Assembly (NCBI GenBank): GCA_018816445.1 | Contig: JAHIVO010000005.1 | Location: 1-63,783 of the forward strand | DNA from: Patescibacteria group bacterium | Lineage (GTDB): Bacteria > Patescibacteriota > Patescibacteriia > UBA10025 > JAHIVO01 | Reading direction: 5' to 3' | DNA: 63,783 nucleotides | Position numbers and translations under genes: made by a program | Part shown: positions 1 to 63,783 of the stretch, piece after piece | How positions within the stretch are numbered: position 1 is the first letter of the stretch | How the letters are laid out: each line of letters opens with the position of its first letter | The notes under the pieces: model-generated | The model's database searches: none | Told to the model about the DNA's origin: nothing | Seen by the model: the letters and a program-made list of their open reading frames with translations, nothing else

Positions 1-61
1 ACTTTCAAGATAGCCTCTGAAGCATATGTTTCGGAGGTTTTTATTTTAAAATATTAATAAT

Positions 62-583
62 TTAATAGTAAATATTTTTTTTATTGGCGAATTTGAAAAA
101 TCTGACTACCAGGCCAATGATTGTACCAATAATCCCGAGGATAAAAATATAAGGCGCCCAGGTATTTAACCAGGCTAAACTGTTGGTAGTTATTGAAAAG
201 ATATGCACTTCCCCGGAAAAATCAAAAGGAAATACTTTGAATATGTTATACATCACAATAATAGTGATAATGTCTAGCACACTGCGGGCCAGGAAATAAA
301 AACGCATCTTGTCATAAAAAATAAATACAAAATTTAGAACAGCCGTGGCAATGATAGAAAAATTAATAAGCCCTAAAATTTGATTAAAGTCTTCTGTTAT
401 GAAAGTGACATTCCAGTTTAAGATATTATTGGCAACATATATAGCTGCCAGGTTAAAACCCAGAGCCATTGTATGCGAAACCAGGCGTTTGTTTTTTGGA
501 GGATGATGGTCATGCTTCTCTTTGGCTATGTCTTCGTGGGGCAAATGAGCTTTGGTGTGGGCGTATGGTTGTTGTCCATTCAT
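62..583 (-). CDS. hypothetical multi-pass membrane protein
   Basis: 173-aa ORF. It has a His/Lys-rich N-terminus followed by several hydrophobic segments. No family recognised. Confidence 0.45.
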   Translation of the reverse strand: MNGQQPYAHTKAHLPHEDIAKEKHDHHPPKNKRLVSHTMALGFNLAAIYVANNILNWNVTFITEDFNQILGLINFSIIATAVLNFVFIFYDKMRFYFLARSVLDIITIIVMYNIFKVFPFDFSGEVHIFSITTNSLAWLNTWAPYIFILGIIGTIIGLVVRFFKFANKKNIYY

Positions 584-595
584 ATTATATTTACA

Positions 596-1057
596 TTAAT
601 CAATACATAATTCTCCGCCTTCAACTTTACCATCAGCCACAATATAATAACAGCCGAAAATTCTCTGCCAAGCAGGGCAGGTACCGGCAGTTTGTACAAT
701 GCCTCCTTGGTCAACAATTTCTTGTTGATTTAAGTCAAGTTCGGCTATGCATAAGCCGGCCTGGCAATCTGTCTCATTGGCGCATTCATGACCACCGTCG
801 GTAGTAGGTAAATTACAATTTTTAGTCGAGCTAGGCCCATGCCAACCCCAGTTACCGCCAGCAGCTTCGCAGGAGACTTGATCAGCGGATTTAGTATTCG
901 AATTTGCTGTTTGGTTTGTGTTTGAGTTAGTGGAGCCATTTGTAAAAAAGAAATAAGCGCCAACTGCAATAATAATTAATACTAAAATTATAATAATTGG
1001 ATTAGTGGTTTTTTTATTGCCTGGTTGGTTAGTCGGGGTTGGTTTGGTAGTATTCAT
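596..1057 (-). CDS. membrane-anchored cysteine-rich secreted protein
   Basis: 153-aa ORF with an N-terminal TM helix (IIIILVLIIIAVGAYFF), an Asn/Thr-rich linker and a C-terminal domain with 8 Cys. Its start overlaps the stop of the upstream ORF by 4 nt, which suggests an operon. Confidence 0.5.
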   Translation of the reverse strand: MNTTKPTPTNQPGNKKTTNPIIIILVLIIIAVGAYFFFTNGSTNSNTNQTANSNTKSADQVSCEAAGGNWGWHGPSSTKNCNLPTTDGGHECANETDCQAGLCIAELDLNQQEIVDQGGIVQTAGTCPAWQRIFGCYYIVADGKVEGGELCID

Positions 1058-1656
1058 ATATTTTTGTTTAATGTATTAGCCCAAGATATTAATTCTTTAA
1101 GAAACCTGCCACGTCGTTCTTTGATAATTTGGTCTAATGAGTCAATTAATTCTTTTTTAAAATTGAGCATGTTAGGGTTGTCCCATCTTCTAATAATTTT
1201 TTTAACAGCAATAAAGGGGGTTTGGCCGTCCCAGTTTTGCGGAAAAGTTCTAAAGCCATATGGGGCCAATTTGGGATTATAATTAATATCAACATCTATC
1301 CATTGGTTGCCCTTTTTAATTTGCACAAAGTTATGTCCGTGCTCCCAGACGCCTTTGTTCAAAATATCTTTAATATGTTGGGGGTATTTTATAGATTCGT
1401 CTATCCAGTGAAACGTGCAAACTACAGATTGATTAGTAATGCCCAATTCATCATAACATGCTTGAAGCACTAAGTGTTTGCCAGTGCAGGTGCCCACTTT
1501 TTTTGTAACTAAGGTTTCTTCTATAGTCCTGCCCTCGCCCCAAGGTATGCATGATACTATCTTTGTTACTTTAATTAACTGTTCAAGCTTGTTCAATTTT
1601 AAAATACCATTTTGCTGGAGGTAGTTTTTAATTTCCTTTTTTTTGTTAAAGATCAT
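1054..1656 (-). CDS. transglutaminase-like cysteine protease fold protein (putative)
   Basis: 200-aa ORF with ordered Cys..His..Asp candidates (GTCTGKH ... EHGHNFVQI ... WIDVDIN). This resembles the transglutaminase-like core, recognised from motifs only. Confidence 0.45.
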   Translation of the reverse strand: MIFNKKKEIKNYLQQNGILKLNKLEQLIKVTKIVSCIPWGEGRTIEETLVTKKVGTCTGKHLVLQACYDELGITNQSVVCTFHWIDESIKYPQHIKDILNKGVWEHGHNFVQIKKGNQWIDVDINYNPKLAPYGFRTFPQNWDGQTPFIAVKKIIRRWDNPNMLNFKKELIDSLDQIIKERRGRFLKELISWANTLNKNI

Positions 1657-1659
1657 AAA

Positions 1660-2175
1660 TTATTCTTCTAAAAACACTTTAACACTATAAAATGGGCTAG
1701 CCACTTCTGTTTCGTCATCGTAAATTTTTATTTGGGCTAAGGCACTCTCGCATTCACCAGCTGTGTCATAGCGCCATTCAACAGTACTGGGGAAGCCAGC
1801 GATTGATTGCCCTACTTTTTTTTCCTTGTACCAAAAATAACCGCAGTCCATTTCCCATTCGTACGTTAGGCTAGAGTATCCAGATAGGCTTTTCTCCTGA
1901 TAAGTGCCCTGGGGAGTTAAATTGTAGCGATGTGGCAATTCTTCGTCTGTCGCATGCAGCTGCTCAGCATCAACGCTGGTTACTACGGGTTTGGGCCTTT
2001 GATCTTCCTGACTAATGGCTGTGTTTAATTGCTCATCAAGGTCTTGGGCCACTGAATTTTCTAACTGCTTATCGTCCTCAGTTTGTTTTTGATACGGGTT
2101 TTTACAGCCAGTTAGGATAAAAGCGCAAATAATTATTAACATTATGGGCAGTAGAATTTTTTTGGTATTAGACAT
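1660..2175 (-). CDS. putative lipoprotein
   Basis: 171-aa ORF with a signal peptide ending in the lipobox LTGC, followed by an acidic domain. Confidence 0.55.
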   Translation of the reverse strand: MSNTKKILLPIMLIIICAFILTGCKNPYQKQTEDDKQLENSVAQDLDEQLNTAISQEDQRPKPVVTSVDAEQLHATDEELPHRYNLTPQGTYQEKSLSGYSSLTYEWEMDCGYFWYKEKKVGQSIAGFPSTVEWRYDTAGECESALAQIKIYDDETEVASPFYSVKVFLEE

Positions 2176-2285
2176 AGTTTTTGGGGTAATAGTATAATGT
2201 TTACATTATACCAAAAAAAGCGCTGTTTGTTTGCGCTTTTGAAATTTTTCAGATGAATTAAAGCAAATTTCGTGTTTACCCGTTG

Positions 2286-3419
2286 TTAATCCTTAAACTT
2301 AAACATTTTCCAGGCTATTATAAAAGAAACGATAATCCAACCGCCCATAAAACAAAGTTCCAGCCAGACATCTTGAAGAGTGCCTCCGTTAATTGAGATT
2401 TCTCTCAAAGCATCGATCATGGGGGTTAAGGGCAGGTATTCAACAATGCTGGCTACTGCTTTGGGCAGTGTTTCTGTAGAGAAAAATACGCCGGAAAAAA
2501 ACATCATCGGCATGGCAATAACTTGGGATAGAGCTTCGGCGGTTTTAGTATTTTTTGAATAGCCGGCAATGGCAAATCCGATATTAAGAAAAATTATACT
2601 GCCAATAATGCAAATCAGGTAGATATAAAAGTAATTGCCGTGAACCTGAACATTAAAAGCCAGTCGGGCTAATAGTATTATTAATGTAATTTGAATTAGG
2701 TTTACAACAAGATAAGAAAGAACTTCAGCTGTCAGGAAGTCACGAATTTTAATTGGCGTGGCCGCCAGGCGTTTGAGGAGTTTTTGTTCACGGTAGCGGC
2801 TGATGCCGGTAGAAATTCCTATAATAGCTGACATCATTATGGCCATACCTAAGATTCCCGGCATGATTATATCGATATAATCAATATCTTTGGACTGAAT
2901 ACTTTCAGTAGTATATGAAAATACCCTTGGTGTATTAGCAAGAGACATGTTCATTTGGTCAACAAATTTATCTACCACACTTAAGGCTACCTGATTGGTG
3001 GTTAAATTACCCTCGTCATAATAAATTTGAATGGGTGAGGGCTGTGGTATATCAGTCGGAGGAACATCCATACCTTCAGGAATATCCTGGGGCGTGTCAG
3101 GTACTGAAGGCAAGGTGAAATCCTCAGGCACTACTAAAACTATTTCAATGTCTCCGTCGGTCATTTGCTGTTTGGCCTCATCTAGTGAGCTGGGCGTATC
3201 CTGCTTTTTCAGGAATTCAATTTCATCCAAGCCCTGCTGGAAGCTGGCTGATAGTTCTGTCTGAGCCTGGTCAAAAATTACATATTTAGAATCGCCCATT
3301 TTGGTAAAGTCAAACAAACCAAAAATAATAATAAACATCAGCGGAAAAACTAGTGACCAGAAAATTGCCTGCTTGTCGCGGAAAGTCATTTTTATATTAG
3401 CAATCAAGAGTTTGAACAT
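2286..3419 (-). CDS. ABC-2 type transporter permease
   Basis: 377-aa ORF with an N-terminal TM helix, a large extracytoplasmic loop and a C-terminal 5-TM bundle typical of ABC-2 permeases. It lies immediately downstream of an ABC ATPase. Confidence 0.8.
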   Translation of the reverse strand: MFKLLIANIKMTFRDKQAIFWSLVFPLMFIIIFGLFDFTKMGDSKYVIFDQAQTELSASFQQGLDEIEFLKKQDTPSSLDEAKQQMTDGDIEIVLVVPEDFTLPSVPDTPQDIPEGMDVPPTDIPQPSPIQIYYDEGNLTTNQVALSVVDKFVDQMNMSLANTPRVFSYTTESIQSKDIDYIDIIMPGILGMAIMMSAIIGISTGISRYREQKLLKRLAATPIKIRDFLTAEVLSYLVVNLIQITLIILLARLAFNVQVHGNYFYIYLICIIGSIIFLNIGFAIAGYSKNTKTAEALSQVIAMPMMFFSGVFFSTETLPKAVASIVEYLPLTPMIDALREISINGGTLQDVWLELCFMGGWIIVSFIIAWKMFKFKD

Positions 3420-3423
3420 ATTG

Positions 3424-4356
3424 TTATTCGCGGAGTTTTTTACCTGTTAATTCTAAAAATACGTCCTCTAAATCTGCAGAAATTACTTCCAAGTCCTGCA
3501 TAAAAACATTTTTCTGTTCAGCCCACTTATAAAGTTTGGGCAGAACTTCATTACTTTTTGTAACTTTAAGGTGATAGATATTGTCTCCATTTTTTTCTAC
3601 ATTTAAAATACCATCAACGGATTTCAGCTTTTCCAGGTCAAATTGTTCCAGTGCATGAAAATGGATGCGGGCCGAGGAGGGTAATTGCCTGACCATATTT
3701 TTTGGCGTGTCCAGGGCGATTATTTCGCCTTTATCCATAATACCAACGCGGTCGCATAAATATTCTGCTTCTTCCATATAGTGAGTAGTCAGCACTACAG
3801 TTTTGCCTTGCTGGTTAATTTTTTTGATAAATTTCCACATCAGGTGTCTGGCTTGTGGGTCCAGGCCAGTGGTGGGTTCGTCTAAGAATACGATTTCTGG
3901 GTCATTAACCAAAGCAGCGCAGATTGAAAAACGCTGCTGCTGCCCGCCTGACAATTGTTTGATGAGGGCTCTTTTTTTGTCCTGTAATTTTACAATCTCA
4001 AGTAACTTTTCCGGTACTACGGATTTATTATAAAAACTGCCAAAGAGAGACAGGATTTCATCCAGTTTCAAATATTCATAATACGCCGAGGATTGCAGCT
4101 GGATACCAATTAAATTTTTTACTTTATTAAGGTCTTTTTGGGTGCTGATGTTTTTTATTAACGTTTCACCGCTAGATGGTTTTTGTATGCCCTCAATTAT
4201 TTCCAGGGTTGTTGTTTTGCCAGCGCCATTGGGTCCGAGTAAGCCAAAAATTTCCCCTTCACTTACGTTAAAAGAGACGTCATTAACAGCAATGAGGTCG
4301 GTTTTATTCGGCTCTTTAAATTTTTTTGTTAGATTATTAACGACAATAATACTCAT
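3424..4356 (-). CDS. ABC transporter ATP-binding protein
   Basis: Walker A GPNGAGKTT, signature LSGGQQQR and Walker B VFLDEPTTGLD. The start is placed at MSIIVVNNLTKKF, which is internal to the 326-aa track ORF. Confidence 0.9.
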   Translation of the reverse strand: MSIIVVNNLTKKFKEPNKTDLIAVNDVSFNVSEGEIFGLLGPNGAGKTTTLEIIEGIQKPSSGETLIKNISTQKDLNKVKNLIGIQLQSSAYYEYLKLDEILSLFGSFYNKSVVPEKLLEIVKLQDKKRALIKQLSGGQQQRFSICAALVNDPEIVFLDEPTTGLDPQARHLMWKFIKKINQQGKTVVLTTHYMEEAEYLCDRVGIMDKGEIIALDTPKNMVRQLPSSARIHFHALEQFDLEKLKSVDGILNVEKNGDNIYHLKVTKSNEVLPKLYKWAEQKNVFMQDLEVISADLEDVFLELTGKKLRE

Positions 4357-4473
4357 ATAGTTAACAGTGGGTGGTAGTGTAGCATAAAATTTTAGCAGTA
4401 TCAATAATAAATGTTAATCAATCTATTTGACTGTTATAAATATCAAATAATATTGTTAATACATTTAAGTTAA

Positions 4474-4881
4474 TTATTTGATAGTTTTAAGATTGCCAGA
4501 TATTAGGCCATGCAAAGTAGTTTTTTTTAATATTAAAATCGGTAATTGAAACAGAAGCATGTTAATTATAAACAAATCAAACGGAAACCAGAGCCAAATA
4601 ATTAGGCTAGCAAAACTCAAAGAATATAAAACGTCGTAAGTAAGGTGTTGAGTGAACTTGTAATTGGTATCCCAATAAGTGTGCATGATCATCATACCTA
4701 GGCATCTATTTTTGAAAAATATTAAGAAGAAAAGGGTATAGGAAAAAAATACGGCGATTAATATAAACCGCCAAGCCATAAAATTTGGTCGTGCAAATAA
4801 AAAAGGCGTGGCTAGGATTATTACCGCTCCGGCATTAATAATTGAGGGAATAATTTTTTCTGGCAGAGTTGTGGGGTACAT
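4474..4881 (-). CDS. hypothetical membrane protein
   Basis: 135-aa ORF with 4 hydrophobic segments. Confidence 0.4.
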   Translation of the reverse strand: MYPTTLPEKIIPSIINAGAVIILATPFLFARPNFMAWRFILIAVFFSYTLFFLIFFKNRCLGMMIMHTYWDTNYKFTQHLTYDVLYSLSFASLIIWLWFPFDLFIINMLLFQLPILILKKTTLHGLISGNLKTIK

Positions 4882-5018
4882 TATTTTTTAAATAATTTTT
4901 TAGCAAAGCAAGCAGCCCCTCGGTTATTACTTGCGACTGTTTTTTTATTAACCTTTTTATTTTATTACATAAGTCTGCTTAAGCCAGTTTAGGAGCTTGG
5001 AAGCTTGGAGTCAATCAT

Positions 5019-5438
5019 TTATTTCAGCACCATAAGTATGGCGCCAGCCGCCATCAGACCAATGCCAGTAGCTGATTTCCATGTCAGTTGTTCGCCCAGT
5101 ATCAGGATGGCCAAAATAAGGACAAAAACCACGCTTAGCCTGTCCAGGGCGGCCACGCCGGAAGCAGGACCATTTTTCAAAGCGAAAAAATAAAACAGCC
5201 AGGACAGGGCGCCAGCCACGCCGGACAGGACAATGTAGAGCAGGGCTTTGCTGTTGATGGTGGAGAGCAGCGGCGCTTTACCCAATACCAGGGAAACAAT
5301 TACCAGGAAAACGGCCATAACCACGGCCCGCACTGAGGTGGCCAAAGTGGTATCAATTTTACTGATGCCGATTTTTCCGAAAATAGCGACCAGAGCGGCG
5401 AATAAGGCGGATAAAATCGCGAAAATAATCCAGGACAT
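5019..5438 (-). CDS. EamA-like (DMT superfamily) small transporter
   Basis: 139-aa ORF with 4-5 TM helices and a single EamA-type half-domain pattern (ILSALFAALVAIFGKIG...). Confidence 0.65.
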   Translation of the reverse strand: MSWIIFAILSALFAALVAIFGKIGISKIDTTLATSVRAVVMAVFLVIVSLVLGKAPLLSTINSKALLYIVLSGVAGALSWLFYFFALKNGPASGVAALDRLSVVFVLILAILILGEQLTWKSATGIGLMAAGAILMVLK

Positions 5439-5444
5439 TTTTTA

Positions 5445-5858
5445 TTATTTTAAATTATAAGATTGTTTAAGCCAGCTGATTAGTTCTGCGTTAATATCTT
5501 TAGGAGATTTTATGAGCAGGCAGTTTTTATAACTGTTCTTCGAAAGCGGAACGCAGGCGAATATACGCTTGCTTTTTAATTTGCGGTCAAGCGCAAAGCG
5601 GAGTTCAAGTACACCGTCTTTTTTAGGCAATATAGCCATGAAATCATATCTCCCAAACAGATGGATACAACAGGGGATGGACAGCACGGTAATTTTGCCA
5701 ACTTTTGTACCGATTTGTTTCAGCAACTGTTGGTAGAGCTTATATGCTGCGTATTTATTTATAAAGTGGTCTTGCAACGGCTTAGTAGCGCAGGTATGCT
5801 GCTGTCCTTGTCGTTTGAATTGCCGTTTGCATTTAGGGCATTGCCAGTATGTTTTCAT
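5445..5858 (-). CDS. hypothetical protein with N-terminal zinc-ribbon-like CxxC...HxC
   Basis: 137-aa ORF with N-terminus WQCPKCKRQFKRQGQQHTC. Confidence 0.45.
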   Translation of the reverse strand: MKTYWQCPKCKRQFKRQGQQHTCATKPLQDHFINKYAAYKLYQQLLKQIGTKVGKITVLSIPCCIHLFGRYDFMAILPKKDGVLELRFALDRKLKSKRIFACVPLSKNSYKNCLLIKSPKDINAELISWLKQSYNLK

Positions 5859-5926
5859 AAGTTTTAGTTATGGGTTTTTATAAATCTAAAGATTTATATA
5901 CCTGATCTGGGGGCGGTGTTTAATTA

Positions 5927-6298
5927 TCAGTAATATTTATGATGGTGCACGCAATACACTTTATCACCTTTTATCCAGCGTTTGTTTTCGCGAGCCACAA
6001 ATTTCCCGATGCCGTGTTTTTTTATATATGCTAAATTTTCTAGCATGCTCATTTCGTATTTTGTGCTGTAGCGTTTGTCCAGGTGTTTCATACGCGCACA
6101 AGGGAAAGTATTACATTCAAAACAGTAGTGATTTTTTTTTGATTTAACGCATTTAGTTATTAAGCAAGTCCGGCAACCTTTGATTTTTAATTTATTAACT
6201 CCATTGCATCCGTGGCATTTATTATTTTCACGGACATAAGCTAGACATAATCTACAATTCATTCCACAAGGAGCAATTAGTTTTTTCGTGATAGACAT
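5927..6298 (-). CDS. DUF3795-like cysteine-rich protein
   Basis: 123-aa ORF with repeated CxxC motifs (CGMNCRLCLAY, CHGC, CRTC, CFEC). The family is assigned from memory of its pattern. Confidence 0.55.
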   Translation of the reverse strand: MSITKKLIAPCGMNCRLCLAYVRENNKCHGCNGVNKLKIKGCRTCLITKCVKSKKNHYCFECNTFPCARMKHLDKRYSTKYEMSMLENLAYIKKHGIGKFVARENKRWIKGDKVYCVHHHKYY

Positions 6299-6527
6299 TG
6301 ATTTTGATAATAAAGAGAAAGAATTTTAGAAGTAAGTATGTATGAGTTTTAATCTTAATTTATCTTTATGCCACAGGCCCGCCCGCCATTGCTTCGCGAG
6401 GCGAAGCGGGCGGGTAGAAATATGGAATTTGGTGATTGTTTTTTTCATAAGAGATTGATATTAACAATTGACAAGATTGAATTGGCGTGATAAGTTTTAT
6501 TGAAAACATTATTAATTGGAGGGATCA

Positions 6528-6821
6528 GTGAAGAGCTTTTTAAGTTTGATGATTGAGCAAAAAGGAGGCGGCGAGGTAGGACGCGAAGAAGTTAAGAAAA
6601 TTCTGGAAGGATTATATACTGAAGCGTCTGATAAGTTCCCAAAAATGTATTGTCGAGACAACGGCTTGATTAAACGTCAGTATTACATAAGGAAAAAGGT
6701 GTTTGAACTTTTTCCAACCGTCTTCAAGCAAAAACCAGGTATTCTTGTTGTTCTTGAATGGTTAGTTCATTTCGAAATTTATACTCCTAAGTCGCGAAAG
6801 GCATCGCTTTCGCAACATTAG
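6528..6821 (+). CDS. hypothetical protein
   Basis: A GTG start lies 6 nt after the SD GGAGGG, and a hairpin plus T-run follows the ORF. Confidence 0.4.
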   Translation: MKSFLSLMIEQKGGGEVGREEVKKILEGLYTEASDKFPKMYCRDNGLIKRQYYIRKKVFELFPTVFKQKPGILVVLEWLVHFEIYTPKSRKASLSQH

Positions 6822-6828
6822 TGACAAC

Positions 6829-6860
6829 CCCCAAGTAAACATAACTTGGGGTTTTTATTT
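6829..6860 (+). terminator. rho-independent terminator
   Basis: An 8-bp stem ccccaagt/acttgggg with a 7-nt loop is followed by a T-run. Confidence 0.6.
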
Positions 6861-7076
6861 TTCAAATTTGTTGATAAACTGCACACGACCAACCTGGCCA
6901 TCAGTTAAACGGACTTTGATACCACGGTGGTGGGTAGCTGAACTCGTGAGAATGTCCTGAACAAATCCATAAGTTAAGTTACCAGTAGGCTGGTCTTTTT
7001 TTAGGACAATGGCCACTTCCAGGCCTGGTTCTATGTCATCCCGGTTGGTGCCGGTCATGTATTCTTTGTCTGTCAT
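6855..7076 (-). CDS. YwbE-family (DUF2196) small protein
   Basis: 73-aa ORF containing the motif GLEVAIVLKKDQPTGNLTYGFVQDILT..HHRGIKVRL.DGQVGRV. Confidence 0.7.
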   Translation of the reverse strand: MTDKEYMTGTNRDDIEPGLEVAIVLKKDQPTGNLTYGFVQDILTSSATHHRGIKVRLTDGQVGRVQFINKFEK

Positions 7077-7131
7077 AATGAGAGGAGAGAGATATTTAGT
7101 TGTTATTAAATATATTTTAATTGTAGCATAT

Positions 7132-7656
7132 TTATAGTAATTTATTTATTTTATTTAGATTAATGTATTGGTACGGCAGGTGGTGATATTTGTCCGGCAA
7201 TTCCGCTTCAATTGGATTTTGTTTGATATATTTAATAACCGTGTATAAATATTTATCCGTATTCACAATTCGTGTATAATAACGTTTTTGCCAAAATGGG
7301 AAATCAACATTATATTGACTGCGGATTTGATTGTAAAAGTATGATTTGAGAGTATAAATAAAATCCGAGATGGTGTTTTGATTACCTCCCACCGCGGGCA
7401 CAGAGACCCGCGTTGGGAGGGGGTTGTTGCCACCCCGAGCGCGGGTGTCCCTGCCCGCGCTCATCGTTAAAATATGAACATGATCCGGCATGATTTGATA
7501 TGATAAAATACCAAATCGTTTCATTTGCCCGGTGCGGAATATGATTTTGGACAACAATTTGGCATGTTTGGTTTCCTCAAACAACGGACACCCTTCCTGT
7601 GTGCGAAATGTTATAAAATATGGATATTCGTTTTGATAAATTCTTCTCTGCGTCAT
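7132..7656 (-). CDS. IS200-like / REP-associated tyrosine transposase (RAYT-type HUH Y1 transposase), copy 1, carrying an in-frame 26-aa insertion
   Basis: HUH motif PDHVHIL and a C-terminal Y..NP motif (YIKQNPIEAEL). A paralogue lies at 59824..60360. Codons at 7385..7462 are a GC-rich double hairpin that the paralogue lacks. Confidence 0.8.
   Translation of the reverse strand: MTQRRIYQNEYPYFITFRTQEGCPLFEETKHAKLLSKIIFRTGQMKRFGILSYQIMPDHVHILTMSAGRDTRARGGNNPLPTRVSVPAVGGNQNTISDFIYTLKSYFYNQIRSQYNVDFPFWQKRYYTRIVNTDKYLYTVIKYIKQNPIEAELPDKYHHLPYQYINLNKINKLL
7385..7462. repeat. GC-rich double hairpin (REP-like) embedded in frame in the RAYT gene
   Basis: Hairpin 1 pairs cctccca/tgggagg and cgcggg/cccgcg. 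Hairpin 2 pairs gagcgcggg/cccgcgctc. The total is 78 nt, or 26 codons. Confidence 0.75.
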
Positions 7657-7707
7657 AAAAACCTTCCTTGGTACGGGGAAGGTTTTTGGTGTTTTTAATT
7701 ATATCAA

Positions 7708-8268
7708 TTATATTTTATCCAATAACTCCTTGGCTTGATTTTTTACGGTTGGACGGGTGTTTTTAGTTTGGCGTTTGAGGAAGCTGATAATACTCTTATT
7801 TGTTTTAATATTATTTTTGGAATCTCCAAAAACATTAACTACGTGTCCAAGCACTACATTACGGCATTCTAGTGAGAGCTTATCTTTGTAATAATACTTA
7901 GCCTTTTCTACTTTCAAGAGTTCACGAAAAATATACGGTTTTAGTTTAGGTTTGGCTTGGGCAACAATGCCCAGGGCTTTAACCGTGTTAGCCGCAGTGA
8001 TCATTTCTTTTTCGCGCAGGAATTTATAAAACCGTGGCAAAATTTTATTAATCTTATTTTTCTTATCAATTTTAGCCAGATTACCAATAACTACAATAGC
8101 AGTCCATTTAAGTATGCGATTGTCGCCGTTAAGCAGTTAAATAAAAATATCCCAGTGGGGGTAGATATTTTTTGGATTTTTTTCTGATAAAGATATAGCT
8201 CGTTTACTGGCGGGGTATTTAATATTAGCTTTGTCGGAAAATAGGAGTTTGGGATTGAAGGTCGGCAT
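7708..8268 (-). pseudogene. HEAT-repeat protein interrupted by one in-frame TAA
   Basis: Reading from the ATG at 8268, one frame runs MPTFNPKLL...HWDIFI*LLNGDNRILKW... and continues into the 110-aa track ORF. The single stop is at 8137..8139. Confidence 0.55.
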
Positions 8269-8290
8269 GATATTAATTAATATTGATTCT

Positions 8291-8863
8291 TTACATTGTT
8301 TCCCACTCCACCTCATCCGGGAACATGAGCTGGAAAGGGTAGCCGAGGTAGTTGCGTTCTATTTTGCCGCAGCCAAGATCTTTAATAAATTTTACCATGA
8401 CGTCAGTTTCTTGTTTGGGATCGGGGTTTTTTGATCCTTTATATTCAATTTCCACAAAATCTCCAAGGTCTTTAATTTTATCAATGGCTATTTCCCAATC
8501 TTGGTATTGCCAAGCTCGTCTAATTTTATCAACTGTAACTATTTTGTGGAACTGGAGTGCATTAAACAAGTTAACCATGGCAGGCATGTCTTCAACCGCT
8601 GATTCGTGTTCATCGCAGTAGTTGCTGCGGCCGTCAGCTTCATAGTGCCAGTATTTGTAGTTTATAGAGCACTTGCCCTCGGCATCCCGCAAACGTAGCC
8701 ATTCGGCAATCGGACGGACAGCGGTAAAGTCGCGGTCGGTAGGGGTATAGTATTCATCCAGCTGGCGTGTCTGGTATTTAAATTTACCCCCTTGCTTCAA
8801 TTTATCTAAAAGAGGTTGGATGTTTTCTATTCTAACTTGGATTTCGATTTCTTTGTCTATAAT
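8291..8863 (-). CDS. CYTH-domain protein (class IV adenylate cyclase / triphosphatase family)
   Basis: C-terminal GDFVEIEYKG motif. The N-terminal ExExK-like strand (KEIEIQVRI) lies upstream of the track's TTG start, with no ATG/GTG/TTG between it and the upstream stop. The start is therefore placed provisionally at ATT/ATA. Confidence 0.6.
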   Translation of the reverse strand: MIDKEIEIQVRIENIQPLLDKLKQGGKFKYQTRQLDEYYTPTDRDFTAVRPIAEWLRLRDAEGKCSINYKYWHYEADGRSNYCDEHESAVEDMPAMVNLFNALQFHKIVTVDKIRRAWQYQDWEIAIDKIKDLGDFVEIEYKGSKNPDPKQETDVMVKFIKDLGCGKIERNYLGYPFQLMFPDEVEWETM

Positions 8864-8872
8864 TTTACTATA

Positions 8873-9541
8873 TTAATTATACTGTTCTTTTATAGCAGGC
8901 AATAGTGAATTTATATCCTGATAATCACCCGGTTTACTCCGCCATTCGTTGAAAAATCCCCACTCTTCCCATTTCCATACGGCCAAAAATTGGCCCTGGC
9001 ATTGATAATTGTCCGTATATAATCCTTCAATAACAATTAACTCTTGCTTGTTGTCATGGTCAATGTCATTGAAAGTAAATTCACAGTTCGGCTGACTTAA
9101 ATTTGAAGACCCCCAAACCTGATGTAAATTATCGTCCTGGAATTCGTAGATAAATAGATGGTTTTTAATGCTCGGATCATTTGTGTCTTCCCAAAACGGT
9201 TTTGAAGGGCCAAAATTTCCAGATTTCCATAATGAAAGGACCAGGTTATGTTTGCCGTCATGCGTGGCATCAGCTATAGCGAATGAGTCGATATGCCATG
9301 ATTTAGGGGACTGCCATAGGGTGATGTTTCCGTGGTTGACCTTTAGGATTCCTTTTTGTAGTTCAAACCGTTCCAGCTGGCCGTCTCCGGTCAGATCGTA
9401 AAAATTTTTCTGATAGTTGGGAGATTGGTTAAAATTCCCTAAAGTATTTTTAGATAAATCAGCATTAGCATAGGAGATTGTGGAGCACAGTAAAGCCAGG
9501 GTGCCTGCAAATACCGTTATTGGAATAAAAAACTTGACCAT
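8873..9541 (-). CDS. secreted FG-GAP/VCBS-like repeat protein
   Basis: Signal peptide plus repeated Asp-rich loops (DLTGDGQLE, DATHDGKHNLV, DIDHDNKQELIV). Confidence 0.5.
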   Translation of the reverse strand: MVKFFIPITVFAGTLALLCSTISYANADLSKNTLGNFNQSPNYQKNFYDLTGDGQLERFELQKGILKVNHGNITLWQSPKSWHIDSFAIADATHDGKHNLVLSLWKSGNFGPSKPFWEDTNDPSIKNHLFIYEFQDDNLHQVWGSSNLSQPNCEFTFNDIDHDNKQELIVIEGLYTDNYQCQGQFLAVWKWEEWGFFNEWRSKPGDYQDINSLLPAIKEQYN

Positions 9542-9544
9542 ATA

Positions 9545-11878
9545 TTAGTCACTAATAAGAAATGAATTAGTCCAGTCCGGGCGATCAGGTCTATTTTCTG
9601 AATTGAGTAAATCACGCCATTTTTGGTCAGTTAAACGATCTGACATTGGCCAGGGGAATTCGTAATAAGAGAAAATTCCACCTTGAGCGACTTTCACTAC
9701 TCCCTCTACTTCAACTACCACGTAAATGGTGTCGATTTTTCCGATAGCCTCTTCCAATACGCTGCCATTGGGATCAGTGGCCACGTCAGCCACCAGGGCG
9801 GCAGGGTTATTGTGTAGATATTCATCCTGCGTTTGTCCACTTTGATCCATGTCGTCTTGGTGTACTTCCAGCCAAAAATGTTCAAGTTGTCCTCCATAGG
9901 AGCGGATCATCTCGTATTCTTCGTCGGTCCGCGATTCATTGTTCAGTTCTTTTTCCGCGATTGTTGTGAGGGAGGTAGCCAGGGTTTCCATTTTTTCCAG
10001 ATTACTTTTCATGTTATCGGAAATTAGATCCCTGATGGTTAACCCTTCACGGGTCATTTTTGTCAGGGCGGCCAGGCGGGCAAAGACTTCCGGCTGCGGT
10101 TCAACATAGCCCCGGTCATCGTATTGAGGAGGCGGCCCGGCGCCTAGTTCAGCATATACCTGTTTAGCATAAAGAATGGTATCGTGTTTTAATTCAGTCC
10201 AGCTGCCCAGGTATGAATTCAGGTCTTTTCGTATCCAGGCCGAATTTTGCATAAATTCCGGATAACCATCGCCAACTGCAACAGTTAATGGTTTTAAAGC
10301 ATACATCCAGCCCCAATAAATATTTTGAGTCCATATTGAGGTATCTAATTCACTAGTATAGTCCTGCAGCAGTTTCATATTTTCCGGATAGCGAAAGTAT
10401 TCTGTTTCTCCGTAAGAATTCAGGATATCATACGCTTCTGCTGAGCCCATGGCCGCGGCAATATCCAGGCCTTTGGGCAGCATGCGTGAATCAGGTACGC
10501 TGCCGCCGCAATCCAGGGTGCCGCGTTTGTTGCCGACATCGCGGCAGACCAGGCGCTGCATGATTGAGGCGTCAACTGTAAAGCGCTGGCCCATAAAGCG
10601 GAAACCTTGAATTTCTTTTTCTCGGTCAGGTTGTACAGAAGATTCAAAAATTGGTATTGAATTTATCTGCGGCGGGTCCAACTGGCGGGCAGCTTCATGG
10701 AACGCCTCAAAGGCCGTGGTGTTCTGGGACAATTCCAAGGAAGTGGGATTTTCACCATAAGCATTGATAAGCAGACTTTTTAGGTCGTAATAAGTAATAT
10801 CATCGCTTTTACCCACAAAAAAGTTGGTTGGTTCGTAAATAGCATCCCAGAGTGAGGAGCGGCTGTTGTCCAGGAGTGCTTGAGTAATGAGCGCGGCGGA
10901 AGCGGTTTCATCCGCACTCTTTAGACGGAAAGTCATGCGACCAAGCCACATCATTGACTTGAAATAGGCTGACAATTCTTCAGTGCGGTCATAGTGCCCA
11001 CGGGGGATGTATTGTGAATAATCTTCTTTTAATAATTCCACCGACAATACTCCCTGGGGCGTGGGCAATTGCAGACCTGCCTCTTCGCCAATATTAATAA
11101 CTATTGCTTCGCTAATGCCCCCTTTAGCTGATATAAGGTTAAGTTCCTGCTGTACTTCTGATTGCACTATACTTGGTATAGATACACTGTCATCCAAAAG
11201 AACGCTGGCCACTGTAAAAAAAGCTACATTCCTTTTAGCGGCATTTTCCCAGTCCGTGTTTTTCAGTTCATTATATTGTTCCTGGGACGCGGCTAGCATG
11301 GTGGCATTAAGCTCTTTTAATTTATCAATTAAATAATTTTCTTCAGCTTTTTTCAGGAGGTGGTCAAACAGCAAGTGGTAATTGTGTAAAAGGGAATCCA
11401 CGGTAATGAAGCTGGGTGTGTAATTATAGCGATGACCCTCATACAGAGAATAAAATTCATCATGCCAGCCAGGGCGCACAAGAAATTGGTTGTCTTCGAG
11501 TATTTTCTTGGTTGATTCATTATCAACAAGAAAAGAAATTTGATCAAGGTTGTGTATATTAGAAAAATTAGCAGCCAGAGTGACGGTTTGTACCTGAGGA
11601 TCAACATTAACATTAACCGGTTCATACTCAGCAAAGGTGGTAGCCTGGGCGGCAGGAGGTTTTATCTTGTCAACAAAATTAGTTGTATCATCCGATGTTT
11701 GAGTATTAGTATTGACATTTACCGTGACTTTATTAGCATTAGTTGTAGTGTTAGTGTTAGTACTGGCTTCTTCATCACTGCTCATGAAAAAGTATACTCC
11801 CACAGCTGCGCCGATTAAAACTATTACCACGATAATCCAGATAACAGGGGATTTTTTTAACTTATTTTGTTCATCCAT
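9545..11878 (-). CDS. large membrane-anchored extracytoplasmic protein, DUF3160-like
   Basis: 777-aa ORF with an N-terminal TM helix and an Asn/Thr linker. The family name comes from memory of similar proteins and was not verified. Confidence 0.5.
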   Translation of the reverse strand: MDEQNKLKKSPVIWIIVVIVLIGAAVGVYFFMSSDEEASTNTNTTTNANKVTVNVNTNTQTSDDTTNFVDKIKPPAAQATTFAEYEPVNVNVDPQVQTVTLAANFSNIHNLDQISFLVDNESTKKILEDNQFLVRPGWHDEFYSLYEGHRYNYTPSFITVDSLLHNYHLLFDHLLKKAEENYLIDKLKELNATMLAASQEQYNELKNTDWENAAKRNVAFFTVASVLLDDSVSIPSIVQSEVQQELNLISAKGGISEAIVINIGEEAGLQLPTPQGVLSVELLKEDYSQYIPRGHYDRTEELSAYFKSMMWLGRMTFRLKSADETASAALITQALLDNSRSSLWDAIYEPTNFFVGKSDDITYYDLKSLLINAYGENPTSLELSQNTTAFEAFHEAARQLDPPQINSIPIFESSVQPDREKEIQGFRFMGQRFTVDASIMQRLVCRDVGNKRGTLDCGGSVPDSRMLPKGLDIAAAMGSAEAYDILNSYGETEYFRYPENMKLLQDYTSELDTSIWTQNIYWGWMYALKPLTVAVGDGYPEFMQNSAWIRKDLNSYLGSWTELKHDTILYAKQVYAELGAGPPPQYDDRGYVEPQPEVFARLAALTKMTREGLTIRDLISDNMKSNLEKMETLATSLTTIAEKELNNESRTDEEYEMIRSYGGQLEHFWLEVHQDDMDQSGQTQDEYLHNNPAALVADVATDPNGSVLEEAIGKIDTIYVVVEVEGVVKVAQGGIFSYYEFPWPMSDRLTDQKWRDLLNSENRPDRPDWTNSFLISD

Positions 11879-11947
11879 AGTTTTGTAATTATTTATTAAT
11901 CTAAGTCAATATTACCTTTAATTTAGTGGAATATCAATAATCACCCC

Positions 11948-11976
11948 TTGACAATTTGGGTAGAAGGGTATATGAT
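11948..11976 (+). promoter_or_regulatory. sigma70-type promoter
   Basis: TTGACA, a 17-nt spacer, then TATGAT. It lies about 65 nt upstream of the 12041 ORF. Confidence 0.5.
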
Positions 11977-12040
11977 ACTTAGTTAATAAAATAGTTGTTT
12001 TCCATTCATAAATCATCAATATCAACATCGGGAGGTTTTT

Positions 12041-12487
12041 GTGATGAAGAAGTTGAGTTTGATTTTGGTGGCAATCATTATGATTGCGTGTCTGACACCG
12101 CAGGCTGAAGCACAGCTTGGCTGGTTTGCGGCAGGGTACTTGCTTGGCTCTGGCGATAATACTGTTGCCAGTGGCAGCGGTGACCTGCTCTATAAGATAA
12201 GCCGGATTGACGAGCGGATCAAGGATCCGTTAGATGTACGTACTACTTGCCTGAGGATCAACTATTATGATCAAGGTAAGATCTATAAGGGGATGACATT
12301 ACGGGAGATTTTTACTAAGGTTCTGGAGAAATCAGGAATCGAGAGTGGTGAAGTTGGTGAATACATTCTTCTCCGCATGAGCCGGGCGGTTGATTTCAGT
12401 CCAGGCGATAAGGCTGTCTATTGGATTGAGTACATTGAGAAATCAAAAGTACTCCCCGATGATCAGCTGTTAGATCCCGAGCCGTAA
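12041..12487 (+). CDS. secreted hypothetical protein
   Basis: SD GGAGG, a signal peptide ending AEAQ, and a higher GC content than its neighbours. Confidence 0.5.
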   Translation: MMKKLSLILVAIIMIACLTPQAEAQLGWFAAGYLLGSGDNTVASGSGDLLYKISRIDERIKDPLDVRTTCLRINYYDQGKIYKGMTLREIFTKVLEKSGIESGEVGEYILLRMSRAVDFSPGDKAVYWIEYIEKSKVLPDDQLLDPEP

Positions 12488-12514
12488 TTACCCGTGGCTA
12501 AACGCCGATAATAT

Positions 12515-12553
12515 AGCCCCGCCTATCTACTTATGATACGTGTGGGGCTTTTT
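12515..12553 (+). terminator. hairpin plus T-run between convergent genes
   Basis: Stem agcccc/ggggct followed by ttttt. Confidence 0.45.
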
Positions 12554-12564
12554 CTATTAATAAT

Positions 12565-13857
12565 TTAATTTTCCCGCAAATAGCCCCAGGAGTGTAGTTT
12601 ATCCGAATCCTCAAACCAGCGGTCGCCGATATCGGTACGGTAATACATGTTGGGGATAAGGATATTTTTTATCCTATTATACGCTTGATCCTGAGCTTGT
12701 TTCATGGTCAGGCCGGAACCGGTAACTATCAGGGCAACACCAGCCGAGCCGGTTAAAGTCCACTCGCCATTGACCAGCTTAACGTCTTCTATATGGACAC
12801 CTTCCAGGTTTTTGCCTTTGAAAACTATGACCGCGTCTTTGGAATAAACTTCAAATGTTTTTCTGTCGTGGTAGGGGTATGGTGGGACAACTAACCGGAT
12901 ACCAACGTGAAATCCTTTTTTAGTTTTAAGGTAGGGATCGTCACCCGCAGCTAATTCATAGAGAAATTCGCCGATCGGCGTAATCATGCTGTCTTGCTGG
13001 ATACTTATTGTTGGATAGCCAAAACGGGCGGTGAATTCCAATGGGTAAATGCCGTTGCCATTGACTATGCAGTTCAGGTCAATATAGCCGACGTATCTTT
13101 CCTGGGCCAGCTTTTTTTCTATTTTTTTAAGCGTTTGGTTGTATATTTTATTGGGTCCGCTCCAGAAAGTACTGCTGCCCATTTCACCGGTAGCCGGGCC
13201 AATGTTATGGGGAAAAAGTTTTTTATGTTCAAAATTAATATTGACCGGATAAATAAATTCATGGCCGTTAAAAAAGGCGCCGACAGCCACTTCCACCCCA
13301 GTGACTTTTTTCTGCAATTGGAAGACTTTAATTTTTTTTGACCAGACGCGGCGATAAGCTTCCAGCACGCGCACCACGTCAGCTCCGTCTTTTTCCATGC
13401 CCACGAACAGCAGATTTTTCAGATTTTGCGCTTCGCCCGACGGCTTGATTACGTATTCGTCCGGATTTTGTTTGACGAATTCTATAGCGGCGTCAAAATC
13501 AGAGAATTCATGATAAGAAAGGATGCTGACCCCGTGCTTTTTCAGCTCTTCCTGCCCAAAAGACCTTTCGTCCTCCAGCCGGTCAGTATAAGGAGTGCCG
13601 CCGATTACTTTTTTGCCTTGCTGGCGCAGTTTCTGCGCTTTGGCGCCATAACCCAAGACATCATCAAAAATTATAATATCCGCCCAAGTAATGTCATTTC
13701 TCCAATTTTCAGTTTTGGGCACAAAACCGTCAGCATTGTCCGTTTCCATTTTGTTTTCAATGCAGTATTTAACATCATGACCCTCTTTGCTGACCTGCCA
13801 GGCAATATCAGAAATCAGCGCACCCTCAGATACGAAGAGAAATTTCTTTTTTTCCAT
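12565..13857 (-). CDS. PurD-like ATP-grasp enzyme (phosphoribosylamine-glycine ligase paralogue)
   Basis: 430-aa ORF with an ATP-grasp layout and the motif NFEHKKLFPHNIGPATGEMGS, which resembles the PurD DHKR..GPNTGGMG motif. A canonical purD is present separately at 48982..50265. Confidence 0.65.
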   Translation of the reverse strand: MEKKKFLFVSEGALISDIAWQVSKEGHDVKYCIENKMETDNADGFVPKTENWRNDITWADIIIFDDVLGYGAKAQKLRQQGKKVIGGTPYTDRLEDERSFGQEELKKHGVSILSYHEFSDFDAAIEFVKQNPDEYVIKPSGEAQNLKNLLFVGMEKDGADVVRVLEAYRRVWSKKIKVFQLQKKVTGVEVAVGAFFNGHEFIYPVNINFEHKKLFPHNIGPATGEMGSSTFWSGPNKIYNQTLKKIEKKLAQERYVGYIDLNCIVNGNGIYPLEFTARFGYPTISIQQDSMITPIGEFLYELAAGDDPYLKTKKGFHVGIRLVVPPYPYHDRKTFEVYSKDAVIVFKGKNLEGVHIEDVKLVNGEWTLTGSAGVALIVTGSGLTMKQAQDQAYNRIKNILIPNMYYRTDIGDRWFEDSDKLHSWGYLREN

Positions 13858-13891
13858 TATTTTATCCCTGTTAATATTCTGCCTGCCTGTA

Positions 13892-13984
13892 TTATAAATC
13901 AGCCTGGCCAGAATGCAATGGCTGGTTGACTTTGGTAGAATAGTCTACCAGCTGGCTGGCGAATTTCTGATAGCGTGAATCCAT
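13892..13984 (-). CDS. possible 30-aa small ORF upstream of the ATP-grasp gene
   Basis: AAGGAGG lies 6 nt before the ATG. The peptide is MDSRYQKFASQLVDYSTKVNQPLHSGQADL. It ends 35 nt before the ATP-grasp start. Confidence 0.25.
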   Translation of the reverse strand: MDSRYQKFASQLVDYSTKVNQPLHSGQADL

Positions 13985-14259
13985 TTATATCCTCCTTGGA
14001 TTCTGGGTTTACTAGATCTTAGTTATTAAGTAATCGCTTTTTGTTTTTTTAGTAATTCCCCAATCTTACATAATTATGGGGGAGAAGTCAATAAAATCCT
14101 CCCCCTCGGCTGACTTTATTGATTTTTATTAACTAGCTAGTTCTTCCCCTCCTTGAACCCCCCCTTCATAAGGATGGGGGAGATGCTTTGTTTACTTTTT
14201 ACCAGACGTATGCGGAGAAGGGCGGTTAAAAAGACATTTATGCTACAATAAGTATTAAT

Positions 14260-15456
14260 ATGTCACAAACCACCACAACTAGACCACGAAATGTCAGTTT
14301 AATGTACTGGTCATTTATTTTTGGCGGGATATTATTCTTCCTGCCGATAGTAGCTCTGTACTATGAAGAAAGTTTATTTTCATTAACCAACGTCGCTCTA
14401 ATTTATTCAATAGAAGCTTTGGGTATAGTTCTGTTTGAAGTGCCGTCTGGTGCTTTGGCTGACCTATTTGGCCGAAAAAAAACCATTGTGCTGGGTAATA
14501 TTATTGCCATTCTGGGTTTGATATTTTTAGCTATCGGGGGGAGCATGCTGATGTTTATTATTTTCGCTGTCCTGACTTCTTTTGGCCGTAGTATGGTCAG
14601 CGGTGCGGATAGTGCCATAATTTATGATTCATTAAAAGAAAAGGGGCAGGAGAAAAAATACGAAAAAACTATTGGCACGTTTTATGCTATGTGGGCGATT
14701 GGTGCAACTATTGGCTCTCTGGTTGGTGGGCATTTAGCAGTGAGCAATTTAAAGCTTCCGATTTATTTAACATTTATACCGCTGATAATCGCGACAGTTT
14801 TTGTTTTATTTTTGAAAGAGCCTGTTTATAAAAAAGAAAGGCATAAAAATGTGTTTAAGCATATGCTTGGCACAGCCAAGTTTGCATTTTCTATCCGGAA
14901 TTTTGCTTTACTTTTAGCTTCAGCTTTTGTAATCTTTGGCTTTGGGGAAAACCTGCTGATGATGGGAGCGTTATTTCTCGAATTCAAACAAGTACCAATT
15001 GAAGTCATTGGCTATGCTACGGCAGCTGTTACAGCGCTTATAGCTTTGGGAGAATTTTATGGCCATGAGATTGGATTAAAAATTGGCCGGAAAAGGATGC
15101 TGATAATTATTGGTTTGGGTGGACCAGCCTTGTTTTTCATTGGTACTTTTATGCCGTTATATCTGGCTGCTTTGTTTTATGCTTTACCAGCGTTGTTATT
15201 TGGCATTCGCCACACAGTTATCAACGCCATGCTTAATGAAGGTGTGGACTCATCAAAAAGGGCGACTATGGTTTCGCTGTGGAGTTTTTGTGGTGAGTTG
15301 GGCATTGTTATTGGAGCGCCATTTATTGGCTGGCTGGCGGATCTGTATGATATTAATATAGCTTTTAGGATATCTGCTATTTTACTGGCAGGAGCGCTGG
15401 TATTGTATGCATTTTTGAGGATAAAAAAAATTGCGATTAGCAATTCGCAAGTATAA
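14260..15456 (+). CDS. MFS transporter
   Basis: 398-aa ORF with about 12 TM helices and the loop motif GALADLFGRKKT. A TACAAT box about 12 nt upstream implies a near-leaderless mRNA. Confidence 0.8.
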   Translation: MSQTTTTRPRNVSLMYWSFIFGGILFFLPIVALYYEESLFSLTNVALIYSIEALGIVLFEVPSGALADLFGRKKTIVLGNIIAILGLIFLAIGGSMLMFIIFAVLTSFGRSMVSGADSAIIYDSLKEKGQEKKYEKTIGTFYAMWAIGATIGSLVGGHLAVSNLKLPIYLTFIPLIIATVFVLFLKEPVYKKERHKNVFKHMLGTAKFAFSIRNFALLLASAFVIFGFGENLLMMGALFLEFKQVPIEVIGYATAAVTALIALGEFYGHEIGLKIGRKRMLIIIGLGGPALFFIGTFMPLYLAALFYALPALLFGIRHTVINAMLNEGVDSSKRATMVSLWSFCGELGIVIGAPFIGWLADLYDINIAFRISAILLAGALVLYAFLRIKKIAISNSQV

Positions 15457-15463
15457 GTGTAAT

Positions 15464-15946
15464 TTATTTAGCCAAGTTATCTTGGAGCCACTTAACCACT
15501 GGCTCAATGTATTTTTTATCTGTTTTGTCTTCTTCTTTTGTTTTGAATTTCTTTAGGATAAGTTTTTCGTAAAACTTAAGGCCTTCAAAACCAATTTTCC
15601 CCGGGGCTTTGAGATAACCACCAAGATGATCGCGTATTTCTTCCGGAATCATGTTAAAAGATTTTTGGCTAGCCTCGTCTTCCTGGGGTGCCATGCCGAC
15701 TACAACCAGATATAGTTTTTTATTTTTTAATATATCCCATTTTTTCCGTAAAAAGGACGAGGCAGCAATGCGGCCCATATAAGTGCGGCTGGCAATGACA
15801 ATGACATCATAATTATTAATAAGCGAATCAGCCTGTTCCAGCCTGGCAATATCAATATTACCGGCCGCTTGTTTTATCCACTCGGCATACAATTTAGTTG
15901 AGCCGTGCTTGGTATGATAAATTACTATTGCCTTCATAGCTGTCAT
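15464..15946 (-). CDS. flavodoxin-domain protein
   Basis: The N-terminus KAIVIYHTKHGSTKLYAEWI is typical of a flavodoxin-like fold. Confidence 0.65.
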   Translation of the reverse strand: MTAMKAIVIYHTKHGSTKLYAEWIKQAAGNIDIARLEQADSLINNYDVIVIASRTYMGRIAASSFLRKKWDILKNKKLYLVVVGMAPQEDEASQKSFNMIPEEIRDHLGGYLKAPGKIGFEGLKFYEKLILKKFKTKEEDKTDKKYIEPVVKWLQDNLAK

Positions 15947-15955
15947 GATATTAGT

Positions 15956-16516
15956 TTACATTTTTTTTAATGATTCTGCCAATGAGAATAAAGGCAGGCC
16001 AATCACGTTATTATAATCACCATTAATTTTTTTTACGATTACGGCGCCACGGCCCTGAATAGCAAAAGCTCCGGCTTTATCCAGCGGTTCGCCGGTTTTT
16101 ACATAATCAGAAATTTCCTTAGCTGTAAGTTTTTTTATCTGCGCTTTTGTTTCTACCGAGCGGGTGATTATTTTTTTGGTTTTAGTATTAATAATGGTAT
16201 AGCCGGTGATAATAGATACTATTTTGCCACTGATGGTTTTTAGCATTTTTTTGGCACGGGCGCTGGTTTTTGGCTTGCCCAGGATTTGGTTTTTACAGGC
16301 CACAATTGTATCGGCGCCAATGATAATGGCATTTTTTTCATTTATTGCCACTGACATAGCTTTACCCAATGAAAATTGGTGAGCCATTTTATGGGGTGCT
16401 ATTTTTAGTGATAAGTTTTCCTTAAAATCGCTTGCCCTGGTAATAAATGGCAAGCCAAGCTGTTTGAACAGCTTTTTTCTTTGGGGTGAAGTTGAGGCTA
16501 AGATTATTTTTAGCAT
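15956..16516 (-). CDS. maf: Maf-like nucleoside triphosphate pyrophosphatase
   Basis: ILASTSPQRKKLF..., GADT, and AGAFAIQG...INGDYNNVIGLP. Confidence 0.85.
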   Translation of the reverse strand: MLKIILASTSPQRKKLFKQLGLPFITRASDFKENLSLKIAPHKMAHQFSLGKAMSVAINEKNAIIIGADTIVACKNQILGKPKTSARAKKMLKTISGKIVSIITGYTIINTKTKKIITRSVETKAQIKKLTAKEISDYVKTGEPLDKAGAFAIQGRGAVIVKKINGDYNNVIGLPLFSLAESLKKM

Positions 16517-16561
16517 AGTTTAATTATATCAGATGATAATTTACAGTACTATTGGTTAGCC

Positions 16562-16590
16562 TTGACAAGGCACTTTAATTTTGTTATCAT
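16562..16590 (+). promoter_or_regulatory. sigma70-type promoter
   Basis: TTGACA, a 17-nt spacer, then TATCAT. Confidence 0.5.
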
Positions 16591-16653
16591 GTATGGAAAT
16601 GCACATTCAATAATTTCTATTGATATTATAGAAAAGGAGAAAAGAGGTAATTT

Positions 16654-17157
16654 ATGAGTCCTGAAAATGGCGGGGTGCCTTATGATGAGCTGATATCCCT
16701 TTTAGATCAAGTGGATCCGGGGCAAAGGTATTCACATGAGTTTTTCAATGCGCTAGCCAGGATTTCGGTTAGTGTAGCTATAGAAGCGGTAGTTGTCCGT
16801 GTAAATCCTACCAACTGTCAACAGGAAGTATTATTAATACAGCGTGGGCCAGAAGAAACATTCCCTAGTCTTTGGCATTGTCCGGGTACAATTCTACGTG
16901 TAGGGGAAAGCATAGATACCGCCATGTCTCGTCTGGCTGATAATGAATTTAAAGCCAGGATATTGACTTTCCGTTTTGTGGATTTCTATAACAATCCGGA
17001 TGAAGGCCAGCGGGGACATACAATGCATCTGGTATTTATAGTTGAGGTTGAGGACGGTTCGGCCGGTACTTGGGTCCCGATTGATGACTTGCATGAAAAA
17101 GATGTAATTCCCTACCATCGGGATAGTGTCATCCCTCTAGTCCTGAAAAGCTCCTAA
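16654..17157 (+). CDS. NUDIX-fold protein with a degenerate Nudix box
   Basis: LLIQRGPEE..WHCPGTILRVGESIDTAMSRLADNEF. The gene has an SD (AAGGAGA) and is higher in GC. Confidence 0.5.
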   Translation: MSPENGGVPYDELISLLDQVDPGQRYSHEFFNALARISVSVAIEAVVVRVNPTNCQQEVLLIQRGPEETFPSLWHCPGTILRVGESIDTAMSRLADNEFKARILTFRFVDFYNNPDEGQRGHTMHLVFIVEVEDGSAGTWVPIDDLHEKDVIPYHRDSVIPLVLKSS

Positions 17158-17161
17158 CAAT

Positions 17162-17207
17162 AATACCCCAAATATATCTTAGCAAGATTATGGGGTATTT
17201 TATTTTA
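17162..17207 (+). terminator. rho-independent terminator
   Basis: Stem aatacccca/tggggtatt followed by a T-run. Confidence 0.6.
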
Positions 17208-17217
17208 GAGAAAACTA

Positions 17218-17532
17218 TTACCGGACTGCAAATAAAATTATAAACACAACCAGCGACTCAGCAATAAGAAAACCCAGAGTGTAAAAAGTAAACTGGATAG
17301 CTTCTTTTTTCATACCTTGCAGGAAAAGATAAACCGGCCGGCCAAAAACTAGTAAGCCGGTAACAGCCGCAGAAACAGTGAAGAGTAAGAGCATGGCCAG
17401 CGGTCCCCAAAAATCAGCCATCTCGCCAAATATCTTTTCTGAATTAGTCATGAGTAAAGACACCAGGGCAATATAAATGACCACGCCGAGTGAATGCAGG
17501 AAACTATGAAGTGTAATTTTTTTCTTGTCCAT
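17218..17532 (-). CDS. hypothetical membrane protein
   Basis: 104-aa ORF with 3 TM segments. Confidence 0.4.
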   Translation of the reverse strand: MDKKKITLHSFLHSLGVVIYIALVSLLMTNSEKIFGEMADFWGPLAMLLLFTVSAAVTGLLVFGRPVYLFLQGMKKEAIQFTFYTLGFLIAESLVVFIILFAVR

Positions 17533-17548
17533 ATATTTTAATTAATAA

Positions 17549-18052
17549 TTACCATTTTTCAGTATGCAAGCGGTGTTGGTCAGTCTCTGTATCATTATGG
17601 GGAGCTGGATTAATAGCTGGATAACCGACCGGAATAATATTTATCAAGATAAAGGATTCAGGAGCATTTAGAATTTTTTTAATTGCATCAGCAGGTGGTT
17701 TTCTTAAATTTTTCCAGACAGCTCCTAGGCCCAGATGCTCTGCTTGCAGAAATATATGTGCGCTGGCCAGTGAGAGGTCCGGTACTGGATGAGAGGTTTT
17801 ATCAGGATCCGTAACTGGAATTATAAGTAAAGGGGCGGATAGTACAAAATCCTGTTTTTTTTCAGTTGCCTCATGAATTAGCTTTTTTGTGTCCTGGTTT
17901 ATTACCGTGATAAATTCGGTTGCCTGATTATTCCGCGAGGTCGGGGCGAATTGGGCAGCCTGAAGTATTTCAGCTACTTTAAAATTTTCAATCTTATCCA
18001 GCTTGAAATCGCGTACGCTGCGGCGATTTTGAATTTCTTTTATTATTGCCAT
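17549..18052 (-). CDS. nitroreductase family protein
   Basis: N-terminal RRSVRDF motif and typical length. Confidence 0.75.
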   Translation of the reverse strand: MAIIKEIQNRRSVRDFKLDKIENFKVAEILQAAQFAPTSRNNQATEFITVINQDTKKLIHEATEKKQDFVLSAPLLIIPVTDPDKTSHPVPDLSLASAHIFLQAEHLGLGAVWKNLRKPPADAIKKILNAPESFILINIIPVGYPAINPAPHNDTETDQHRLHTEKW

Positions 18053-18060
18053 AGTATGAA

Positions 18061-18645
18061 TTATTTAAATAATAAAGAATAAAATTCCTGCTTAAATTTT
18101 TTATCAAATCGAGCTCGCATCAATATTCCAGCCAATTCTTTTTCATAAAAAGATGGGTCTTCAGACAGCATTAAGAAATCATCAAAGCTGATTAATTTAG
18201 TAGTAATTTTCTCGCCAGCATCTAATTTTGGCCTCTGTTTTTGAGTACAGTTACGGGCAATGTAAGTATAAACAGTCCAAATTATTTTACTGACTGGATC
18301 CTGCTTTTTCCATAGCACCCAATTGTCAGAAATATAACCAGTTTCTTCTAAAAGTTCACGTTTAGCCGCAATTAAAGGGTCTTCGTTTTTATCACACCGG
18401 CCGCCAGGCAGGGAAGTGAAGGGTTTGGGCTTAGTAGGTTGTTCTTGTATTTGGATAAGTATTTTGTCTCCGACTATAGGAATAACTTGTGCAGTATCAG
18501 GGCGTTTTAGCATTTCAAAAGTTTTTGTACTGCTATCGTACATGGTTTGTTCCCACTGCCAAGTTTCAAAGATTTGGCCTTTGAAAACTTGTTTGGCGTT
18601 TTGGGGGAGTTTTGGGGGATTAGCTTTGATTACGTTATTTGCCAT
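18061..18645 (-). CDS. NUDIX hydrolase
   Basis: Nudix box GGRCDKNEDPLIAAKRELLEETGY. Confidence 0.8.
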   Translation of the reverse strand: MANNVIKANPPKLPQNAKQVFKGQIFETWQWEQTMYDSSTKTFEMLKRPDTAQVIPIVGDKILIQIQEQPTKPKPFTSLPGGRCDKNEDPLIAAKRELLEETGYISDNWVLWKKQDPVSKIIWTVYTYIARNCTQKQRPKLDAGEKITTKLISFDDFLMLSEDPSFYEKELAGILMRARFDKKFKQEFYSLLFK

Positions 18646-18665
18646 AGGATTTTGGATGATGTTTA

Positions 18666-19421
18666 TTATTTAGATTTAATTTGTCTAGTATTTTTCCATA
18701 AATGTTCAAAAATGTTTTTAAAAGCCCTGGAAATTATCTCATTTTTTATCAGAATACCGGATGGATTCCGGCTGTCAAAAGCAATGATTACTACTTTAGC
18801 ATCATAAATGTTGATTTCAATACCAAAATCTTTAAGCAGGGGAATAAATTTCATTTGTCTAAGCATTTCTTTAGCTTCTTTTAGGTCCTGCCTACCCTCT
18901 TCACTTTCGGGGATTAAATTTTTTACCCGTACACCATGATCAACTCTGGTTTGAAAATATTCTTTTCTGAAGAAATCACGCATAACTTCATAAGCCTTTT
19001 TATAATCAGTAATGGCATAAATTATCTTATCTTTATTATTACGCCAAGTATCGGCATAAAGGTTTTTAACACCATCAAACCCCTCATAGTATTTAATATC
19101 CGATAAGAGTGAATTTTTAGTTGATATTTTTTGCGATTCGGCCCAATTGACAAGTTCTTGGGCTTGTTTTTTTGTATCCTGCTCTGTTCTTTTGACCCAG
19201 TTTTTAAAATCATTTAGAGAAATTGGCTGGTAAGCTACTTTACCCTCAATGGTGTGTTTGGAAACAAGCCCTTTGGCCAGGAGTTTATCCAGGAGGGGGT
19301 AGAGGGTAGTGCGATTAATAAGGGTTTCTTTGGCAATTTGGCTGACAAACCCTTTTTTTAGCTTATATAGACCTGTTAAAACTCTTTTTTCCTTTTCATT
19401 AATTATTGACGTATTTTTCAT
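18666..19421 (-). CDS. TrmB-family transcriptional regulator
   Basis: N-terminal wHTH (LTGLYKLKKGFVSQIAKETLINRTTLYPLLDKLLAKGLV) plus a C-terminal effector-type domain. Confidence 0.7.
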   Translation of the reverse strand: MKNTSIINEKEKRVLTGLYKLKKGFVSQIAKETLINRTTLYPLLDKLLAKGLVSKHTIEGKVAYQPISLNDFKNWVKRTEQDTKKQAQELVNWAESQKISTKNSLLSDIKYYEGFDGVKNLYADTWRNNKDKIIYAITDYKKAYEVMRDFFRKEYFQTRVDHGVRVKNLIPESEEGRQDLKEAKEMLRQMKFIPLLKDFGIEINIYDAKVVIIAFDSRNPSGILIKNEIISRAFKNIFEHLWKNTRQIKSK

Positions 19422-19436
19422 AAGTTAAGTATATTA

Positions 19437-19452
19437 CTGTTGTCAAACAGTG
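19437..19452. promoter_or_regulatory. candidate operator palindrome
   Basis: ACTGTT-gtca-AACAGT lies in the 116-nt divergent intergenic region. A TTGACT-17-TATTGT promoter for the radical SAM gene follows. Confidence 0.4.
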
Positions 19453-19537
19453 TCAACACTTTGACTATTATTAAACTTCATGATATTGTTAGCCGTTAAA
19501 AAAGAAATTGTTCATTACAATTAACAAGGAGCTTAAA

Positions 19538-21181
19538 GTGAAGGTCTGGAAAATAGTATTGATTCGTTGTGCGCAGCCCATGCTATATGGTGCTGAAACA
19601 AAAAGCTTGTATTCACCCAACAGAACATTGACACCTGAACCAACCTTAGCACAGCTGCAAGGGATTATTCAAGACTTTTCAAAATCTACAGATATTCCCT
19701 TTGAAGTTGTTCAGTTGGATCTGCGTGATCCTGTAAACGGAACTGTAAGCGAGGTCCAGTACGGTATCTTAGCGCTTACCTATTTGGATGAACCTCTGCG
19801 CAAGGTTTATTCGGGAATTTTCATTGACGATGTGACTAATATCTTGGATAGCGCTGACGTGATTGGTTTTACTAACAATTTTGCCATGAGCAGAAAAGTA
19901 GTAGCTGATCATATAGCTAAGGCAAGGGCGTTGTGGCCGGATACGGAGATCTGGATCGGCGGCCGTGATGTTTTCACCAAGCGAGTGGAGCAGGTATACA
20001 CCAATGCCGCAGACAACAGAAACACGGTTGTGTTTAGGGGCCATGTGTATGATTCCCTGCCCGCATATTTATCGTGGCGGATTCGGGGGGTCGGCGAGCC
20101 GTTCGGAGTCAGCGTGTTTGATGACCAAGGCCGGGAAACCAGAGTTGAGGAACGATCACTATTGCCAGAAGTAATAAGCGGGGTCAGGAATTTTCCGTTG
20201 CCCAGGTACATCTGCCCAGAATCACTGGACCATTTTATCGGTTCTGGCGAAGGCCAGCCCAGTTCGCCGTTCGGCCGTTTTGTCCACATGTCAATCACTA
20301 TCGGTTGTCCACACGCTTGTGGCTACTGTACAACGGGGTGCCGTGAGCGGTATCTTGTTTGGAAGGACATGGTAACCTTGGAGTCAGAACTGGAGATGTA
20401 CAAACGGATGGGTGTTCAGACTATAGCCATTATGGATGACAATCTTCTTGATCTAATTAATCATCTGGGAGTGGAAGGTTTTGTCCGGATAATGGAGAGA
20501 GTCAACAGCTACGGGTTTAGGCTGGAGTATGGTAATGGTCTGCAGTTAAGCCTTTTGTCGAAATACTGGGATCAGATAAAAGAGCCAGTTTTCGACAGAT
20601 GTGAAAGCCTATACGCACCCTTGGAAGATTTAACCAGGGACAGATTATACGACAAGCTTGATGACACCCTTACGCAGCTTGGGCTGATGCAGTTGATTGC
20701 CAGTGAAGCGCCGGATCGCTTGAAATACGTTACCATGGGCGTAATTGTGGGGGTGCCTCTGCATACTAAAGAGGCTCTGCAAACGACTTTTTTAGAAAAT
20801 GTTGCGAGGTTCTTAAGCGTTTTTCGCAACAGCCGGCTGGAAGTAGGCATGACAGTCTTTAATTTCATGCCGCTGCCAGGAACTAAATTCGGCGAGCAAG
20901 CTTTGGATAGCGGACGCATGGTGGTGGCTGATCCGATTGCTGAGGATCCCGAGGTATGTAGTTTTGGCACCACTAGTTATGCTCCACCTGGCATGACTCA
21001 CAAAGAGGTGTTTAGGGCGTATATAAGTGCTCTTAACCTTAATCCAGCTGGTAAGAAGCTAGGAGTTGACTATGTGACACTACAGAGATTAGGCGCAAGA
21101 GCCTTGCCAGAAGGCGAGCGTCACAGGATTCCTGAACATTGGAAAACGCCTGGTTATCATTTAAGGGCCAGGGTTGAGTAG
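19538..21181 (+). CDS. B12-binding-domain-type radical SAM protein
   Basis: CPHACGYC (CX3CX2C) about 270 aa in, after a Rossmann-like N-terminal domain. A GTG start follows the SD AAGGAG. GC is about 50% by eye. Confidence 0.8.
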   Translation: MKVWKIVLIRCAQPMLYGAETKSLYSPNRTLTPEPTLAQLQGIIQDFSKSTDIPFEVVQLDLRDPVNGTVSEVQYGILALTYLDEPLRKVYSGIFIDDVTNILDSADVIGFTNNFAMSRKVVADHIAKARALWPDTEIWIGGRDVFTKRVEQVYTNAADNRNTVVFRGHVYDSLPAYLSWRIRGVGEPFGVSVFDDQGRETRVEERSLLPEVISGVRNFPLPRYICPESLDHFIGSGEGQPSSPFGRFVHMSITIGCPHACGYCTTGCRERYLVWKDMVTLESELEMYKRMGVQTIAIMDDNLLDLINHLGVEGFVRIMERVNSYGFRLEYGNGLQLSLLSKYWDQIKEPVFDRCESLYAPLEDLTRDRLYDKLDDTLTQLGLMQLIASEAPDRLKYVTMGVIVGVPLHTKEALQTTFLENVARFLSVFRNSRLEVGMTVFNFMPLPGTKFGEQALDSGRMVVADPIAEDPEVCSFGTTSYAPPGMTHKEVFRAYISALNLNPAGKKLGVDYVTLQRLGARALPEGERHRIPEHWKTPGYHLRARVE

Positions 21182-21198
21182 AAGCACTGTTTGATTAT

Positions 21199-21231
21199 AG
21201 GCTGTCTTATTAAAAGAGACAGCCTATTTTT
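21199..21231 (+). terminator. rho-independent terminator
   Basis: Stem aggctgtct/agacagcct followed by a T-run. Confidence 0.7.
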
Positions 21232-21252
21232 AATTTGAAAAAATTTAAATTA

Positions 21253-22743
21253 TCACTCATTAAATTCAAACCGCGCCTTAAAATGGCGCAGCGGCAAATC
21301 ACGGCCATAAGTCACATTAATTGGCGGAATTTTATCTTTATTTTTGTACAGCAACAGCATGGCTTCGGCAACCGAATCCAGATCCTGCTTTTCGTATTTT
21401 AATCTGGGGATGGCGAATCTTATATAATTTACTTCAGGAAAAATTTCCTTTTTAGTTTTTTTATTATATGAACCAAAAGCAAAATAGCCTAGTTCGCAGG
21501 CACGGTGGCCATAGGCTGCGAGTAAAATTGCTGTTAAGGATATGCCGCCAAAGTCTTCAGGTTTCATGGCTGTGCCAGTGAAGAACTTATTAATATCAAG
21601 GTAAACAGCATGACCACCAACTGGCATGACAATTGGCAATCCCTGTTCATGCATAGTTTGCCCAAATTCTTGCACCTGGCTGATGCGATGCGTTAAATAC
21701 TCCTGTTTAGTTACTGTTTTGAGGCCGCTGACCAAAGTCATAATGCTGCGGCCGGATAGTCCGCCATAAGTGGGGTGCCCTTCTTTTATAATCTGATAGT
21801 TTAATAGAGTATCGGGAAAAGTTGGATATTTTTTTAAGAACAGCCCGTTGTTTTTTAAGAACAGCCCGCCGCCCATATTGGTCAGTCCGTCTTTTTTAAA
21901 ACTTATTGTAAAGCCATCCACATAAGAGAACATCTGTTTGACAATATCTTTAATATCTTTGGTTTGCCAGTCTGGTTCGTATTCATGGATAAACCAGGCG
22001 TTTTCTGCAAACCGGCACGCATCAAAAAATAGTGGGATATTGTAGTGATGGACTAAATCCGCCACTTCTTTGATATTAGCCATGGACACTGGCTGGCCCC
22101 CTCCGGTATTGTTGGTTATGGTCAAGTAAATTAGGGGAATTTTTTCTTTTTTTTCATCCAGTAAATTTTTTAGTTTAGCTATGTCCATGTTGCCTTTGAA
22201 ATGGGAGTTGGAAGCTTCATTGTGCAGTTCCTCGGAAAAAAGATTCACGGCCTTGATATTGTTAGCCTCAATATTGGCCTGGGTCGTGTCAAAATGTCCA
22301 TTACTCGGGATAATGAGTCCAGCACCTGTTTTCCCAAGCAAAGAAAAAAGAGCGTCTTCGCAAGCTCTGCCCTGATGAAATATAAAGGCATTGGGTTTAT
22401 TTAAAGTTGGATCATTAAAAAATTCCGGCCCGAAAGTTTCCTTAATCCGGTTTATCAATAGAAAATATCCTTTATTAGAGCCGTAAGCCTCATCTCCGCG
22501 GAAAAGCGCGGCCCACTGCTCATTAGTCATAGTTGTGGTGCCGGAGTCAGACAGCATGTCACAGCCGGTAATCATTTCCGACGGGAAAAAGAAAACATTT
22601 AAACCGACTTTTTCCAAAGTGGCAGCTCGTTCTTCTGCTGTGTAATTTTTTTTGAAAAAAACCGAGTGGTTGCTGTATGGCCGGGCTTTGTTGACCAGCT
22701 GGTTTTCGTCAGGCATGTTTGAGATTAGTTTTGATAGATTCAT
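21253..22743 (-). CDS. beta-eliminating lyase (tryptophanase / tyrosine phenol-lyase family)
   Basis: 496-aa ORF with the PLP-lysine region SFKKDGLTNMGG. Length and N-terminal pattern fit the family. Confidence 0.85.
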   Translation of the reverse strand: MNLSKLISNMPDENQLVNKARPYSNHSVFFKKNYTAEERAATLEKVGLNVFFFPSEMITGCDMLSDSGTTTMTNEQWAALFRGDEAYGSNKGYFLLINRIKETFGPEFFNDPTLNKPNAFIFHQGRACEDALFSLLGKTGAGLIIPSNGHFDTTQANIEANNIKAVNLFSEELHNEASNSHFKGNMDIAKLKNLLDEKKEKIPLIYLTITNNTGGGQPVSMANIKEVADLVHHYNIPLFFDACRFAENAWFIHEYEPDWQTKDIKDIVKQMFSYVDGFTISFKKDGLTNMGGGLFLKNNGLFLKKYPTFPDTLLNYQIIKEGHPTYGGLSGRSIMTLVSGLKTVTKQEYLTHRISQVQEFGQTMHEQGLPIVMPVGGHAVYLDINKFFTGTAMKPEDFGGISLTAILLAAYGHRACELGYFAFGSYNKKTKKEIFPEVNYIRFAIPRLKYEKQDLDSVAEAMLLLYKNKDKIPPINVTYGRDLPLRHFKARFEFNE

Positions 22744-22756
22744 ATCTTTTTAACTA

Positions 22757-22893
22757 TTTTTTGGCGGGCCACTCGGGCCTGCCCGCCGTAGCCTTGGCGG
22801 AGGCGGGTTAAGTATCCAAGTTATATAAGTATTGTAAGGGTATTTCGATCATTTTTCCAGAAGGCGTTTTGGGGCACGTGGGTCGAGAGCCAC
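22757..22893 (-). repeat. repeat family copy A (promoter-like box plus GC-rich leader)
   Basis: Aligns with 25911..26045. Shared blocks are ttttggcgggccactc, ggcgg.aggcgggttaagta and atttttcc...ttttg.ggcacg.gggtcg. Read on the minus strand it contains TACAAT and TATATAA boxes and ends 14 nt before the lyase ATG. Confidence 0.7.
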
Positions 22894-23036
22894 TTTGATA
22901 TATATCTGATGAAGCTATTGTCTTTTTTTGTTATTAATAATTATTTATGTATTAACTTAATAGGTCACTAAGATTAGGATTATCATTACAATTACTAAGC
23001 CAATTGTTGCAAGGACTAATCTCTATGTTGCATTTT

Positions 23037-23837
23037 TTAAATTTTATATTCTTCACGAATAAATCCCCATTTGACTAAAGTGTTTTTTTCTAATCTTTTG
23101 AATATTATTTCTTCTATAAAAATACTTATCAAGGATATTACTATTATACCCACTATTACTTTATCAAAATCAAAATACCATTGAGACATCCAAATAAATT
23201 TTCCCAAACCTCCCAACATTACTACCAACATTTCTGCACCTATCAAAGATCTCCATGCCGAACCAAAACCGAGTTTTAACCCAGTGATAATCTGAGGAAA
23301 GGCACACGGCAGAATTACACCCAATACTATTTTAAGTTTATTGAAACCTAAATTTTTTGCAGCCAAAACATATTCGATATTAATGTTTTGAACGCCGCTG
23401 ATAACATTGTATATAATCCTCACAAAGCTGGAGATAAAAATGACAAACCAAATAGCTTCTCTCGTAAATCCTAAAAATAATATTATAAAAGGTAGCCACG
23501 CTAATGATGGAATCGGGTAAATTGCTGATAAAATTGGATGAAAAATCTTATAAATGGTCCTGTTGATTCCCATTATAGTCCCGAAAACCACAGCACAAAT
23601 CATTGCCAAGATAAATGGGGGTATTAGATTCAACAAACTTTTTAATATTAAATCCGGAAGTGTTCCGTCTACAATTAATTGCAAAAAAGATGAGAAGGTT
23701 TCAATAGGAGAAGGAAATAACCATCCCACATTTTGATTAAAATAATAAAAAATATACCAAAAAATTAAAATAATCAAAAAAGGTATTGATCCTAAGGCGA
23801 TTGGTCTAATTAGTCGAATAGATTTCATTTTGAGCAT
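23037..23837 (-). CDS. ABC transporter permease (NitT/TauT-type)
   Basis: 266-aa ORF with 6 TM helices, last in a three-gene operon with an ATPase and a binding protein. Confidence 0.8.
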   Translation of the reverse strand: MLKMKSIRLIRPIALGSIPFLIILIFWYIFYYFNQNVGWLFPSPIETFSSFLQLIVDGTLPDLILKSLLNLIPPFILAMICAVVFGTIMGINRTIYKIFHPILSAIYPIPSLAWLPFIILFLGFTREAIWFVIFISSFVRIIYNVISGVQNINIEYVLAAKNLGFNKLKIVLGVILPCAFPQIITGLKLGFGSAWRSLIGAEMLVVMLGGLGKFIWMSQWYFDFDKVIVGIIVISLISIFIEEIIFKRLEKNTLVKWGFIREEYKI

Positions 23838-24840
23838 CTTTTAGCTTTTTTTCAAAACTTAGGTCGTAAATTTGATCCAAAGTAAGATTTGAGTCTATCT
23901 GTCCAATTTCTACGGCTATTTCTGCCATTTCAATCAAAACCGTTGGGTCATCCCATAGGGTGAATGTTAGTATCTTGTTTTCCCACATTGCGTTTAAATT
24001 TTCTGGCACGTATACAAGCGCGCCGCTGGTATCTGTTTCAATGTACGAAGAAACTGTCGCCGCGGACTCTTCAGGGTTTAATTTCATAAATCTATGACCA
24101 TCAATAAGGCCATCAATAAATTGTTCCACCAAAAGCGGGTGGGCACGCTTAAACTCTTCATTAACGACTATAACGGTATCAAGCTTATAGCGGTTGTCAT
24201 ATCCTTTTGTCTCCCATTCTTCCAAGGGAACAGCGTCAAGCTCCGAATATTTTGCCAAATCCTCATAATCTATTGGAACAGCATCAACTATCTTTTTCTC
24301 CATTAAAGCAATAGGTCTGTTTATTTTATCGATAATATTGACAAAATTTATTTCACTGATGTCTATTTTTTCTTTTTTAAGAATGCGTCTGATTTCATAC
24401 TCATTGATCCCACCCGGAGAAATGGCAATTGACTTTCCCTCAAGGTCTTTGAATGTTCTTGTATTGTTATCTGGCCTGACATAAAGGTAAGTATGGGTAA
24501 AAGACATAGGTGCTATGACTTTAATCGGAACACCTTTGGAAATCGGGATAAGAAAGTTAGAAGCGCCAGCAAAAGCGATGTCAATCTGCCCTGCGGAAAT
24601 CGCCTGTTTTACCTCACTGCCGGAACTTAGCGGAACAGTTTCTATTTTAATATTATGTTCATCAAAAAAACCTTTAACCAAAGCAATATAAAATGGTGCG
24701 CCATTCATATTCCCCGGCATATAACCGAATCTGATTAAATTGGTTTCTGGGGACGGGTTGGGCCAAAAATAAAACAAGGCAACAACCAAAAGAGCCAGAC
24801 AAATTAATAATATGCCATAAAATACTCTTTTTCTTTTCAT
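23806..24840 (-). CDS. ABC transporter substrate-binding protein (NMT1/THI5-like)
   Basis: 344-aa ORF with an N-terminal anchor and a periplasmic-binding-fold layout. It overlaps both neighbouring genes. Confidence 0.7.
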   Translation of the reverse strand: MKRKRVFYGILLICLALLVVALFYFWPNPSPETNLIRFGYMPGNMNGAPFYIALVKGFFDEHNIKIETVPLSSGSEVKQAISAGQIDIAFAGASNFLIPISKGVPIKVIAPMSFTHTYLYVRPDNNTRTFKDLEGKSIAISPGGINEYEIRRILKKEKIDISEINFVNIIDKINRPIALMEKKIVDAVPIDYEDLAKYSELDAVPLEEWETKGYDNRYKLDTVIVVNEEFKRAHPLLVEQFIDGLIDGHRFMKLNPEESAATVSSYIETDTSGALVYVPENLNAMWENKILTFTLWDDPTVLIEMAEIAVEIGQIDSNLTLDQIYDLSFEKKLKDAQNEIYSTN

Positions 24841-25655
24841 AAGATTTCTCCTTTCTTAGTTAAATTTAATATATGTAACAACGATTCTTCCATTAAAGGG
24901 TTTTTTATTGCTTTTTCAAATTCTTCAGATAAATCTTTTTCAATTTCTATATTTAATTTGATAAAATCTGGATTCAGTGAATCTCTCGGCCGAGGAAGAT
25001 CTATTTGGTATGTTTTTTTTATTACAGCCGGACGAGCGGACAGAAGGTAAATTTTATCAGCCAAAGAGATCGCCTCATTGGGGCTGTGGGTGACAAAGAT
25101 TATTGTTTTTTTGGTTTTTTGCCAGATTGTTTCCAAATTTTTTCTTAAAAATTTCCGATGCTGTAAATCCAAAGCGGCAAAAGGCTCATCCATTAACAAA
25201 AGCTTTGGATTTGCCACTAAAGCCCTAGCCAAAGCAACGCGCTGTTGCATGCCACCAGAAAGCTTATAAGGATACCAGTCTCTAAATGCGATAAGTCCCA
25301 TCATGTCTAAATATCGCACAATGAGGGCATCTTTTTCGCTATTAGTCAGTGTTGATTTATCAAGAGCAAATAAAATATTTTTGTAAACCGTTTTCCATGG
25401 AAAAAGAACATAATTCTGAAAAATCATCATGCGGTTACAATTAGGTTCCGAAATAGATGCGTTTTCCATTAATATTTTGCCTTCCGTTGGTTTCAAAAAA
25501 CCAGCAATTAAATAAAGAAGAATAGTTTTACCACAACCACTGGGGCCAAGAATACATACAAATTCCCCATTCTCGGCGGAAATGCTAACATCTTTAAGAA
25601 CTTCAAAATCATCATTTTCGCCAAAAAATTTATTTACCCTTAATAAATCTAACAT
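24837..25655 (-). CDS. ABC transporter ATP-binding protein
   Basis: GPSGCGKT, LSGGMQQRVALARAL and LLMDEPFAALD. Confidence 0.9.
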   Translation of the reverse strand: MLDLLRVNKFFGENDDFEVLKDVSISAENGEFVCILGPSGCGKTILLYLIAGFLKPTEGKILMENASISEPNCNRMMIFQNYVLFPWKTVYKNILFALDKSTLTNSEKDALIVRYLDMMGLIAFRDWYPYKLSGGMQQRVALARALVANPKLLLMDEPFAALDLQHRKFLRKNLETIWQKTKKTIIFVTHSPNEAISLADKIYLLSARPAVIKKTYQIDLPRPRDSLNPDFIKLNIEIEKDLSEEFEKAIKNPLMEESLLHILNLTKKGEIL

Positions 25656-25910
25656 AAGTAAATTAATTCACGTAAAATTTATATAGTTTGCTTCTCTATC
25701 TGTCATTATTGATCCTATCAAGTGCCCGAGGGAATTACCAAATAACTTATTTCTATCCGAATATAGGCCATTCTGAGTCTATATATTAAATGGTATTGAA
25801 TTTCAGCAAATTACGCAAGAATTTATGTAGGATATTTTATGTAGGAGCAATTAATGTATAGCAAAACCTGAGCGATGTTAAGGCACTCAGGTTGGCTCCG
25901 ATACTAAGTT

Positions 25911-26045
25911 CTTTTGGCGGGCCACTCCCTCCTTCACTTACGTTTCGGCGGGCAGGCGGGTTAAGTACCCGGATTATACAAGTATTATAGGGCTTTCTGA
26001 TTATTTTTCCGGTGGTCATTTTGAGGCACGAGGGTCGGAGTTTGG
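25911..26045 (-). repeat. repeat family copy B
   Basis: See copy A. The minus strand contains TATAAT and TTGTATAAT. Confidence 0.7.
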
Positions 26046-26073
26046 TAATGTATGAAAGAATGGCTTGTTACTT

Positions 26074-27147
26074 TTAATTTCCGTTTTTCAAAAATGGTTT
26101 AATTACCTCAAGCATGGGTCTCTCGGTGCCATCAAATCGAATAAAGCCCCAATTAGATCCGTCGTCTGTCATTTCATCTTTTAGCAGATGCGTGTCGCTC
26201 CAATAAAACCAAGTGACGGGAATATTATTTGTATCCGCCTCGGCATAAAGAAACGCCGCCAATCTGGCCTGCTCCATTTCGCCCACTTCGCTAGCTGGCT
26301 GGCCGATTTCACTGATAACCAGCGGCCAACGATTATTATATTTTGCTAGCAGCGATTGTTCATGGGCGATTGCTGTCTTGACTTGATCTTCCTGCAAGTA
26401 TGGATTAGCTGCATACGGATGAAAGCTCAAATCATCAAAATAATCACCGCCGCCCAAGGCCAGAACCTGGTCATCAAAATCTGAGCCATTAGTTGCTTCG
26501 GCGCCAAGGGTCACAACGACTTTGGCATTGGGGTTCGCTTTCTTGACGATGGGATAAGTAGCTTTGAGAAGCTGAACAAATTCTGCCGGTGAGCCGTACC
26601 TATTTTCATTGAGACTGGGTTCGCCCCATATTTCCCAAAAATAAATAATATTTTTATTGGCGCTGACTGAGTCTCTGACATAACTTTGCCACTCCGACAT
26701 CTCTTTAGGCGTAAAGGCCTGGTCCGCCGGAATGTCATAACTTCCCTGTAGCGAACCTATGGGATACAGTCCTTGCTTTGCAGCTTGGACAGCCATCTTG
26801 TTAGCGACGGAATTATTATTCTGGAAATGATAATTCAACTTAACTCCGTCAAAGCCAGCTGATTTAATATTTTTCATGTCTTTTCCAGCTTCAGCGATGA
26901 TTTGGGAAATAGACATATCCTTGCCACCAAAGATGGAGGAAAGGATACCTAATTGGAGCGAATATCGATAGTATACGCTTTGACTGGGATACGATTGTGT
27001 TGGGACGTCAAGTTTGGTTAATCGCGGTATGACGAAAAATTGGTACGCGTAATACCCGGCAACCACGATCAGACCCAGCAAAAGAATTCTAACTAGGATA
27101 CTGGACTTTTTTTTTGGCTTTGATGATGTTTTTTTTGTTTTATCCAC
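26074..27147 (-). CDS. membrane-anchored TIM-barrel glycoside hydrolase (clan GH-A-like)
   Basis: FWEIWGEPS (NEP-like acid/base motif) and ISEIGQP (nucleophile-like motif), with an N-terminal TM helix. Confidence 0.55.
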   Translation of the reverse strand: MDKTKKTSSKPKKKSSILVRILLLGLIVVAGYYAYQFFVIPRLTKLDVPTQSYPSQSVYYRYSLQLGILSSIFGGKDMSISQIIAEAGKDMKNIKSAGFDGVKLNYHFQNNNSVANKMAVQAAKQGLYPIGSLQGSYDIPADQAFTPKEMSEWQSYVRDSVSANKNIIYFWEIWGEPSLNENRYGSPAEFVQLLKATYPIVKKANPNAKVVVTLGAEATNGSDFDDQVLALGGGDYFDDLSFHPYAANPYLQEDQVKTAIAHEQSLLAKYNNRWPLVISEIGQPASEVGEMEQARLAAFLYAEADTNNIPVTWFYWSDTHLLKDEMTDDGSNWGFIRFDGTERPMLEVIKPFLKNGN

Positions 27148-27258
27148 TTTATTGTTTGTATTATAATCTTAATTTTCAACTTGGCTGTGAATAAACCTTG
27201 TTTGGATCCGTGAAATTTAATCCCAGACGAAATCTTCGAATAGAAACCTTTTATATGA

Positions 27259-27410
27259 CACTCGGGCTTTCCCGCCATACTTCGCAAAGCAAGGTACTCC
27301 CCCCTTCCCCTGAAACTAGTTCAGGGTTCGGAGGGCAGGCGGGTCGCATCCGATAAAAAGTTGTCGATCCGGAGAGGGTGGTCCCGCCATTAGGCTGGAT
27401 TTCGTCGTTC
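27259..27410 (-). repeat. repeat family copy C (diverged)
   Basis: Shares cactcgggc with copy A and gg.gggcaggcgggt with copy B. It lies upstream of the glycoside hydrolase gene, with a TACAATAC box at about 27425 on the minus strand. Confidence 0.5.
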
Positions 27411-27466
27411 AATTTTATTGTATTGTACTCCTCAAGATTCTTTTTTAAAATCGGTGGGGGAGGGAT

Positions 27467-27515
27467 TCGCCACGGGATAAACTAGGGGCGTCCCATTTAG
27501 TAACGGGGCGAGAGT
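27467..27515. repeat. 49-nt double-hairpin repeat, copy D1
   Basis: ttcgccacgggataaactaggggcgtcccatttagtaacggggcgagag. About 80% identical to D2. Confidence 0.7.
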
Positions 27516-27552
27516 CATTCATATTATTAAATGTATAAGTAGTCATCCAGAG

Positions 27553-27639
27553 CGGAGGAGAGAGGATTCGAACCTCTGATACCCTTGCGGGTATACAGCT
27601 TTTCGAGAGCTGCGCCTTCAACCACTCGGCCACTCCTCC
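27553..27639 (-). tRNA. tRNA-Ser (anticodon CGA)
   Basis: Hand-folded cloverleaf: acceptor GGAGGAG/CTCCTCC, anticodon loop CTCGAAA, long variable arm TACCC-GCAA-GGGTA, T-loop TTCGAAT. CCA is not encoded. Confidence 0.9.
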
Positions 27640-27649
27640 GCTCTGGGGA

Positions 27650-27913
27650 TTACTTTTGGATATCAAGTAATAAATCGCGGATTTGTTGTTTTAAGAACCT
27701 CCTGCCTTCGGTTGTTTTTAAATATTTTTCACGTCGCCGAGCGTCTGATTCTCTGGCGTAAACTTCATAATGAATCAACTTTAGGGGACGTCGATTTTTT
27801 GTAGATTCAACTTTACCATTTTTATGCTGTAAAAGCCTTTGGTTTAGTTTATCGGTAAATCCAGTATATAATTATTTGTTAGAGAGTAATAGTATATATA
27901 CGTAATTGTTCAT
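27650..27913 (-). pseudogene. GIY-YIG nuclease (UPF0213-like) with an in-frame TAA at codon 14
   Basis: Translation is MNNYVYILLLSNK*LYTGFTDKLNQRLLQHKNG...EKYLKTTEGRRFLK. This parallels the intact neighbour at 28012..28275. Confidence 0.65.
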
Positions 27914-27927
27914 AATATTGTATTGGT

Positions 27928-27978
27928 TTTCGCCCCGGGATAAACCCGGGGCGTCCCGTCGTATGACGGGACGAGAGC
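27928..27978. repeat. 49-nt double-hairpin repeat, copy D2
   Basis: ttcgccccgggataaacccggggcgtcccgtcgtatgacgggacgagag. Confidence 0.7.
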
Positions 27979-28007
27979 GGCCCGTTCAACCACTCCGGCA
28001 TCCTTCC
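27972..28007 (-). pseudogene. orphan 5' fragment of a class II (Ser-like) tRNA
   Basis: GGAAGGATGCCGGAGTGGTTGAACGGGCCGCTCTCG. This has an acceptor, a D-arm and an anticodon stem, and breaks off after CTCG of the loop. No matching 3' half is seen. Confidence 0.55.
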
Positions 28008-28011
28008 ATAA

Positions 28012-28275
28012 TTACTTTCCTATAGTTTCCATTGTATCAAATAACAAGAATTTTAGTCTTTCTCTTCCTTTGCCGCTCTTTAGAAACTTTTCTTCGGAAT
28101 ATGCATCTTTTTTTGTCAGAAAGGCTTCATAGTATATTAAGTTCCAATCTTTCGCTTTGGAGGTAAATTTTGACTTTCCTGATTTATGTTGCTCTAGGCG
28201 TCTATTAACATTATTTGTAAAACCAATATATTTTTTATTTAATTTTTTACTAAATATTATGTATATATAATACAT
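28012..28275 (-). CDS. GIY-YIG nuclease family protein (UPF0213-like)
   Basis: MYYIYII...YIGFTNNVNRRLEQHKSG...EEKFLKSGKGRERLK. Confidence 0.8.
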   Translation of the reverse strand: MYYIYIIFSKKLNKKYIGFTNNVNRRLEQHKSGKSKFTSKAKDWNLIYYEAFLTKKDAYSEEKFLKSGKGRERLKFLLFDTMETIGK

Positions 28276-28290
28276 CGATGTTTCTATTAT

Positions 28291-28345
28291 GGATCAACCA
28301 CTTCCGCCCTAGGCGGACCAGCCTTGGGCTGGCGGCCACTCCTCC
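28291..28345 (-). pseudogene. orphan 5' fragment of tRNA-Ser with two mini-hairpins inserted in the D-loop
   Basis: GGAGGAGTGGCCG is identical to tRNA-Ser positions 1-13. Next come CCAGCCcaagGCTGG and CCGCCtaggGCGG, then AGTGGTTGA, which matches tRNA-Ser positions 14-22. Confidence 0.6.
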
Positions 28346-28891
28346 TTATCTTTGGTAAATATAAATTTTACTGGCTCTAGGATGGAATTTTTTTGAATCA
28401 ATGATTTTAGCCGGCTGCCAGGCTTTGATAGCGAAAGCAAAGCTGATAACCCGAGCACCGGGTTTTAGGTCCTGTTCAAGCTTGGCCTGAACTTTCGGCA
28501 TAACACTGTCCATTAAAAAGCAGAATACCACGTCGGCTCCGCTTAAATCCTGCTTGTAAAAGTTTTTATGATATAGGACAGTCTTTGATTTTTTCAGCTT
28601 GATGTTTAATCTAGCTAAAAAGTAAGCCCAGGGCGCGATTTCAAAACCGAATGTATTGGCCCCGGTTCTTTTTTCCACCTCAATTAAAAATCTGGCATCG
28701 CCGCAGCCCAGGTCATAAACGTTTTCCCCGGGTTTAATATTAGCTTCATCCAAGACCATGGCAATGACGCGGTTAGGCGTTCTGACAAAGGGCACCTTGG
28801 TATAAAAAAGGATAACCAAGGTGTATAAAGCCAGGATAGCGAAGGCGATTGAAGCAATTAGTACGAAGATTAACACTATTAAATATTCCAT
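28346..28891 (-). CDS. class I SAM-dependent methyltransferase, membrane-anchored
   Basis: VYDLGCGDARFLIEV (motif I) plus an N-terminal TM helix. Confidence 0.75.
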   Translation of the reverse strand: MEYLIVLIFVLIASIAFAILALYTLVILFYTKVPFVRTPNRVIAMVLDEANIKPGENVYDLGCGDARFLIEVEKRTGANTFGFEIAPWAYFLARLNIKLKKSKTVLYHKNFYKQDLSGADVVFCFLMDSVMPKVQAKLEQDLKPGARVISFAFAIKAWQPAKIIDSKKFHPRASKIYIYQR

Positions 28892-28894
28892 AAT

Positions 28895-30157
28895 TTAAAA
28901 TAATGGCGACTGGCCATGAGCAGATATTTTTTGTTCTTTTTTATTGAATACTTTAACTATGCCGTATTCACCGTCATAGCCGGGTTTAATAACAATGTCA
29001 CCTGTTCTTACTTTTTTAACACCTTCAGCTATTTTTGGCAAGGTTATAGTTTTTAGTTCGTCAAACGGCAGGTTGAGCAGAATGTTAAATTCATTTTTGC
29101 CTTGATTAATCATATTATCATATTCTGCCACTACTTTTTTTGTATTTACACCCTGGTTAAAAGCGTCGGCAATGATTTCCTGTAGGGGCACCAGGCATTT
29201 ATAAGGTGGACGGTTATCAGGCTGGTAGCCTTCCGGCCGGTCGGCCAGCTTATCTACGCGGTAGGACACGCCCACGGTCAGGGGTTTTTTGCATTTAGGG
29301 CAGATACCTTTTTTCTTTTTAGTTTCAGCGGGGGATAAGCAGATATTGCATTTGCGGTGGCCGTCCCAGTGATAGCGGCCTTCTTCAGGATAGAATTCAA
29401 CCGTATGGGCGATTTTATTCTTATTGTCACCCTGTTGTTTAAGGGCTTGGATAATATTTTTATAGCTCAATTGCTCCAGTTCAAAAACAGTGGCTTCACG
29501 CCCCAGTTTGTTGGGAGAGTGGGCATCAGAAAAAGATACAATAGACATGCGATCAAGCTGGGAAATCCGCCAGTTCATGGATGGATCGGAGGAGAGCCCG
29601 GTTTCCACCGCATAAATATGCGGTGTCATTTCTTCCCAGCATTCTTCCACGCTGTCAAAGCCAGACTCTGATCCGAACATTGAAAACCAAGGCGTCCAGA
29701 TATGAGCTGGGAAAACCAGGGCTTCAGGAGAAATTTCTAAAACAATCTTAGCCAGCTCTTTGACATCTAAACCTAAGATAGGGCGTCCGTCTGATTTAAT
29801 ATTACCGATTAAATTTAATTTAGCATTAATTTTTTCTACCACTTCAAGGTCAGGAGCAATGATATTAATATGGACGCGCCGGGTTTTATCATTTTTTTTA
29901 TAAATACAGCTAATTTCTGTAGTTAACATAAATTCTGCTTCATGCTTTCCTTTTTTTAGTTTATACAAACCATTATCCTGAAGTGAAAGTTTTTCTTTAA
30001 GTTCCTTAAACCAGGCCGGATAGGTAAAATCCGTACAAGAAATTATTTGTATACCTTTTTTATCCGCCCACTCGGCCATGGTTTCCAAAGTCATTTGTTT
30101 AGAAACAGCGCGAGAATATTTTGAGTGGGCATGTATGTCTGCTATGTATTCCGCCAT
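28895..30157 (-). CDS. Endonuclease Q-like PHP-domain protein
   Basis: N-terminal ADIHAHSKYSRA PHP motif and an internal zinc finger CNIC...CPKC. The length of about 420 aa also fits. The family was recalled from memory, not searched. Confidence 0.65.
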   Translation of the reverse strand: MAEYIADIHAHSKYSRAVSKQMTLETMAEWADKKGIQIISCTDFTYPAWFKELKEKLSLQDNGLYKLKKGKHEAEFMLTTEISCIYKKNDKTRRVHINIIAPDLEVVEKINAKLNLIGNIKSDGRPILGLDVKELAKIVLEISPEALVFPAHIWTPWFSMFGSESGFDSVEECWEEMTPHIYAVETGLSSDPSMNWRISQLDRMSIVSFSDAHSPNKLGREATVFELEQLSYKNIIQALKQQGDNKNKIAHTVEFYPEEGRYHWDGHRKCNICLSPAETKKKKGICPKCKKPLTVGVSYRVDKLADRPEGYQPDNRPPYKCLVPLQEIIADAFNQGVNTKKVVAEYDNMINQGKNEFNILLNLPFDELKTITLPKIAEGVKKVRTGDIVIKPGYDGEYGIVKVFNKKEQKISAHGQSPLF

Positions 30158-30410
30158 ATTTTTTTATCAGCCTTCGCGTCCGCTTCGGCGGACAAATGGG
30201 TTAATAGTTTAATCTCAATAAAATTTGCTAATTACTTTCTATAATAGTACTTTATTTTTATAATCAGTGAATGTAAATATAGTCTACCACTGGTTATTTA
30301 TTTACTCAAATAATCCTATATAAGAAATTCTTAAGTTTTATTTAGTTTAAATTTAAATCATTTTACGTAAATTTTAATTAATTGCAAAAGTTACCGTTTC
30401 TAACGGGATA

Positions 30411-30443
30411 AAATAAAAAAGGACTGCTATTGAGTAGCAGTCC
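30411..30443 (-). terminator. rho-independent terminator of the GT2 gene
   Basis: Stem ggactgcta/tagcagtcc, with a T-run on the minus strand. Confidence 0.7.
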
Positions 30444-30470
30444 CGTAGTGTACAATACTGCGGAGTGTGC

Positions 30471-31250
30471 TTACAGGGTTACCCCTCGGTTCATGGTTTG
30501 GATCAGATGCTGAGCAGAAATGCCTATGTTTTCATAGACGGCAATGAGAGCGGCAAAAGCTTCCATAAAGCGAGCTAGTTTTTTGTCTAGGCCTTCACCA
30601 TCATATTGCCGGGCACGACTGTCACTTCCATGACCGCGGTAAAGAGCGGGATGAGGTAGTTCAAGCCGTAGAGCTTGCGCATCATTCTTCCAAATTCTCA
30701 ATACCACTTCCATGGGAATACCATATCCCTTGGTAATCAATTGAGGTGTTATTACCTCAATAAGGCTCATGGGAACGGCGAAAAAACCTGACCGTGCATC
30801 GGTAATGATCATCCCGGTAGTGCTTCTTAATTCTCTGGCAAACATGTTATTAAGCATAACTCGATCAAGCATGGTGCCATCCTGAGGGGATTTTGGGTGG
30901 AAACGAGAGCAGACAGCAATGCTAGCGGTAGCCTGTAGCAGGTGCAGTAAAGAGATGATGAACTCTGGTCGATGTTGGCCGTCAGCATCAATCTTTATAA
31001 CATAGTCATAGCTGCCATGCGCCAGTATAGCCTCAAACCCAGCTTTATAAGCTGCACCCACACCCTGATTGTTTGGCAGAGTTACAGCAACACAACTTTC
31101 CTGTGTAATTATGTCAGCTGTATTATCCGTTGAGCCGTCGTTAACAACCCAGATATCGTCACCAGAACTGATTATCTGTTTAACATCAGTAATCATAGTA
31201 TCTAGGGTTGGGGCATCATTGTAGGCTGTGAACATGATAGCTGTTTTCAT
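30471..31250 (-). CDS. family 2 glycosyltransferase
   Basis: VNDGSTDNT and IKIDADGQH motifs. Higher GC. Confidence 0.8.
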   Translation of the reverse strand: MKTAIMFTAYNDAPTLDTMITDVKQIISSGDDIWVVNDGSTDNTADIITQESCVAVTLPNNQGVGAAYKAGFEAILAHGSYDYVIKIDADGQHRPEFIISLLHLLQATASIAVCSRFHPKSPQDGTMLDRVMLNNMFARELRSTTGMIITDARSGFFAVPMSLIEVITPQLITKGYGIPMEVVLRIWKNDAQALRLELPHPALYRGHGSDSRARQYDGEGLDKKLARFMEAFAALIAVYENIGISAQHLIQTMNRGVTL

Positions 31251-31373
31251 AATCAGCCTCTATCTTTCTATGTAAAGCAACATTTTTCGTATTTGTTTTT
31301 ATTATTTATAGTAGCTTAAAGCAGTTTGCCTTAACTGTCAAGGCAAGGTAATTTATTATTGTTTAATAATTAG

Positions 31374-32144
31374 TTATTTTATAATTGATTCAGCCAGGTC
31401 CAGCTGTTCATTAGTGTTGATACCCAGACCTTCAATAGGCCGGGCTGATACAGAAGATATTTTTTTCCCCTGTTGGCAGGCCATATGGATTAAGTCGGTA
31501 AGATAATATTCTTTTTGTGAATTATTTTTTGATAATTTATTAATGTTTTTCCAGAGCCACTGGGCATTAAAGCATAAATAGGTTGGGTTAAGTTCCTTGA
31601 TTTTTTTCTCTGTAGCAGTTGCGTCTTTTGTTTCTATAATTTTTACAATATTATTTTGTTTATTCCTAATTACCCTACCTAAGTCATAAAAATTTTTTCT
31701 CCAGCCGGAAAAATTTAGCATGGTAATGGTGGCCATAGTCAGAGTAGCTTTTGTTCGGGTGTGTTGGGTAGCCAGTCGTTTAATTGTTAGGGGATTGATG
31801 TAGGGTTTATCGGCGTAAAGGATTAGAATATGCTTTTTGTTGCTGCTGATTTTATTTTTAACACAAGCAACAGCATGGCCAGTACCCAGTCTTTTTGACT
31901 GAAGTGCATACATGTAATTTTTACCTAAATATTTTTTTACCTTATCTGCCTGGTGTCCGACTACAATAAAGGGTTTATGAGGGTAGCCGGTTTTTTTAAT
32001 AGTATCTGTTACATAACTAATAATTGGCTTGTTGTTTAACAATGTTAATACTTTAGGTAAGGATCCATTGTTCATTCTTTTGCCGCGTCCGGCCGCCAGT
32101 ATTATTATTTGAATATTTTTCATATATATTATAAGAGCCTGCAT
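31374..32144 (-). CDS. sugar-phosphate nucleotidyltransferase (GlmU N-terminal-domain-like)
   Basis: IILAAGRGKRM...LPKVL. The likely true start is MKNIQII at 32123. Confidence 0.75.
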   Translation of the reverse strand: MQALIIYMKNIQIIILAAGRGKRMNNGSLPKVLTLLNNKPIISYVTDTIKKTGYPHKPFIVVGHQADKVKKYLGKNYMYALQSKRLGTGHAVACVKNKISSNKKHILILYADKPYINPLTIKRLATQHTRTKATLTMATITMLNFSGWRKNFYDLGRVIRNKQNNIVKIIETKDATATEKKIKELNPTYLCFNAQWLWKNINKLSKNNSQKEYYLTDLIHMACQQGKKISSVSARPIEGLGINTNEQLDLAESIIK

Positions 32145-32175
32145 AAACCGCAGGCTCGGAAAGGGTAATTGGTAG

Positions 32176-33360
32176 TTAAATTACGCCGTTTTGTTTGCCA
32201 ATGTCTATAAAAGCATCAATGGCCTGCTGGACTTGCTCGTCAGTATGCGCAGCGGATAATTGCACGCGGATTCTGGCTTGATCCTTAGGCACTACTGGAA
32301 ACCAGAAGCCAATTACGTAAATTCCTTTTTCCAGGATATCAGCGGCCATCTTAGCTGCCACTTTAGCGTCGCCAAGCATGATGGGGACAATAGGATGTTC
32401 ATCTCCTTTGGTTGTAAAGCCGGCTTCTGCCATGGCCTGCCTGAATTTTTTTGTATTAGCTGCTAATTTTTCTCGTGCTTGTTTTAGGGCATCAGCATTG
32501 TCAATAATGTATTGTGTGGTAGCGACAATGGAAGGCGAGACAGAGTTAGAGAAAAGATAAGGTCGGGAACGCTGGCGCAGCAGGTCTACGATTTCTTGCC
32601 GAGCAGCAGTTACGCCGCCAGAGGCGCCGCCGAAAGCCTTGCCAAAAGTAGTGGTTATAATATCCACGCGACCTTCAGTGCCGGTGGCTTCTATGCTACC
32701 ACGTCCATTGGGCCCGATCACTCCGGTGGCATGCGAGTCGTCAACCATGACGGCAGCGTCATATTTATCGGCCAGGTCGCAAATTTCTTTAAGTTTGGCT
32801 ACCTCTCCATCCATACTAAAGACGCCGTCAGTTACTACCAGACGAGTACGCTGTTTTTGCGCTTCTTTCAGTTTATCTTCCAAGTCAGCCATATCATGAT
32901 GCTGGAAGCGGTAACGTTCAGCCTTACATAGCCGGACGCCGTCAATAATACTGGCGTGGTTAAGCGCATCTGAGATAATTGCGTCTTCAGCGGTTAAAAT
33001 TGTTTCAAACAGTCCGGCATTAGCGTCAAAACAGGATGAATAAAGGATGGCGCCGTCTGTTTTTAAATATTTTGCCGTGGTTTTTTCTAATTTACGGTGT
33101 TGGTCCTGGGTGCCGCAAATAAAGCGCACTGAAGAAAGGCCGTAGCCATATTTATCAAGGCCATCTTTGGCTGCCTGCACCACTTCCGGCTTATTAGATA
33201 AACCCAGATAATTATTAGCGCAGAAATTGATTACCTCTTTGCCATTGACTTTAATGACCGCTCCCTGGGGCGAGCCAATTTCCCGTTCGGTTTTCCATAA
33301 GCCCTGGTCTTTAATCTCTTTAGCTGTCTGGTTAATAGTATTTTTTAATGATTTAAACAT
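32176..33360 (-). CDS. kbl: 2-amino-3-ketobutyrate CoA ligase (glycine C-acetyltransferase)
   Basis: 394-aa ORF with the PLP-lysine region [12 protein letters not shown], downstream of tdh. Confidence 0.9.
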
Positions 33361-33378
33361 ATTATTTATTTTAAAATA

Positions 33379-34530
33379 TTATTCTTCTAAATTTAAGACT
33401 ACCTTAGGATTGTTTAGCATAGCTTTTTCAAAATCTTCGCTGGTTATTTTACTAAAAGGCAGGATAGTACCCTGGCCATTTTTTAATAATCCTTCCCACA
33501 AGTGTTTTTGGACATTATTGGCAGTATTTTCCAGCAGCTGCTTGGTTGTTTTCCAGTTATCATATATGCGTCGTCCGATTATTGAATGTAGGGTAATACC
33601 CCTGATGATCATGCGATCAAAATCTTTAATAGTCATGTCCCCTGAACACAGGCCGAAAAGTATTATATGCCCGCCTCGCCTGACTGCTTTAACCGCAGTG
33701 TTCAGGCTAGAAGGATAGCCTGTCATTTCCAGGACAACGTCTGCTCCTATGTCGTCAGTGGCTTCAGTGACTTTTTTTATAACATTTTCATCATACCCTT
33801 GATTAGGCTGGCGCACTGTTTGTATTGTCTGATCAGCTCCGAATTGCCGGGCCAGTTTAAGCTTGTGATCATTAGGGTCAATGGCTGTAATTTGTGAAGC
33901 GCCGGTAGCCTTGGCAATTAATATGCACATTAAGCCGATCGGTCCACAGCCTAAAACAGCAACCCGCTTGTTTTTTAGGTCTACGCGGGTAGAAGCGTGC
34001 ACGGCATTGCCGAAAGGTTCCTGGATACTGGCAATTTCCGGCCTGACAATTTTAGGATTAGTTGGCCGCAAGATCAAGGCCGGTATTAAAATATATTTGG
34101 CAAAACAGCCGTTAATGCCAATGCCTAATATTTTTTCATTGGTACAGACATGATGCTCATTATGCAAACACTGGTAGCATTGGCCGCAGGTAATATGAGA
34201 TTCAGCACTGACCGTGTCGCCTTTTTTTATGCCAAACTGGTTTTCCACTTGCGAGCCGGTAGTTATAACCTCACCAAAAAATTCATGGCCAATTATGCGC
34301 TGATCCTTGCCCTCTTTGGATAGGGAGTCAAAAATCATATCCTTAAAAGCTTTCCTGAACCAGATGCCCTTGTCAGATCCGCACACTCCAGCCCGTAATA
34401 CTTTGACTATTGTCCAGAGGGCGTGTTCCGGATTATTATTTTCATCAAGTTTGGGTTCAGGAACTTCTACTTTTTTTAAGCCCTTTGTCTTTTCCCAGTC
34501 ATCGTTTTTATCTATAATAAATGCTTGCAT
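33379..34530 (-). CDS. tdh: L-threonine 3-dehydrogenase (Zn-dependent)
   Basis: GVCGSD, GHEFFGEV, structural-zinc CGQCYQC and GCGPIG. It is paired with kbl. Confidence 0.85.
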   Translation of the reverse strand: MQAFIIDKNDDWEKTKGLKKVEVPEPKLDENNNPEHALWTIVKVLRAGVCGSDKGIWFRKAFKDMIFDSLSKEGKDQRIIGHEFFGEVITTGSQVENQFGIKKGDTVSAESHITCGQCYQCLHNEHHVCTNEKILGIGINGCFAKYILIPALILRPTNPKIVRPEIASIQEPFGNAVHASTRVDLKNKRVAVLGCGPIGLMCILIAKATGASQITAIDPNDHKLKLARQFGADQTIQTVRQPNQGYDENVIKKVTEATDDIGADVVLEMTGYPSSLNTAVKAVRRGGHIILFGLCSGDMTIKDFDRMIIRGITLHSIIGRRIYDNWKTTKQLLENTANNVQKHLWEGLLKNGQGTILPFSKITSEDFEKAMLNNPKVVLNLEE

Positions 34531-34757
34531 CTAATTTTCGTTTTTATTAATAATAAATACTTAGGTGTTTGCATTAAATTAAATAGTATATGCCTGAAAA
34601 TGTCAAGGCCTATTAGATTGTAATTATGAGAAAAATTAGATGAAGTCTTTTTTTCCTTATATTGAGAACATTATCATAGTTCAATCGGTAAATAAAAAAA
34701 GTGCCGGAGAATTAATTCATAACTCTGACACTTTACAGTAATTGAGCTGATGGGTTA

Positions 34758-35543
34758 CTATCTGGCGAAAAGGTTCAAAAGTAATTGGTGTATGTGTTGA
34801 TTTGGGGCGAGGAGTACAGGTAGTGGCTGATCTATTGCCATAATCGGTTTATTATCGAGCGTTGTTGCAATACCACCTATTTCTTGCAGGATCGGCACTG
34901 CCGCCGCAATGTCTACAGACATTGTTCCTGAGCTGATAAAGGCGTGTAGATTGCCTAACATCACTCGTTGACAGGCAAATGTAGTACACCCAAGCAGGTA
35001 CGTGTAGCGAATAGCCGGTGCGAGCACCGATAGGTCAGTAAGAATATCTCTGTCGCGTGTATGATATGTACTGTATTCGTATCCTACAATTAATTGATGT
35101 AGCTCGGGTTTTGTAGGTATTGGTTTGAGCTGTTGGCCATTACACCACGACCCGAGTGACAGTCCCCCCATGAGACATACCTTGGTAATCGGGAAGTAGA
35201 GTACACCGGCGACGAATTGTTGGTCAATCTCCAGTCCGATGGAAATGCCAAAGTCCAGACCAGCAATATAATTTATTGTGCCGTCTACCGGGTCAATGTG
35301 AAATACTCCATCGGTTCCCGAAAAACGGCTTCCTTCCTCACCATTAATGCCAATATTGGGGAAATGTTTTTTCAGTTCAATCACCAATAAACACTCTGCT
35401 TCTGTGTCGGCTTTAGTTGCTATGTTATGCGGCAATCCCTTTGTTATAGTGCTATTTTGGATTTGATCACGCATTTCCAGCACAGTTGATCCAACACTTT
35501 GTGCTATTTTAGCAATAGTGTCCAATTCATCAATTGATAGCAT
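34758..35543 (-). CDS. inositol monophosphatase / CysQ-family phosphatase
   Basis: GEEG and IDPVDGTINY motifs. The start is set at the ATG after the SD GGGAGG. A TTGACA-17-TAATGT promoter lies upstream. Confidence 0.8.
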   Translation of the reverse strand: MLSIDELDTIAKIAQSVGSTVLEMRDQIQNSTITKGLPHNIATKADTEAECLLVIELKKHFPNIGINGEEGSRFSGTDGVFHIDPVDGTINYIAGLDFGISIGLEIDQQFVAGVLYFPITKVCLMGGLSLGSWCNGQQLKPIPTKPELHQLIVGYEYSTYHTRDRDILTDLSVLAPAIRYTYLLGCTTFACQRVMLGNLHAFISSGTMSVDIAAAVPILQEIGGIATTLDNKPIMAIDQPLPVLLAPNQHIHQLLLNLFAR

Positions 35544-35624
35544 AATGTTTCCTCCCTTGTGCAAATTATTCTTCATAATACATTAACAGATGTTATGTTT
35601 TATGTCAAGGCCGTATGATTGAAT

Positions 35625-35657
35625 AAAAAATAAAATCGGAGAAAATAAATTTCTCCG
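35625..35657 (-). terminator. second minus-strand terminator in the GK1-IMPase spacer
   Basis: Stem cggagaaa/tttctccg, with a T-run on the minus strand. Confidence 0.55.
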
Positions 35658-35700
35658 GTTGGGTGAGCTAACTCAGAGAGATTCCTTTAAATTCCATAAT

Positions 35701-35745
35701 AAAAATACCTCCATCAAGTTCGCTTACGCGGTTATGATGGAGGTA
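35701..35745 (-). terminator. rho-independent terminator after the GK-like/PHP operon
   Basis: 11-bp stem tacctccatca/tgatggaggta, with a T-run on the minus strand. Confidence 0.7.
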
Positions 35746-35776
35746 TGTTATAGATCTTTGTAGGATCTACCACGAT

Positions 35777-36523
35777 TCAACTTAATAGACTGGCAATCGT
35801 CTGCGCTGCTATCTCGCTTTGGTCCGTCTGGTTGACGATAAATGCGTCAACGGTTGGTCGATCGACATGCTGTACAGTGAGAGCTTCCTTTAGGTGTTTA
35901 ATGCTCATGCTAAGCCGAGCAATAAATTCTTCACCATCTGTTTCTCTGTTCCTGGACCGCAGCCGCTTTTCCAGCTCTTCAAATGTTGGCGGAAGCACAA
36001 AGATGGATATCCAGGTGGCTTGTGAGATCTTAGAATCTGCATCCTGCAGCAGATCAAGTGGAGTCTTTGCGCTACCTTCCATGACCCATCGGCCGCCTGA
36101 GAGTGCTTTATGGAGATTGGAGCGACATAGGCCGCGCCATTGTCCGTAGCGATTTCTCGGTGTGCCGACGAATTCACCATTGGAAAACATACTTTGAAAT
36201 TTGTTCTCAGTGATGTGCAAGTATTGTTTTCCATCCGTCTCGCCAGGACCGAGCGGCCGTGTAGTATGGCGAGTAAGAAGAGAAAATCCATATTGTGAGA
36301 GCAGTGTCTGGACGATTGTTCCTTTGCCTGCACCTGACGGACCACTAAGAAAGATGAGGTGAGGATGACAAGGATTACTACCAATCCTATCCGCGAGTTG
36401 TCGCATTGTAGCGCGCTGGATCGCTTCTGCCATTTCTAAAAAAGTGGGAGGAGCATCCACAGCACGGGAGTGAAGCAGAGCAACTAGCGTCTCATTCCAA
36501 TCTGTTTTAAGGGTAGTTGTCAT
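35777..36523 (-). CDS. guanylate-kinase-like P-loop kinase with a novel ~55-aa N-terminal extension (GK-like 1)
   Basis: GPSGAGKGT, TTRPLGPGETDGKQY, YGQWRGL and FVLPPTFEELEKRL. Its start overlaps the PHP gene stop (ATGA). Confidence 0.7.
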   Translation of the reverse strand: MTTTLKTDWNETLVALLHSRAVDAPPTFLEMAEAIQRATMRQLADRIGSNPCHPHLIFLSGPSGAGKGTIVQTLLSQYGFSLLTRHTTRPLGPGETDGKQYLHITENKFQSMFSNGEFVGTPRNRYGQWRGLCRSNLHKALSGGRWVMEGSAKTPLDLLQDADSKISQATWISIFVLPPTFEELEKRLRSRNRETDGEEFIARLSMSIKHLKEALTVQHVDRPTVDAFIVNQTDQSEIAAQTIASLLS

Positions 36524-37563
36524 TATTCATCTCCTGTGAGTTTTACCGGCTGCCACTCAAGACGGCCACTACTGTTTCGCTGCCCAGATGTTTGGACAAG
36601 CTCAGTGATGCCATTTCTTAAGCAGAACTGCAGTAGATCATCAAATCCTCTGCCGATCTGGCGCTGGTTATGAGAGTCGTCTCCAGCGGTAAACCCAACG
36701 CCTGCTTGCTGAAATACCGGAATCCAGCGGGCAGGGAAGTAAGGATTGTCTCGATGCTTCCCTTTTTTCATTCCTGACGCGTTCAGGTCGGCAATGATTC
36801 CCAGTTGAGCCATTTTTTGAGCAACGGCTTGGATTATCTTTTGCGTGGCGTCTGTGTCCGGACAGGCATCCAGGTGCTTTTGCCAGGCAAAAGCATGACC
36901 GAGGATGTCAACTTCACTAGTGAGTGAAGAAAGCGTTGCTTCCCATACCGCAATCCAGAAAGCCTCAGGTCCAAGTTGCCGGTATACATCGAGGGTGCGT
37001 TCCAGCTCTCCGTCCTGCCGACCGAGTCGAAGAATTTCTCCGCCAATCTCTGGATAGTGGACCGACATGACTCTGATGATTGTTGGATAATTCTTCGCCA
37101 CCCACTGCAGCGTTGGTGTGGAATCCACAAATCTTGCGGGTAGTTGGTCAAATTCAACACCGACGAGATGAGCTGGTTGAATGGACGTTGCTGCCTCAAG
37201 AAAGACAGGAAAGTCATTTTGCGGCATCACGAGGCGGCAATCCTGAAATGGTTTGCCGTAGCGATCAGCAAAGAATTGCTCGAAGGCTGTCGGAAGCGGA
37301 GCATGACATAAGAGTAGCGGTTCAATTTCCGCTTTCTCATAAGTCAGAAGATAACAGCTAAAAATGGTTTTTAACTGCTCTACTTTTTCTGCTTGAGTCT
37401 CAGGAGCAGGGGATATGGCATAACACCATCGTCGGGCTGGACAATCAGGACATTTATCTGGATATAGCCAGTTCGTACCGAAGTCCTGCGGTTTCAAGCT
37501 CGAGTAGGGCACTGTGTGATTATCAATCACCGAGTGTCCTCCGTGGTTAGAAAAGTTTATCAT
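36523..37563 (-). CDS. PHP-family (histidinol-phosphatase-like) hydrolase with an inserted Cys-containing segment
   Basis: N-terminal NHGGHS, mid DILGHAF and C-terminal AGDDSHN resemble the PHP metal ligands. There is also a CPDCPARRWC segment, and the SD is AAGGAGA. Confidence 0.5.
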   Translation of the reverse strand: MINFSNHGGHSVIDNHTVPYSSLKPQDFGTNWLYPDKCPDCPARRWCYAISPAPETQAEKVEQLKTIFSCYLLTYEKAEIEPLLLCHAPLPTAFEQFFADRYGKPFQDCRLVMPQNDFPVFLEAATSIQPAHLVGVEFDQLPARFVDSTPTLQWVAKNYPTIIRVMSVHYPEIGGEILRLGRQDGELERTLDVYRQLGPEAFWIAVWEATLSSLTSEVDILGHAFAWQKHLDACPDTDATQKIIQAVAQKMAQLGIIADLNASGMKKGKHRDNPYFPARWIPVFQQAGVGFTAGDDSHNQRQIGRGFDDLLQFCLRNGITELVQTSGQRNSSGRLEWQPVKLTGDE

Positions 37564-37674
37564 GAGTTCTCCTTAGTATTCTATGGTTACGGTGAGTATT
37601 CTATTTAGTTGATTTTAATGTGCTTATTTTGATCAAATCAGTAATCATGAAATTACTATTTAATTTGACTTAGT

Positions 37675-37703
37675 ATCATAGCACAACCAGTATAAACTGT
37701 CAA
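37675..37703 (-). promoter_or_regulatory. sigma70-type promoter of the PHP/GK-like operon
   Basis: On the minus strand: TTGACA, a 17-nt spacer, then TATGAT. Confidence 0.55.
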
Positions 37704-38001
37704 TACTTAATTATATAAATAATTATAAGTAGTGAAAGACTTCTAGGCGTTTGGCTAGAAGCTAACAGGAAAAATACCGGCATCATATAAATTTTTTAAC
37801 TCACAATCAATTTATCAATGAAAAGTCATCAATGATCGGCATTCATCTAAAAAAATAATATTAATTGTGATGAGCATAGCTTATTGACTAGGCAACAGTT
37901 TTTGATGTAAACTGATGAGTAATCATCCATTGACGCTGATGAATGGTAATGTATAAGGGAGAAAATGGTCACACCCTAGTGTAAATATTATATTATTTTT
38001 T

Positions 38002-38802
38002 ATGAAGAGTCTACATAAAGATTCGAGAATTTCTAAACTCAGATTGACTGATAATGATATTAAAAAACTATCGGGATTTGAAAAGGAGTGGGAAAGGACA
38101 TTGCGGCTAATTTTTAGATCACGATTTCCTCATAAATACAGCCGGTCAATTACCAGCGTACGCATTCCAGGGTTACTTGAGCGATTATCAATACCAGAGT
38201 GTCGCTACAATCACGGAAAAAATGTACTTTTAAATATTGCGGGACCGTCAGGTGTTGGCAAGGGGACCCTTGGATTGAAATTGGAGCGTAAGGGCATTCA
38301 GCGTTTTGTGCGTACTACTTCACGGCCGCGGAGAACAACAGAGCGTAATGGTGTGGATTATATTTTTTTGAACGAAAAACAGTTTAAAAAAATGCAGACA
38401 AATAATGCATTTTTAAGTGCATTCGCGACTTACGGCGAGTGGCGAGGCATTGACCATAAGACCTTTTGGCAACTTATTCGGAATAATAAGCTATTTTATA
38501 TTGATGGTTGTGCGCAGACCTCAAAAGATATTTTCAAAGCACTCTCCGCAAAAGGATTGCCGTACCTTTCATTGTTCATATTACCACCGAGTTTTCAGGA
38601 GCTTGTAGCGCGATTACTATCTAGAACTTCCGGAGAAAAAGAAAAAGATATTCTTAATCGGCAGATTTTAAGACGCATCAGGAGTGCTTTACAGCATCTA
38701 CGTGAAAGTGGCCTAAAATATCGTGATACAAATTTGATACACGGATATATATTAAATGACAGCGTTGATCGCGCAGTGTGGTCTATCTTGCAGATTATTT
38801 AA
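38002..38802 (+). CDS. guanylate-kinase-like P-loop kinase with a novel ~80-aa N-terminal extension (GK-like 2)
   Basis: GPSGVGKGT, TTSRPRRTTERNGVDY, YGEWRGI and FILPPSFQELVARL. It is a paralogue of 35777..36523. Confidence 0.7.
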   Translation: MKSLHKDSRISKLRLTDNDIKKLSGFEKEWERTLRLIFRSRFPHKYSRSITSVRIPGLLERLSIPECRYNHGKNVLLNIAGPSGVGKGTLGLKLERKGIQRFVRTTSRPRRTTERNGVDYIFLNEKQFKKMQTNNAFLSAFATYGEWRGIDHKTFWQLIRNNKLFYIDGCAQTSKDIFKALSAKGLPYLSLFILPPSFQELVARLLSRTSGEKEKDILNRQILRRIRSALQHLRESGLKYRDTNLIHGYILNDSVDRAVWSILQII

Positions 38803-38809
38803 AAAAAAT

Positions 38810-39514
38810 ATGCAAACAAAACAGAATCAACTTTGGATTATTGATATAGACGGGACGATTGTTAATGTGCATAGTAATCAGGTTCCTGCCTGGTTAAATA
38901 TGTTTCGCGATGTTTACGGAGTCACTATGGATGAGACCACACTAGTTACTTTTTTTGGGAAGCCGTTTACATCTGTGCTGGTTGAAGCTCTCAGCCATGC
39001 CGGACTCTCTGAAGCTGAAGTTCTTACCCGGTATGACCAGGCTTTTGCCGGCTATGTAAAAGGTGTTCAAGACGGGCTTGATAAGAATGGTGGTTCAATT
39101 TTGCCTGGCGCACTTAATTTCTTAGAGGAACTTGGCAAGCGAAAAATTTTACGGGCCATTTCTACCGGCAATCCTGAGGATGAGGCCGTACATAAGCTTC
39201 GCTTTTTTAATTTATTGAAATATTTTGAGATAATGGTATTTGCTGGGGATCGCCGCGAACGTTTTGAGTTGGTTGAAGAAGTATTGCGCCGCGCTGATAA
39301 AGAATATGGCGTATCTGTGCAAGGTAAGCAGGTACATATTATTGGTGATTCGCCGCATGATATTGTCAGCGCAAAGAAAATCGGCGCTGTCAGTGTGGCG
39401 GTATCTACTGGACCGACTCCATATGAGACATTAGCCAAGTCTAAGCCGGATTTAATATACCGTTCGCTTGAAGATTATCAGGGGATAATCAGAGAGGCTT
39501 CAGAAATTAGATAA
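38810..39514 (+). CDS. HAD-superfamily phosphatase (phosphoglycolate-phosphatase-like)
   Basis: Motif I IIDIDGTIVN, with GDSPHDIVSAKKIG near the C-terminus. The start is set at MQTKQNQ. Confidence 0.8.
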   Translation: MQTKQNQLWIIDIDGTIVNVHSNQVPAWLNMFRDVYGVTMDETTLVTFFGKPFTSVLVEALSHAGLSEAEVLTRYDQAFAGYVKGVQDGLDKNGGSILPGALNFLEELGKRKILRAISTGNPEDEAVHKLRFFNLLKYFEIMVFAGDRRERFELVEEVLRRADKEYGVSVQGKQVHIIGDSPHDIVSAKKIGAVSVAVSTGPTPYETLAKSKPDLIYRSLEDYQGIIREASEIR

Positions 39515-39517
39515 TAT

Positions 39518-39566
39518 AAAAAAAGAAGGCGCAATTCCAACGGATGGTATGCGCCTTAGAGATTTT
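39518..39566. terminator. bidirectional hairpin between convergent genes
   Basis: Stem aaggcgca/tgcgcctt, flanked by an A-run and a T-rich stretch. Confidence 0.55.
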
Positions 39567-39586
39567 AAGTTGTTGATACGGAAACA

Positions 39587-40690
39587 CTAGACCATGAAGG
39601 TTGTAAGTGTTTTTTGCGATTTGGTGAAGACCGGGAGTTCATCAAGAATCCCGAGCATGGCACCAGCCGCTTCCATAGCCATGGCAAAGAGCGGAGCGAG
39701 CATAATATCCCGCTGTCGTCTTGAAATCCACTGGATTTCCCGAAGCAGGTACATCATGCAACATGCATATAGACTAGGCATGTCAATTGAATCGCCAATC
39801 TCACTAAAGATAATATCTCTAGCTTTCAGGATTATCTCGTGCACTTCTTTAGGGAGCTTAACCTGGTAATCGATGGTCGGTACGCCATCAATGATTTGGT
39901 ATTCAAACTTGACCTTTTCTGACATGGTAGCAGCAAACCACAGAAGCAGTTTAGCTATCGGTTCGCCGATTATCCGACGTCCGGCTTCACCAACGTCAAC
40001 GTAAGCGATTCTACTGCCTGCACTGTCTAAAATGGAATTACACAACCCTTCATCGCCGTGTGACAGGACGGTCGTTTTACACTGACCTACCAGCCTTCCC
40101 ATTGCGTAAAGCATTTCATTGAGCGGCGGAAGCTGAACCTTATTGACAACTATCGGCTTGGCAGCTACGTCGGATAAGAAAGCCGACCAGATAGACAGAC
40201 TTAATGCAAGATCAGTGGTTTTGTTGGTCTTTCCGATGTAGCTTCCTGAACAGGCCGGGCTATTTGTGGAAAGAGTGTCTTTCCACATTTGCAGATGTTC
40301 ACTTACGGTTCGCAGGTACCAATCTGATCCGTTAAAGTTGTGCATTGTAGGTTGGCGTATCAGCTGATCAATAGTTGGCCCCGAGATTTTTTCGTACAGT
40401 GAAAAATCGTCAGCGGGATCACCAACAAAATCAGGTGTTGGCAACCAGCGTGAGAGTAACTCTGCGCCTGCGCGTTCTTGTCGCCCAATCCCTGGAGCTA
40501 CTTTGATCATCAAAGGCTGCGGTTTACCATTTGGAGGTGTAGCATTAAAGAATGCCAGGGTAGCCCCTGATACCATATCAATGCCCATCTCAAAAATTCG
40601 CTCGATGACAATCTTAGACTCAGGAAAAAGCTCAACTAACAGCTTTCTTAACGTATCAGGACTTAACTGTTTCAGATCTTCAATAGTCAA
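39587..40690 (-). CDS. APH/choline-kinase-fold small-molecule kinase
   Basis: Catalytic-loop-like LSHGDEGLCNSIL, followed by AYVDVGEAG (a DxG/DFG-like motif). TTG start after the SD GGAAGGAGAG. Confidence 0.6.
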   Translation of the reverse strand: MTIEDLKQLSPDTLRKLLVELFPESKIVIERIFEMGIDMVSGATLAFFNATPPNGKPQPLMIKVAPGIGRQERAGAELLSRWLPTPDFVGDPADDFSLYEKISGPTIDQLIRQPTMHNFNGSDWYLRTVSEHLQMWKDTLSTNSPACSGSYIGKTNKTTDLALSLSIWSAFLSDVAAKPIVVNKVQLPPLNEMLYAMGRLVGQCKTTVLSHGDEGLCNSILDSAGSRIAYVDVGEAGRRIIGEPIAKLLLWFAATMSEKVKFEYQIIDGVPTIDYQVKLPKEVHEIILKARDIIFSEIGDSIDMPSLYACCMMYLLREIQWISRRQRDIMLAPLFAMAMEAAGAMLGILDELPVFTKSQKTLTTFMV

Positions 40691-40839
40691 GGCTAATCTC
40701 TCCTTCCGGCATATTGTAATGCCCTAAATTGGATGGTAAGGTACGAATTTCAATTTACATCACAATTATCTTATAGTAAGAGAATTAGGATTTAATTTGA
40801 AATGATTTTAATTTGTTAAGCGGAACATTAATAAAGATT

Positions 40840-41679
40840 TTATTGTTTTTTCCATTCTTTCAGGGCATCTTCATATATTTCAGGCGTACCGACATCAAAC
40901 CACTGTCCTTCAAAGGGATAACCAAATAATTTTCCTTCTTTGGCTAATTGCGGGAAGATGTCTTTTTCCAGCATGGTATATCCCTGCTTTGGAATATAAT
41001 TAATAATTTCCGGGTTGAAAATAAATAGTCCCGCATTTATAAAGTGGGAAACGCCTTTTTTCTTTTCTGGCTTTTCCCGGAAAGATATTACTTTGTTGCC
41101 GCGCAGTTTAACTACCCCAAAGTCGTATGGCTTGGCTGAAGAGGTGATAGCAATAGTAACCGGACCGCTGTGAGAAAGATGGTATTCAATTATTTCTTTT
41201 ATATTTATGCTAATTAGAATATCGCCATACATCATTAGGAATGGGGAATTGTTAAGGTGCTGCTGAAAGAGTCGTAGCGGCGCGCCGGTACCTTGTTCTT
41301 TGCGTTCTTTGATATACGTAATTTTAACTCCAAAACGGGAGCCGTCGCCGAAATGGGAAATTATTTTTTCACCTAGATGCCCGATTAATATATAAATATC
41401 TTTTAGGCCATTTTCTCGTAGCAATTCAATTGAGTATTCTAGAATGGGCTTACCGCGAACCGGTATCAATGATTTAGGAATTTCATAAGTAAATGGGCGC
41501 ATGTTAGCACCGCGGCCGGCTGCTAAGATAAAGGCTTTTTTTATTTTTGGTCCCAGAGACTGACTTAGTAAGTACTCAATGGCGTGGGATCGGTTTCTGA
41601 TCCTGGAGCCGTCAATTACTTCGTCAATTCGTGGGAGTAGGTCCTTTTTTATGGTAATTGTAAGTCTTTTCCTATCCAT
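40840..41679 (-). CDS. ribbon-helix-helix (CopG-like) domain fused to a sugar-1-phosphate nucleotidyltransferase
   Basis: N-terminal RLTITIKKDLLPRIDEVI...NRSHAIEYLLSQSL, then ILAAGRGANMRPFT..PKSLIPV.GKPIL. Confidence 0.75.
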   Translation of the reverse strand: MDRKRLTITIKKDLLPRIDEVIDGSRIRNRSHAIEYLLSQSLGPKIKKAFILAAGRGANMRPFTYEIPKSLIPVRGKPILEYSIELLRENGLKDIYILIGHLGEKIISHFGDGSRFGVKITYIKERKEQGTGAPLRLFQQHLNNSPFLMMYGDILISINIKEIIEYHLSHSGPVTIAITSSAKPYDFGVVKLRGNKVISFREKPEKKKGVSHFINAGLFIFNPEIINYIPKQGYTMLEKDIFPQLAKEGKLFGYPFEGQWFDVGTPEIYEDALKEWKKQ

Positions 41680-41796
41680 CTATTTTATTACAAATCGTCA
41701 TATATTATCATATAACATATTACATAAATCAAGAAGGGTCAATTTACTTATCCACATAAAATTAATTATTATGCTAATATTAGCAAATATTGTAAA

Positions 41797-41826
41797 TAAA
41801 AAACCTCCTCAAATTGAGGGGGTTTT
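41797..41826 (-). terminator. terminator after the metalloprotease gene
   Basis: Stem cctcctcaa/ttgaggggg flanked by an A-run and a T-run. Confidence 0.55.
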
Positions 41827-41852
41827 AAACAATATTTAGTTTTAATTAGGAT

Positions 41853-44549
41853 TTATAAAGCAAAGGAATTAGGCAGCAATATTGGGCTGCATTCCCAGCT
41901 GCCGCCTACCTTTTTGCAGCATTCCAGGTCTTGGCAGGTATATCCTTCTGGACAGGTAACACCACAAAGGCCGCATTCTGCAATAAGCGTCCCATTATCA
42001 CAATATCTCTGGCCGGAGTTGCATTCACCCCAGGGAGTGCCGTCAGAGCAGGCTTCAATCTCATCACATATACCATCAGTACAGCCAGCACAATTATAAG
42101 AAGTATATTCACAAAAACCATCGTATTCATCAGAGCAAACAGCTTCAATAGTATCGTCATCACCACAGACGTCAGCGTAAGTACCTAGAGCATCGGTGCA
42201 GGTGCCGGCAGTTAAATGATTGTCACCATCAGAATCACTGCAGGTTGAATTGCCGGCTGGAATAACAGTCAGTAAAAGTTGGGGTCTTAAGTCGGGATCA
42301 GCGTGTTCTGAAGAAGCAAAATGCTTAATATATGAAAACACATCTTCCGGTACATTAGCTTTCAGCATAAAAGTTGGGTTGAGCTTGTTAATATATTGTG
42401 TGACGTCAATATATGTATGATATGCCCAGGGCCGGTGATTATAAATATGGTCAATAAATTCCCACTCATCCGGGTTATCATCGTCATCGTATTCTAAAGT
42501 GCCATAATCATCCATTGAATAAATATCAATAGTTTTTTCTTCTTCCTGTTCAATTTGTTCAAAGGCATATAAACGTAGTTGCGCCGCTACAACAGTTGAC
42601 AGGTCAATGCCGCTTAAATTAAATTTTAGGAATGCTTTATCATATTCAAATATTGGGTTAATAGTGCTAACCGTTAATTGATCAGAAAATTCATCAATCC
42701 AGTAGACCGGCGGATAAGGAGAACCCCAGCCCATGATTGATCCGTCGTGTACAGGATCACGCTTTTCTATTTCTCCATAGGTAATTTTTATCGTAATGTC
42801 GTCATCAGTAACATTGGTAGTCTGCAGGCCAATCCCGCCAGTTACCCCATACCAGGTATTGGGTTCATCCAGGATGGATTCATTTAAATGCATAGCCGGA
42901 TTAATCGGAATATTTATATAATTATCCGGATTAGCCATGATCAAGTGTGATTTATTCGGCTGCAACATCGAGGAGCAGACCACCCAGTCACAATTATTAT
43001 AATGGACCAGCACTCCATCAGTAATATGCCCCTCATTACCTCCGTCAATAATTGAATCAGTCCCTATAGCTTGACGGCGTTCAATATACAGCCATTGTTT
43101 GTTATCTCCCGATAGACTTTCGCGGTGTATTTTTACCGCTTTAGTGAGGGTAGCTGGATCTTCATAATTGCCAATGGTTACTTCATGCATGCCGGCTGTA
43201 TTAATAGTGGTAATTTCACTATCTTCCAGCCAGCCCAGTTTTTCTTTTTGCGACGCGCTCATATGGGGAAGGCCAGTAGAGTATGTATTGCCCATAATAC
43301 TGTAAATATCCCCATATTCGTACGCATAGCATTCCTCCAGATCATCAAAGTCAGGATAGGTTTCACGCGGCCAGCATTGCAGTTTTGTTGAATGCCAAAG
43401 TCCAAAGGCGTGGCCCAGTTCGTGGAAATGCACATACTTATAGTTGCTGTAAAAGCCAGTATAGACCATAGTTAATGAGGTGGTAATTTCTCCTTCATGA
43501 GTATTAAGGGGTATTTTACCGACCGATGAGCGTCCTCCATACATATCATTACCGCATAACAAGCCTGTGCCAGGCACCACAAACACTACCCGTTCATAAT
43601 TCTGCTGGTCATCCGTAATCCAATCAACTGAGTTGAGAGCAGGATTATTAACTAGGGCCAGAGAAGCATCCCAGTCACACGGCGGATCGGGTTGGTTGAA
43701 GTCAGCCGGACCAAAAACATCTCCGGATAAATATGCTTTGTCATATGAGTATTCCTGGTAAATTTCATTAACTGAGTCTTCATTGTTAAAATAGTAATTT
43801 TCAGCGTAGACGGCATTCTGGCCGGCCGGAAAAGTACGCTTGTCAAATTTGGCCATAATGACCAGGGTTTTTTGTTCACCAATAGTATCCTCGGAAGTTG
43901 TCGCTCGTATGATAGTTGAAGTTTTTTCTGCGGTATAGAATATGCCATTCAGCAAGAAACCTTGGCTATTAACCTGGTCCTGATCATTAAATCCATAATT
44001 ACCTAAAAAGGAAATGATTTGCCTTTTGCCCTGGCCATTGGCGTCATGGTAATAAATATTGGTTTTTGAAAAAGATTTTGGTTTAATGAAATCATCGATA
44101 GTCAAGAATTCAATCGTCCCATCAAAGGTGGCCGGAGTTTCAATATAATCATCCAGAAAATCCGGCAGGGAATCAGCTTGCGGACTGGTTAGGATGTCAT
44201 CAAAAATTGATTCATCATTATTGATAATTTTTTCTTCCAGCGCAGTTTTTCTGTTGGCAGAAATTTCTATCATGGTATTTTTTACTGATTCCTTATTTTG
44301 CGCAGTAGCGCGCTGGTATTCAGAATTCTTGGCTAATAGCCGCTGGGTCAGTGTTGTCTGGGTAGGGGTGGCTTCTTTTTTTTCAGTAGAACTTAATACT
44401 CCAATAATAAAAGCACCAGCTACAATAACACCAGACAGCATCATAATAGCAACCGAGATTTTCTGGTAAATATTTACTTTGGTTTTTGTTTCCGTAATAG
44501 TACTGTTATTAGGCATAAAATTTTTCTTAGTTTTTTTAAGAGGAGGCAT
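41853..44549 (-). CDS. large membrane-anchored HExxH zinc metalloprotease with a C-terminal Cys-rich domain
   Basis: HFHELGHAFGLWHS (HExxHxxGxxH), an N-terminal TM helix, and about 30 Cys in the last 150 aa. Confidence 0.7.
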   Translation of the reverse strand: MPPLKKTKKNFMPNNSTITETKTKVNIYQKISVAIMMLSGVIVAGAFIIGVLSSTEKKEATPTQTTLTQRLLAKNSEYQRATAQNKESVKNTMIEISANRKTALEEKIINNDESIFDDILTSPQADSLPDFLDDYIETPATFDGTIEFLTIDDFIKPKSFSKTNIYYHDANGQGKRQIISFLGNYGFNDQDQVNSQGFLLNGIFYTAEKTSTIIRATTSEDTIGEQKTLVIMAKFDKRTFPAGQNAVYAENYYFNNEDSVNEIYQEYSYDKAYLSGDVFGPADFNQPDPPCDWDASLALVNNPALNSVDWITDDQQNYERVVFVVPGTGLLCGNDMYGGRSSVGKIPLNTHEGEITTSLTMVYTGFYSNYKYVHFHELGHAFGLWHSTKLQCWPRETYPDFDDLEECYAYEYGDIYSIMGNTYSTGLPHMSASQKEKLGWLEDSEITTINTAGMHEVTIGNYEDPATLTKAVKIHRESLSGDNKQWLYIERRQAIGTDSIIDGGNEGHITDGVLVHYNNCDWVVCSSMLQPNKSHLIMANPDNYINIPINPAMHLNESILDEPNTWYGVTGGIGLQTTNVTDDDITIKITYGEIEKRDPVHDGSIMGWGSPYPPVYWIDEFSDQLTVSTINPIFEYDKAFLKFNLSGIDLSTVVAAQLRLYAFEQIEQEEEKTIDIYSMDDYGTLEYDDDDNPDEWEFIDHIYNHRPWAYHTYIDVTQYINKLNPTFMLKANVPEDVFSYIKHFASSEHADPDLRPQLLLTVIPAGNSTCSDSDGDNHLTAGTCTDALGTYADVCGDDDTIEAVCSDEYDGFCEYTSYNCAGCTDGICDEIEACSDGTPWGECNSGQRYCDNGTLIAECGLCGVTCPEGYTCQDLECCKKVGGSWECSPILLPNSFAL

Positions 44550-44649
44550 AAAGGTAAGTTATTAATAATATTTATTTAATATTAGCATTTTTTTATTGTT
44601 TTTCCAAATTGAAAAACACCCTTCATGTAGAAAGGCGTTTTTCATATAA

Positions 44650-44764
44650 ACTGGCGATGGCCTACTTTCCCCACGGTTGCACCGTAGTATCATCAGCGCT
44701 GCCGGGCTTAACTGCTGAGTTCGGGATGGGATCAGGTGTGACCCCGGCGCTTAAATCACCAGAG
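44650..44764 (-). rRNA. rrf: 5S rRNA
   Basis: The reverse complement reads CTGGTGATTTAAGCGCCGGGGTCACACCTGATCCCATCCCGAACTCAGCAGTTAAGC...GGCCATCGCCAG, with terminal pairing CTGGTGAT/ATCGCCAG. Confidence 0.9.
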
Positions 44765-44931
44765 GGGTGGAAAATAATGGTGATTATTTTCTACGCCTCT
44801 ATTATTACGGGTGACTTATATTTTCATAGGAGCAAGATAGAAGAGCATCCCAAAAAATACAATTGCCAGTAGAAAAATCATTATTAAATGATATTGTTTT
44901 GTTTTCTCCATGTTGTTAAATATTCAGTAAT

Positions 44932-48122
<3,191 letters not shown>

Positions 48123-48402
48123 ACACCGAACATTATTGTGTTTTAGTGGAAGATACTTTGTTACCTTAAAAATAAATAAATTGTTAATGTTCTAGTCTAA
48201 AACTGAGATTGGATATTATATGGCATGATACATATAGTATTTGTATCTCGGTTCTAGGGTTTTAAGGTGCAAAAAATCCCGCTTTTGCGGGATAAAACCT
48301 ATGCTAAGCTAAGTTCGTGATTTTACCCGCTTTTATTTAGTAAATTTAATATTTTTTGCATGTTTTTAGCTTGTGTATTAAATGTTAATAACGGTGTACA
48401 TT

Positions 48403-48431
48403 AGTATAACCCTATTCGGAGATGGTGTCAA
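48403..48431 (-). promoter_or_regulatory. candidate rRNA promoter
   Basis: On the minus strand: TTGACA, a 17-nt spacer, then TATACT. It lies about 280 nt upstream of the 23S 5' end. Confidence 0.5.
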
Positions 48432-48495
48432 GGTTATTGGGAAAAAACTAATAAATATTGCTAGTATTTGCAAATAATTTGTGGATTATCAGGTC

Positions 48496-48523
48496 TTGAC
48501 ATTTTTGAGTAGTATGCTAACAT
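48496..48523 (+). promoter_or_regulatory. divergent plus-strand promoter
   Basis: TTGACA, a 16-nt spacer, then TAACAT, with a TGn extended -10. Confidence 0.4.
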
Positions 48524-48862
48524 GTCCTGACCGGCCAATGTAAGAACTTACTATAGTTCACAAGCAATGACTGGGTGATCATTACCAAGGTTTGTATAGG
48601 TATGTGCATTCAAAAGATCGAAAGCACTGCGAATTGCATCGGACGTTTTTTGTTTTTTGCTCGGACAATTCTGAGCATTTCTTTTGCAATTTGCATTTAT
48701 AGTGTAAGTAGACGCGTAAGTCAGCATACCTTTGAGCTGTGGTAGTGAGAATCTGATCAGTTGCTTGTCTCCTTATGCGCACGGGATATGTGCATTGAGA
48801 TAGGGTAAATGCCCCGCCGGTTTCTTCTAAAAAATAAAAAGTGCGTGACTTACGCCACGTCC

Positions 48863-48915
48863 ATCCCTCATCGTTTCCGTAGACTTAGTCTATTGAGCGA
48901 TGAGGGATTTTTTTA
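48863..48915 (+). terminator. strong plus-strand rho-independent terminator
   Basis: 11-bp stem atccctcatcg/cgatgagggat followed by 7 T. Confidence 0.7.
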
Positions 48916-48920
48916 TAATA

Positions 48921-48952
48921 AAAAAACCCGGTCGTTTAGTGTGCGACCGGGA
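48921..48952 (-). terminator. purD terminator
   Basis: Stem cccggtcg/cgaccggg, with a T-run on the minus strand. Confidence 0.7.
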
Positions 48953-48981
48953 TGATTTGCATAGTTGAAGGACAAAGTAGA

Positions 48982-50265
48982 CTAAGCTGCATTTTTGCCA
49001 ATGTCGTGGCGCCACCAGGCACCCTCAAACTTGATGCATTCAGCAGCCTGTTTGGCACGAGCTAAGGCTTCCTCCATATTTTTACCGATAGCCGTGACCA
49101 CCAATACACGACCACCCGAGGTTTTGTATTGGCTGTCTTCGAGTACCGTGCCGGCGTGCATGACCACGACACCGGGGATTTGCTCTGCATGTTCAAGGCC
49201 GGTAATGACCATGCCTTTATTATAGGCACCGGGGTAACCCGCGGATGCAATTATGATACTGGTTACGTATTCATCCGACCATTCGATCTCCAGGTCACCC
49301 AGATGACCTTCAATACCGGCCGCGGTGATTTCCAGGAATGGTGTTTTGAGCAGCCTGGCTACGCTTTCCATCTCAGGATCGCCGAAGCGCGCATTGACCT
49401 CCAGGACTTTGAGGCCATCTTCGGTCAGCATCAAGCCTGGATACAGGCAGCCGACAAAGGGCCGGCCTTCAGAAGCCAGGGCGTTCAGCAGGGGTTCTAC
49501 GATCTGCGATCTGATGTCATCAAGCAGCTCTTCAGCCCAGGCCAGCGGTCCGCAAGTGCCCATACCGCCGGTCATCTCGCCGGTATCTCCTTCGCCAGCG
49601 TATTTGTAATCCTGGGTAATTGGCAGGATGCGGTAGTTGGTGCCGTCTGAAATGATCATGACAGAGAGCTCTTTGCCGATTAGGAATTTCTCGATTACTA
49701 TCCGCTTGCCGGCATCACCATGGATAAGGTCAACCATGATTTTATCAACCATGGCTAAGGCTTCGTCCAAATCATGGACAATATGCGCACCTTTGCCCTG
49801 CGCTCCGCCGTCAGCTTTCATAGCCAGCGGAAATTCTGTTTGCTGATGTAGATAGCGCTTGGCTGCCACGAAGTCGTCAAAGACTTCAAACGGTGCGGTA
49901 GGGATGCCGTATTTAGCCATGAGCTGTTTGGCAAAGACTTTGCTCAGCTCAATTTCCGCGGCAGCTTGGGTGGGGCCGAAAATTTTCAGCCCGGCGACCT
50001 GGAAATCATCCACCAGCCCGGCACCCAGCGGGTCTTCCGGTCCCACGATGGTGATATCTACCTGGTGGTCTTTTGCGAATTTGATCAGCGCTGCCTTGTC
50101 GCTCGGCTTGATGTTGATGTTCTCGCAATGGGAGAGATTGGCAGTGCCGCCGTTACCCGGGGCGATGTAGATTTTCTTGATCAGCCCGAGGTACTGAAGC
50201 AACATCCAGACAATGGCGAATTCCCTTCCGCCGCTGCCGATAACTAAGACGGTTTTTGGAGACAT
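48982..50265 (-). CDS. purD: phosphoribosylamine-glycine ligase
   Basis: 427-aa ORF with VLVIGSGGREFAI, GDTGEMTGGMG and a C-terminal SGGRVL motif. SD GGGAGG. Confidence 0.9.
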   Translation of the reverse strand: MSPKTVLVIGSGGREFAIVWMLLQYLGLIKKIYIAPGNGGTANLSHCENINIKPSDKAALIKFAKDHQVDITIVGPEDPLGAGLVDDFQVAGLKIFGPTQAAAEIELSKVFAKQLMAKYGIPTAPFEVFDDFVAAKRYLHQQTEFPLAMKADGGAQGKGAHIVHDLDEALAMVDKIMVDLIHGDAGKRIVIEKFLIGKELSVMIISDGTNYRILPITQDYKYAGEGDTGEMTGGMGTCGPLAWAEELLDDIRSQIVEPLLNALASEGRPFVGCLYPGLMLTEDGLKVLEVNARFGDPEMESVARLLKTPFLEITAAGIEGHLGDLEIEWSDEYVTSIIIASAGYPGAYNKGMVITGLEHAEQIPGVVVMHAGTVLEDSQYKTSGGRVLVVTAIGKNMEEALARAKQAAECIKFEGAWWRHDIGKNAA

Positions 50266-50403
50266 TATTCCTCCCGTTCCTTCTGTATGTTAGTTGGTTC
50301 AAGGTACTTTTTTTACGTTAGGTTATCTTACTATAAATTATAAATATAGCAAATAAATAAACCTCAGGCAAGAAGTGCGAGAGGTTTTGGCTGGCTTGTT
50401 AGC

Positions 50404-50670
50404 TTAAGCCAGAGTTTCCGGGCGGGGCAGGATGTAGTAAGTATTGCCTGGTACTATAAATATTCTTTTGTATTTGCTGATTATGGAGATAGCGTTATCA
50501 GGATTAATTGACTCTGCGGGCGGGTAGTAATCGCAAATCATCTGGGTGTCTGGATCAAAGTCTATACCAGCTTTCTTTATGAGAGTGATGACTTTTGATC
50601 CTTTCCTGATTTCAATACTCAGGACTTTTGTTTTCTTGCCTACATTAACAATAACCAATTTTATTATCAC
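50404..50670 (-). CDS. hypothetical 88-aa protein
   Basis: ORF with the SD GGAGGAG upstream and a terminator hairpin (aacctc...gaggtt) downstream. Confidence 0.45.
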   Translation of the reverse strand: MIIKLVIVNVGKKTKVLSIEIRKGSKVITLIKKAGIDFDPDTQMICDYYPPAESINPDNAISIISKYKRIFIVPGNTYYILPRPETLA

Positions 50671-50807
50671 AGCTCCTCCTATAGTGTGCTTTTTTGTATT
50701 AGGTTATCTTACAATGTTTCAATATTTTGGTAAATGAAAAGAATTAAAAAACTCCCTACCTGGTGTAGTAGGGAGCTTTGGTTTCGAAATGAAATGAGCG
50801 ATGTGGA

Positions 50808-52022
50808 TTAGGTAGCCTGCTCGAGAATTAAGCCGGTCGCGCGTCCACCACCACCACAGGCAAAGACAATTGAGAACTGCTCACTGGACTGTTCTAGGAA
50901 GTAACAGCCTTCTTCGGCACGGCGGCCGCCGGACATACCGATGGCATGACCCAAGGCAATTGCACCACCATACCGGTTGACAATTGCCGGGTCAATATTC
51001 ATCCTTGTGGTGAAGTCATGAGCTTGGTTGCCGAACGCTTCGGTGCCTTGCCAGTCAGCGATATCGCTGGTGGTCAGTTTCTGCTTCTTTAGCAGGAATT
51101 CGACAACCTTAACCGGTGCGTCGAACAGTTCATCCGGTTCGGTGTATGCTGATTCTGTGGCTATGAGTTTCGCCATAACCTTCAATCCTCTTGAATCAGC
51201 AAAGTCTTTCAGCATCACGGCCTGTGCCATGGCAGCGTCGTTCTTACTTGAAACGTTGACGATAGTGGGATCACCGCCCTCACCCAAGTATGATTTCCAA
51301 CCGGTGATAAGTTCCGGCGTGACTTCCAGTTCAGACCAGTCTTTGTTCAGACGGGGGTAATCATGGTCAACGGTAAACGGTTCGAAACCGGGATCACCAT
51401 CAACTTTGATTACTCCTTCGACCGGGAAGATGAATCGTGAGGAAATTTCGGCACGATACCTGTAGGCGTTACCGAACGAGCGGGTCGCAACGGCGTCCAT
51501 GTCTGCGCGCGTGTAGCCATGTGTTTTACGGTGAGCTTCGGCTTTCTGCCACATCAGACCACCGTTGAAGCTGGTCAAGCCGATGATGTCTGAGAGGGGG
51601 ATCAGTTCCTTTTTGCCATAGAGTCCCTGATCCGGATTGGGCACCATATGGGTATTGGTCATGGATTCCGTGCCGACGATAATGATGCACTTAGCATCTT
51701 CGCGAGCTTGCAAGGTGTCTTTGGCATCCTCATATGCCTGAAGCGCAGAACAGCAGACCGTATTCACTACCTTTGATTTGGTCTTGGTTAGATCCCAGCC
51801 GGCTTCAGCAAGTACAGCGCGATCCAAGCCCTGACAGTCCGGCACGACCGTGGCGACGATGACCATATATACGTCATCTTGTGTCAGTCCGGTTCGTTTC
51901 ATCAGTTCCTTGAGTGCGAGCCCGCCCAATTTAGCGGCTCTCAAGTTCTTAAAGAAGCGGCCAACCGGTACAATTCCGGTGCTAACCGCGTCTCCGAGTA
52001 CGACAATTTTTGGGTCTGACAA
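50808..52022 (-). CDS. thiolase (acetyl-CoA C-acetyltransferase-like)
   Basis: VCCSALQA active-site Cys region, NRYGGAIALGHAIGMSGGR and ACGGGGRATGLILE. TTG start after the SD AAGGAGGG. Confidence 0.85.
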   Translation of the reverse strand: MSDPKIVVLGDAVSTGIVPVGRFFKNLRAAKLGGLALKELMKRTGLTQDDVYMVIVATVVPDCQGLDRAVLAEAGWDLTKTKSKVVNTVCCSALQAYEDAKDTLQAREDAKCIIIVGTESMTNTHMVPNPDQGLYGKKELIPLSDIIGLTSFNGGLMWQKAEAHRKTHGYTRADMDAVATRSFGNAYRYRAEISSRFIFPVEGVIKVDGDPGFEPFTVDHDYPRLNKDWSELEVTPELITGWKSYLGEGGDPTIVNVSSKNDAAMAQAVMLKDFADSRGLKVMAKLIATESAYTEPDELFDAPVKVVEFLLKKQKLTTSDIADWQGTEAFGNQAHDFTTRMNIDPAIVNRYGGAIALGHAIGMSGGRRAEEGCYFLEQSSEQFSIVFACGGGGRATGLILEQAT

Positions 52023-52250
52023 TCGTCCCTCCTTAAATTATGGAGTATTATACTCCGGTTAATGAGTTACATTAGTTACTTCAAATTCTTAGCTGTTTGT
52101 TGTTGCACCTCCTTGTGCTTGATTTTTGGGTTTTAGTTGTTTAAGAACATTTCGACTTTGCTCAATGTTAAGAATATGGACAATTAGCTAATTTTACAGA
52201 GATTATAAAAAAATGCAAGGTTTGGTTGCGTATAGTCTGAATATTTTTAA

Positions 52251-52922
52251 TTAGTTATCCAATCGCTTAAATGCGATTTTTATCGCATTAAGGTGACCTT
52301 TTAGTAAACTGCTCTTAAAGCACATTATACCTTTATTTGGAAACATATTATATGTAGCTTTTATTGTATTAAATGCTGTAACACAGGACCAATGCGCCAT
52401 TTCGTATGTATGGATTCTATTAAACCAAGGCATTAATTTTGCCTTGTTAGACAGACAGTTTTTTGGAAGATTTTTTGTTATTTTTTTATATTCCTTAAAC
52501 TCAATTTCGTTTGGTCTGTGATAAATATTTTTATCAGTTTTTTCATCTGATGTTATATGTACAATTGTATGTCTAAGTTTAATTAGCGTTTCTAGATCAG
52601 ATAAATTTTGGATTGGCTCATTTCGTTTTTTAAGTAAAGTAAATAGAAGTTTGTATTTTTTTAGTGTTCCAAGATTTAAAATATTGAATCCAATTTTATC
52701 AATATCTATTAGTTTTTGAGGAACGCCAATAGGGTATACTTTGCTTATATATTTTTTAAAAGTTATTCCTTTTCCTAATGCAGAGACTATAGTTTCATTA
52801 ATGAATGATTCTAGTGATACGATAGAAAGAATAATTGTCGTAATTGCGTTACTCGGTGATTTTTTTGATCGTTCGCAAGCGTCAATAGCTAGATGAAAAA
52901 TTTGTGGGGTATGTAGGTACAT
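52251..52922 (-). CDS. hypothetical protein with a possible HEPN-like Rx4H motif
   Basis: 223-aa AT-rich ORF with LIKLRHTIVH (R-x4-H) and an upstream SLESFINE helix. The assignment is weak. Confidence 0.4.
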   Translation of the reverse strand: MYLHTPQIFHLAIDACERSKKSPSNAITTIILSIVSLESFINETIVSALGKGITFKKYISKVYPIGVPQKLIDIDKIGFNILNLGTLKKYKLLFTLLKKRNEPIQNLSDLETLIKLRHTIVHITSDEKTDKNIYHRPNEIEFKEYKKITKNLPKNCLSNKAKLMPWFNRIHTYEMAHWSCVTAFNTIKATYNMFPNKGIMCFKSSLLKGHLNAIKIAFKRLDN

Positions 52923-52939
52923 AAAGGATTGTTAAAATG

Positions 52940-53035
52940 TGGTGCCGGGGAGAGCCCCGCTATCCCGTCATACGACGGGACAAGTTCAGCGGGATCTCCG
53001 CTTGCCCCGTAATACGGGGCTTCGCTCCGAGATTC
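52940..53035 (-). other. 3' arm of the outer tRNA-like inverted repeat (ends ...CCCCGGCACCA), containing two REP-like hairpins
   Basis: It pairs with 53344..53373 through GCCGGGG/CCCCGGC, GTCCCGC/GCGGGGC, TTCAG/CTGAA and CGAGATTC/GAATCTCG. It includes the hairpin tcccgtcatacgacggga, which is the D2 hairpin in inverted orientation. Confidence 0.5.
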
Positions 53036-53051
53036 TTATTAGTGTTTTTAA

Positions 53052-53099
53052 TGCCCAGGAGAGGAGTCGAACCTCCAAGGGATTGCCCCCACTAGGTCC
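53052..53099 (-). pseudogene. 3' half of a split tRNA-Leu
   Basis: GGA-CCTAG-TGGGGGCAATCCCTT-GGAGG-TTCGACT-CCTCT-CCTGGGC-A. This is complementary to the 5' half at 53283..53318. Confidence 0.6.
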
Positions 53100-53131
53100 C
53101 CCGCCTGCTGTGTCGGATGAGTTTATATGTT

Positions 53132-53218
53132 TGGTGCTGGAGGGGAGACTCGAACTCCCAAGCTCTTGCGAGCACTAGCTCCTAAGGCTAGCGCGTATAC
53201 CAATTCCGCCACTCCAGC
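53132..53218 (-). tRNA. tRNA-Leu (anticodon TAG), CCA encoded
   Basis: Hand-folded cloverleaf: GCTGGAG/CTCCAGC, loop CTTAGGA, variable arm GCTC-GCAA-GAGC, T-loop TTCGAGT, and ACCA. Confidence 0.9.
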
Positions 53219-53282
53219 ATAGTGTAGATTATTATAGGAAAGATTATTAGTATTTTTATAACGTGCACATTCGGCGGGCAGG

Positions 53283-53318
53283 TAAACCTAGCGCGTATAC
53301 CAATTCCGCCACCTGGGC
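53283..53318 (-). pseudogene. 5' half of the split tRNA-Leu
   Basis: GCCCAGG-TG-GCGGAATTGGTATACGC-G-CTAGG-TTTA. The D-arm is identical over 24 nt to that of the intact tRNA-Leu. Confidence 0.6.
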
Positions 53319-53343
53319 TTGAATATGTTATTTATAAATGGAT

Positions 53344-53373
53344 GAATCTCGCTGAATGGCGGGACACCCCGGC
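53344..53373 (-). other. 5' arm of the outer tRNA-like inverted repeat
   Basis: GCCGGGGTGTCCCGCCATTCAGCGAGATTC. Confidence 0.5.
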
Positions 53374-53421
53374 ACATAATTAATTCTACCTATTATATAT
53401 AATTGTAGCAAAAGATCAAGA

Positions 53422-53451
53422 TTGACAAAGCGCATGCATATTAGCTAAGAT
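53422..53451 (+). promoter_or_regulatory. prs promoter
   Basis: TTGACA, an 18-nt spacer, then TAAGAT. Confidence 0.5.
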
Positions 53452-53509
53452 TAATAACCATTTTGGCTTAATATGAAAAATAGTATATTGATAATAGAAG
53501 GAGGGTCCC

Positions 53510-54496
53510 ATGGACCTGAAGGTAATTGTAGGACCAGGATGTTCTAGCTCGTTAAGCGAAGGCATTCAGTCAAAGATTGCCGAGCTGACTAAGTCAGATT
53601 TTCAGTTAACTGTGTGCACAGAGACAGATTTTGCGGATGGAGCTGTACTTACTCAGATTGATGAGAATATTAGGGGAGCTGATGTATATATAGTACAATC
53701 AACTCCTCCGCCTGAGAGAAATTTCATGGTACTGCTTCAGATGCTACAGGCAGCTTCTTTGGCGTCGGCGGGTCGGGTAACAGCCGTGTTACCATATATT
53801 GATATTCGTCAGGACAGAAAAGATCGTCCGCGAGTACCAATAACCGCTGCCCTGCGCTTACAGGCGATTGAACAGGCTTTGATTGCAGCTTCGCATAAGC
53901 ATGTGATGTTTTTACATCCCCACTTTCCACAGGTGCAGGGGATGGTCCGTCTTTCTACTGATGTCTTGTACCCGACAAGTAGCTTCTTATTGGTAGCCAA
54001 TGATATAACTGGTAGTGATTTTTCGCAAGTCCTGCCTGTAGCACCGGATGTTGGTGCGGCAAAATTGGCTGCGCATTATCATCGCAGATTGGGTACGGGT
54101 TCATACGCTATCGGCGATAAGCGACGCAGTGATAATGACCAGGCGGAGATCAAAAGCATTATCGGGTGGATTGTTGGGCGAACGGCTTTTATCTACGATG
54201 ACATCATCGACACGGCCGGTTCTATCAAGGCTTTGGCTGCTAAACTTCGTGAGTTGGGTGTAGACAAGATATATGTCTTTGCCACGCACGGTATTCTGGC
54301 TGGTAAAGCCATTGCTAATCTGCAGTCTGCTGGTATTGAAAAGGTATTCATTACCGATTCAATCTCACATGATGGTGACAGCTTGCCTTCAGACCTGATT
54401 CAAATTGTGCCATGCGGTGAATTGCTCGGTGAAGCAATCTGGAGGAACAATACTAATAGGTCTATCCATGCTATTGACGGCATGTTTGATCGTTAA
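53510..54496 (+). CDS. prs: ribose-phosphate pyrophosphokinase
   Basis: RQDRKDRPRVPI, APDVGAAKLA and the PRPP-binding motif IYDDIIDTAGS. SD AAGGAGGG. Confidence 0.85.
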   Translation: MDLKVIVGPGCSSSLSEGIQSKIAELTKSDFQLTVCTETDFADGAVLTQIDENIRGADVYIVQSTPPPERNFMVLLQMLQAASLASAGRVTAVLPYIDIRQDRKDRPRVPITAALRLQAIEQALIAASHKHVMFLHPHFPQVQGMVRLSTDVLYPTSSFLLVANDITGSDFSQVLPVAPDVGAAKLAAHYHRRLGTGSYAIGDKRRSDNDQAEIKSIIGWIVGRTAFIYDDIIDTAGSIKALAAKLRELGVDKIYVFATHGILAGKAIANLQSAGIEKVFITDSISHDGDSLPSDLIQIVPCGELLGEAIWRNNTNRSIHAIDGMFDR

Positions 54497-54522
54497 GCAG
54501 GCATAAAGGCCGGAACATGTGT

Positions 54523-54557
54523 AAGGCTGTCATACTCGACAGCCTTATTTTTTTATT
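54523..54557 (+). terminator. prs terminator
   Basis: Stem aaggctgtc/gacagcctt followed by a T-run. Confidence 0.75.
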
Positions 54558-54571
54558 ATATAATTTTCTAT

Positions 54572-55084
54572 ATGGAAGAACAGGTTAAACAAAAAAAATC
54601 ATTAAAAATGCCGCTTATCCTGGTGGTTGTATGGTTGCTGATTATTGCCTTATTTGGCTACAGTTTATGGCTGGACAGGAATGACAACAGTGATAGTTCA
54701 ATTTACGAAGAAGTGTCATTAAGTTCTGATGATACAAATAGTACGGCCATTTCCGCTCCGCCAGTGGATATGTCCGAAGCCCAAAAAGAACAGGCCGGAT
54801 CCCGGGACTCCAAGCGTTTAAATGACATTAAGTCCATGCGGGCTGCGTTAGAGTCGTATCGTCATACTAATGGCAACTATCCGGCCGCACTTGAGGATTT
54901 AGTGCCTGATTATTTTGAGTTTTTACCGGTAAATCCTTCGCCTGGCGGCAAGCCCTATAATTATACTGGTATTGGCAGTGAACCATTTACTTATTATGAC
55001 ATTAGTTATGTTTTAGAAATTGGTGCGGAAGGCATTGATCCGGGAATGCATATTGCCAATCCCAGTGGTTTAGCAGCGCCGTAA
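54572..55084 (+). CDS. membrane-anchored GspG/pseudopilin-like domain protein
   Basis: A TM helix followed by RDSKRLNDIKSMRAALESYRHTNGNYPAALEDLVPDYFEFLPVNP. This is typical of T2SS-G-like globular domains, but no classical prepilin cleavage motif is present. Confidence 0.5.
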   Translation: MEEQVKQKKSLKMPLILVVVWLLIIALFGYSLWLDRNDNSDSSIYEEVSLSSDDTNSTAISAPPVDMSEAQKEQAGSRDSKRLNDIKSMRAALESYRHTNGNYPAALEDLVPDYFEFLPVNPSPGGKPYNYTGIGSEPFTYYDISYVLEIGAEGIDPGMHIANPSGLAAP

Positions 55085-55217
55085 TATTCATTTTCTAAAA
55101 TTTATAAGCCGGACTGGAAGATCCGGTTTTTGGTTTGACAATGTTTGTATAATTTAAGTAAGATAAACTAATTTGTACATTGTTAATAAAACCAGATAAA
55201 CCCAAGGAGGTATTATC

Positions 55218-56468
55218 GTGAGTGGACATGATTTTTCAGCGGGTTTGATGCCGGTGGCACCTGGCATTTACCGGACTACGACTTATGCGGCCAGGTCTGG
55301 AGCTGAGTTGGAAAGGAGATTTCTAGCTCTACTTGGTCGGCAGCCATTACCAGAGGGAGAAAGCCCGTTTATTTACGGCCGGTTTGGTACGCCGAATTCA
55401 GTATCTGTTGAGCATGCTTTACTACAGCATGAGCCAGGAGCAGCTGCAGCCCTGGTCTTTCCTTCAGGCATGTCGGCAATTTCAACTACACTGTGGGCTG
55501 TATGTAAGCCAGGCGATGTGGTGTTATATACCAACCCGGTGTATGGGTGTACGGATGATCTTTTCCGGAGCATCCTGTCTAAGTGGGACGTGGAAGCAGT
55601 TTGCATTGACACTTCTGACCTGAAAGAAGTGTCAGCGGCCATTGAACATTATGGCGATAGGATTGCTGCCATATTCCTGGAATCACCAAGCAATCCGATC
55701 ATCAGATTTACGGACATTGCTGCAGTGGTAAAGCTGGCAAAGGCAAAGTCGGACAAGATCAAGGTGATCGTAGATAATACTTTCCTGGGAATTTTCCAGC
55801 CGTTGTTCAAGCACGGCGTGGATTATGTGGTACATTCAGCCACTAAGTTCCTGGGCGGCCATAGCGATATTATCGGCGGCGTGGTGTATTCAGCCACGCC
55901 AGAAGGCATGGCGGTGGTTTTACCGTATCGCCATACTCTTGGTCCGATTATGACGCCGGATGCGTGCTATGAGCTGGAGCGTTCGCTAGCTACATTATCA
56001 TTGCGCATGAATGCGCAGGCACATTCGGCTATGGCCATTGCCCAGATGATGGTGGGGCATCCGTGCGTGGAAAGGGTAATGTACCCGGGCTTGCTCCACC
56101 TGGAGCAAGATTTAACGCAATCAACCATTTACCAGACGCACTGCACTGGTCCAGGATCCATGATTTCCTTCTACATACGGGACGGAGGAAAGGCAGAAGC
56201 CTTCAAGTTCCAGGAAGCGCTGGAAGCCCTGTTAGTAGAAGTAGTAGAAGCTGGATTTGGCGGATCAATCGCTGTGAGCCTGGGTGGTGTTCATACACTA
56301 TCTGAGCATCCGGCTACTACTTCCCATATGAGTGTACCCCGAGAGGTACGTGAGAAGGCGGGAGTGACTGACAATCTGGTCAGGATTTCAGTGGGTTGCG
56401 AAGAAGTAGATAAACCTGGTTTGCTGGTAACATCGATCCAGCAGGCGTTGGATGCGCTCCAACAGTAA
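55218..56468 (+). CDS. Cys/Met-metabolism PLP enzyme (methionine gamma-lyase / cystathionine gamma-synthase family)
   Basis: HSATKFLGGHSDIIGG (PLP Lys). GTG start after the SD AAGGAGG. Confidence 0.85.
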   Translation: MSGHDFSAGLMPVAPGIYRTTTYAARSGAELERRFLALLGRQPLPEGESPFIYGRFGTPNSVSVEHALLQHEPGAAAALVFPSGMSAISTTLWAVCKPGDVVLYTNPVYGCTDDLFRSILSKWDVEAVCIDTSDLKEVSAAIEHYGDRIAAIFLESPSNPIIRFTDIAAVVKLAKAKSDKIKVIVDNTFLGIFQPLFKHGVDYVVHSATKFLGGHSDIIGGVVYSATPEGMAVVLPYRHTLGPIMTPDACYELERSLATLSLRMNAQAHSAMAIAQMMVGHPCVERVMYPGLLHLEQDLTQSTIYQTHCTGPGSMISFYIRDGGKAEAFKFQEALEALLVEVVEAGFGGSIAVSLGGVHTLSEHPATTSHMSVPREVREKAGVTDNLVRISVGCEEVDKPGLLVTSIQQALDALQQ

Positions 56469-56489
56469 GATCGAGTTTGATCATTTGCG

Positions 56490-56521
56490 CGGAAGTCCAA
56501 ATAATGGGCTTCCGTTTTTTT
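56490..56521 (+). terminator. rho-independent terminator
   Basis: Stem cggaagtcc/gggcttccg followed by 7 T. Confidence 0.7.
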
Positions 56522-56615
56522 ATATGCGCGATTTGACATGGATGATTTCTTTGTATAGTATAGATATTAAAATCGTCCTTTCATCTTCTATTGTCATATG
56601 TACCAAGGAGGGTTG

Positions 56616-56789
56616 ATGCCATCTGGGACCGCTACTAATCAACGAACAACTGAATTGTTTTGCAGGGTGTGTGAATGTATTTGCCTTCACACAATAATCA
56701 GCAAGTTAAGAGGCAGGTTGAATCATAAAGTGCGATGCACTGGATGCAACAAGGAGTCTGAACGGCAGTTTATGTCGTATGATCAATAA
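56616..56789 (+). CDS. small zinc-ribbon-like protein (57 aa)
   Basis: ATG after the SD AAGGAGGG, with CRVCEC...CTGC motifs and a terminator downstream. Confidence 0.45.
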   Translation: MPSGTATNQRTTELFCRVCECICLHTIISKLRGRLNHKVRCTGCNKESERQFMSYDQ

Positions 56790-56795
56790 AATTGT

Positions 56796-56829
56796 GGCCG
56801 ACTTTGTAAAAAAAGTCGGTCATTTTTTA
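56796..56829 (+). terminator. rho-independent terminator
   Basis: Stem ccgacttt/aaagtcgg followed by a T-run. Confidence 0.65.
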
Positions 56830-57062
56830 GTTTCAAAAAGTCCATTTTTATGCTAAAATAAAGGTAGAAATGAATATTTGACAATTTTAAAACAGACGGC
56901 GCGGCGGCAGGAAGCGGATACATTGTTTGAAGCGGATGAAGTGAGTTGAAAAGAGTATGTGAGCCGTCAAAGTCGCGCCGTCACAGAAAATTGACGCCTA
57001 GACATTTTGTGGAAAAGGCACTTTTAAATATTCTAATTGCTCATTACAAAACCATAAGGAGG

Positions 57063-57122
57063 ATGTGTATGGAGCACGAAGTTCGTCATTATTGAGGAGA
57101 TCAACGTGGGTCTCTCCTCAAT
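57063..57122 (+). promoter_or_regulatory. mini-ORF (MCMEHEVRHY, or MEHEVRHY from the second ATG) overlapping a perfect 10-bp hairpin. It is a candidate leader/attenuator of the M23 peptidase gene
   Basis: AAGGAGGA lies directly before the ATG. The stop TGA at 57093..57095 lies inside the left arm ATTGAGGAGA, which pairs with TCTCCTCAAT at 57113..57122. Confidence 0.4.
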
Positions 57123-57176
57123 GTTACTTTACAATTCAAAGGCTCACTGTAACTGTTGAATCTCAAGGAGAGTAAG

Positions 57177-57881
57177 ATGTTTAAGAAAAATCTGTTTTGG
57201 TTAGTGCCAGCTTTGTTGCTGATGCTGGTGGTGGGGTGTGCGGAAGAAGCGGATAAGATAAGTGCGCCGGAAACAGCCACTGATCTTGAGTACGATTTGA
57301 ACAATGATTTCGAACCGCCGGTTGATGCGGATACCACAAGTACAACTGGTGATACGGGCGCCTTTGCTAAACTCGGCGCATCAATGCGTGTGGCCTGGCC
57401 ATTTGGTCACTGGCAGCTCATCAAAGACTGGACCGGGTGGAGGGGTCCCCGAACGTCTACCTGGACACACCGGGGTGCAGAATTCTATGCACGCGACTTG
57501 AATCAGAGGAATGGCCTGGACTACGGCATTAATATTTACGCTGGTTTTGCCGGTCGGGTAGTGAAGGTTTATAAGAACTGTCAAAACGGAAATCAGGGTT
57601 GTAATGGTGGATACGGGAACGAAGTTGTAATTTATGATTACAACCGACATGTAGCTCTACGCTATGCGCATCTTTCGTCTGTTGCCGTTTCAAAGGGTCA
57701 ATGGGTTGGTTATGGCCAATATCTCGGTAAAACTGGCAATACCGGTCGTTCCTCAGGCCCTCATTTGCATATTGTGGGCTTTGAGAACATTAATCATTTT
57801 GATGGAAGTGGTTACCCGATAATTCCAACACCTCAGGACTCTTATCACTATGCCTGTGCAATCTACTTTGATTGGTGGTAA
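57177..57881 (+). CDS. M23-family (LytM-type) peptidase lipoprotein
   Basis: Lipobox VVGC, plus HRGAEFYARD, YAHLSS and GNTGRSSGPHLH. Confidence 0.85.
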   Translation: MFKKNLFWLVPALLLMLVVGCAEEADKISAPETATDLEYDLNNDFEPPVDADTTSTTGDTGAFAKLGASMRVAWPFGHWQLIKDWTGWRGPRTSTWTHRGAEFYARDLNQRNGLDYGINIYAGFAGRVVKVYKNCQNGNQGCNGGYGNEVVIYDYNRHVALRYAHLSSVAVSKGQWVGYGQYLGKTGNTGRSSGPHLHIVGFENINHFDGSGYPIIPTPQDSYHYACAIYFDWW

Positions 57882-57959
57882 ACAACGGTGAATAACAGGG
57901 GGAGAAATTTCTCCCCCTTACCTTATTAAAAGTTCCAATTAATATATTGAATAAATTCT

Positions 57960-58775
57960 ATGACAAGTCTTCAAAATTTATCAAAAAAAAGTGCTTTAAT
58001 CATTTTAGTAATTATTATTGGAATTTTAATTGTAGGCGGATTTTATTTAATCAACCCGTCCAAGGTTAGTAATCAGAATATTGAAAATAGTAATAATAAA
58101 GTAACTAACTTAGTTAATAAGACAGTAGAGAGTGATCGAGATTACGAATATTCAGTATCAGGCTCTGTGGGTAAACTTTCATTCCCATATTCTGATTTTA
58201 GTATTCAAGTTCCAATATCATTTTTTACTCTCTCAGATCAGGAAATTGACCAGTATAGTATTGTAGATGGCGAATACTATTTATGGAATGCTTGCAGAAT
58301 TTTTTATAAAGATTCAGGAAAGGGGGCTGCATTATGGGTAAGCTATGCAGAGCAAAATGAGCTATGTGGAACCGAAAGATCACTTTCATTGTTAAGTGAA
58401 TCTGTTTTTCAATCAGTGGGTAGTTATTTTTGTTCTGTAGCTGAAAAATCAGCACAATATATTTATGCTGGATGTGAAATAATTAATAATCCACCCCAGG
58501 GCTTTACTGGTTACTCATTTTATGAATACGTTCCGGATTATGGTGTCGAAAATAGTGGTACTATAGTGCGTGAAGTGTTCTTATATGATAATAATTCAGG
58601 AGAAAATAAGATTATTCTTGGTTATATTCCAATTAATAATTCTATGTCTATAAAACAAAATGAATTTGATGAATATGTAAGCGATATTAAAGCTGGTAAA
58701 CTTGGTCAATTCAATAAAGACAACGATAATATAAAAATATTCGAAAGTATTATTAGTTCGATACAAGTTCAATAA
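57960..58775 (+). CDS. hypothetical membrane-anchored protein
   Basis: 271-aa AT-rich ORF with an N-terminal TM helix. Confidence 0.45.
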   Translation: MTSLQNLSKKSALIILVIIIGILIVGGFYLINPSKVSNQNIENSNNKVTNLVNKTVESDRDYEYSVSGSVGKLSFPYSDFSIQVPISFFTLSDQEIDQYSIVDGEYYLWNACRIFYKDSGKGAALWVSYAEQNELCGTERSLSLLSESVFQSVGSYFCSVAEKSAQYIYAGCEIINNPPQGFTGYSFYEYVPDYGVENSGTIVREVFLYDNNSGENKIILGYIPINNSMSIKQNEFDEYVSDIKAGKLGQFNKDNDNIKIFESIISSIQVQ

Positions 58776-59118
58776 TATTTGATACACCAAAATGACGACC
58801 TTAGTTTGAGAGGTCGGTCGTCATTTTTGGAAGCTTTATCCATAGAATAGTTGAGTTGTTGTCTTATTCATCCTAAGCAACCTATAAAAGGTGTGTTCGG
58901 ATGAAAAAGCATTTTGACAACGTAATTATTCCAGAGCTTAATTTTTATTGTAGAACTTTTAAAAATGCTGTCAAGTTTTTTAAGATAATTAATTTTGGAG
59001 CTAATATTAGCCAAAATTGGATGATTAATTTTCTCTATAGTTACGGGCCCTTCTAAATTGTAACTGCTGGGGAAAAGTTTAGTCATCCGTTAAAGGTTAA
59101 TATATGAAAGGACAAAGT

Positions 59119-59541
59119 ATGAATTTAAACAAAGCAGAGCTGATCGGAAATCTAGTAGCCAATCCGATTATTAAGGCTCTACCATCAGGGCAATCAGTTG
59201 CCACATTCCGCATGGCTACCAGCTACTCATGGAGGGACGCAAAGTCGAAAGAAAAGAAGGAGAATACCGAGTATCACCCGATTATTGCCTGGGGCAAATT
59301 GGGTAATATTGTGGGCAAGTACCTTAAAAAAGGAGACAAGGTTTATATTGATGGCCGGCTGCATAACCGCAATTGGGAAGCTAAGGACGGCACCAAGATT
59401 AAAGAATCGGAAATTGTAGCCCAGAACCTGATAATGCTGGGCGGCGCCAAGAAAAAGACTGACCAGGAGACACAAAATGTAAATGATGAGATAGTGGTTG
59501 AGGAAATTGACGTTAATAAAGTGCCGGCTGACGAAAAGTAA
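59119..59541 (+). CDS. ssb: single-stranded DNA-binding protein
   Basis: MNLNKAELIGNLVANP...TEYHPIIAWGKL...YIDGRLHNRNWE, with an acidic C-terminal tail. Confidence 0.9.
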   Translation: MNLNKAELIGNLVANPIIKALPSGQSVATFRMATSYSWRDAKSKEKKENTEYHPIIAWGKLGNIVGKYLKKGDKVYIDGRLHNRNWEAKDGTKIKESEIVAQNLIMLGGAKKKTDQETQNVNDEIVVEEIDVNKVPADEK

Positions 59542-59823
59542 TAAAAAATCCACCTCGGCAGTTTGGTTTTTACTAACTCCGGGGAGGAGCATGGAGCTTC
59601 ATCCGCCTCCGCCTAGATATTTCTTAAAATGTTGATTAACGATTAATGGAGGCTGCGACGGATTTTGTTCTGATTTATTACTATGGAACTTCATACTCCC
59701 AGTCTTACCGTTTTCGGGAAGGTCTCGGTAGGATTGGGTAATGAGGGTCTGTTAGTGCTTCGCACGGAATAATTACGGGCCTGACAGAGCATAGCTCTAT
59801 TGGCCATAATTAACTAAAAATTT

Positions 59824-60360
59824 ATGTTTAAAAAACATCGCCCACCACATATTTATCATGATAACCAAATATATTTTATTACAGCTAATACATTTGGGTG
59901 GATAAAGTATTTTAGAAGAAATTCCAGGAAAGAATTAATGAAAGGGATTCTACTATTGTTAATTAATCGCTATAAGTTGGAATTGCATGCTTGGGTAATT
60001 CTTGAAAACCATTACCATCTGCTAATTAAGGTTAATAGTGGCATTAATTTATCGTATTTTATTAGAAAATTTCATAGTGATATTGCATTATTAATCAATT
60101 CTTTAGAAAGAAAAAAAGGGCAAAGAATAATATATCAGTATTGGGATAAGTGTATAGAAACGGATAAAGAGTATTGGACCAGATTTAACTATATTCATCA
60201 TAATCCCGTAAAGCATGGTTTAGTGCAATACATGAATGATTATTTGTATTCCAGCTATAGATATTATTTATCAGAAAAAGGAAACCAGTGGCTTAGCTCA
60301 TGTTTTGAAGTATACCCGATTATTGGTTTTACCCGCGACGCGAAGCTGGTGCTTCGCTAG
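59824..60360 (+). CDS. IS200-like / RAYT-type HUH Y1 transposase, copy 2
   Basis: HUH motif NHYHLLI and YIHHNPVKHGL. The last codons run through a GC hairpin, gcgaagc-tggt-gcttcgc. Confidence 0.8.
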   Translation: MFKKHRPPHIYHDNQIYFITANTFGWIKYFRRNSRKELMKGILLLLINRYKLELHAWVILENHYHLLIKVNSGINLSYFIRKFHSDIALLINSLERKKGQRIIYQYWDKCIETDKEYWTRFNYIHHNPVKHGLVQYMNDYLYSSYRYYLSEKGNQWLSSCFEVYPIIGFTRDAKLVLR

Positions 60361-60388
60361 GCCCTATTAATAATTAGCCTTTATTATT

Positions 60389-62719
60389 ATGAAAAAAATA
60401 TTATCATATTTCTTTATCGTCAGTTTAGTTATTGTATTTATTGTCATTTTAAATTTACCCATGATGGCTAAAGCCACTTCTGCAACTCATCTTGTCATCA
60501 GCGAGGTTAAACTCTCCGGCGGCAGTGGTATGAGCACGGATGAGTTTGTTGAATTATACAATCCTACTGAGACTGATGTATCATTATCAAGCTGGAGACT
60601 GGTTAAAAAAACCGCTTCAGGCAACGAATACCCGTTAGTTGAGGATTTTGGTGAGCAGGAGATCAAATCGCACTCATTTTTTCTTATTGCCCATCCGGCC
60701 GGTTATTTGGGCGAGGTTCAGCCTGATGTTTATTTTTCAACTACTAATTCAATTTCAAGCAATAATACGATTATTTTATTGGATAATGAAAGCAATGAAA
60801 TTGATAAGGCTGGTTTTGGTACGGCCTTGGATTTTGAAGGGGAGCCCTTTGTTAATCCCGGATCTAATAAAAGCGCCGAAAGAAAGGCTAAAAATGATTC
60901 AACTGATGAAAATATGACTGAAGGCGGCGGTCATTATTTCTTGGGAAATAGTGAAGATTCTCAATTTAATTCACAGGATTTTATTATGCGCTCAGAACCA
61001 GAGCCGCAGAATTCTTTGTCAGAACTGGAGTATTTAGATATTGTTGTTCCCGATTTGCCCGAACCGCCTACAGATGAGTCAGATGATGAGCCCACTGATA
61101 ATATCCCACCATCCAAGTCGGATATTAAATCGTATTCAGGTAAAATAATTATTTCAGAAATTTATCCAAATCCAGAAGGCAAGGATGATAATGAGTTTAT
61201 TGAGCTGGAAAATATTAGCGACCAGGACATTGACATTACTGGCTGGCAATTAGGTGATGAGAGCAGCCGGCGTTATACTATTAAGTCTGATGATTTTAAG
61301 TCAACAATCATTACAGCGGGTAGTTACTTTATTATTGCCAAGGAAACTTCAAGCATTAGTTTAAATAACACTTCAGACTCAGCCATGCTTTATTGGCCGG
61401 ACGAACAGCTTTTAGATAGTGTTAGTTATGAAGATTGCACTGAAGAGCAATCATACAGTTTGATTGACAATGAGTGGATTTGGACTGATGATGTAACGCC
61501 AGGAGAGAAAAATAAATTTATTATTCAAAATGAATTGCCGCAGGCCTTTTTTGAACTGGAAACGGATGAGTTCAAAGTAAATAAACTAATCAGTCTTGAT
61601 GCCTCAGAATCAGAAGATGCAGATGGTGATGAGTTGGAATTTTTATGGGATCTTGGCAATGGTGATCAGCTCGCCGGAGAAAAGATTGAATATAGTTATA
61701 TGTCAATTGGCAAATACACCGTTACCTTATTGGTTAAAGATGATAAGGGCGGCGAGGATGAGTCGGAACAGAAAATCGAAGTTTCAGATTATGATTATTC
61801 TGATCAACTAATTATTAACGAGGTTTTACCGTCTTGTTCTCCGTCGGATGCAGAGTGCGAATTTATTGAGCTTTTAAATAATGACGATCGCGCTATTAAC
61901 CTGGAAGGTTGGCAACTGACTGATTCAAAAAGATATTATACTTTTTCTAAAGATTTTATAATTGAAGCGGGTGGGCTTTTAGCAATCAGTCGGGAGCAAA
62001 GTAAGGTTACGCTTAATAATAGTGGTGATTTAATTTATTTAATTGATCCTAAGGGGGATATTGTGAACGGGGTTGAGTACCAAAAATCTAAAAAGGATTT
62101 TTCTTTTTCATTTGATATGAGCGAGGGTAAATGGCACTGGACAGAAAGACCAACACCCGGAGAAAAAAATGAAATTATTTTTGAAGTTGACTCTTCAGCG
62201 GATTTGGAGTTAAACGGAGAAAGTGAAACCGGAGAAGAAATAGAAGAAATTAATAACACACCGTTAGAAATGATAATCGGAGAGATAAATGAGGCAATGT
62301 TGGGCAGGTTATTAAAAATTACAGGGGAAGTGGAGAGTGCAAATTCACGCGGTATATATCTGATGGATGACTTGGGAAATACTTTACGGGTTTATATCCA
62401 AAAAAAGACAGGCATAATCCAGCCAGAAGTTGAGTCAGGGGATAATATGACGGTTGTTGGTGTTTTAGACAAAACTAGCGCCGGCCTAAGGTTATTACCA
62501 CGCACAGAAGAAGATATCTCAATTGCAAAAAAGTCAGAGCCATCTGAAATGAAAGGTGAAGTTTTGGGAGCGACGATTGAAAAAGAGGTGATTGATTTTC
62601 CAACCAAGGATAGCAGTAAGGAAGTGAAGGTGTATTTAATTGTTTCGGTTGGGGCATTAGTATTAGCTGGGTCAATCGTTGGTTGGAGGTTTTATAAAAA
62701 GAAACAGCAAAAGTTGTGA
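60389..62719 (+). CDS. surface protein with three lamin-tail domains, a PKD domain, an OB-fold-like module and a C-terminal TM anchor
   Basis: Three LTD signatures (ISEV/ISEI/INEV ... EF(V/I)EL.N ... GW.L.D), a PKD stretch (DASESEDADGDELEFLWDLGNG...YTVTLLVKDDKGG), then LLKITGEVES...VVGVL and a TM helix. Confidence 0.7.
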   Translation: MKKILSYFFIVSLVIVFIVILNLPMMAKATSATHLVISEVKLSGGSGMSTDEFVELYNPTETDVSLSSWRLVKKTASGNEYPLVEDFGEQEIKSHSFFLIAHPAGYLGEVQPDVYFSTTNSISSNNTIILLDNESNEIDKAGFGTALDFEGEPFVNPGSNKSAERKAKNDSTDENMTEGGGHYFLGNSEDSQFNSQDFIMRSEPEPQNSLSELEYLDIVVPDLPEPPTDESDDEPTDNIPPSKSDIKSYSGKIIISEIYPNPEGKDDNEFIELENISDQDIDITGWQLGDESSRRYTIKSDDFKSTIITAGSYFIIAKETSSISLNNTSDSAMLYWPDEQLLDSVSYEDCTEEQSYSLIDNEWIWTDDVTPGEKNKFIIQNELPQAFFELETDEFKVNKLISLDASESEDADGDELEFLWDLGNGDQLAGEKIEYSYMSIGKYTVTLLVKDDKGGEDESEQKIEVSDYDYSDQLIINEVLPSCSPSDAECEFIELLNNDDRAINLEGWQLTDSKRYYTFSKDFIIEAGGLLAISREQSKVTLNNSGDLIYLIDPKGDIVNGVEYQKSKKDFSFSFDMSEGKWHWTERPTPGEKNEIIFEVDSSADLELNGESETGEEIEEINNTPLEMIIGEINEAMLGRLLKITGEVESANSRGIYLMDDLGNTLRVYIQKKTGIIQPEVESGDNMTVVGVLDKTSAGLRLLPRTEEDISIAKKSEPSEMKGEVLGATIEKEVIDFPTKDSSKEVKVYLIVSVGALVLAGSIVGWRFYKKKQQKL

Positions 62720-63016
62720 TCCCGCTATCAGCCTCACTATGTTTAGCTTCAGCGGGATTCTTAATCTAGCAAAATTTACGAGCCTAAAAGGCGATGGAAA
62801 TTTTGCTAGCTAAACAAAAAAACCAGGGATAATCACTTACTCACCCCTGTATTTATGGTACAGATGAAAGGTAAGTGATTATCCCTGGAAAAGTGTAATG
62901 AACGTTTTGTCTTTTTATTTTTGTTTTCTACCCTTATTATAGCGCAAAAAAAGGGTTTTGTCAACCACCTTTCTGCATAGCCGTGAAAGTAAAAAACTGA
63001 TACAATAGTATAAGCT

Positions 63017-63783
63017 ATGGCAAGTAAAGATAAAAAATTCATTATTATTGATGCTAACGCCCTGTTGCATCGCAGTTTTCACGCCCTGCCGCCATTGGCT
63101 ACTAAAAAAGGCCAGCTGATAAACGCGGTGTATGGCTTTACTTCAGTTTTGTTAAAAGTACTCAAGGAATTCAAGCCAGCCTACCTAGCTGTAGCCTATG
63201 ATATGAAAGAAAAGACTTTCCGGCATAAGGAGTACAAGGAGTACAAAGCCAAGCGCGTGGCTGCTCCAGATGAATTTTATGAGCAGATTCCATTATCAAA
63301 AAAAGTATTGGATGTTTTTGATATACCCGTATTAGAAAAGGCCGGTTTTGAAGCGGATGATATTATCGGTACTATTGCCGCCCATAATAAACAGAAAAAA
63401 ATTCACACAGTTATCGTGACAGGCGATAAAGATTCTTTTCAGTTAATTGGTGATTACACCAAGGTATATACTTTGCGCAAAGGCATGTCTGATACGGTAA
63501 CCTATGACAGCAAGGCAGTTGAAGACCGCTATGGGTTAAAACCGAATCAAATGATTGACCTTAAAGCCCTGGCTGGCGATCCGTCTGATAACATTCCGGG
63601 CATCAAAGGTATTGGTGAAAAAGGTGCTATTAATTTACTCATGCAATTTGGCAGCGTTGATAATATTTATAAGGAGATTAAAAAGAATGGGGACAAGGTT
63701 AAAATCAAACCGCGCTATTTGAAATTGTTAACAGAAGGTAAAAAGGACGCCGAGATGAGCAAAATGCTGGCTACTATTGTCTG
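63017..63783 (+). CDS. polA: DNA polymerase I, N-terminal 5'-3' exonuclease domain (partial, runs off the window)
   Basis: Open frame from ATG 63017: MASKDKKFIIIDANALLHRSFHALPPL...AYDMKEKTFRHKEYKEYKA.R...GFEADDIIGT...VTGDKDSFQL. A TACAAT box lies 11 nt upstream. Confidence 0.85.
   Translation, partial: MASKDKKFIIIDANALLHRSFHALPPLATKKGQLINAVYGFTSVLLKVLKEFKPAYLAVAYDMKEKTFRHKEYKEYKAKRVAAPDEFYEQIPLSKKVLDVFDIPVLEKAGFEADDIIGTIAAHNKQKKIHTVIVTGDKDSFQLIGDYTKVYTLRKGMSDTVTYDSKAVEDRYGLKPNQMIDLKALAGDPSDNIPGIKGIGEKGAINLLMQFGSVDNIYKEIKKNGDKVKIKPRYLKLLTEGKKDAEMSKMLATIV

Follow-up and report, generated by a model that had tools for sequence, protein, structure and literature searches.

Small cassettes of a hairpin module and a GIY-YIG nuclease gene appear to have invaded a tRNA-Ser gene twice in a member of the Patescibacteria

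The locus described here lies on the minus strand of a 63,783-nt stretch of DNA, hereafter the window, on contig JAHIVO010000005.1 of assembly GCA_018816445.1 from a Patescibacteria group bacterium. From a methyltransferase gene to a gene for a 357-aa protein downstream, the region contains GIY-YIG ORFs and RNA features only, and a recombinase gene is absent. Read along the minus strand, the features are as follows.

28346..28891, minus: class I SAM methyltransferase-like gene (Pfam methyltransferase matches)
28333..28345, minus: 5' stub 1, tRNA-Ser positions 1-13, GGAGGAGTGGCCG, 100% identical to 27627-27639 (repeat D8)
28303..28332, minus: mini hairpin pair of exactly 30 nt, composed of two 15-nt hairpins, H1 and H2
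28332-28318, minus: H1, CCAGCCCAAGGCTGG, with loop CAA
28317-28303, minus: H2, TCCGCCTAGGGCGGA, with loop TAG
28294..28302, minus: stub 1 resumed in register beyond the hairpin pair, tRNA positions 14-22, AGTGGTTGA
28012..28275, minus: ORF1, intact gene for an 87-aa GIY-YIG nuclease, UPF0213/SLX1-like, catalytic domain only (Pfam PF01541, E = 3e-17)
27972..28007, minus: 5' stub 2, the 5' half of a class II tRNA (positions 1-35/36), ending with CTCTCG in the anticodon loop (repeat D2)
27931..27971, minus: long double hairpin, copy A, consisting of Ha (27971-27954) and Hb (27953-27931) (repeat D1)
27927..27930, minus: AAAA, the anticodon loop of stub 2 resumed (positions 36-39), likewise in relatives
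27650..27913, minus: ORF2, GIY-YIG pseudogene, 40% identical to ORF1, with one in-frame TAA at 27874-27872
27552/3..27639, minus: intact tRNA-Ser(CGA), "type A" (ARAGORN; Rfam tRNA model, 60 bits)
27509..27514, minus: CTCTCG, anticodon-loop remnant of a displaced "type B" tRNA, just before hairpin copy B
27468..27508, minus: long double hairpin, copy B, degenerate in part (D1; the 49-nt repeat is 80% identical to that of copy A)
27452..27469, minus: 3' remnant of the displaced type-B tRNA, CGAATCCCTCCCCCACCG, whose first two bases overlap the end of hairpin copy B

All elements that a sequence-only reading of this DNA had described were found where it had placed them: a tRNA-Ser stub of positions 1-13 and 14-22 split by two mini-hairpins, for which the sequence identity holds; an intact GIY-YIG gene; a second class II stub that ends in the anticodon loop and is joined to a double hairpin (28007-27931); a GIY-YIG gene with a single nonsense codon; an intact tRNA-Ser(CGA), called both by ARAGORN and by the Rfam model; and a repeat of the 49-nt double hairpin followed by a T-loop/acceptor remnant. 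The sequence of the locus recurs in four other assemblies (related loci are cited here by number, in this case L084, L085, L086 and L087). L086 is identical to the window, L084 and L085 show one mismatch each, both outside the locus, and L087 stops inside the hairpin pair and has one mismatch, unlocated. An assembly artefact is ruled out by the presence of the same sequence in four independent assemblies.

The stop codon of the methyltransferase gene abuts stub 1 and marks the start of the original tRNA gene; in L091, the same stub 1 and hairpin pair likewise stand directly after the methyltransferase gene. The in-register continuation of the tRNA past the hairpins is also seen across related loci, and the mini hairpin pair occurs only once in the 63.8-kb window. 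The stubs had been expected to appear as partial matches to a tRNA covariance model, and this expectation formally failed: the Rfam tRNA model, applied to positions 27000-28800 at E <= 10, reported the intact tRNA and neither stub. The miss has a technical cause: pieces as short as 13+9 nt and 36 nt, broken up by hairpins besides, are beyond the reach of that model. A stub is better judged by direct sequence identity. Weak Rfam matches to Guanidine-II (21 bits against a 32-bit threshold), rteR and other families fall on the opposite strand and reflect the hairpins only. A group I intron or a split tRNA is also rejected, as no intron family of Rfam matched at E <= 10 and the working tRNA is uninterrupted and located downstream of the ORF.

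The match of ORF1 to PF01541 (63.1 bits, with a curated cut-off of 22.6 bits) spans residues 1-71 of 87, so that the whole protein corresponds to the catalytic domain and a separate DNA-binding domain is absent. All of 33 homologues share residues Y5, Y16, G18, R26, H30, E61 and E62; ORF1 carries every residue that is invariant in the family alignment, and from our reading of the GIY-YIG motifs we take these residues to be catalytic. The AlphaFold2 model of ORF1 has a pLDDT of 94.5 and a GIY-YIG alpha/beta fold, and Foldseek matches it to 1zg2, to SLX1 (TM-score on query 0.57-0.70) and to the catalytic domain of I-TevI (0.48-0.53). In a PDB profile search, the best matches were 1zg2 (BH0048, E = 1.8e-9) and 1ywl (EF2693, 3e-5), both ahead of SLX1. 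ORF1 is a stand-alone GIY-YIG protein of the UPF0213/COG2827 type, i.e., a single domain of about 80-110 aa. Searches with PADLOC defence profiles gave only weak motif-level matches (E = 4e-4 to 9e-3 over ~35 residues), and a search of NCBIfam likewise gave only weak motif-level matches. We class these proteins as putative nucleases, which would cleave DNA at the sites considered below. Homologues of ORF2 also carry PF01541, and ORF2 itself keeps the GIY-YIG motifs apart from its one stop codon. Intact homologues, up to 91% identical, have Gln at the residue of the stop codon, which is consistent with a single CAA>TAA change, and the TAA is present in the independent assemblies too.

Two tRNA types can be told apart in the window. 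Stub 2 is 78% identical to the intact tRNA (repeat D2), matches the tRNA-Ser(CGA) of L035 at 33 of 36 positions and is similar to the tRNA-Ser(CGA) of L091 as well; it seems to be what is left of an older, different tRNA-Ser(CGA), here called type B. The 3' remnant consists of the T-loop from C56/G57, the 3' strand of the T-stem, the 3' strand of the acceptor and a discriminator G; it matches the 3' end of the L035 tRNA-Ser(CGA) at 16 of 18 positions and is 72% identical to the 3' end of the intact tRNA (D6), and a similar 3' remnant, AAATCCCTGCCCCACCG, is borne by L094. One tRNA type thus matches both stub 2 and the 3' remnant, and the intact tRNA matches another, its closest relatives being the tRNAs of L089 and L090. 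The acceptor stem of the intact tRNA is extended by 6-7 bp through its leader and trailer (27646-27640 and 27553-27547, the 14-nt perfect inverted repeat I2). Copy A of the long double hairpin is placed at TCG|AA of the stub 2 anticodon loop and has an RNA fold z-score of -4.8; in copy B, the pairing of Ha is kept through compensatory changes, Hb is broken and the fold is weak. An undeleted version of the arrangement is found in L097, where CTCTCG, a hairpin module, positions 36-57, a second hairpin module and the 3' end follow one another. Judging by these alignments, the older tRNA-Ser(CGA) of the window was probably split, and the second cassette probably brought a different, intact tRNA-Ser(CGA); the type-A tRNA would be the working copy, either carried in by the ORF2 cassette or restored by it. 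The working tRNA also differs in type from the displaced stub or remnant in L097, L092, L063 and L046, as it does in the window; such differences would agree with co-conversion of flanking target sequence, although a donor-recipient pair was not identified.

The sequence-only reading had held that small GIY-YIG ORFs should adjoin tRNA genes in related genomes, and a survey of relatives found this association. One scan detected 395 relatives, and the layout of the window recurred in about a hundred related loci that were fetched; the count was made on 80 loci of other genomes that encode relatives of ORF1, 72 of which had enough flanking sequence. A same-strand tRNA starts within -30..+120 nt of the ORF end in 71 of these 72 loci, with a background of ~0.011 (about 1%). 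Typically, 0-30 nt separate the end of the cassette ORF from an intact tRNA gene of the same orientation; this is mostly tRNA-Ser but also tRNA-Tyr, Asp, Thr or Cys, and tRNA-Gln for the second nuclease clade. For ORF2-type genes, five independent contexts were fetched (seven with the window and L023), and all except L023 have the same layout, which sits at tRNA-Ser(CGA) or tRNA-Gln(CTG), one of the genomes being from the Lentisphaeria; the long double hairpin module is also found upstream of ORF2-type genes in L092, L094, L096, L097, L100 and L103. A metagenome scan for close relatives by way of the methyltransferase returned nothing beyond homologues of 34-37% identity, none of which had a tRNA in the vicinity, and close methyltransferase-bearing relatives were obtained through the protein database instead.

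Almost every ORF has a 5' stub of the adjoining tRNA upstream of it, and a conserved module of paired, covarying hairpins breaks into that stub. By stringent blastn, the stub is identical to the downstream tRNA in 43 of 73 loci, and heterologous stubs are visible in most of the others. Stub lengths range from 8 to 57 nt, and the break points cluster at positions 12-16, 34-36 and 57-58, which code for the D-, anticodon- or T-loop. Of 72 mini hairpin pairs among the relatives, 60 are situated at a distance of 34-66 nt upstream of where the ORF starts. Two ways of looking at these structures were discarded: the pair does not form one long hairpin, as cross-pairing of H1 with H2 is much poorer than pairing within each hairpin, and stub plus hairpins do not look like a guide RNA for the nuclease, given that stubs vary from 8 to 57 nt and that the modules also occur in 3' remnants.

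The locus exists in several states. L088 is an empty allele at the syntenic site, in which the stop codon of the methyltransferase homologue is followed directly by an intact tRNA-Ser(CGA) that starts at the exact place of stub 1 in the window. An intact ORF occupies the syntenic site in L092, L094 and L097 and a pseudogene does so in the window, while relics that have lost the ORF are found in L091, L041, L046, L063 and L064. Presence/absence polymorphism at one genomic site, with degenerate and lost copies, is therefore seen among the compared genomes, which are distant (flanking proteins 57-72% identical) and not strains of one species. L014 carries a perfect 323-nt tandem repeat, i.e., a tandem re-insertion, and in L092 and L094 displaced 3' ends of several tRNA types are stacked in what may be called graveyards. 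The empty allele, the relics, the tandem re-insertion and the stacked 3' ends support the repeated invasion that had been proposed from the window alone. Of the accompanying proposal that the tRNA is restored on one side and a 5' stub orphaned on the other, the 5' stub stands, with a refinement for the window, L097 and L092, in which the old tRNA persists as a 3' remnant too and a different, complete tRNA comes after the cassette. Nucleases 79-90% identical to each other adjoin different tRNA species, and ORF2-type proteins are 79-85% identical where host proteins encoded in the flanks show 57-72% identity. Even so, old vertical inheritance could account in part for the ORF2-type genes of a single syntenic locus. 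Many contigs end at these elements. The right junction of L036 is unlike that of L037 and has a duplicated promoter flank, a difference that fits homology-driven repair. A scan for promoters and terminators gave counts not above those of shuffled controls.

The best reading of the window is that a tRNA-Ser gene was invaded twice by tiny selfish cassettes, each placing a hairpin module and a GIY-YIG nuclease gene before a working tRNA. Building on the observed architecture, tRNA association, polymorphic states and protein fold, we regard it as reasonably probable that these are free-standing homing-type GIY-YIG elements with UPF0213/SLX1-like proteins, whose targets are tRNA genes that the elements either restore or exchange. 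Beyond this, we infer the following about how the nuclease cuts and recognises its target, about transcription together with the tRNA and about what the hairpins do. A cassette would consist of a GC-rich two-hairpin module, a short spacer and a gene for a nuclease of 80-90 residues that has the GIY-YIG catalytic domain only. The nuclease would break a cassette-free tRNA gene at or near positions coding for the D-, anticodon- or T-loop, and the break would be repaired by recombination with a cassette-bearing copy, from which the hairpin module, the nuclease gene and the donor tRNA, or at least its 5' part, would be copied in. What remained of the old tRNA would be a 5' stub upstream, interrupted by hairpins, and in some cases a 3' remnant downstream. 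Since the stub would keep the promoter and the start of the tRNA, the nuclease gene is probably co-transcribed from that promoter with the working tRNA, which RNase P would then free from the joint transcript.

The history of the window may be reconstructed along the same lines. An ORF1-type cassette would have entered the original tRNA beside the methyltransferase gene at 13|14. The type-B tRNA, working at that time, would then have been split at 35|36 by an ORF2-type cassette bringing the type-A tRNA-Ser(CGA). Recombination between two hairpin copies would have removed type-B positions 36-56, and the nonsense mutation of ORF2 would have come last. Some features count against this reading. 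Sequence-specific homing is not obviously possible for proteins without a DNA-binding domain, and the occupied allele has no evident immunity, as around the break the stub and the working tRNA beside the ORF seldom differ. In addition, copying from a tRNA-Ser donor by simple homology does not explain modules that are flanked by the local sequence of other tRNAs.

The hairpins of the earlier scheme are indeed present, and are better described as a conserved, clade-specific module of the element than as incidental. In a rival explanation, the module, and not the nuclease gene, is the primary actor. Whether in the form of a pseudo-palindromic duplex or of an extruded cruciform, it would serve as cognate site for a structure-specific SLX1-like nuclease that acts in trans to set modules into loop-coding positions of tRNA genes, thereby disabling them, while the tRNA of the cassette rescues the cell; instead of a classical homing gene, the system would then be an addiction module of the cleave-and-rescue kind, or else a miniature transposon mobilised by a nuclease. 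The insertions are indeed precise (exactly 30 nt in the mini pair, where the target is not duplicated, whereas the long type may duplicate 2 nt, CG) and have local tRNA sequence on both sides in many tRNA species, including tRNA-Asp, Thr, Tyr, Cys, Gln and Arg. The modules are confined to displaced tRNA copies, including full-length pseudo-tRNAs (L075, L079) and 3' remnants (L001, L031); their stems covary, their loops keep a two-fold symmetry, and their type tracks the nuclease clade. SLX1, a nuclease of branched DNA, is among the nearest structural relatives, and in several loci the cassette tRNA is unlike the resident one. However, free modules were not found: the single pair of the 63.8-kb window and all 72 hairpin pairs in some 430 kb of related sequence lie in GIY-YIG or tRNA-remnant contexts. 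Moreover, the rescuing tRNA is usually identical to the stub and hence not visibly resistant, tRNA-Ser(CGA) may be non-essential, which would make addiction weak, and we know of no mechanism by which a GIY-YIG nuclease inserts DNA. We consider this explanation unlikely. Equally doubtful in our judgment is the broader proposal that hairpin modules, a minimal SLX1-like nuclease and a linked tRNA make up a new DNA-level selfish system, in which the nuclease would read DNA structure (hairpins or cruciforms at the loop-coding parts of tRNA genes and in its own module) instead of sequence and disable resident tRNA genes that the cassette replaces. Such a system would amount to a cleave-and-rescue drive occurring in nature, or else to the first transposon-like element of bacteria to depend for its movement on nothing but a GIY-YIG nuclease.

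It could also be argued that the GIY-YIG protein is an ordinary host factor, engaged for example in DNA repair or in maintenance of the tRNA locus and co-transcribed with tRNA-Ser, and that stubs and hairpins are by-products of local duplication and hairpin-prone sequence. The tight conserved gene order, the high conservation of the protein with its invariant residues kept, and the recurrence of the same gene at the same syntenic locus in several lineages would agree with this, but empty alleles and ORF-less relics, the nonsense pseudogene, identical tandem units, near-identical proteins beside different tRNA species, stacked displaced tRNA ends of different types, the presence of the element in a Lentisphaeria genome and the breaking of assemblies at the element all speak against it, and a host factor seems very improbable to us. 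Campbell-type recombination of a circular intermediate by a host or distant recombinase through tRNA homology, with the GIY-YIG gene as mere cargo, is very improbable: direct repeats of tRNA segments do flank the inserts (in L097 and the window, CTCTCG and the hairpin module flank ORF and tRNA) and the stacked 3' remnants do resemble tandem accretion at att sites, but the unit of roughly 400-500 bp has no integrase or recombinase, its conserved content is limited to hairpins and the nuclease gene, its junction positions vary and it is mostly the 5' end that is duplicated, unlike the 3'-end duplication driven by integrases.

The free-standing homing-type element, which remains our preferred reading, would, if true, give a role to the uncharacterised but widespread mini GIY-YIG proteins of the UPF0213 type, at least in Patescibacteria, as selfish tRNA-gene elements, and would mean that homing-type mobility is possible for a nuclease of ~85 residues without a DNA-binding domain. 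The conserved covarying hairpin modules are candidate recognition or control sites. In these reduced genomes, tRNA genes would be exchanged one after another for copies that move horizontally. The phylogeny of tRNAs would be affected, as would their annotation (stubs, pseudo-tRNAs with hairpins) and the interpretation of breaks in assemblies of metagenome-assembled genomes. A very small nuclease that is directed by structure or site and paired with a defined cis element could also serve as a reagent.

A full-text literature search found no description of this cellular tRNA-gene system, and several known systems share some of its features. In the same host group, the CPR, GIY-YIG ORFs occur in non-intron insertions of rRNA genes, at the tops or bases of stem-loops (PMC11270868). 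These insertions resemble the cassettes in placing GIY-YIG ORFs in a structural RNA gene, but they are sparse, concern rRNA genes only and are not reported with tRNA association, stubs or hairpin modules (PMC11270868). In REP/RAYT systems, too, short hairpin repeats rich in GC are genetically linked to a small gene of the nuclease type; however, their enzymes are of the HUH/Y1 type and their repeats are dispersed in hundreds of copies, whereas the cassette loci lack an HUH gene and their hairpins are not dispersed, being found only by the nuclease gene or in tRNA remnants. Integrase islands and prophages target tRNA genes, restore them with an element-borne copy, duplicate fragments and accrete in tandem, but they do so with a tyrosine or serine recombinase, duplicate the 3' end and span kilobases, whereas the cassettes have no recombinase, show mainly 5' duplication and measure about 0.4 kb. 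Free-standing GIY-YIG ORFs of mitochondria, such as that of Allomyces atp6, enter a gene along with a foreign version of part of it and leave the resident part as a pseudogene fragment. The combination of replacement part and resident fragment is like that of the cassettes, although the target is the 3' end of an organelle protein gene and neither a hairpin module nor a tRNA is involved.

Proteins of UPF0213/COG2827 (BH0048, 1zg2; EF2693, 1ywl; YhbQ of E. coli) and the SLX1 domain share with the cassette nucleases the same minimal domain and the invariant residues. SLX1 differs in working with SLX4 and in having an added RING domain, and the searched literature held no report of mobility or tRNA linkage for UPF0213 proteins. 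SegB and I-TevI, in turn, have a separate DNA-binding region. Among known cases, SegB of phage T4 comes closest to the cassettes. SegB of T4/T6 is a free-standing GIY-YIG homing endonuclease encoded in a phage tRNA gene cluster; when it cuts in the tRNA region, the nuclease gene and the flanking tRNA genes are co-converted, tandem repeats of tRNA plus nuclease gene are possible, and in phages its association with tRNA genes is statistically documented (PMC2330249; PMC13096335). The likeness lies in a GIY-YIG nuclease gene situated among tRNA genes, as in the cassettes. SegB, however, is a phage protein, while the cassette proteins are cellular (Patescibacteria and one Lentisphaeria), UPF0213/SLX1-like and 80-90 aa long with the catalytic domain only, and the hairpin-interrupted stubs, conserved hairpin module and serial tRNA replacement that have not been described for SegB loci are all features of the cassettes.

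The minus strand of the window carries alternating 5' tRNA pieces and small GIY-YIG genes in front of an intact tRNA-Ser(CGA), as the sequence-only reading had described, and the same sequence is present in four other assemblies, which means that both this layout and the stop codon in the second nuclease gene are real. In minus-strand order the features are:

28346 (-), end of a methyltransferase-like gene, with stub 1 next
28345-28333 (-), first part of stub 1, identical to tRNA-Ser positions 1-13
28332-28303 (-), two 15-nt hairpins (the mini hairpin pair) in stub 1
28302-28294 (-), second part of stub 1, resuming tRNA-Ser positions 14-22 after the hairpins
28275-28012 (-), ORF1, intact GIY-YIG gene, 87 aa (Pfam E = 3e-17)
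28007-27972 (-), stub 2, 5' half of a class II tRNA ending in the anticodon loop
27971-27931 (-), long double hairpin, then AAAA, resuming the anticodon loop
27913-27650 (-), ORF2, 40% identical to ORF1, with a single TAA at 27874-27872, where intact homologues have Gln
27639-27552 (-), intact tRNA-Ser(CGA)
27508-27468 (-), degenerate second copy of the double hairpin, preceded by CTCTCG
27469-27452 (-), 3' end remnant CGAATCCCTCCCCCACCG after this second copy

Stub 2 (33/36 positions) and the 3' remnant (16/18) match one type of tRNA-Ser(CGA), found in homologous loci L035 and L091, and the intact tRNA matches another, found in loci L089 and L090. The partial match of the stubs to a tRNA covariance model that had been expected was not obtained: the Rfam tRNA model detects neither stub, because they are too short and interrupted for it. 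We take direct sequence identity to be the evidence relevant to the stubs. The GC-rich stretch downstream of the locus (27250-27440, minus strand) has the motifs TATCGGATGYGACCC and CCCGAGTGYC, which recur downstream of tRNA-Ser(CGA) in loci L088, L089 and L091; it appears to be conserved native sequence, expanded in the window.

The association of such nuclease genes with tRNA genes, which the sequence-only reading had predicted for related genomes, holds almost without exception. Homologues of ORF1 form 246 protein clusters; wherever a source is named, it is annotated as Patescibacteria. With one genome scanned per species, 395 stretches encode ORF1 relatives, and the best 80 of these were fetched. 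Flank was sufficient in 72 of the fetched loci, and in 71 of them ARAGORN places the start of a same-strand tRNA between -30 and +120 nt relative to the ORF end, against a background of ~0.011 computed for such an interval in the same loci. The tRNAs beside ORF1-type genes are mostly tRNA-Ser (GGA 19, GCT 17, TGA 12, CGA 10), the others being Asp (4), Tyr (4), Thr (2) and Cys (1). Homologues of ORF2 form 1432 protein clusters; the fetched contexts, except locus L023, show the same arrangement at tRNA-Ser(CGA) or tRNA-Gln(CTG), and a Lentisphaeria genome has it as a tandem pair. In loci L103-L107 the GIY-YIG/tRNA-Gln unit is immediately followed, on the other strand, by a gene for a large serine recombinase (Resolvase and Recombinase domains); this tRNA-Gln may double as the attachment site of a larger integrative element.

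In almost all loci the 5' part of the downstream tRNA, usually 100% identical to it, sits upstream of the ORF, so the stubs seen in the window are a general feature. They break at raw position 12-16, occasionally 20-21 (D-stem/loop), at 34-36 (anticodon) or at 57-58 (T-loop). The insert of ORF1-type cassettes measures exactly 30 nt and forms two hairpins, in both of which a 6-bp stem carries a 3-nt loop. When 61 distinct sequences were anchored on the inner GCC...GGC cores only, the three outer stem pairs of each hairpin were paired in 59-61 of the 61, with two to four pair types each, and the next position outward was paired in 0-1. The loops are C-R-A and T-N-G, which makes the module a pseudo-palindrome. 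The mini pair is no dispersed repeat: the 63.8-kb window contains it once, and ~430 kb of related loci contain 72 copies, of which 60 precede the ORF start by 34-66 nt and the others lie in other tRNA stubs or remnants. The long double hairpin of ORF2-type cassettes follows the same design, the core of hairpin 2 being the reverse complement of that of hairpin 1, and is located after TCG of the anticodon or T loop. On the 3' side of the module come a few to ~26 nt of continued local tRNA sequence, and then a non-conserved spacer of 3-25 nt that leads to the ATG. The modules are precise, clade-specific and structurally constrained. In many tRNA species they have the local tRNA sequence on either side, which simple homologous copying does not explain. 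They may be the cognate site of the nuclease, an insertion that immunises the cut site, or a unit that is mobilised on its own. Full-length tRNA-Ser(GCT) copies with the mini hairpin pair at position 12|13 are also found (L075:4108-4232 and L079:3259-3415), the latter with an additional long double hairpin in the T-loop. ARAGORN scores the L075 copy as a tRNA gene, which means that pseudo-tRNAs of this kind could inflate tRNA counts.

Empty and occupied tRNA-Ser loci, whose comparison had been suggested earlier, were compared in relatives, which keep the order PHP-like gene, methyltransferase, tRNA-Ser(CGA). Locus L088 is empty: its tRNA begins right at the methyltransferase stop codon, i.e., in the place of stub 1. 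L091 is a relic without an ORF: its stub and hairpin pair are nearly those of the window, and 19 nt separate them from an intact tRNA of a different type. Similar relics are found in L041, L046, L063 and L064. L014 carries two identical 323-nt units in tandem ahead of the tRNA. L097 is occupied by a resident stub, hairpins, an ORF and a different tRNA, followed by a 39-nt spacer, CTCTCG, a hairpin module, positions 36-57, another hairpin module and the resident 3' end; this order is the undeleted form of the right side of the window. L092 and L094 are graveyards: downstream lie the displaced 3' ends of three or four tRNAs that differ in type, and those of L094 include the types of both the intact tRNA and the remnant of the window. 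A LAGLIDADG homing-endonuclease ORF is present at L091:166-651, ~3.3 kb upstream of the syntenic tRNA-Ser locus.

Other observations also speak of mobility. In only 31 of 69 cases does a nuclease have the same tRNA anticodon beside it as its nearest neighbour, and different tRNA species adjoin proteins of 79-90% identity. Between genomes, ORF2-type proteins are 79-85% similar, whereas flanking host proteins are 57-72% similar. Numerous contigs stop at or inside these elements (L002, L008, L011, L017, L040, L053, L058, L065, L084, L087), which suggests that the elements are repeated or polymorphic in the sampled populations. Between loci L036 and L037 the difference is an additional stub whose upstream flank is duplicated; this points to homology-driven junctions of variable position.

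The acceptor stem of the working tRNA after ORF2-type genes is 6-7 bp longer through its 5' leader and 3' trailer (arms at 27646-27633 and 27560-27547, minus strand, in the window; also in L092, L094 and L097). The extension covaries among loci (cagagc/gctctg, cctgaac/gttcagg, caaagt/gttttg) and may serve as a processing signal or belong to the element. At other loci, a GC-rich insert (100-170 nt) separates an intact tRNA from a direct copy of the tRNA 3' end that starts at G57 (L029:3385-3501; L056:3375-3492; also L003, L010, L027, L052 and L062). Its outer stem is an inverted T-arm copy (GGATTCGAA GGG... ...CCC AGGAC), it folds strongly (z-score -6.6 for L029), and it matches no Rfam family; it may be a second kind of element tied to tRNA 3' ends.

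The AlphaFold2 model of the protein is confident (pLDDT 94.5) and contains no second domain besides GIY-YIG. Y5, Y16, G18, R26, H30, E61 and E62 are invariant in the family alignment. Among solved structures, the protein comes closest to the UPF0213 members 1zg2 and 1ywl and to the SLX1 nuclease domain, the catalytic domain of I-TevI being more distant. The interpretation with the best support is that the cassettes are a family of homing-type, free-standing GIY-YIG elements; their targets would be tRNA genes, which they would restore or replace while leaving stubs marked by hairpins. The architecture, the tRNA association, the polymorphic states of the locus and the fold are shown directly. 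By inference, the nuclease would recognize and cleave tRNA genes, and the elements are probably expressed from the tRNA promoter by co-transcription. We see a minority chance that the system is mechanistically new.

Full-text literature searches found no account in which UPF0213-type genes are linked to tRNA genes, and none that describes the stubs or the hairpin modules. The 23S rRNA gene of the window (44935-48116, minus strand) is 3182 nt long vs the 2925-nt Rfam model, which implies roughly 250 nt of additional sequence; there is no GIY-YIG homologue within this gene. GIY-YIG ORFs in non-intron insertions have been reported for CPR rRNA genes, but not for tRNA genes (PMC11270868). Phage SegB, the system closest to these cellular elements, is a GIY-YIG gene within tRNA clusters and drives co-conversion as well as tandem amplification (PMC2330249; PMC13096335).

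Follow-up and report, generated by a model that had tools for sequence, protein, structure and literature searches.

Among described systems, the closest to the locus considered here are guanylate kinase (Gmk; yeast Guk1, 1GKY, and E. coli, 2AN9), PhnN, a GK-fold kinase which uses ribose 1,5-bisphosphate as its acceptor, the HisJ/HisK phosphatases and, as whole pathways, the GDP-D-glycero-α-D-manno-heptose route (HddA/GmhB/HddC) and the MupP/AmgK/MurU route of peptidoglycan recycling, in which AmgK is an APH-like kinase. These two routes bring together the same gene types as the present module, but to our knowledge neither contains a GK-fold kinase or a PHP phosphatase. TrpH/YciV (cog0613 PHP) and CysQ have only their superfamilies (PHP and IMPase) in common with the PHP and IMPase proteins described below.

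The locus belongs to a Patescibacterium from groundwater and lies in a stretch of 63,783 nucleotides, hereafter the window. Judged from its sequence, it is a rare conserved cluster in which each of two GK-fold kinases is partnered with one phosphatase.

Gene order and transcription units

The features are as follows (coordinates, strand, description).

34758..35576, minus strand: IMPase-family phosphatase (PF00459, 1e-36), a neighbour outside the conserved module
35637..35657, minus strand: terminator-like hairpin and T-run, 3' of GK1
35777..36523, minus strand: GK1, GK-fold P-loop kinase, 248 aa (Pfam PF00625, 8.4e-16)
36523..37563, minus strand: PHP, HisJ/HisK-type metallophosphatase, 346 aa
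37564..38001, no strand: divergent intergenic region, 438 bp, AT-rich (GC 0.29)
38002..38802, plus strand: GK2, paralogue of GK1, GK-fold kinase, 266 aa (Pfam PF00625, 1.9e-13)
38810..39514, plus strand: HAD-IA phosphatase, 234 aa, with a DIDGT motif (Pfam HAD_2, 2.1e-18)
39587..40690, minus strand: APH-like protein, 367 aa, unannotated, with protein-kinase-like (APH-type) catalytic motifs
40840..41679, minus strand: sugar-1-phosphate nucleotidyltransferase, 279 aa, with an N-terminal ribbon-helix-helix (PF00483, 1.3e-43)

Gene calling in the window recovered the genes and their order as given in the preliminary description: an IMPase-family protein, a GK-like protein of 248 aa, a PHP-like protein of 346 aa carrying CPDCPARRWC, a GK-like protein of 266 aa and then a HAD phosphatase. 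The module reaches past position 38802 and includes the HAD, the APH-like kinase and the RHH-fused sugar-1-phosphate nucleotidyltransferase. Coupling of PHP to GK1 by overlap stands, with the junction being TAATG (1 nt common to the PHP stop and the GK1 start) and not the ATGA first reported; the ATG of GK1 is preceded, at a distance of 8 nt, by a GGAG. On the opposite strand, 7 nt separate the GK2 stop from the HAD start, which at 38810 is backed by the N-termini of orthologues. The AT-rich divergent region described between the two units was confirmed; a near-consensus promoter match, TTGACA-17-TATGAT with an extended TG, faces PHP at 37703-37675(-). This region had no match in Rfam at E<=1, and in an alignment with two of the other loci (L001 and L003, see below) nothing was conserved except promoter-like boxes.

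Between GK1 and the IMPase gene is a hairpin with an 8-bp stem, CGGAGAAA...TTTCTCCG, followed by ATTTTATTTT; this element, at 35637-35657(-), is the predicted end of the PHP-GK1 operon. The IMPase gene directly downstream forms its own transcription unit, as had been described, but its membership of the module did not hold, as no IMPase gene lies beside the module in L001, L003, L004, L005 or L006, where the site is taken by a PMI-type cupin or other genes. Of the higher-GC island which had also been proposed, there remains a modest rise in PHP (0.493) and GK1 (0.487), where the window as a whole averages 0.41; this does not extend to GK2 (0.395) and HAD (0.431), and ordinary genes, among them purD (0.536) and a thiolase gene (0.523), exceed PHP and GK1.

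Conservation and rarity of the module

The conserved unit consists of HAD←GK2 / PHP→GK1 and the APH-like kinase, joined in two lineages by the nucleotidyltransferase. The full unit was found again in three further Patescibacteria-type lineages (L001/L003, L005 and L006), whose PHP proteins have 62%, 39% and 41% identity, respectively, to that of the window; gene-neighbourhood comparison thereby confirmed in other genomes the PHP/GK pairing first described from this locus. Across loci, PHP and GK1 show a 1-nt overlap or a spacing of 4 nt or 10 nt, and GK2 and HAD are 7-27 nt apart, while the flanks of the module vary between L001/L003, L005 and L006. The APH-like kinase adjoins the module in the window, in L003 (46.5% identity) and in L005 (E 8e-32), the nucleotidyltransferase occupies the same place in L003 (72.7% identity), and a PMI-type cupin adjoins the module in L001, L003 and L005. 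As synteny between the window and L003 extends further, to an EndoQ-like gene and a methyltransferase nearby, agreement between these two alone is weak evidence of functional coupling.

Every lineage with one GK-like paralogue has both. In a fourth lineage (L004) only the HAD–PHP pair is found, as divergent neighbours, with GlmS and GlmU-like genes beside it and without adjacent GK genes; the kinases and phosphatases are therefore not obligatorily linked. An exhaustive HMMER profile search for PHP in 1.84 billion (1.84e9) representative proteins returned four clusters at E<1e-30, followed by ordinary HisJ-like proteins at 1e-7, and a profile of the GK-like alignment found about seven members and then canonical Gmk. 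To judge from these searches and comparisons, the cluster is rare, vertically conserved and so far found on Patescibacteria-type contigs only.

Kinases and phosphatases of the module

GK1 and GK2 are paralogues, as had been proposed (27% identity, E 1e-21). They have the Gmk fold (Foldseek E ~1e-13, TM ~0.8 by target) and share with Gmk the P-loop (GPSGxGKGT), the lid arginines, the TTR/R41/E44/Y50 phosphate-binding segment and the IFxLPPS motif. Most acceptor-phosphate residues are kept (R38, R41, E44 and Y50, in the numbering of yeast Guk1 and mapped against yeast Guk1, E. coli Gmk and E. coli PhnN), and both proteins are GK-fold kinases with catalytic residues that appear intact. The guanine-contact positions S34, E69 and S80 are replaced in 8/8 family members (by Arg, Gly/Ser and Leu/Ile/Ala), as is the phosphate contact Y78 (by Arg), GK1 having S34R, E69G, Y78R and S80L; the guanine contacts counted are limited to these three, the alignment of D100 being ambiguous. 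Also unlike Gmk are Y77W, the change of DIDxQG to xG(S/C)A together with a 6-residue insertion, a C-terminal insertion in which a His-Leu is invariant, and an added N-terminal helical hairpin of 55-75 aa. Against the Gmk equivalog model TIGR03263 the GK-likes score ~88 bits (GK1 87.6), about half the cutoff of 160, and in an NJ tree they form one clade (bootstrap 100), which excludes the canonical Gmk sequences, one Patescibacterial Gmk among them. Since the guanine contacts are replaced and the scores fall far under the equivalog cutoff, a housekeeping Gmk role is unlikely for the GK-likes, in agreement with the preliminary description, and their acceptor is probably not GMP.

The acceptor-site changes in part parallel those of E. 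coli PhnN, which shares the Arg at S34, a non-acidic E69 position and a hydrophobic S80 position, and has NGSxA in place of DIDxQG, akin to the xG(S/C)A of the GK-likes. However, PhnN keeps Y78 and has no counterpart of the N-terminal extension, and its gene belongs to the phn C-P lyase operon, while no phn genes are present at the module locus. As Gmk models (88 bits) outscore the PhnN model TIGR02322 (30.5 and 17.9 bits, cutoff 156), these PhnN-like substitutions could be convergent or coincidental.

The N-terminal extensions, helical and ~55 aa in GK1 and ~75 aa with two long helices in GK2, had been described as different, but they proved homologous (hhalign probability 90.6%, E 1.3e-6); in each, a W-N-x-x-L helix precedes an L-L-E helix, the two forming a helical hairpin. 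In the AF2 model of GK2 (pLDDT 89.9) the helices span residues 17-41 and 52-67, and only ~195 columns of the model match Gmk structures. Two motifs had been put forward as specific to the family, of which only YGxWRG is so, F(V/I)LPP(T/S)F(E/Q)EL being a common Gmk motif (canonical consensus IFILPPSFEELE). Base stacking by the conserved Trp of YGxWRG is conceivable and would point to a nucleotide as acceptor, against a sugar phosphate.

PHP is a predicted trinuclear-metal phosphomonoesterase of the HisJ type. Its best fold and profile matches are HisJ/HisK proteins (TIGR01856; 2YXO, 3DCP, 4GC3/4GYF), with NCBIfam HisJ at 4.5e-10, under cutoff, as the best profile and 2YXO, 3DCP and 4GYF as the top matches of the AF2 model (pLDDT 88.7); all nine metal-ligand positions are conserved (H7, H10, H16, H87, E137, H169, H223, D296, H298), and the HGGHS variant of motif I is common to PHP and some HisJ-like proteins. 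It differs from HisJ/HisK in having only ~20% identity, under every HisJ cutoff, and in a family-specific insert of ~40 residues (~17-56), located after the first metal-binding loop, which insert carries CPDCPARRWC at residues 38-47; C38, C41 and C47 within the insert, and C70 just past it on helix α1 (57-77), are invariant in the family. Furthermore, HAD is always adjacent, the GK-likes are adjacent except in L004, and no his genes are found near PHP. The original assignment of PHP as TrpH-type was rejected, fold and profile both being of HisJ/HisK type and not of TrpH/cog0613 type.

HAD is the best-conserved gene of the module: for all loci, identity is 62-66% when the sequences are multiply aligned and 64-67% when they are compared in pairs. 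Its nearest solved structure, 2HCF (E 3.5e-32), is annotated as of unknown function, and it is weakly similar to YjjG-type nucleotidase. The 367-aa protein had no match in Pfam or NCBIfam; the motifs HGDEGLCN and VDVGEAG, and a match of a three-sequence profile to APH(3') (E = 0.02) which spans the catalytic loop and DxG motif, suggest that it is APH-like. The best PDB relatives of the nucleotidyltransferase are UGPase and Man-1-P guanylyltransferases, and its N-terminal RHH_1 match is weak.

A candidate pathway and the alternatives

Tentatively, and with somewhat less than even confidence, the cluster may be read as a small-molecule phosphometabolite pathway, with a sugar or ribose phosphate as the probable substrate. 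It would comprise two divergently transcribed kinase-phosphatase couples, PHP→GK1 and GK2→HAD, and the APH-like protein as a third kinase. Each GK-like would phosphorylate a small molecule other than a guanine compound, probably a doubly anionic one, at its phosphate, the likeliest acceptor being a sugar or ribose bisphosphate and a non-canonical nucleotide being possible, and the partner phosphatases would each take off a phosphate at a different position; the shared helical hairpin may dock each kinase onto its own phosphatase. The nucleotidyltransferase and the APH-like kinase, which may be an anomeric one, would complete a cluster that interconverts and activates a phosphosugar, following a logic of kinase, bisphosphate, HAD phosphatase and NDP-sugar like that of the GDP-heptose or AmgK/MupP/MurU routes. 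We infer these steps from residues and neighbouring genes. The APH-like kinase compares with AmgK, the nucleotidyltransferase is similar to MurU, HddC and ManC, HAD is capped and resembles phosphoglycolate phosphatase, like the HAD step of those routes, and the PMI-type isomerase near the module in three loci fits the comparison; however, no member of the module reaches any equivalog cutoff. A sugar context is also suggested by the UGPase and Man-1-P guanylyltransferase relatives of the nucleotidyltransferase and by the GlmS and GlmU-like genes of L004.

Patescibacteria rely on salvage, and the module might instead serve non-canonical nucleotide salvage, its three kinases raising a non-GMP nucleoside or NMP (the APH-like kinase to NMP, the GK-likes to NDP or beyond) and PHP and HAD acting as nucleotidases which trim imported or damaged nucleotides. 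The GK fold with R38, R41, E44 and Y50 kept is typical of NMP kinases, the conserved Trp lies in the base pocket, and HAD has its weak likeness to YjjG; however, base-specific residues are not recognisable in the GK-likes, we know of no HisJ-type PHP enzyme that is a nucleotidase, and the neighbours are sugar-nucleotide genes and not those of nucleotide metabolism. We consider salvage unlikely, while granting it some weight. The preliminary description had raised a link to nucleoside bisphosphates through a TrpH-type PHP and a CysQ-type IMPase; on this model a nucleoside 3'(2'),5'-bisphosphate (pAp or pNp, for example) would be made and broken down by the module, which is now improbable. Two added acceptor-site arginines (S34R, Y78R) could hold a further phosphate and an IMPase-family gene is next door in the window, but PHP is HisJ-type, with no TrpH-type structure among its best 50 fold matches, and the IMPase protein, separately transcribed and missing beside the module at every other locus, scores lower against CysQ (54.1 bits, cutoff 229) than against HisN (88.5, cutoff 275) or FBPase/IMPase (66.6), all far under their cutoffs.

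It is very improbable that one GK-like serves this organism as a diverged housekeeping guanylate kinase, with the other as a recent redundant copy; each scores above the gathering threshold of Pfam Guanylate_kin, and neither the window nor the 75.9-kb contig has a canonical gmk, but against this stand the replacement of S34, E69, S80 and Y78 throughout the family, the separate clade, the equivalog scores, the retention of both paralogues wherever either occurs, and the canonical 189-aa gmk carried by the L004 contig alongside its PHP–HAD pair. The module is probably neither housekeeping Gmk nor pAp turnover. Kinases paired with phosphatases would also suit nucleic-acid end-healing by polynucleotide kinases and 3'-phosphatases, as in T4 Pnkp (kinase and HAD) and the PolX PHP 3'-phosphatase; PolX PHP domains are second among the PHP fold matches, and GK2 proteins are strongly basic (pI about 10-10.7), but so is canonical Patescibacterial Gmk (pI 10.4). 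As HAD is of the capped type-IA, small-molecule kind, PHP is nearest to small-molecule HisJ enzymes, and the cluster is without a ligase, nuclease or Hen1-like partner, end-healing is highly improbable. Scarcely credible is a conflict or defence system in which a signal or toxin derived from a nucleotide is produced and destroyed: the distribution is rare and patchy, kinases are mixed with phosphatases and an adjoining gene has an RHH domain, yet PADLOC matched none of seven proteins, no PHP relatives were found on viral contigs, the cluster is without an effector-like gene, and the chromosomal context is a housekeeping one (rRNA, purD, prs, polA), syntenic in related genomes. The original statement that no known pathway or defence system of this composition could be recognised still applies.

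With regard to a ribose phosphate in particular, Prs is encoded in the same genome (53510-54496), so that there is no obvious need for another way to PRPP.

The gene cluster and its conservation

The two guanylate-kinase-like genes, GK1 and GK2, belong to a rare and conserved cluster of two kinase-phosphatase couples and a third kinase, which is arranged in the window as follows.

Genes of the cluster and its immediate surroundings (coordinates; strand; feature; evidence)
34758-35576; minus; IMPase-family protein; ORF listing and profile scan
35777-36523; minus; GK1, 248 aa; PF00625, 8.4e-16
36523-37563; minus; PHP-like protein, 346 aa; no Pfam match, NCBIfam HisJ 4.5e-10, under cutoff
37564-38001; no strand; spacer, 438 bp; GC 0.29
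38002-38802; plus; GK2, 266 aa; PF00625, 1.9e-13
38810-39514; plus; HAD-IA phosphatase; ORF listing and profile scan
39587-40690; minus; 367-aa protein (APH-like); no family match
40840-41679; minus; NTP_transferase with weak N-terminal RHH domain; profile scan

The PHP and GK1 genes are joined not by an ATGA overlap, as the preliminary description had it, but by a single base common to stop and start codon (gaa TAATG aca), with GGAG 8 nt 5' of the ATG. A promoter match near consensus (TTGACA-17-TATGAT) is oriented toward the PHP gene and a terminator-like hairpin (35657-35637) lies 3' of GK1, so that the IMPase gene forms a transcription unit of its own. An Rfam search of the 438-bp spacer at E<=1 gave no riboswitch match, and its alignment with the spacers of two related loci, L001 and L003, revealed promoter-like boxes only, with no detectable conserved RNA. 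Of the higher-GC island proposed for this region, a modest rise at PHP (0.493) and GK1 (0.487) over the window (0.41) was borne out, but GK2 is at 0.395, and both purD (0.536) and a thiolase (0.523) exceed the two richer genes. The deposited NCBI models of PHP (335 aa), GK2 (233 aa) and the APH-like protein (285 aa) are likely to have late starts and are probably too short; the PHP model begins past the HGGH metal motif, dropping this conserved motif, and the others would lose a conserved N-terminal hairpin (GK2) and a conserved N-terminal part (APH-like).

The DNA derives from an organism of a groundwater metagenome and is chromosomal, carrying 23S and 5S rRNA, two tRNAs, purD and prs; identical DNA is present in the NCBI MAG GCA_018813575.1 and in a 75.9-kb ENA contig. 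The nearest module-bearing relative carries the label 'Patescibacteria group bacterium'. Bins with the module are GCA_018813575.1 (ERZ27247128), JBDRMK01 and GCA_964395185.1, and L005 stems from ERR14788038.

Arrangement at related loci
L001/L003: NTP-transferase, APH-like kinase, HAD←GK2, PHP→GK1, then a PMI-type cupin
L005: PMI-type cupin, HAD←GK2, PHP→, then GK1 and the APH-like gene on the opposite strand
L006: GK1←PHP, GK2→HAD
L004: HAD divergent from PHP, GK genes absent, then GlmS-/GlmU-like genes, with a canonical 189-aa gmk further along the contig

Identity (%) to the window protein (protein; L003; L005; L006; L004)
PHP; 62; 39; 41; 44
GK1; 54; 43; 34; –
GK2; 56; 45; 44; –
HAD; 64; 65; 67; 67
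APH-like; 47; 34; –; –

Short intergenic distances were found within both couples at all loci. The pairing of PHP and GK-like genes thus recurs in other genomes (L001/L003, L005 and L006), and the conserved unit exceeds the interval 34758-38802 to which attention was originally drawn: the genes of that interval are real and their pairing is conserved, but the unit extends further and does not include the IMPase gene, which among the loci compared is present in the window only.

The GK-like/PHP family is very rare, with few lineages represented among billions of proteins, and is thus probably of little ecological weight. A word-indexed search with the PHP query returned the query itself and one 61%-identical protein only, and when 1.84 billion cluster representatives were searched exhaustively with HMMER, four PHP clusters fell below 1e-30, the next matches, at 1e-7, being ordinary HisJ-like proteins. 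No PHP relatives were found in JGI metagenome contigs scanned with the PHP alignment or in viral contigs; the latter gave two GK matches (30-36% identity) restricted to the P-loop/NMP segment (query residues 73-147), and PHROGs matches were to generic guanylate kinase and HAD families only. Scanning the JGI contigs with the HAD alignment yielded one uninformative fragment beside an IS element (L007; Ga0180007_10118056, 1466-1750), which is 71% identical to the module HAD and occupies one terminus of a high-GC contig, adjoining an IS-type integrase. Our literature search found no paper connecting GK-like, PHP and HAD genes, or PhnN homologues, in CPR bacteria.

The kinases and phosphatases of the cluster

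GK1 and GK2 score well above the gathering cutoff of PF00625 (58.6 and 51.0 bits; cutoff 25.2), and their best Foldseek matches are all Gmk. They are paralogues, as originally proposed, with 27% identity over almost their full length, and in a neighbour-joining tree the eight GK-likes form one clade (bootstrap 100) apart from canonical Gmk, one Patescibacterial sequence included, and from E. coli PhnN. Their N-terminal extensions had been described as different; their profiles, however, align well to one another (hhalign 90.6%, E 1.3e-6), which places the origin of the extension before the duplication. The AF2 model of GK2 (pLDDT 89.9) shows it with confidence as two long helices, and only the core of some 195 residues matches solved structures, all of them Gmk. 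The basic charge of the extensions was considered as a hint of nucleic-acid binding and set aside, since a canonical Gmk from Patescibacteria is just as basic and the charge is not discriminating. Of the two motifs first reported as family-specific, YGxWRG is so, but FxLPPxFxEL is an ordinary Gmk motif.

The GK-likes were aligned to yeast Guk1, E. coli Gmk and E. coli PhnN. Residue roles are those of the 1GKY complex, in which S34, E69, S80 and D100 contact guanine, and the numbering of the Guk1 sequence agrees with them. The P-loop and the lid arginines R131, R135 and R146 are invariant, R38 and E44 are also retained, and R41 and Y50 mostly so. By contrast with this catalytic apparatus, which is intact, the alignment presents an acceptor pocket that has been rebuilt: S34 is replaced by Arg, E69 by Gly or Ser and S80 by Leu, Ile or Ala in all eight sequences; D100 is, depending on the alignment, either replaced by Ser/Cys or displaced by an insertion; Y77 has become Trp (Phe in one member) and Y78 Arg; and the DIDxQG segment reads xG(S/C)A followed by an insertion. 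From these residues we conclude that both proteins would be active kinases and that their acceptor would be a phosphate-presenting molecule other than GMP, probably one more anionic than GMP.

PhnN is the only GK-fold enzyme known to act on a sugar bisphosphate. In the E. coli protein Arg stands for S34, a non-acidic residue for E69, a hydrophobic one for S80 and NGSRA for DIDxQG. The acceptor site of the GK-likes partly resembles this pattern (Arg, non-acidic, hydrophobic, and G-S-x-A for DIDxQG), although the single PhnN sequence compared does not have their Arg at Y78. In overall profile similarity they are nevertheless far closer to Gmk (88 bits) than to PhnN: both fall short of TIGR02322 (PhnN, cutoff 156) at 30.5 and 17.9 bits. 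Genes of the phn (C-P lyase) operon, in which PhnN is encoded in E. coli, are absent from the window and the related loci.

The window PHP protein had no Pfam PHP match at E<=0.01 and missed the family-level cutoffs of TIGR01856 (33.9 against 90.2 bits) and PRK08123 (39.3 against 133 bits). Its AF2 model (pLDDT 88.7), confident except at residues 17-50, is a (βα)7 barrel which keeps the nine PHP metal-ligand positions (H7, H10, H16, H87, E137, H169, H223, D296 and H298) and whose fold comes closest to the HisJ/HisK histidinol-phosphate phosphatases 2YXO (TM 0.74 on target), 3DCP/6NLR and 4GYF, followed by PolX PHP domains and YcdX. The model thus identifies it as a predicted HisJ-type metallophosphatase, to which a Cys-rich insert of about 40 residues has been added after the first metal-binding loop. 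The insert carries C38, C41 and C47, with C70 just past it on helix α1; these four and C234 are invariant in seven of seven family members, whereas HisJ-like relatives are without the insert. No fold could be assigned to the insert because AF2 confidence there is below 50. None of the profiled ORFs is a his gene.

For the HAD phosphatase the nearest solved structure is 2HCF, of uncharacterised function. The 367-aa protein, with no Pfam match at E<=1, is a probable small-molecule kinase of protein-kinase-like fold, judging by the motifs HGDEGLCN (APH/choline-kinase catalytic loop) and VDVGEAG (DxG) kept in three orthologues, whose profile aligns weakly (E 0.02) to the APH(3') catalytic loop. 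The nucleotidyltransferase is nearest to UGPases and Man-1-P guanylyltransferases. At 40840-41679 (minus strand) it bears a ribbon-helix-helix (CopG-like) DNA-binding domain fused to its N-terminus, a fusion kept in L003 (1339-2205), and the enzyme may also regulate transcription.

Possible function of the cluster

Patescibacterial metabolism is minimal, and many of its gaps are unexplained. This conserved five-to-six-gene cluster (three kinases, two phosphatases), whose products are all annotated as 'hypothetical' or 'guanylate kinase', points to an uncharacterised phosphometabolite route. Our tentative proposal is that its substrate may be a phosphorylated small molecule, with a sugar or ribose (bis)phosphate as the likeliest candidate; the kinases would modify other positions of it than the phosphatases, and the route would feed the adjacent nucleotidyltransferase.

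Salvage of a non-canonical nucleotide is an unlikely alternative to such a route. The preliminary description suggested that this could be a module making and degrading nucleoside bisphosphates (pNp), with PHP of TrpH type and the IMPase of CysQ type. This model now appears improbable, and its link through nucleoside bisphosphates is not supported: the best profile and fold relatives of PHP are HisJ/HisK, with no TrpH-type or cog0613 entry among its NCBIfam matches or best 50 Foldseek matches, and the IMPase protein, encoded in its separate unit and in the window only, does not reach TIGR01331 (CysQ; 54.1 bits, cutoff 228.8), scoring higher against HisN (88.5) and FBPase/IMPase (66.6), all below their own cutoffs.

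That one of the pair is a divergent housekeeping Gmk is very improbable. A tblastn search of the window found the two GK-likes only, the 75.9-kb contig followed to both ends held no canonical gmk, and two candidate CPR-like Gmk proteins belong to unrelated assemblies; on the other side stand the replacements at S34, E69 and S80 in 8/8 sequences and scores of 87.6 (GK1) and 87.8 (GK2) against the equivalog cutoff of 160 bits for TIGR03263, which agree with the original view that neither is likely to be a housekeeping enzyme, while the L004 lineage has a canonical gmk on the same contig as its PHP-HAD pair. Healing of nucleic-acid ends by these kinases and phosphatases is highly doubtful, and a defence system is the least probable reading of all; no known system of such composition could be named at the outset, and seven proteins searched against PADLOC-DB models (E<=0.01) likewise gave no match.

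Returning to the sugar or ribose (bis)phosphate route, a more elaborate version is speculative and rather improbable: GK1 and GK2 would be a new GK-fold kinase family that extends a sugar or ribose bisphosphate by building a pyrophosphate, the product being a PRPP-like activated sugar or a new nucleotide-like metabolite; each would form a complex with its partner phosphatase through the N-terminal hairpin and, with the APH-like kinase and nucleotidyltransferase, they would provide a mutase-independent route to activated sugars for envelope synthesis in some Patescibacteria. The GK-likes offer a clear natural case of a nucleotide-kinase scaffold whose acceptor site has been refashioned, parallel to PhnN, and PHP is a HisJ barrel with an added Cys-rich insert. 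The cluster bears on enzymology and on the correction of 'guanylate kinase' annotations in Patescibacteria; automatic annotation would give both GK-likes this label, inflating the apparent capacity for nucleotide metabolism.

Flanking genes and other features

A threonine dehydrogenase-like Zn-ADH and a Kbl-like class-II aminotransferase are encoded at 31374-34530 (minus strand), flanked by the IMPase gene on one side and by a GlmU-N-like nucleotidyltransferase and a GT2 glycosyltransferase on the other; the block stands where L003 has its PMI-type cupin. Beyond it, at 28346-30157 (minus strand), lie genes for a 420-aa PHP_C/zinc-ribbon protein, which looks EndoQ-like, and, following it, a small methyltransferase. 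The former, assigned in related loci to the family PF27218 (MJ0043_C), recurs there (64% and 55.5% identity): in L001/L003 its gene is at a distance of two or three genes from the module, and in L004 it shares the contig.

The 23S rRNA, with 5S adjoining, is at 44649-48116 (minus strand) and spans 3182 nt against a model of 2925 positions, and it therefore carries about 250 nt of extra sequence; as there is no 16S rRNA anywhere in the 63.8-kb window, the rRNA operon appears to be unlinked. IS200/Y1-transposase-like ORFs occur at 59824-60360 (plus strand) and 7132-7656 (minus strand), one with a weak Pfam match and the other with a faint match on the contig record. At 41853-44549 (minus strand), an 898-aa protein without a Pfam match combines an N-terminal hydrophobic segment, the zincin-type metalloprotease motif HELGHAFGLWH and a very Cys-rich C-terminal region, and is probably a secreted or surface protease.

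Follow-up and report, generated by a model that had tools for sequence, protein, structure and literature searches.

The nested tRNA-Leu locus

On the minus strand of the window (the whole 63,783-nt stretch of DNA analysed here), next to prs, a thiolase gene and purD, lies a nest of tRNA-Leu(UAG) sequences in three layers, which we number 0 to 2 from the outside inwards. Read 5' to 3' on that strand, the features are as follows.

53392..53419, minus strand: promoter of the ancestral tRNA-Leu; -35 TTGATC at 53419..53414, -10 TATAAT at 53397..53392; 10/12 match to consensus
53365..53373, minus strand: layer 0, 5' relic of the oldest tRNA-Leu, GCCGGGGTG, nt 1-9; aligns with the intact tRNA-Leu of L019, the same locus in a relative
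53319..53364, minus strand: layer-1 cassette, left arm; TCCCGCC hairpin arm, then AT-rich spacer (sequence reading)
53283..53318, minus strand: layer 1, 5' half of tRNA-Leu(UAG) no. 1, nt 1-36, ending TTTA within the anticodon (nhmmer, ARAGORN)
53273..53282, minus strand: left end of the 183-nt insert, CCTGCCCGCC, an imperfect terminal inverted repeat; pairs with the right end in the fold
53219..53272, minus strand: left flank of the cargo, with TATAAT at 53236..53231 and a copy of the tRNA trailer, TAAAAATACTAATAA (sequence reading)
53132..53218, minus strand: layer 2, intact tRNA-Leu(UAG) no. 2, CCA encoded (ARAGORN; Rfam RF00005, 58.7 bits)
53100..53131, minus strand: right flank of the cargo, with the right end AGCAGGCGGG at 53109..53100 (sequence reading)
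53052..53099, minus strand: layer 1, 3' half of tRNA-Leu(UAG) no. 1, nt 37-84, without CCA (nhmmer; ARAGORN on the joined sequence)
53025..53051, minus strand: trailer of tRNA no. 1, TTAAAAACACTAATAAGAATCTCGGAG; kept after the uninterrupted tRNA-Leu of L019
52955..53024, minus strand: GC-rich hairpin cluster, with hairpins at 53020..53004, 53002..52988 and 52981..52962 and the arm GCGGGG at 52960..52955 (fold)
52940..52954, minus strand: layer 0, 3' relic of the oldest tRNA-Leu, CTCTCCCCGGCACCA: T-stem end, acceptor strand, A73 and CCA; identical 15-mer in L019

The innermost gene, a complete 87-nt tRNA-Leu(UAG) with an encoded CCA (53218..53132), was called by ARAGORN and scored 58.7 bits (E 4e-10) against the Rfam tRNA family RF00005, whose gathering threshold is 29 bits. 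The TATAAT that an earlier note on this DNA had placed ahead of the gene is found 12 nt upstream by sequence reading; no -35 box partnering it was matched in a consensus promoter scan. The same note had taken the flanking segments for the two halves of a second tRNA, a reading that held: when 53318..53283 (36 nt) and 53099..53052 (48 nt) are joined, ARAGORN calls an 84-nt tRNA-Leu(UAG) with every stem intact, and in nhmmer comparisons with a profile of relatives' tRNA-Leu the pieces match the exactly complementary positions 1-36 (E 3e-9) and 37-84 (E 2e-11). The insertion point falls between anticodon nucleotides 2 and 3 of tRNA no. 1, and the junction is precise, in that joining the halves restores an exact tRNA, without loss or duplication of any target base. 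As encoded, this outer tRNA was reported neither by the intron mode of ARAGORN on the uninterrupted locus nor by Rfam scans. tRNA no. 2 is the sole intact gene of the nest and presumably the only functional one. The two inserts measure 183 nt (layer 2) and about 410 nt, and no ORF fits either.

Outside these layers, segments that pair with one another had been interpreted as a separate bracket resembling an acceptor stem followed by ACCA. The complementarity itself is seen in the fold, whereas the separate bracket gives way to the relic of a third tRNA-Leu. Alignments A2 and A3 show that its ends, GCCGGGGTG (53373..53365) and CTCTCCCCGGCACCA (52954..52940), share homology with the 5' and 3' termini of tRNA-Leu at this locus in relatives, and the 5' relic stands at the same distance from the promoter as nt 1-9 of the intact tRNA-Leu in L019. 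The promoter block ahead of the tRNA-Leu 5' end is common to six loci of relatives (alignment A2). We also considered the outermost layer as a tRNA or tmRNA in its own right; nothing was called by ARAGORN on the joined outer layer, and it was reread as relics and hairpins.

A second assembly, GCA_018813575.1, reproduces the locus and is identical across the nest, with one mismatch in 6352 nt (at 50813); both it and an ENA k141 contig are identical to the window at all nest junctions. The nested locus, an intact tRNA-Leu(UAG) within a split tRNA-Leu(UAG), is real, as the earlier note had proposed. The D-arms of the two tRNAs do share an identical 25-nt block (53188-53212 and 53288-53312), a repeat from which an assembly artefact might arise, and a Logan contig of the same sequence stops at 53158, inside the inner tRNA. 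This break does not lie at a junction, however, and other species, assembled independently, show analogous nests at L101 and at L025 and L026, the last two being assemblies of a single species. Misassembly of the nest is unlikely, and an artefact of the 25-nt repeat in particular is extremely improbable.

Insert ends, hairpins and fold

The 183-nt insert (53282..53100) is closed by a CCCGCC/GGCGGG stem in the minimum-energy fold, as first seen by eye, and the fold of the 451-nt region has a z of -6.1 versus shuffles. Its ends are imperfect inverted repeats of 10 nt, in which 8-9 of 10 positions pair when CCTGCCCGCC is set against the reverse complement of the right end, CCCGCCTGC(C/T). No target-site duplication was found at the window nest or in L025. 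The GC-rich flank of the insert, described earlier as repeated elsewhere, recurs as TTCGGCGGGCAGG, exact at 25944-25956; with up to two mismatches there are 6 sites in the 64-kb window, where 0.73 are expected. Neither a repeat search nor a paired end-motif search revealed a second whole cassette in the window, in which only the 13-nt end motif recurs.

From the 3' cluster, the hairpin TCCCGTC-GTAT-GACGGGA is found again at 27953-27971, and hairpins of this type adjoin 3' tRNA relics in L058 and L100 too. Hairpins of the CCCGCC type occur elsewhere in the genome, for example in terminator-like and leader positions (6369-6421, 22758-22814), and may be generic rather than specific to the element. 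When the locus and the whole window were scanned, at gathering as well as permissive thresholds, with Rfam models of group I and II introns, tmRNA, RNase P, SRP and Y-RNA-like families, the inner tRNA alone scored. Intron_gpI gave no match in 52600-53700 at E up to 10 or in the whole window at E up to 1, and weak matches to Corona_FSE, YrlA and c-di-AMP fell far under threshold.

The same locus in relatives

We compared the nest with loci of relatives that lie upstream of prs behind the same promoter. The earlier note had suggested looking there for an uninterrupted tRNA-Leu of the outer type, and L019 has one: its single tRNA-Leu shares variable arm and trailer with tRNA no. 1, and a hairpin and then CTCTCCCCGGCACCA come after it. 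The tRNA 3' end CTCTCCCCGGCA(CCA) forms a direct repeat in L019, and a 3' relic is present in the window. The insert varies in presence and absence, L019 being uninterrupted and the window interrupted.

Other relatives carry different occupants at the locus. In L025/L026 the intact inner cargo (Rfam 57 bits) is the GCCCAGG allele, which shares 87% identity with the outer tRNA of the window. This cargo interrupts the D-loop of a decayed tRNA-Leu, with CCTGCCCGCC and GGCAGGCGGG at the two junctions, and the pieces of the decayed gene align to positions 1-28 and 24-84 of the profile. The left end motif CCTGCCCGCC also occurs in L015, beside decayed fragments; the insertion points in the window, L025 and L015 differ, and the end motifs are conserved. 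In L021 a 5' tRNA-Leu stub and hairpins are followed by a GIY-YIG ORF of 85 aa and a tRNA-Leu, both intact. The prs protein of L027 is 86% identical to that of L021 and the flanks are homologous, while the interior is completely different: L027 holds two relics from different alleles, its outer pieces are no longer complementary, and it has the 9-nt 5' stub design of the window, with CCCCGCC-ATAC-GGCGGG at that junction and an analogous 3' relic. A prs-protein scan of species-representative genomes returned only distant relatives (at most 42% identity) with no useful synteny, and in L128 (73% identity) and L129 (50%) there is no tRNA upstream of prs.

Of the two explanations put forward in the earlier note, serial insertion of tRNA-carrying cassettes is supported by the empty locus in L019 and by the cargo allele between the same end motifs in L025/L026. 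It gains further support from outer pieces that are decayed or mismatched in the older events and from complete relatives of the cassette that carry a GIY-YIG gene. The other explanation, a functional multi-tRNA precursor in which an intron-like insert is processed and both inner and outer tRNA mature, is not supported. Although one strong promoter precedes the whole locus, the nested helices of the fold bring the outer halves together and those halves are undamaged, no group I or II intron or other Rfam match appeared even at E up to 10, and 183 nt that include an 87-nt tRNA are too short to hold a ribozyme as well. Judged by inspection, the junction consists of a helix and an asymmetric loop, 8 nt unpaired on the 5' side and 3 on the 3' side, with no 4-bp central helix between 3-nt bulges, so that a bulge-helix-bulge motif was rejected. 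The outer pieces, moreover, are decayed or non-complementary in L025, L015 and L027, and to our knowledge no protein-based tRNA splicing exists in bacteria. A spliced precursor is very unlikely.

Local rearrangement without any mobile element would have tandem tRNA-Leu copies shuffled by hairpin-mediated recombination, slippage and gene conversion until one came to nest in the other by chance. Hairpins are recombinogenic, the D-arms share their 25-nt block, and the left flank of the insert contains a trailer-like 15-nt repeat (D4) that is 93% identical to 53036-53050. Such shuffling nevertheless accords poorly with two tRNAs that are 73% identical to one another, each nearer to alleles of other lineages, and with an interruption exact to the nucleotide. 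Nor would it account for the same end motifs around different cargo at a different site in L025, or for the same architecture at tRNA-Ser genes in unrelated contigs, and we regard it as decidedly improbable.

GIY-YIG genes beside nested tRNA genes

Nesting extends to tRNA-Ser. The window's own tRNA-Ser locus is likewise three-layered and contains a GIY-YIG gene that is intact and another that is frameshifted. In L101 an intact tRNA-Ser lies within another, and with the inner tRNA and the hairpins cut out of the sequence the outer one is called again as tRNA-Ser(UGA). L061 and L072 share the order 5' relic, hairpins, ORF, tRNA, hairpins, 3' relic. Joining the 5' half of the window's outer tRNA-Ser to its putative 3' relic gave no callable tRNA, and neither did joining the pieces of L033; these relics are incomplete or come from different alleles. 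The serine-tRNA profile search finds only long relics (at least 34 nt) and therefore undercounts them.

JGI metagenomes yielded 536 confirmed GIY-YIG homologues, the best 80 of which were analysed. A tRNA on the same strand starts within 150 nt of the GIY-YIG gene, directly downstream, in 71 of 75 of these census loci. In 51 of the 69 testable loci, the nuclease gene is preceded by a 5' copy of that tRNA with the double hairpin directly after it (the score of the reverse-complement control never exceeded 7). The association of nuclease, hairpin, tRNA and relic holds family-wide. Break points cluster at nt 8-9, 12-17 and 20-25 and within the anticodon, and 3' relics starting in the T-loop lie behind the hairpins at 13 sites in 12 loci. 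As census loci were picked via the nuclease, the census is silent on the frequency of cassettes that have no ORF. The double hairpin covaries: in alignment A4, whose sequences were picked as ungapped 30-mers, so that selection favours pairing, 99% of cells are paired, 7/12 pairs are changed on both sides, and 58 cells are changed on both sides as against 15.5 in shuffles, a value reached in 0/500 of them. When viral contigs were scanned for the double hairpin and the end motifs, all matches were chance ones, in phage contigs rich in GC and away from any tRNA.

The protein (79-90 aa, and 87 aa in the copy encoded at 28275..28012 of the window) matches Pfam GIY-YIG (PF01541) at 3e-17, and the catalytic residues Y5, Y16, G18, R26, H30 and E62 are invariant in 17 homologues. 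It consists of the catalytic domain only, with no separate DNA-binding domain; the NCBIfam model grpIintron_endo covers residues 4-37 only, at 19 bits against a cut-off of 56, and the nearest solved structures are those of UPF0213 proteins and SLX1.

A GIY-YIG ORF is present in L021 (the same locus), in the window's tRNA-Ser locus and in the 80 census loci, and tblastn found no nuclease ORF or remnant in the Leu nest. Since the nest has no ORF, what ties it to the GIY-YIG modules is family resemblance, L021 and a shared hairpin vocabulary. The designs differ in that Leu nests hold their cargo between the two arms of one stem, whereas complete double hairpins flank or precede the ORF in ORF-bearing modules; how one design relates to the other is a guess on our part.

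The ORF-less Leu cassettes might instead be miniature transposons, mobilised by some transposase or recombinase that works on the inverted repeats or hairpins at their ends (e.g. a hairpin-recognising enzyme of the IS200/IS605 or IS110 type), the GIY-YIG genes beside tRNAs being a separate phenomenon. Conservation of the 10-nt inverted ends at different insertion points in the window, L025 and L015, precise insertion with no target bases lost and the absence of a nuclease ORF from the cassette would all fit. Against this stand the lack of a target-site duplication, the lack of a transposase gene adjoining any locus examined and the finding that whole-element copies are not dispersed in the window; the hairpin arms also share their design with GIY-YIG modules, and L021 carries a GIY-YIG ORF at the very locus. 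This alternative is unlikely.

Interpretation and proposed mechanism

We conclude that the locus is probably (at a probability of roughly 0.7) a three-layer tRNA-Leu(UAG) stack, built up as one tRNA gene was invaded time after time by small cassettes, bounded by hairpins and supplied with a replacement tRNA. The original gene behind the conserved promoter would be layer 0, of which the first 9 and the last 15 nt (with CCA) are left. Layer 1 would be a cassette that brought tRNA no. 1 and its trailer, and layer 2 the 183-nt cassette, with the ends CCTGCCCGCC and AGCAGGCGGG, that brought tRNA no. 2 with its CCA into tRNA no. 1. The outer pieces would then be relics, those of tRNA no. 1 probably too young for decay.

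We place the cassettes in a family found widely across Patescibacteria, the Leu cassettes here being members without an ORF. Complete members are made up of a conserved GC hairpin pair, a gene for a GIY-YIG protein of about 85 aa in a single domain and a tRNA directly downstream. Which agent cuts, where, and how repair runs we infer as follows. The predicted nuclease, probably guided by DNA structure, would cut a tRNA gene where it encodes a loop, and the break would be repaired by copying another copy of the element, with the tRNA sequence and the hairpins serving as homology. Since what is copied includes either the entire tRNA or its 5' portion, the gene would be made intact again and the invasion tolerated; because the re-created gene can be invaded again, nests would form. 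Against this model, the catalytic domain of about 85 aa, a predicted nuclease, has no obvious means of sequence-specific targeting, and the inner tRNA often equals the relic sequence at the break point, which makes its escape from cleavage hard to explain.

More tentatively, at somewhat less than even odds, we suggest that these loci represent a large, undescribed Patescibacteria class of self-complementing selfish elements. Each would pair a covarying double hairpin with a minimal GIY-YIG nuclease of about 85 aa, probably structure-recognising, and would bring a complete tRNA, or the 5' part of one, as replacement. They would invade tRNA genes at loop-coding positions and nest by re-invasion; their hairpin arms would serve as transferable sites of recombination by which ORF-less tRNA cassettes are moved too, so that tRNA alleles are reshuffled among lineages. 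Such elements would be intron-like at the DNA level and need no splicing, because a spare gene is supplied.

If this is true, a selfish element lives in the single-copy tRNA genes of reduced Patescibacteria genomes and avoids being selected against because it supplies a functional copy of the gene that it disrupts. This would be a third route into an essential RNA gene, next to self-splicing introns and to integrases by which the 3' end is restored. It would offer a route for horizontal replacement of tRNA alleles and account for the tRNA fragments and pseudo-tRNAs that confuse the annotation of Patescibacteria genomes. The nests would be a readable record of successive invasions, the very common and uncharacterised GIY-YIG proteins of about 85 aa (UPF0213-like) would gain a testable role, and the covarying double hairpin would be a defined small structure open to functional testing.

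Relation to known systems

The literature that we searched, whose coverage is incomplete and leaves novelty unproven, held no account of GIY-YIG/tRNA modules or of nested bacterial tRNA genes. Several known systems resemble them in part. In phage T4, a break made by the nuclease SegB within a tRNA gene cluster leads to non-reciprocal copying of the nuclease gene and neighbouring tRNA sequence (PMC2330249; PMC13096335), and the likeness to such free-standing GIY-YIG homing endonucleases lies in a nuclease gene beside tRNA genes. The T4 Seg proteins are larger, however, and have DNA-binding regions, whereas the Patescibacteria protein is a catalytic domain of about 85 aa with predicted activity; no nested relics, double hairpins or interruption of a tRNA body are described in T4, and the genomes here are those of cellular Patescibacteria.

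Phages and ICEs that target tRNA genes, with attP within the tRNA 3' end, likewise restore the gene with their own copy and leave the displaced fragment as a direct repeat, with which the 3' relics here may be compared, as with the classes of fragment treated in PMC9897764. Those elements are kilobases long, encode a tyrosine or serine integrase and replace only the 3' part, whereas the present cassettes measure 120-600 nt, have no integrase, supply 5' parts or whole tRNAs and can let both target halves persist. Of the marks of an integrase-type tRNA-targeting element, no integrase gene was found within the inserts, and the direct repeat of the tRNA 3' end was found.

Paquin, Laforest and Lang reportedly described in 1994 a nuclease ORF in Allomyces atp6 that arrives with part of the host gene and turns the old part into a pseudogene. 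The double-hairpin elements (DHEs) of fungal mitochondria are characterised as short, GC-rich, mobile elements of two hairpins that insert in structured regions (Paquin et al. 2000, as cited in PMC3787672). The parallel would be one of analogy: those cases concern organelle genomes and, for atp6, a protein-coding target, whereas here the target is a tRNA and the hairpins lie exactly at the relic junction.

Group I introns of bacterial tRNA also insert within the anticodon loop of tRNA-Leu. Unlike them, the cassette has no ribozyme core and carries a tRNA gene, and for that reason the interruption is solved at the DNA level by a spare copy rather than by RNA splicing. Disrupted archaeal tRNA genes, among them split tRNAs and genes with introns at non-canonical sites, are broken at the D-loop, anticodon and T-loop, with mobile DNA proposed as the cause, as in the mobile-element model for Caldiarchaeum (PMC3293823); there, bulge-helix-bulge splicing gives one mature tRNA, whereas the bacterial nest has no such motif and contains a complete second tRNA. 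The rRNA genes of CPR bacteria harbour nuclease-bearing or ORF-less insertions, including non-intron ones that encode GIY-YIG proteins (PMC11270868). These come from the same bacterial group and invade essential RNA genes too, in a study that treats rRNA and does not mention tRNA; they are excised or tolerated within the RNA, whereas the cassettes here supply a replacement gene.

Architecture of the nested tRNA-Leu locus

The minus-strand locus at 52940-53373, referred to here as the Leu nest, contains an intact tRNA-Leu(UAG) (tRNA no. 2) within broken tRNA-Leu genes, including the outer, interrupted tRNA no. 1.

Elements of the Leu nest and its promoter, in the direction of transcription
53419..53414 (-35) and 53397..53392 (-10), minus: conserved ancestral promoter, 10 of 12 consensus positions matching
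53373..53365, minus: GCCGGGGTG, 3' of the promoter, read from the sequence
directly after GCCGGGGTG, minus: 46-nt segment beginning TCCCGCC, read from the sequence
53318..53283, minus: 36-nt 5' half of a class II tRNA (tRNA no. 1), last loop bases TTTA, read from the sequence
53282..53100, minus: 183-nt insert between the halves of tRNA no. 1
53218..53132, minus: tRNA-Leu(UAG) no. 2, complete, 87 nt, with CCA (ARAGORN; Rfam 58.7 bits)
53099..53052, minus: matching 48-nt 3' half of tRNA no. 1, beginning GGA, without CCA
between 53052 and 52954, minus: trailer, then a GC hairpin cluster, read from the sequence
52954..52940, minus: CTCTCCCCGGCACCA, last element of the nest

The inner gene, which the earlier note had recognized together with a TATAAT box 12 nt upstream, is called by both ARAGORN and Rfam, and the box falls within the 183-nt insert. 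The flanking segments had been taken for halves of a second class II tRNA with a UAG anticodon, and this is borne out. When 53318..53283 and 53099..53052 are joined, ARAGORN identifies an 84-nt tRNA-Leu(UAG) with all stems intact, and a profile of relatives' tRNA-Leu genes aligns with the 5' half over positions 1-36 (E 3e-9) and with the 3' half over 37-84 (E 2e-11). tRNA no. 1 was therefore broken in the anticodon, after base 2. The two tRNAs are only 73% identical, each being nearer to alleles of other lineages.

Encoded CCA is frequent on displaced 3' relics and lacking in the incoming intact tRNA of the same locus (window tRNA no. 1, with the pattern at 52940-52954 and 53052; relative L019, 4395-4409; metagenome locus L061, 1923-1942). 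The innermost window tRNA encodes CCA. This difference between relic and cargo suggests alleles from donors with differing 3'-end conventions.

An assembly artefact is excluded for practical purposes, as independent assemblies contradict it. The window is a portion of ENA contig k141_414408, and GCA_018813575.1 reproduces the sequence through every Leu nest junction; over 6352 nt it shows a single mismatch, at 50813. A Logan contig begins at 53158, within the inner tRNA rather than at a junction, and other organisms, assembled independently, have analogous nests.

The same locus in relatives

The Leu nest is surrounded by bacterial genes (prs, thiolase, purD, a Cys/Met PLP enzyme and an M23 peptidase), and we used prs homologues to fetch the contigs of relatives. 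The closest named homologues belong to Patescibacteria group and Kerfeldbacteria, and no species-representative genome encodes a prs protein more than 42% identical to that of the window. In the loci compared below, the 5' end of a tRNA-Leu always comes after the promoter block (alignment A2). In a further relative, L024, two tandem prs genes occupy 206-2280, and only 205 nt of contig precede the first.

The uninterrupted tRNA-Leu sought in related genomes is present in L019 (prs 65% identical), where a single tRNA-Leu(UAG), which shares its variable arm and trailer with window tRNA no. 1, is followed by a hairpin and then by the same 15-mer, CTCTCCCCGGCACCA. The 451-nt Leu nest region does adopt the nested-helix fold proposed from sequence alone (z = -6.1 against shuffles); its outermost helix, however, is made of both ends of an older tRNA-Leu copy, as the L019 layout shows. 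In L015 (prs 75%), the left end of the window's 183-nt insert recurs (CCTGCCCGCCGAACGTGC) and adjoins the remains of a D-arm; an anticodon arm, likewise decayed, lies downstream.

Contigs L025 and L026 (prs 55%) possess an intact tRNA-Leu of the GCCCAGG allele, 87% identical to the outer tRNA of the window (Rfam 57 bits). Flanked by CCTGCCCGCC and GGCAGGCGGG, it interrupts the D-loop of another tRNA-Leu, now decayed, the pieces of which align with positions 1-28 and 24-84 of the profile, so that the end motifs of the window bracket different cargo at a different position. The victim tRNA of the window is the invader in L025/L026.

In L021 (prs 55%), two GC hairpins interrupt the 5' tRNA-Leu stub behind the promoter; after it come a GIY-YIG ORF of 85 aa and a tRNA-Leu with CCA, both intact. 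L027 is close to L021 in its prs protein (86% identical) and flanks (76-83%), yet its interior is entirely different. That interior begins with a stub, 9 nt long, of the allele that L021 has intact, followed by a CCCCGCC-ATAC-GGCGGG hairpin and an intact third allele; after these come hairpins and the 3' relic of the allele that L021 retains as a 5' stub. The two relics are not complementary, and are therefore leftovers rather than a functional helix. The spliced multi-tRNA precursor offered as one explanation in the earlier note is very improbable, since the outer pieces are decayed in relatives and the locus has no ribozyme or bulge-helix-bulge motif. Its other explanation, serial insertion of a tRNA-carrying cassette, gains support from the comparison with relatives' loci.

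Collectively, the Leu nest is a stack of three tRNA-Leu generations. Cassette ends recur with other cargo at other sites, and close relatives differ in the presence, absence and content of cassettes. Old tRNA relics decay.

A family of GIY-YIG-associated elements

The other tRNA of the window, Ser(CGA) at 27639..27552, lies in a three-layer nest like the Leu nest, at 27448-28345 on the minus strand.

Elements of the tRNA-Ser nest
28345..28334, minus: 12-nt stub
28332..28303, minus: canonical double hairpin, after the stub
28275..28012, minus: GIY-YIG gene, intact, 87 aa
28007..27972, minus: 36-nt 5' half of a different tRNA-Ser allele, ending after anticodon base 2, with two hairpins next
27901..27656, minus: GIY-YIG gene, frameshifted
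27639..27552, minus: tRNA-Ser(CGA), intact
about 27514..27448, minus: CTCTCG, two hairpins and GAATCCCTCCCCCACCG, 3' of tRNA-Ser(CGA); the GAATCCCTCCCCCACCG end resembles a 3' relic

A search of the protein collection with the GIY-YIG protein gives 246 homologues at E ≤ 1e-5, and all 13 names displayed among the 120 listed are Patescibacteria lineages. All three loci that we looked up comprise a stub, two hairpins, the ORF and a tRNA-Ser, in that order. A scan of JGI metagenomes confirmed 536 relatives, the best 80 of which were analysed. Among these, 75 ORFs had sufficient sequence on their downstream side, and for 71 of the 75 a same-strand tRNA starts within 150 nt (Ser 62, Asp 4, Tyr 2, Cys 2 and Thr 1). 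The linked tRNA-Ser genes (62/71; L033-L112) include all four isoacceptors, and the linked tRNA in L021 is Leu.

The first 8-36 nt of the linked tRNA are copied upstream of the ORF, with a hairpin pair directly after, in 51/69 testable loci; relic scores are at least 10 in 45 loci, against a maximum of 7 in the reverse-complement control. Breaks fall at nt 8-9 (7 loci), 12-17 (32), 20-25 (6) or inside the anticodon (6). Downstream, 12 loci contain 13 3' relics that start in the T-loop and frequently have CCA at their end; hairpins precede them, one type being that at 52981..52962 in the Leu nest. The canonical pair has two 6-bp stems with 3-nt loops, kept by compensatory changes: 99% of cells are paired and 58 show two-sided changes, compared with 15.5 in shuffles (0/500 reach 58), with the caveat that the set was restricted by choice to ungapped 30-mers, which favours pairing.

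Full tRNA-Ser nests (5' relic, hairpins, ORF, intact tRNA, hairpins, 3' relic) occur in L061 and L072. In L101, an intact tRNA-Ser lies within a second one, which is again called tRNA-Ser(UGA) once the inner gene and one hairpin pair are removed. Two modules stand in tandem at several loci (L101, L103, L088 and L098). A mirror-image module at L037 (66-502) runs from an intact tRNA-Tyr through a GIY-YIG ORF to the 3' portion (nt 34-84) of the same tRNA, which has a double hairpin inserted in its T-loop; elements replacing the 3' side thus exist as well.

Local rearrangement of duplicated tRNAs is an improbable source of the Leu nest, as it leaves unexplained both this family-wide pattern and the fact that another lineage has identical ends around a different cargo. 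For the ORF-less cassettes, mobilization by a transposase that recognizes their inverted ends is somewhat easier to entertain, though still unlikely: the target is not duplicated, the loci examined have no transposase gene beside them, and the window has no second whole copy.

A proposed model of target-restoring homing

The GIY-YIG protein encoded by complete family members (Pfam match 3e-17) has catalytic residues that do not vary among 17 homologues. It consists of the catalytic domain only, and its nearest solved structures are UPF0213 proteins and the structure-specific nuclease SLX1; these features favour recognition of structure over sequence. The putative nuclease would cut tRNA genes at loop-coding positions, its target probably being an extruded or single-stranded tRNA-gene structure. 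Repair of the break would copy the element from another copy, with tRNA sequence and hairpins as homology. The copied DNA would bring a whole tRNA or the missing 5' part, restoring a working gene and making the event tolerable to the host. The restored gene would be a target again, hence multiple layers. The Leu nest cargo is placed between the two arms of one CCCGCC/GGCGGG-type stem; it may have entered a hairpin loop, or the hairpins may be collapsed empty cassettes, and we prefer neither.

Nuclease genes decay also, as seen from the frameshifted copy and the ORF-less cassettes, which fit the usual life cycle of homing-endonuclease genes. We provisionally file the Leu nest, which holds no nuclease ORF inside where the GIY-YIG homing class has one, as homing-type selfish DNA that would restore its target.

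Among the nearest systems, fungal mitochondrial endonuclease ORFs bring a replacement gene end, and group I introns occupy tRNA anticodon loops. T4 SegB, a homing endonuclease of the GIY-YIG type, resides in a tRNA cluster (PMC2330249; PMC13096335), integrase-type elements leave fragments behind and rebuild the tRNA in which they land (PMC9897764), mobile double-hairpin elements occur in fungal mitochondrial genomes (according to work cited in PMC3787672), and archaea have disrupted tRNAs (PMC3293823). Nuclease-bearing insertions are described in CPR rRNA genes, with no mention of tRNA (PMC11270868). In none of these systems does a minimal GIY-YIG protein occur together with a replacement tRNA, a pair of covarying hairpins and nested relics on a bacterial chromosome. 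The literature searched, incomplete in coverage, gave no description of the GIY-YIG/hairpin/tRNA nest combination. The Leu nest exemplifies an element family that is widespread in Patescibacteria and, apparently, undescribed.

Other features of the window

The 23S rRNA gene (44935-48116, minus) measures 3182 nt, whereas the model has 2925 nt; its 5' domain carries several insertions of ~50-90 nt. A 5S gene follows (44649-44763, minus), and the window contains no 16S gene, so that the 23S is not linked to one. Such insertions and unlinked 23S genes are common in the Patescibacteria group.

A ~160-nt repeat on the minus strand (22744-22915 and 25880-26065, 78% identical) precedes two transcription units, a beta-eliminating lyase gene and an ABC transporter operon whose binding protein is NMT1/THI5-like. 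It has a promoter-like TATAAT and a GC-rich leader that contains the CCTGCCCGCC motif and differs at its centre between the copies. The repeat matches no Rfam family and may be a shared regulatory leader. Lastly, a GC-rich nested hairpin at 6369-6421 (CCCGCCCGCC...GGGCGGG) shares the CCCGCC vocabulary in an AT-rich intergenic region with no tRNA near; a terminator is one possible reading, a further small hairpin element the other.
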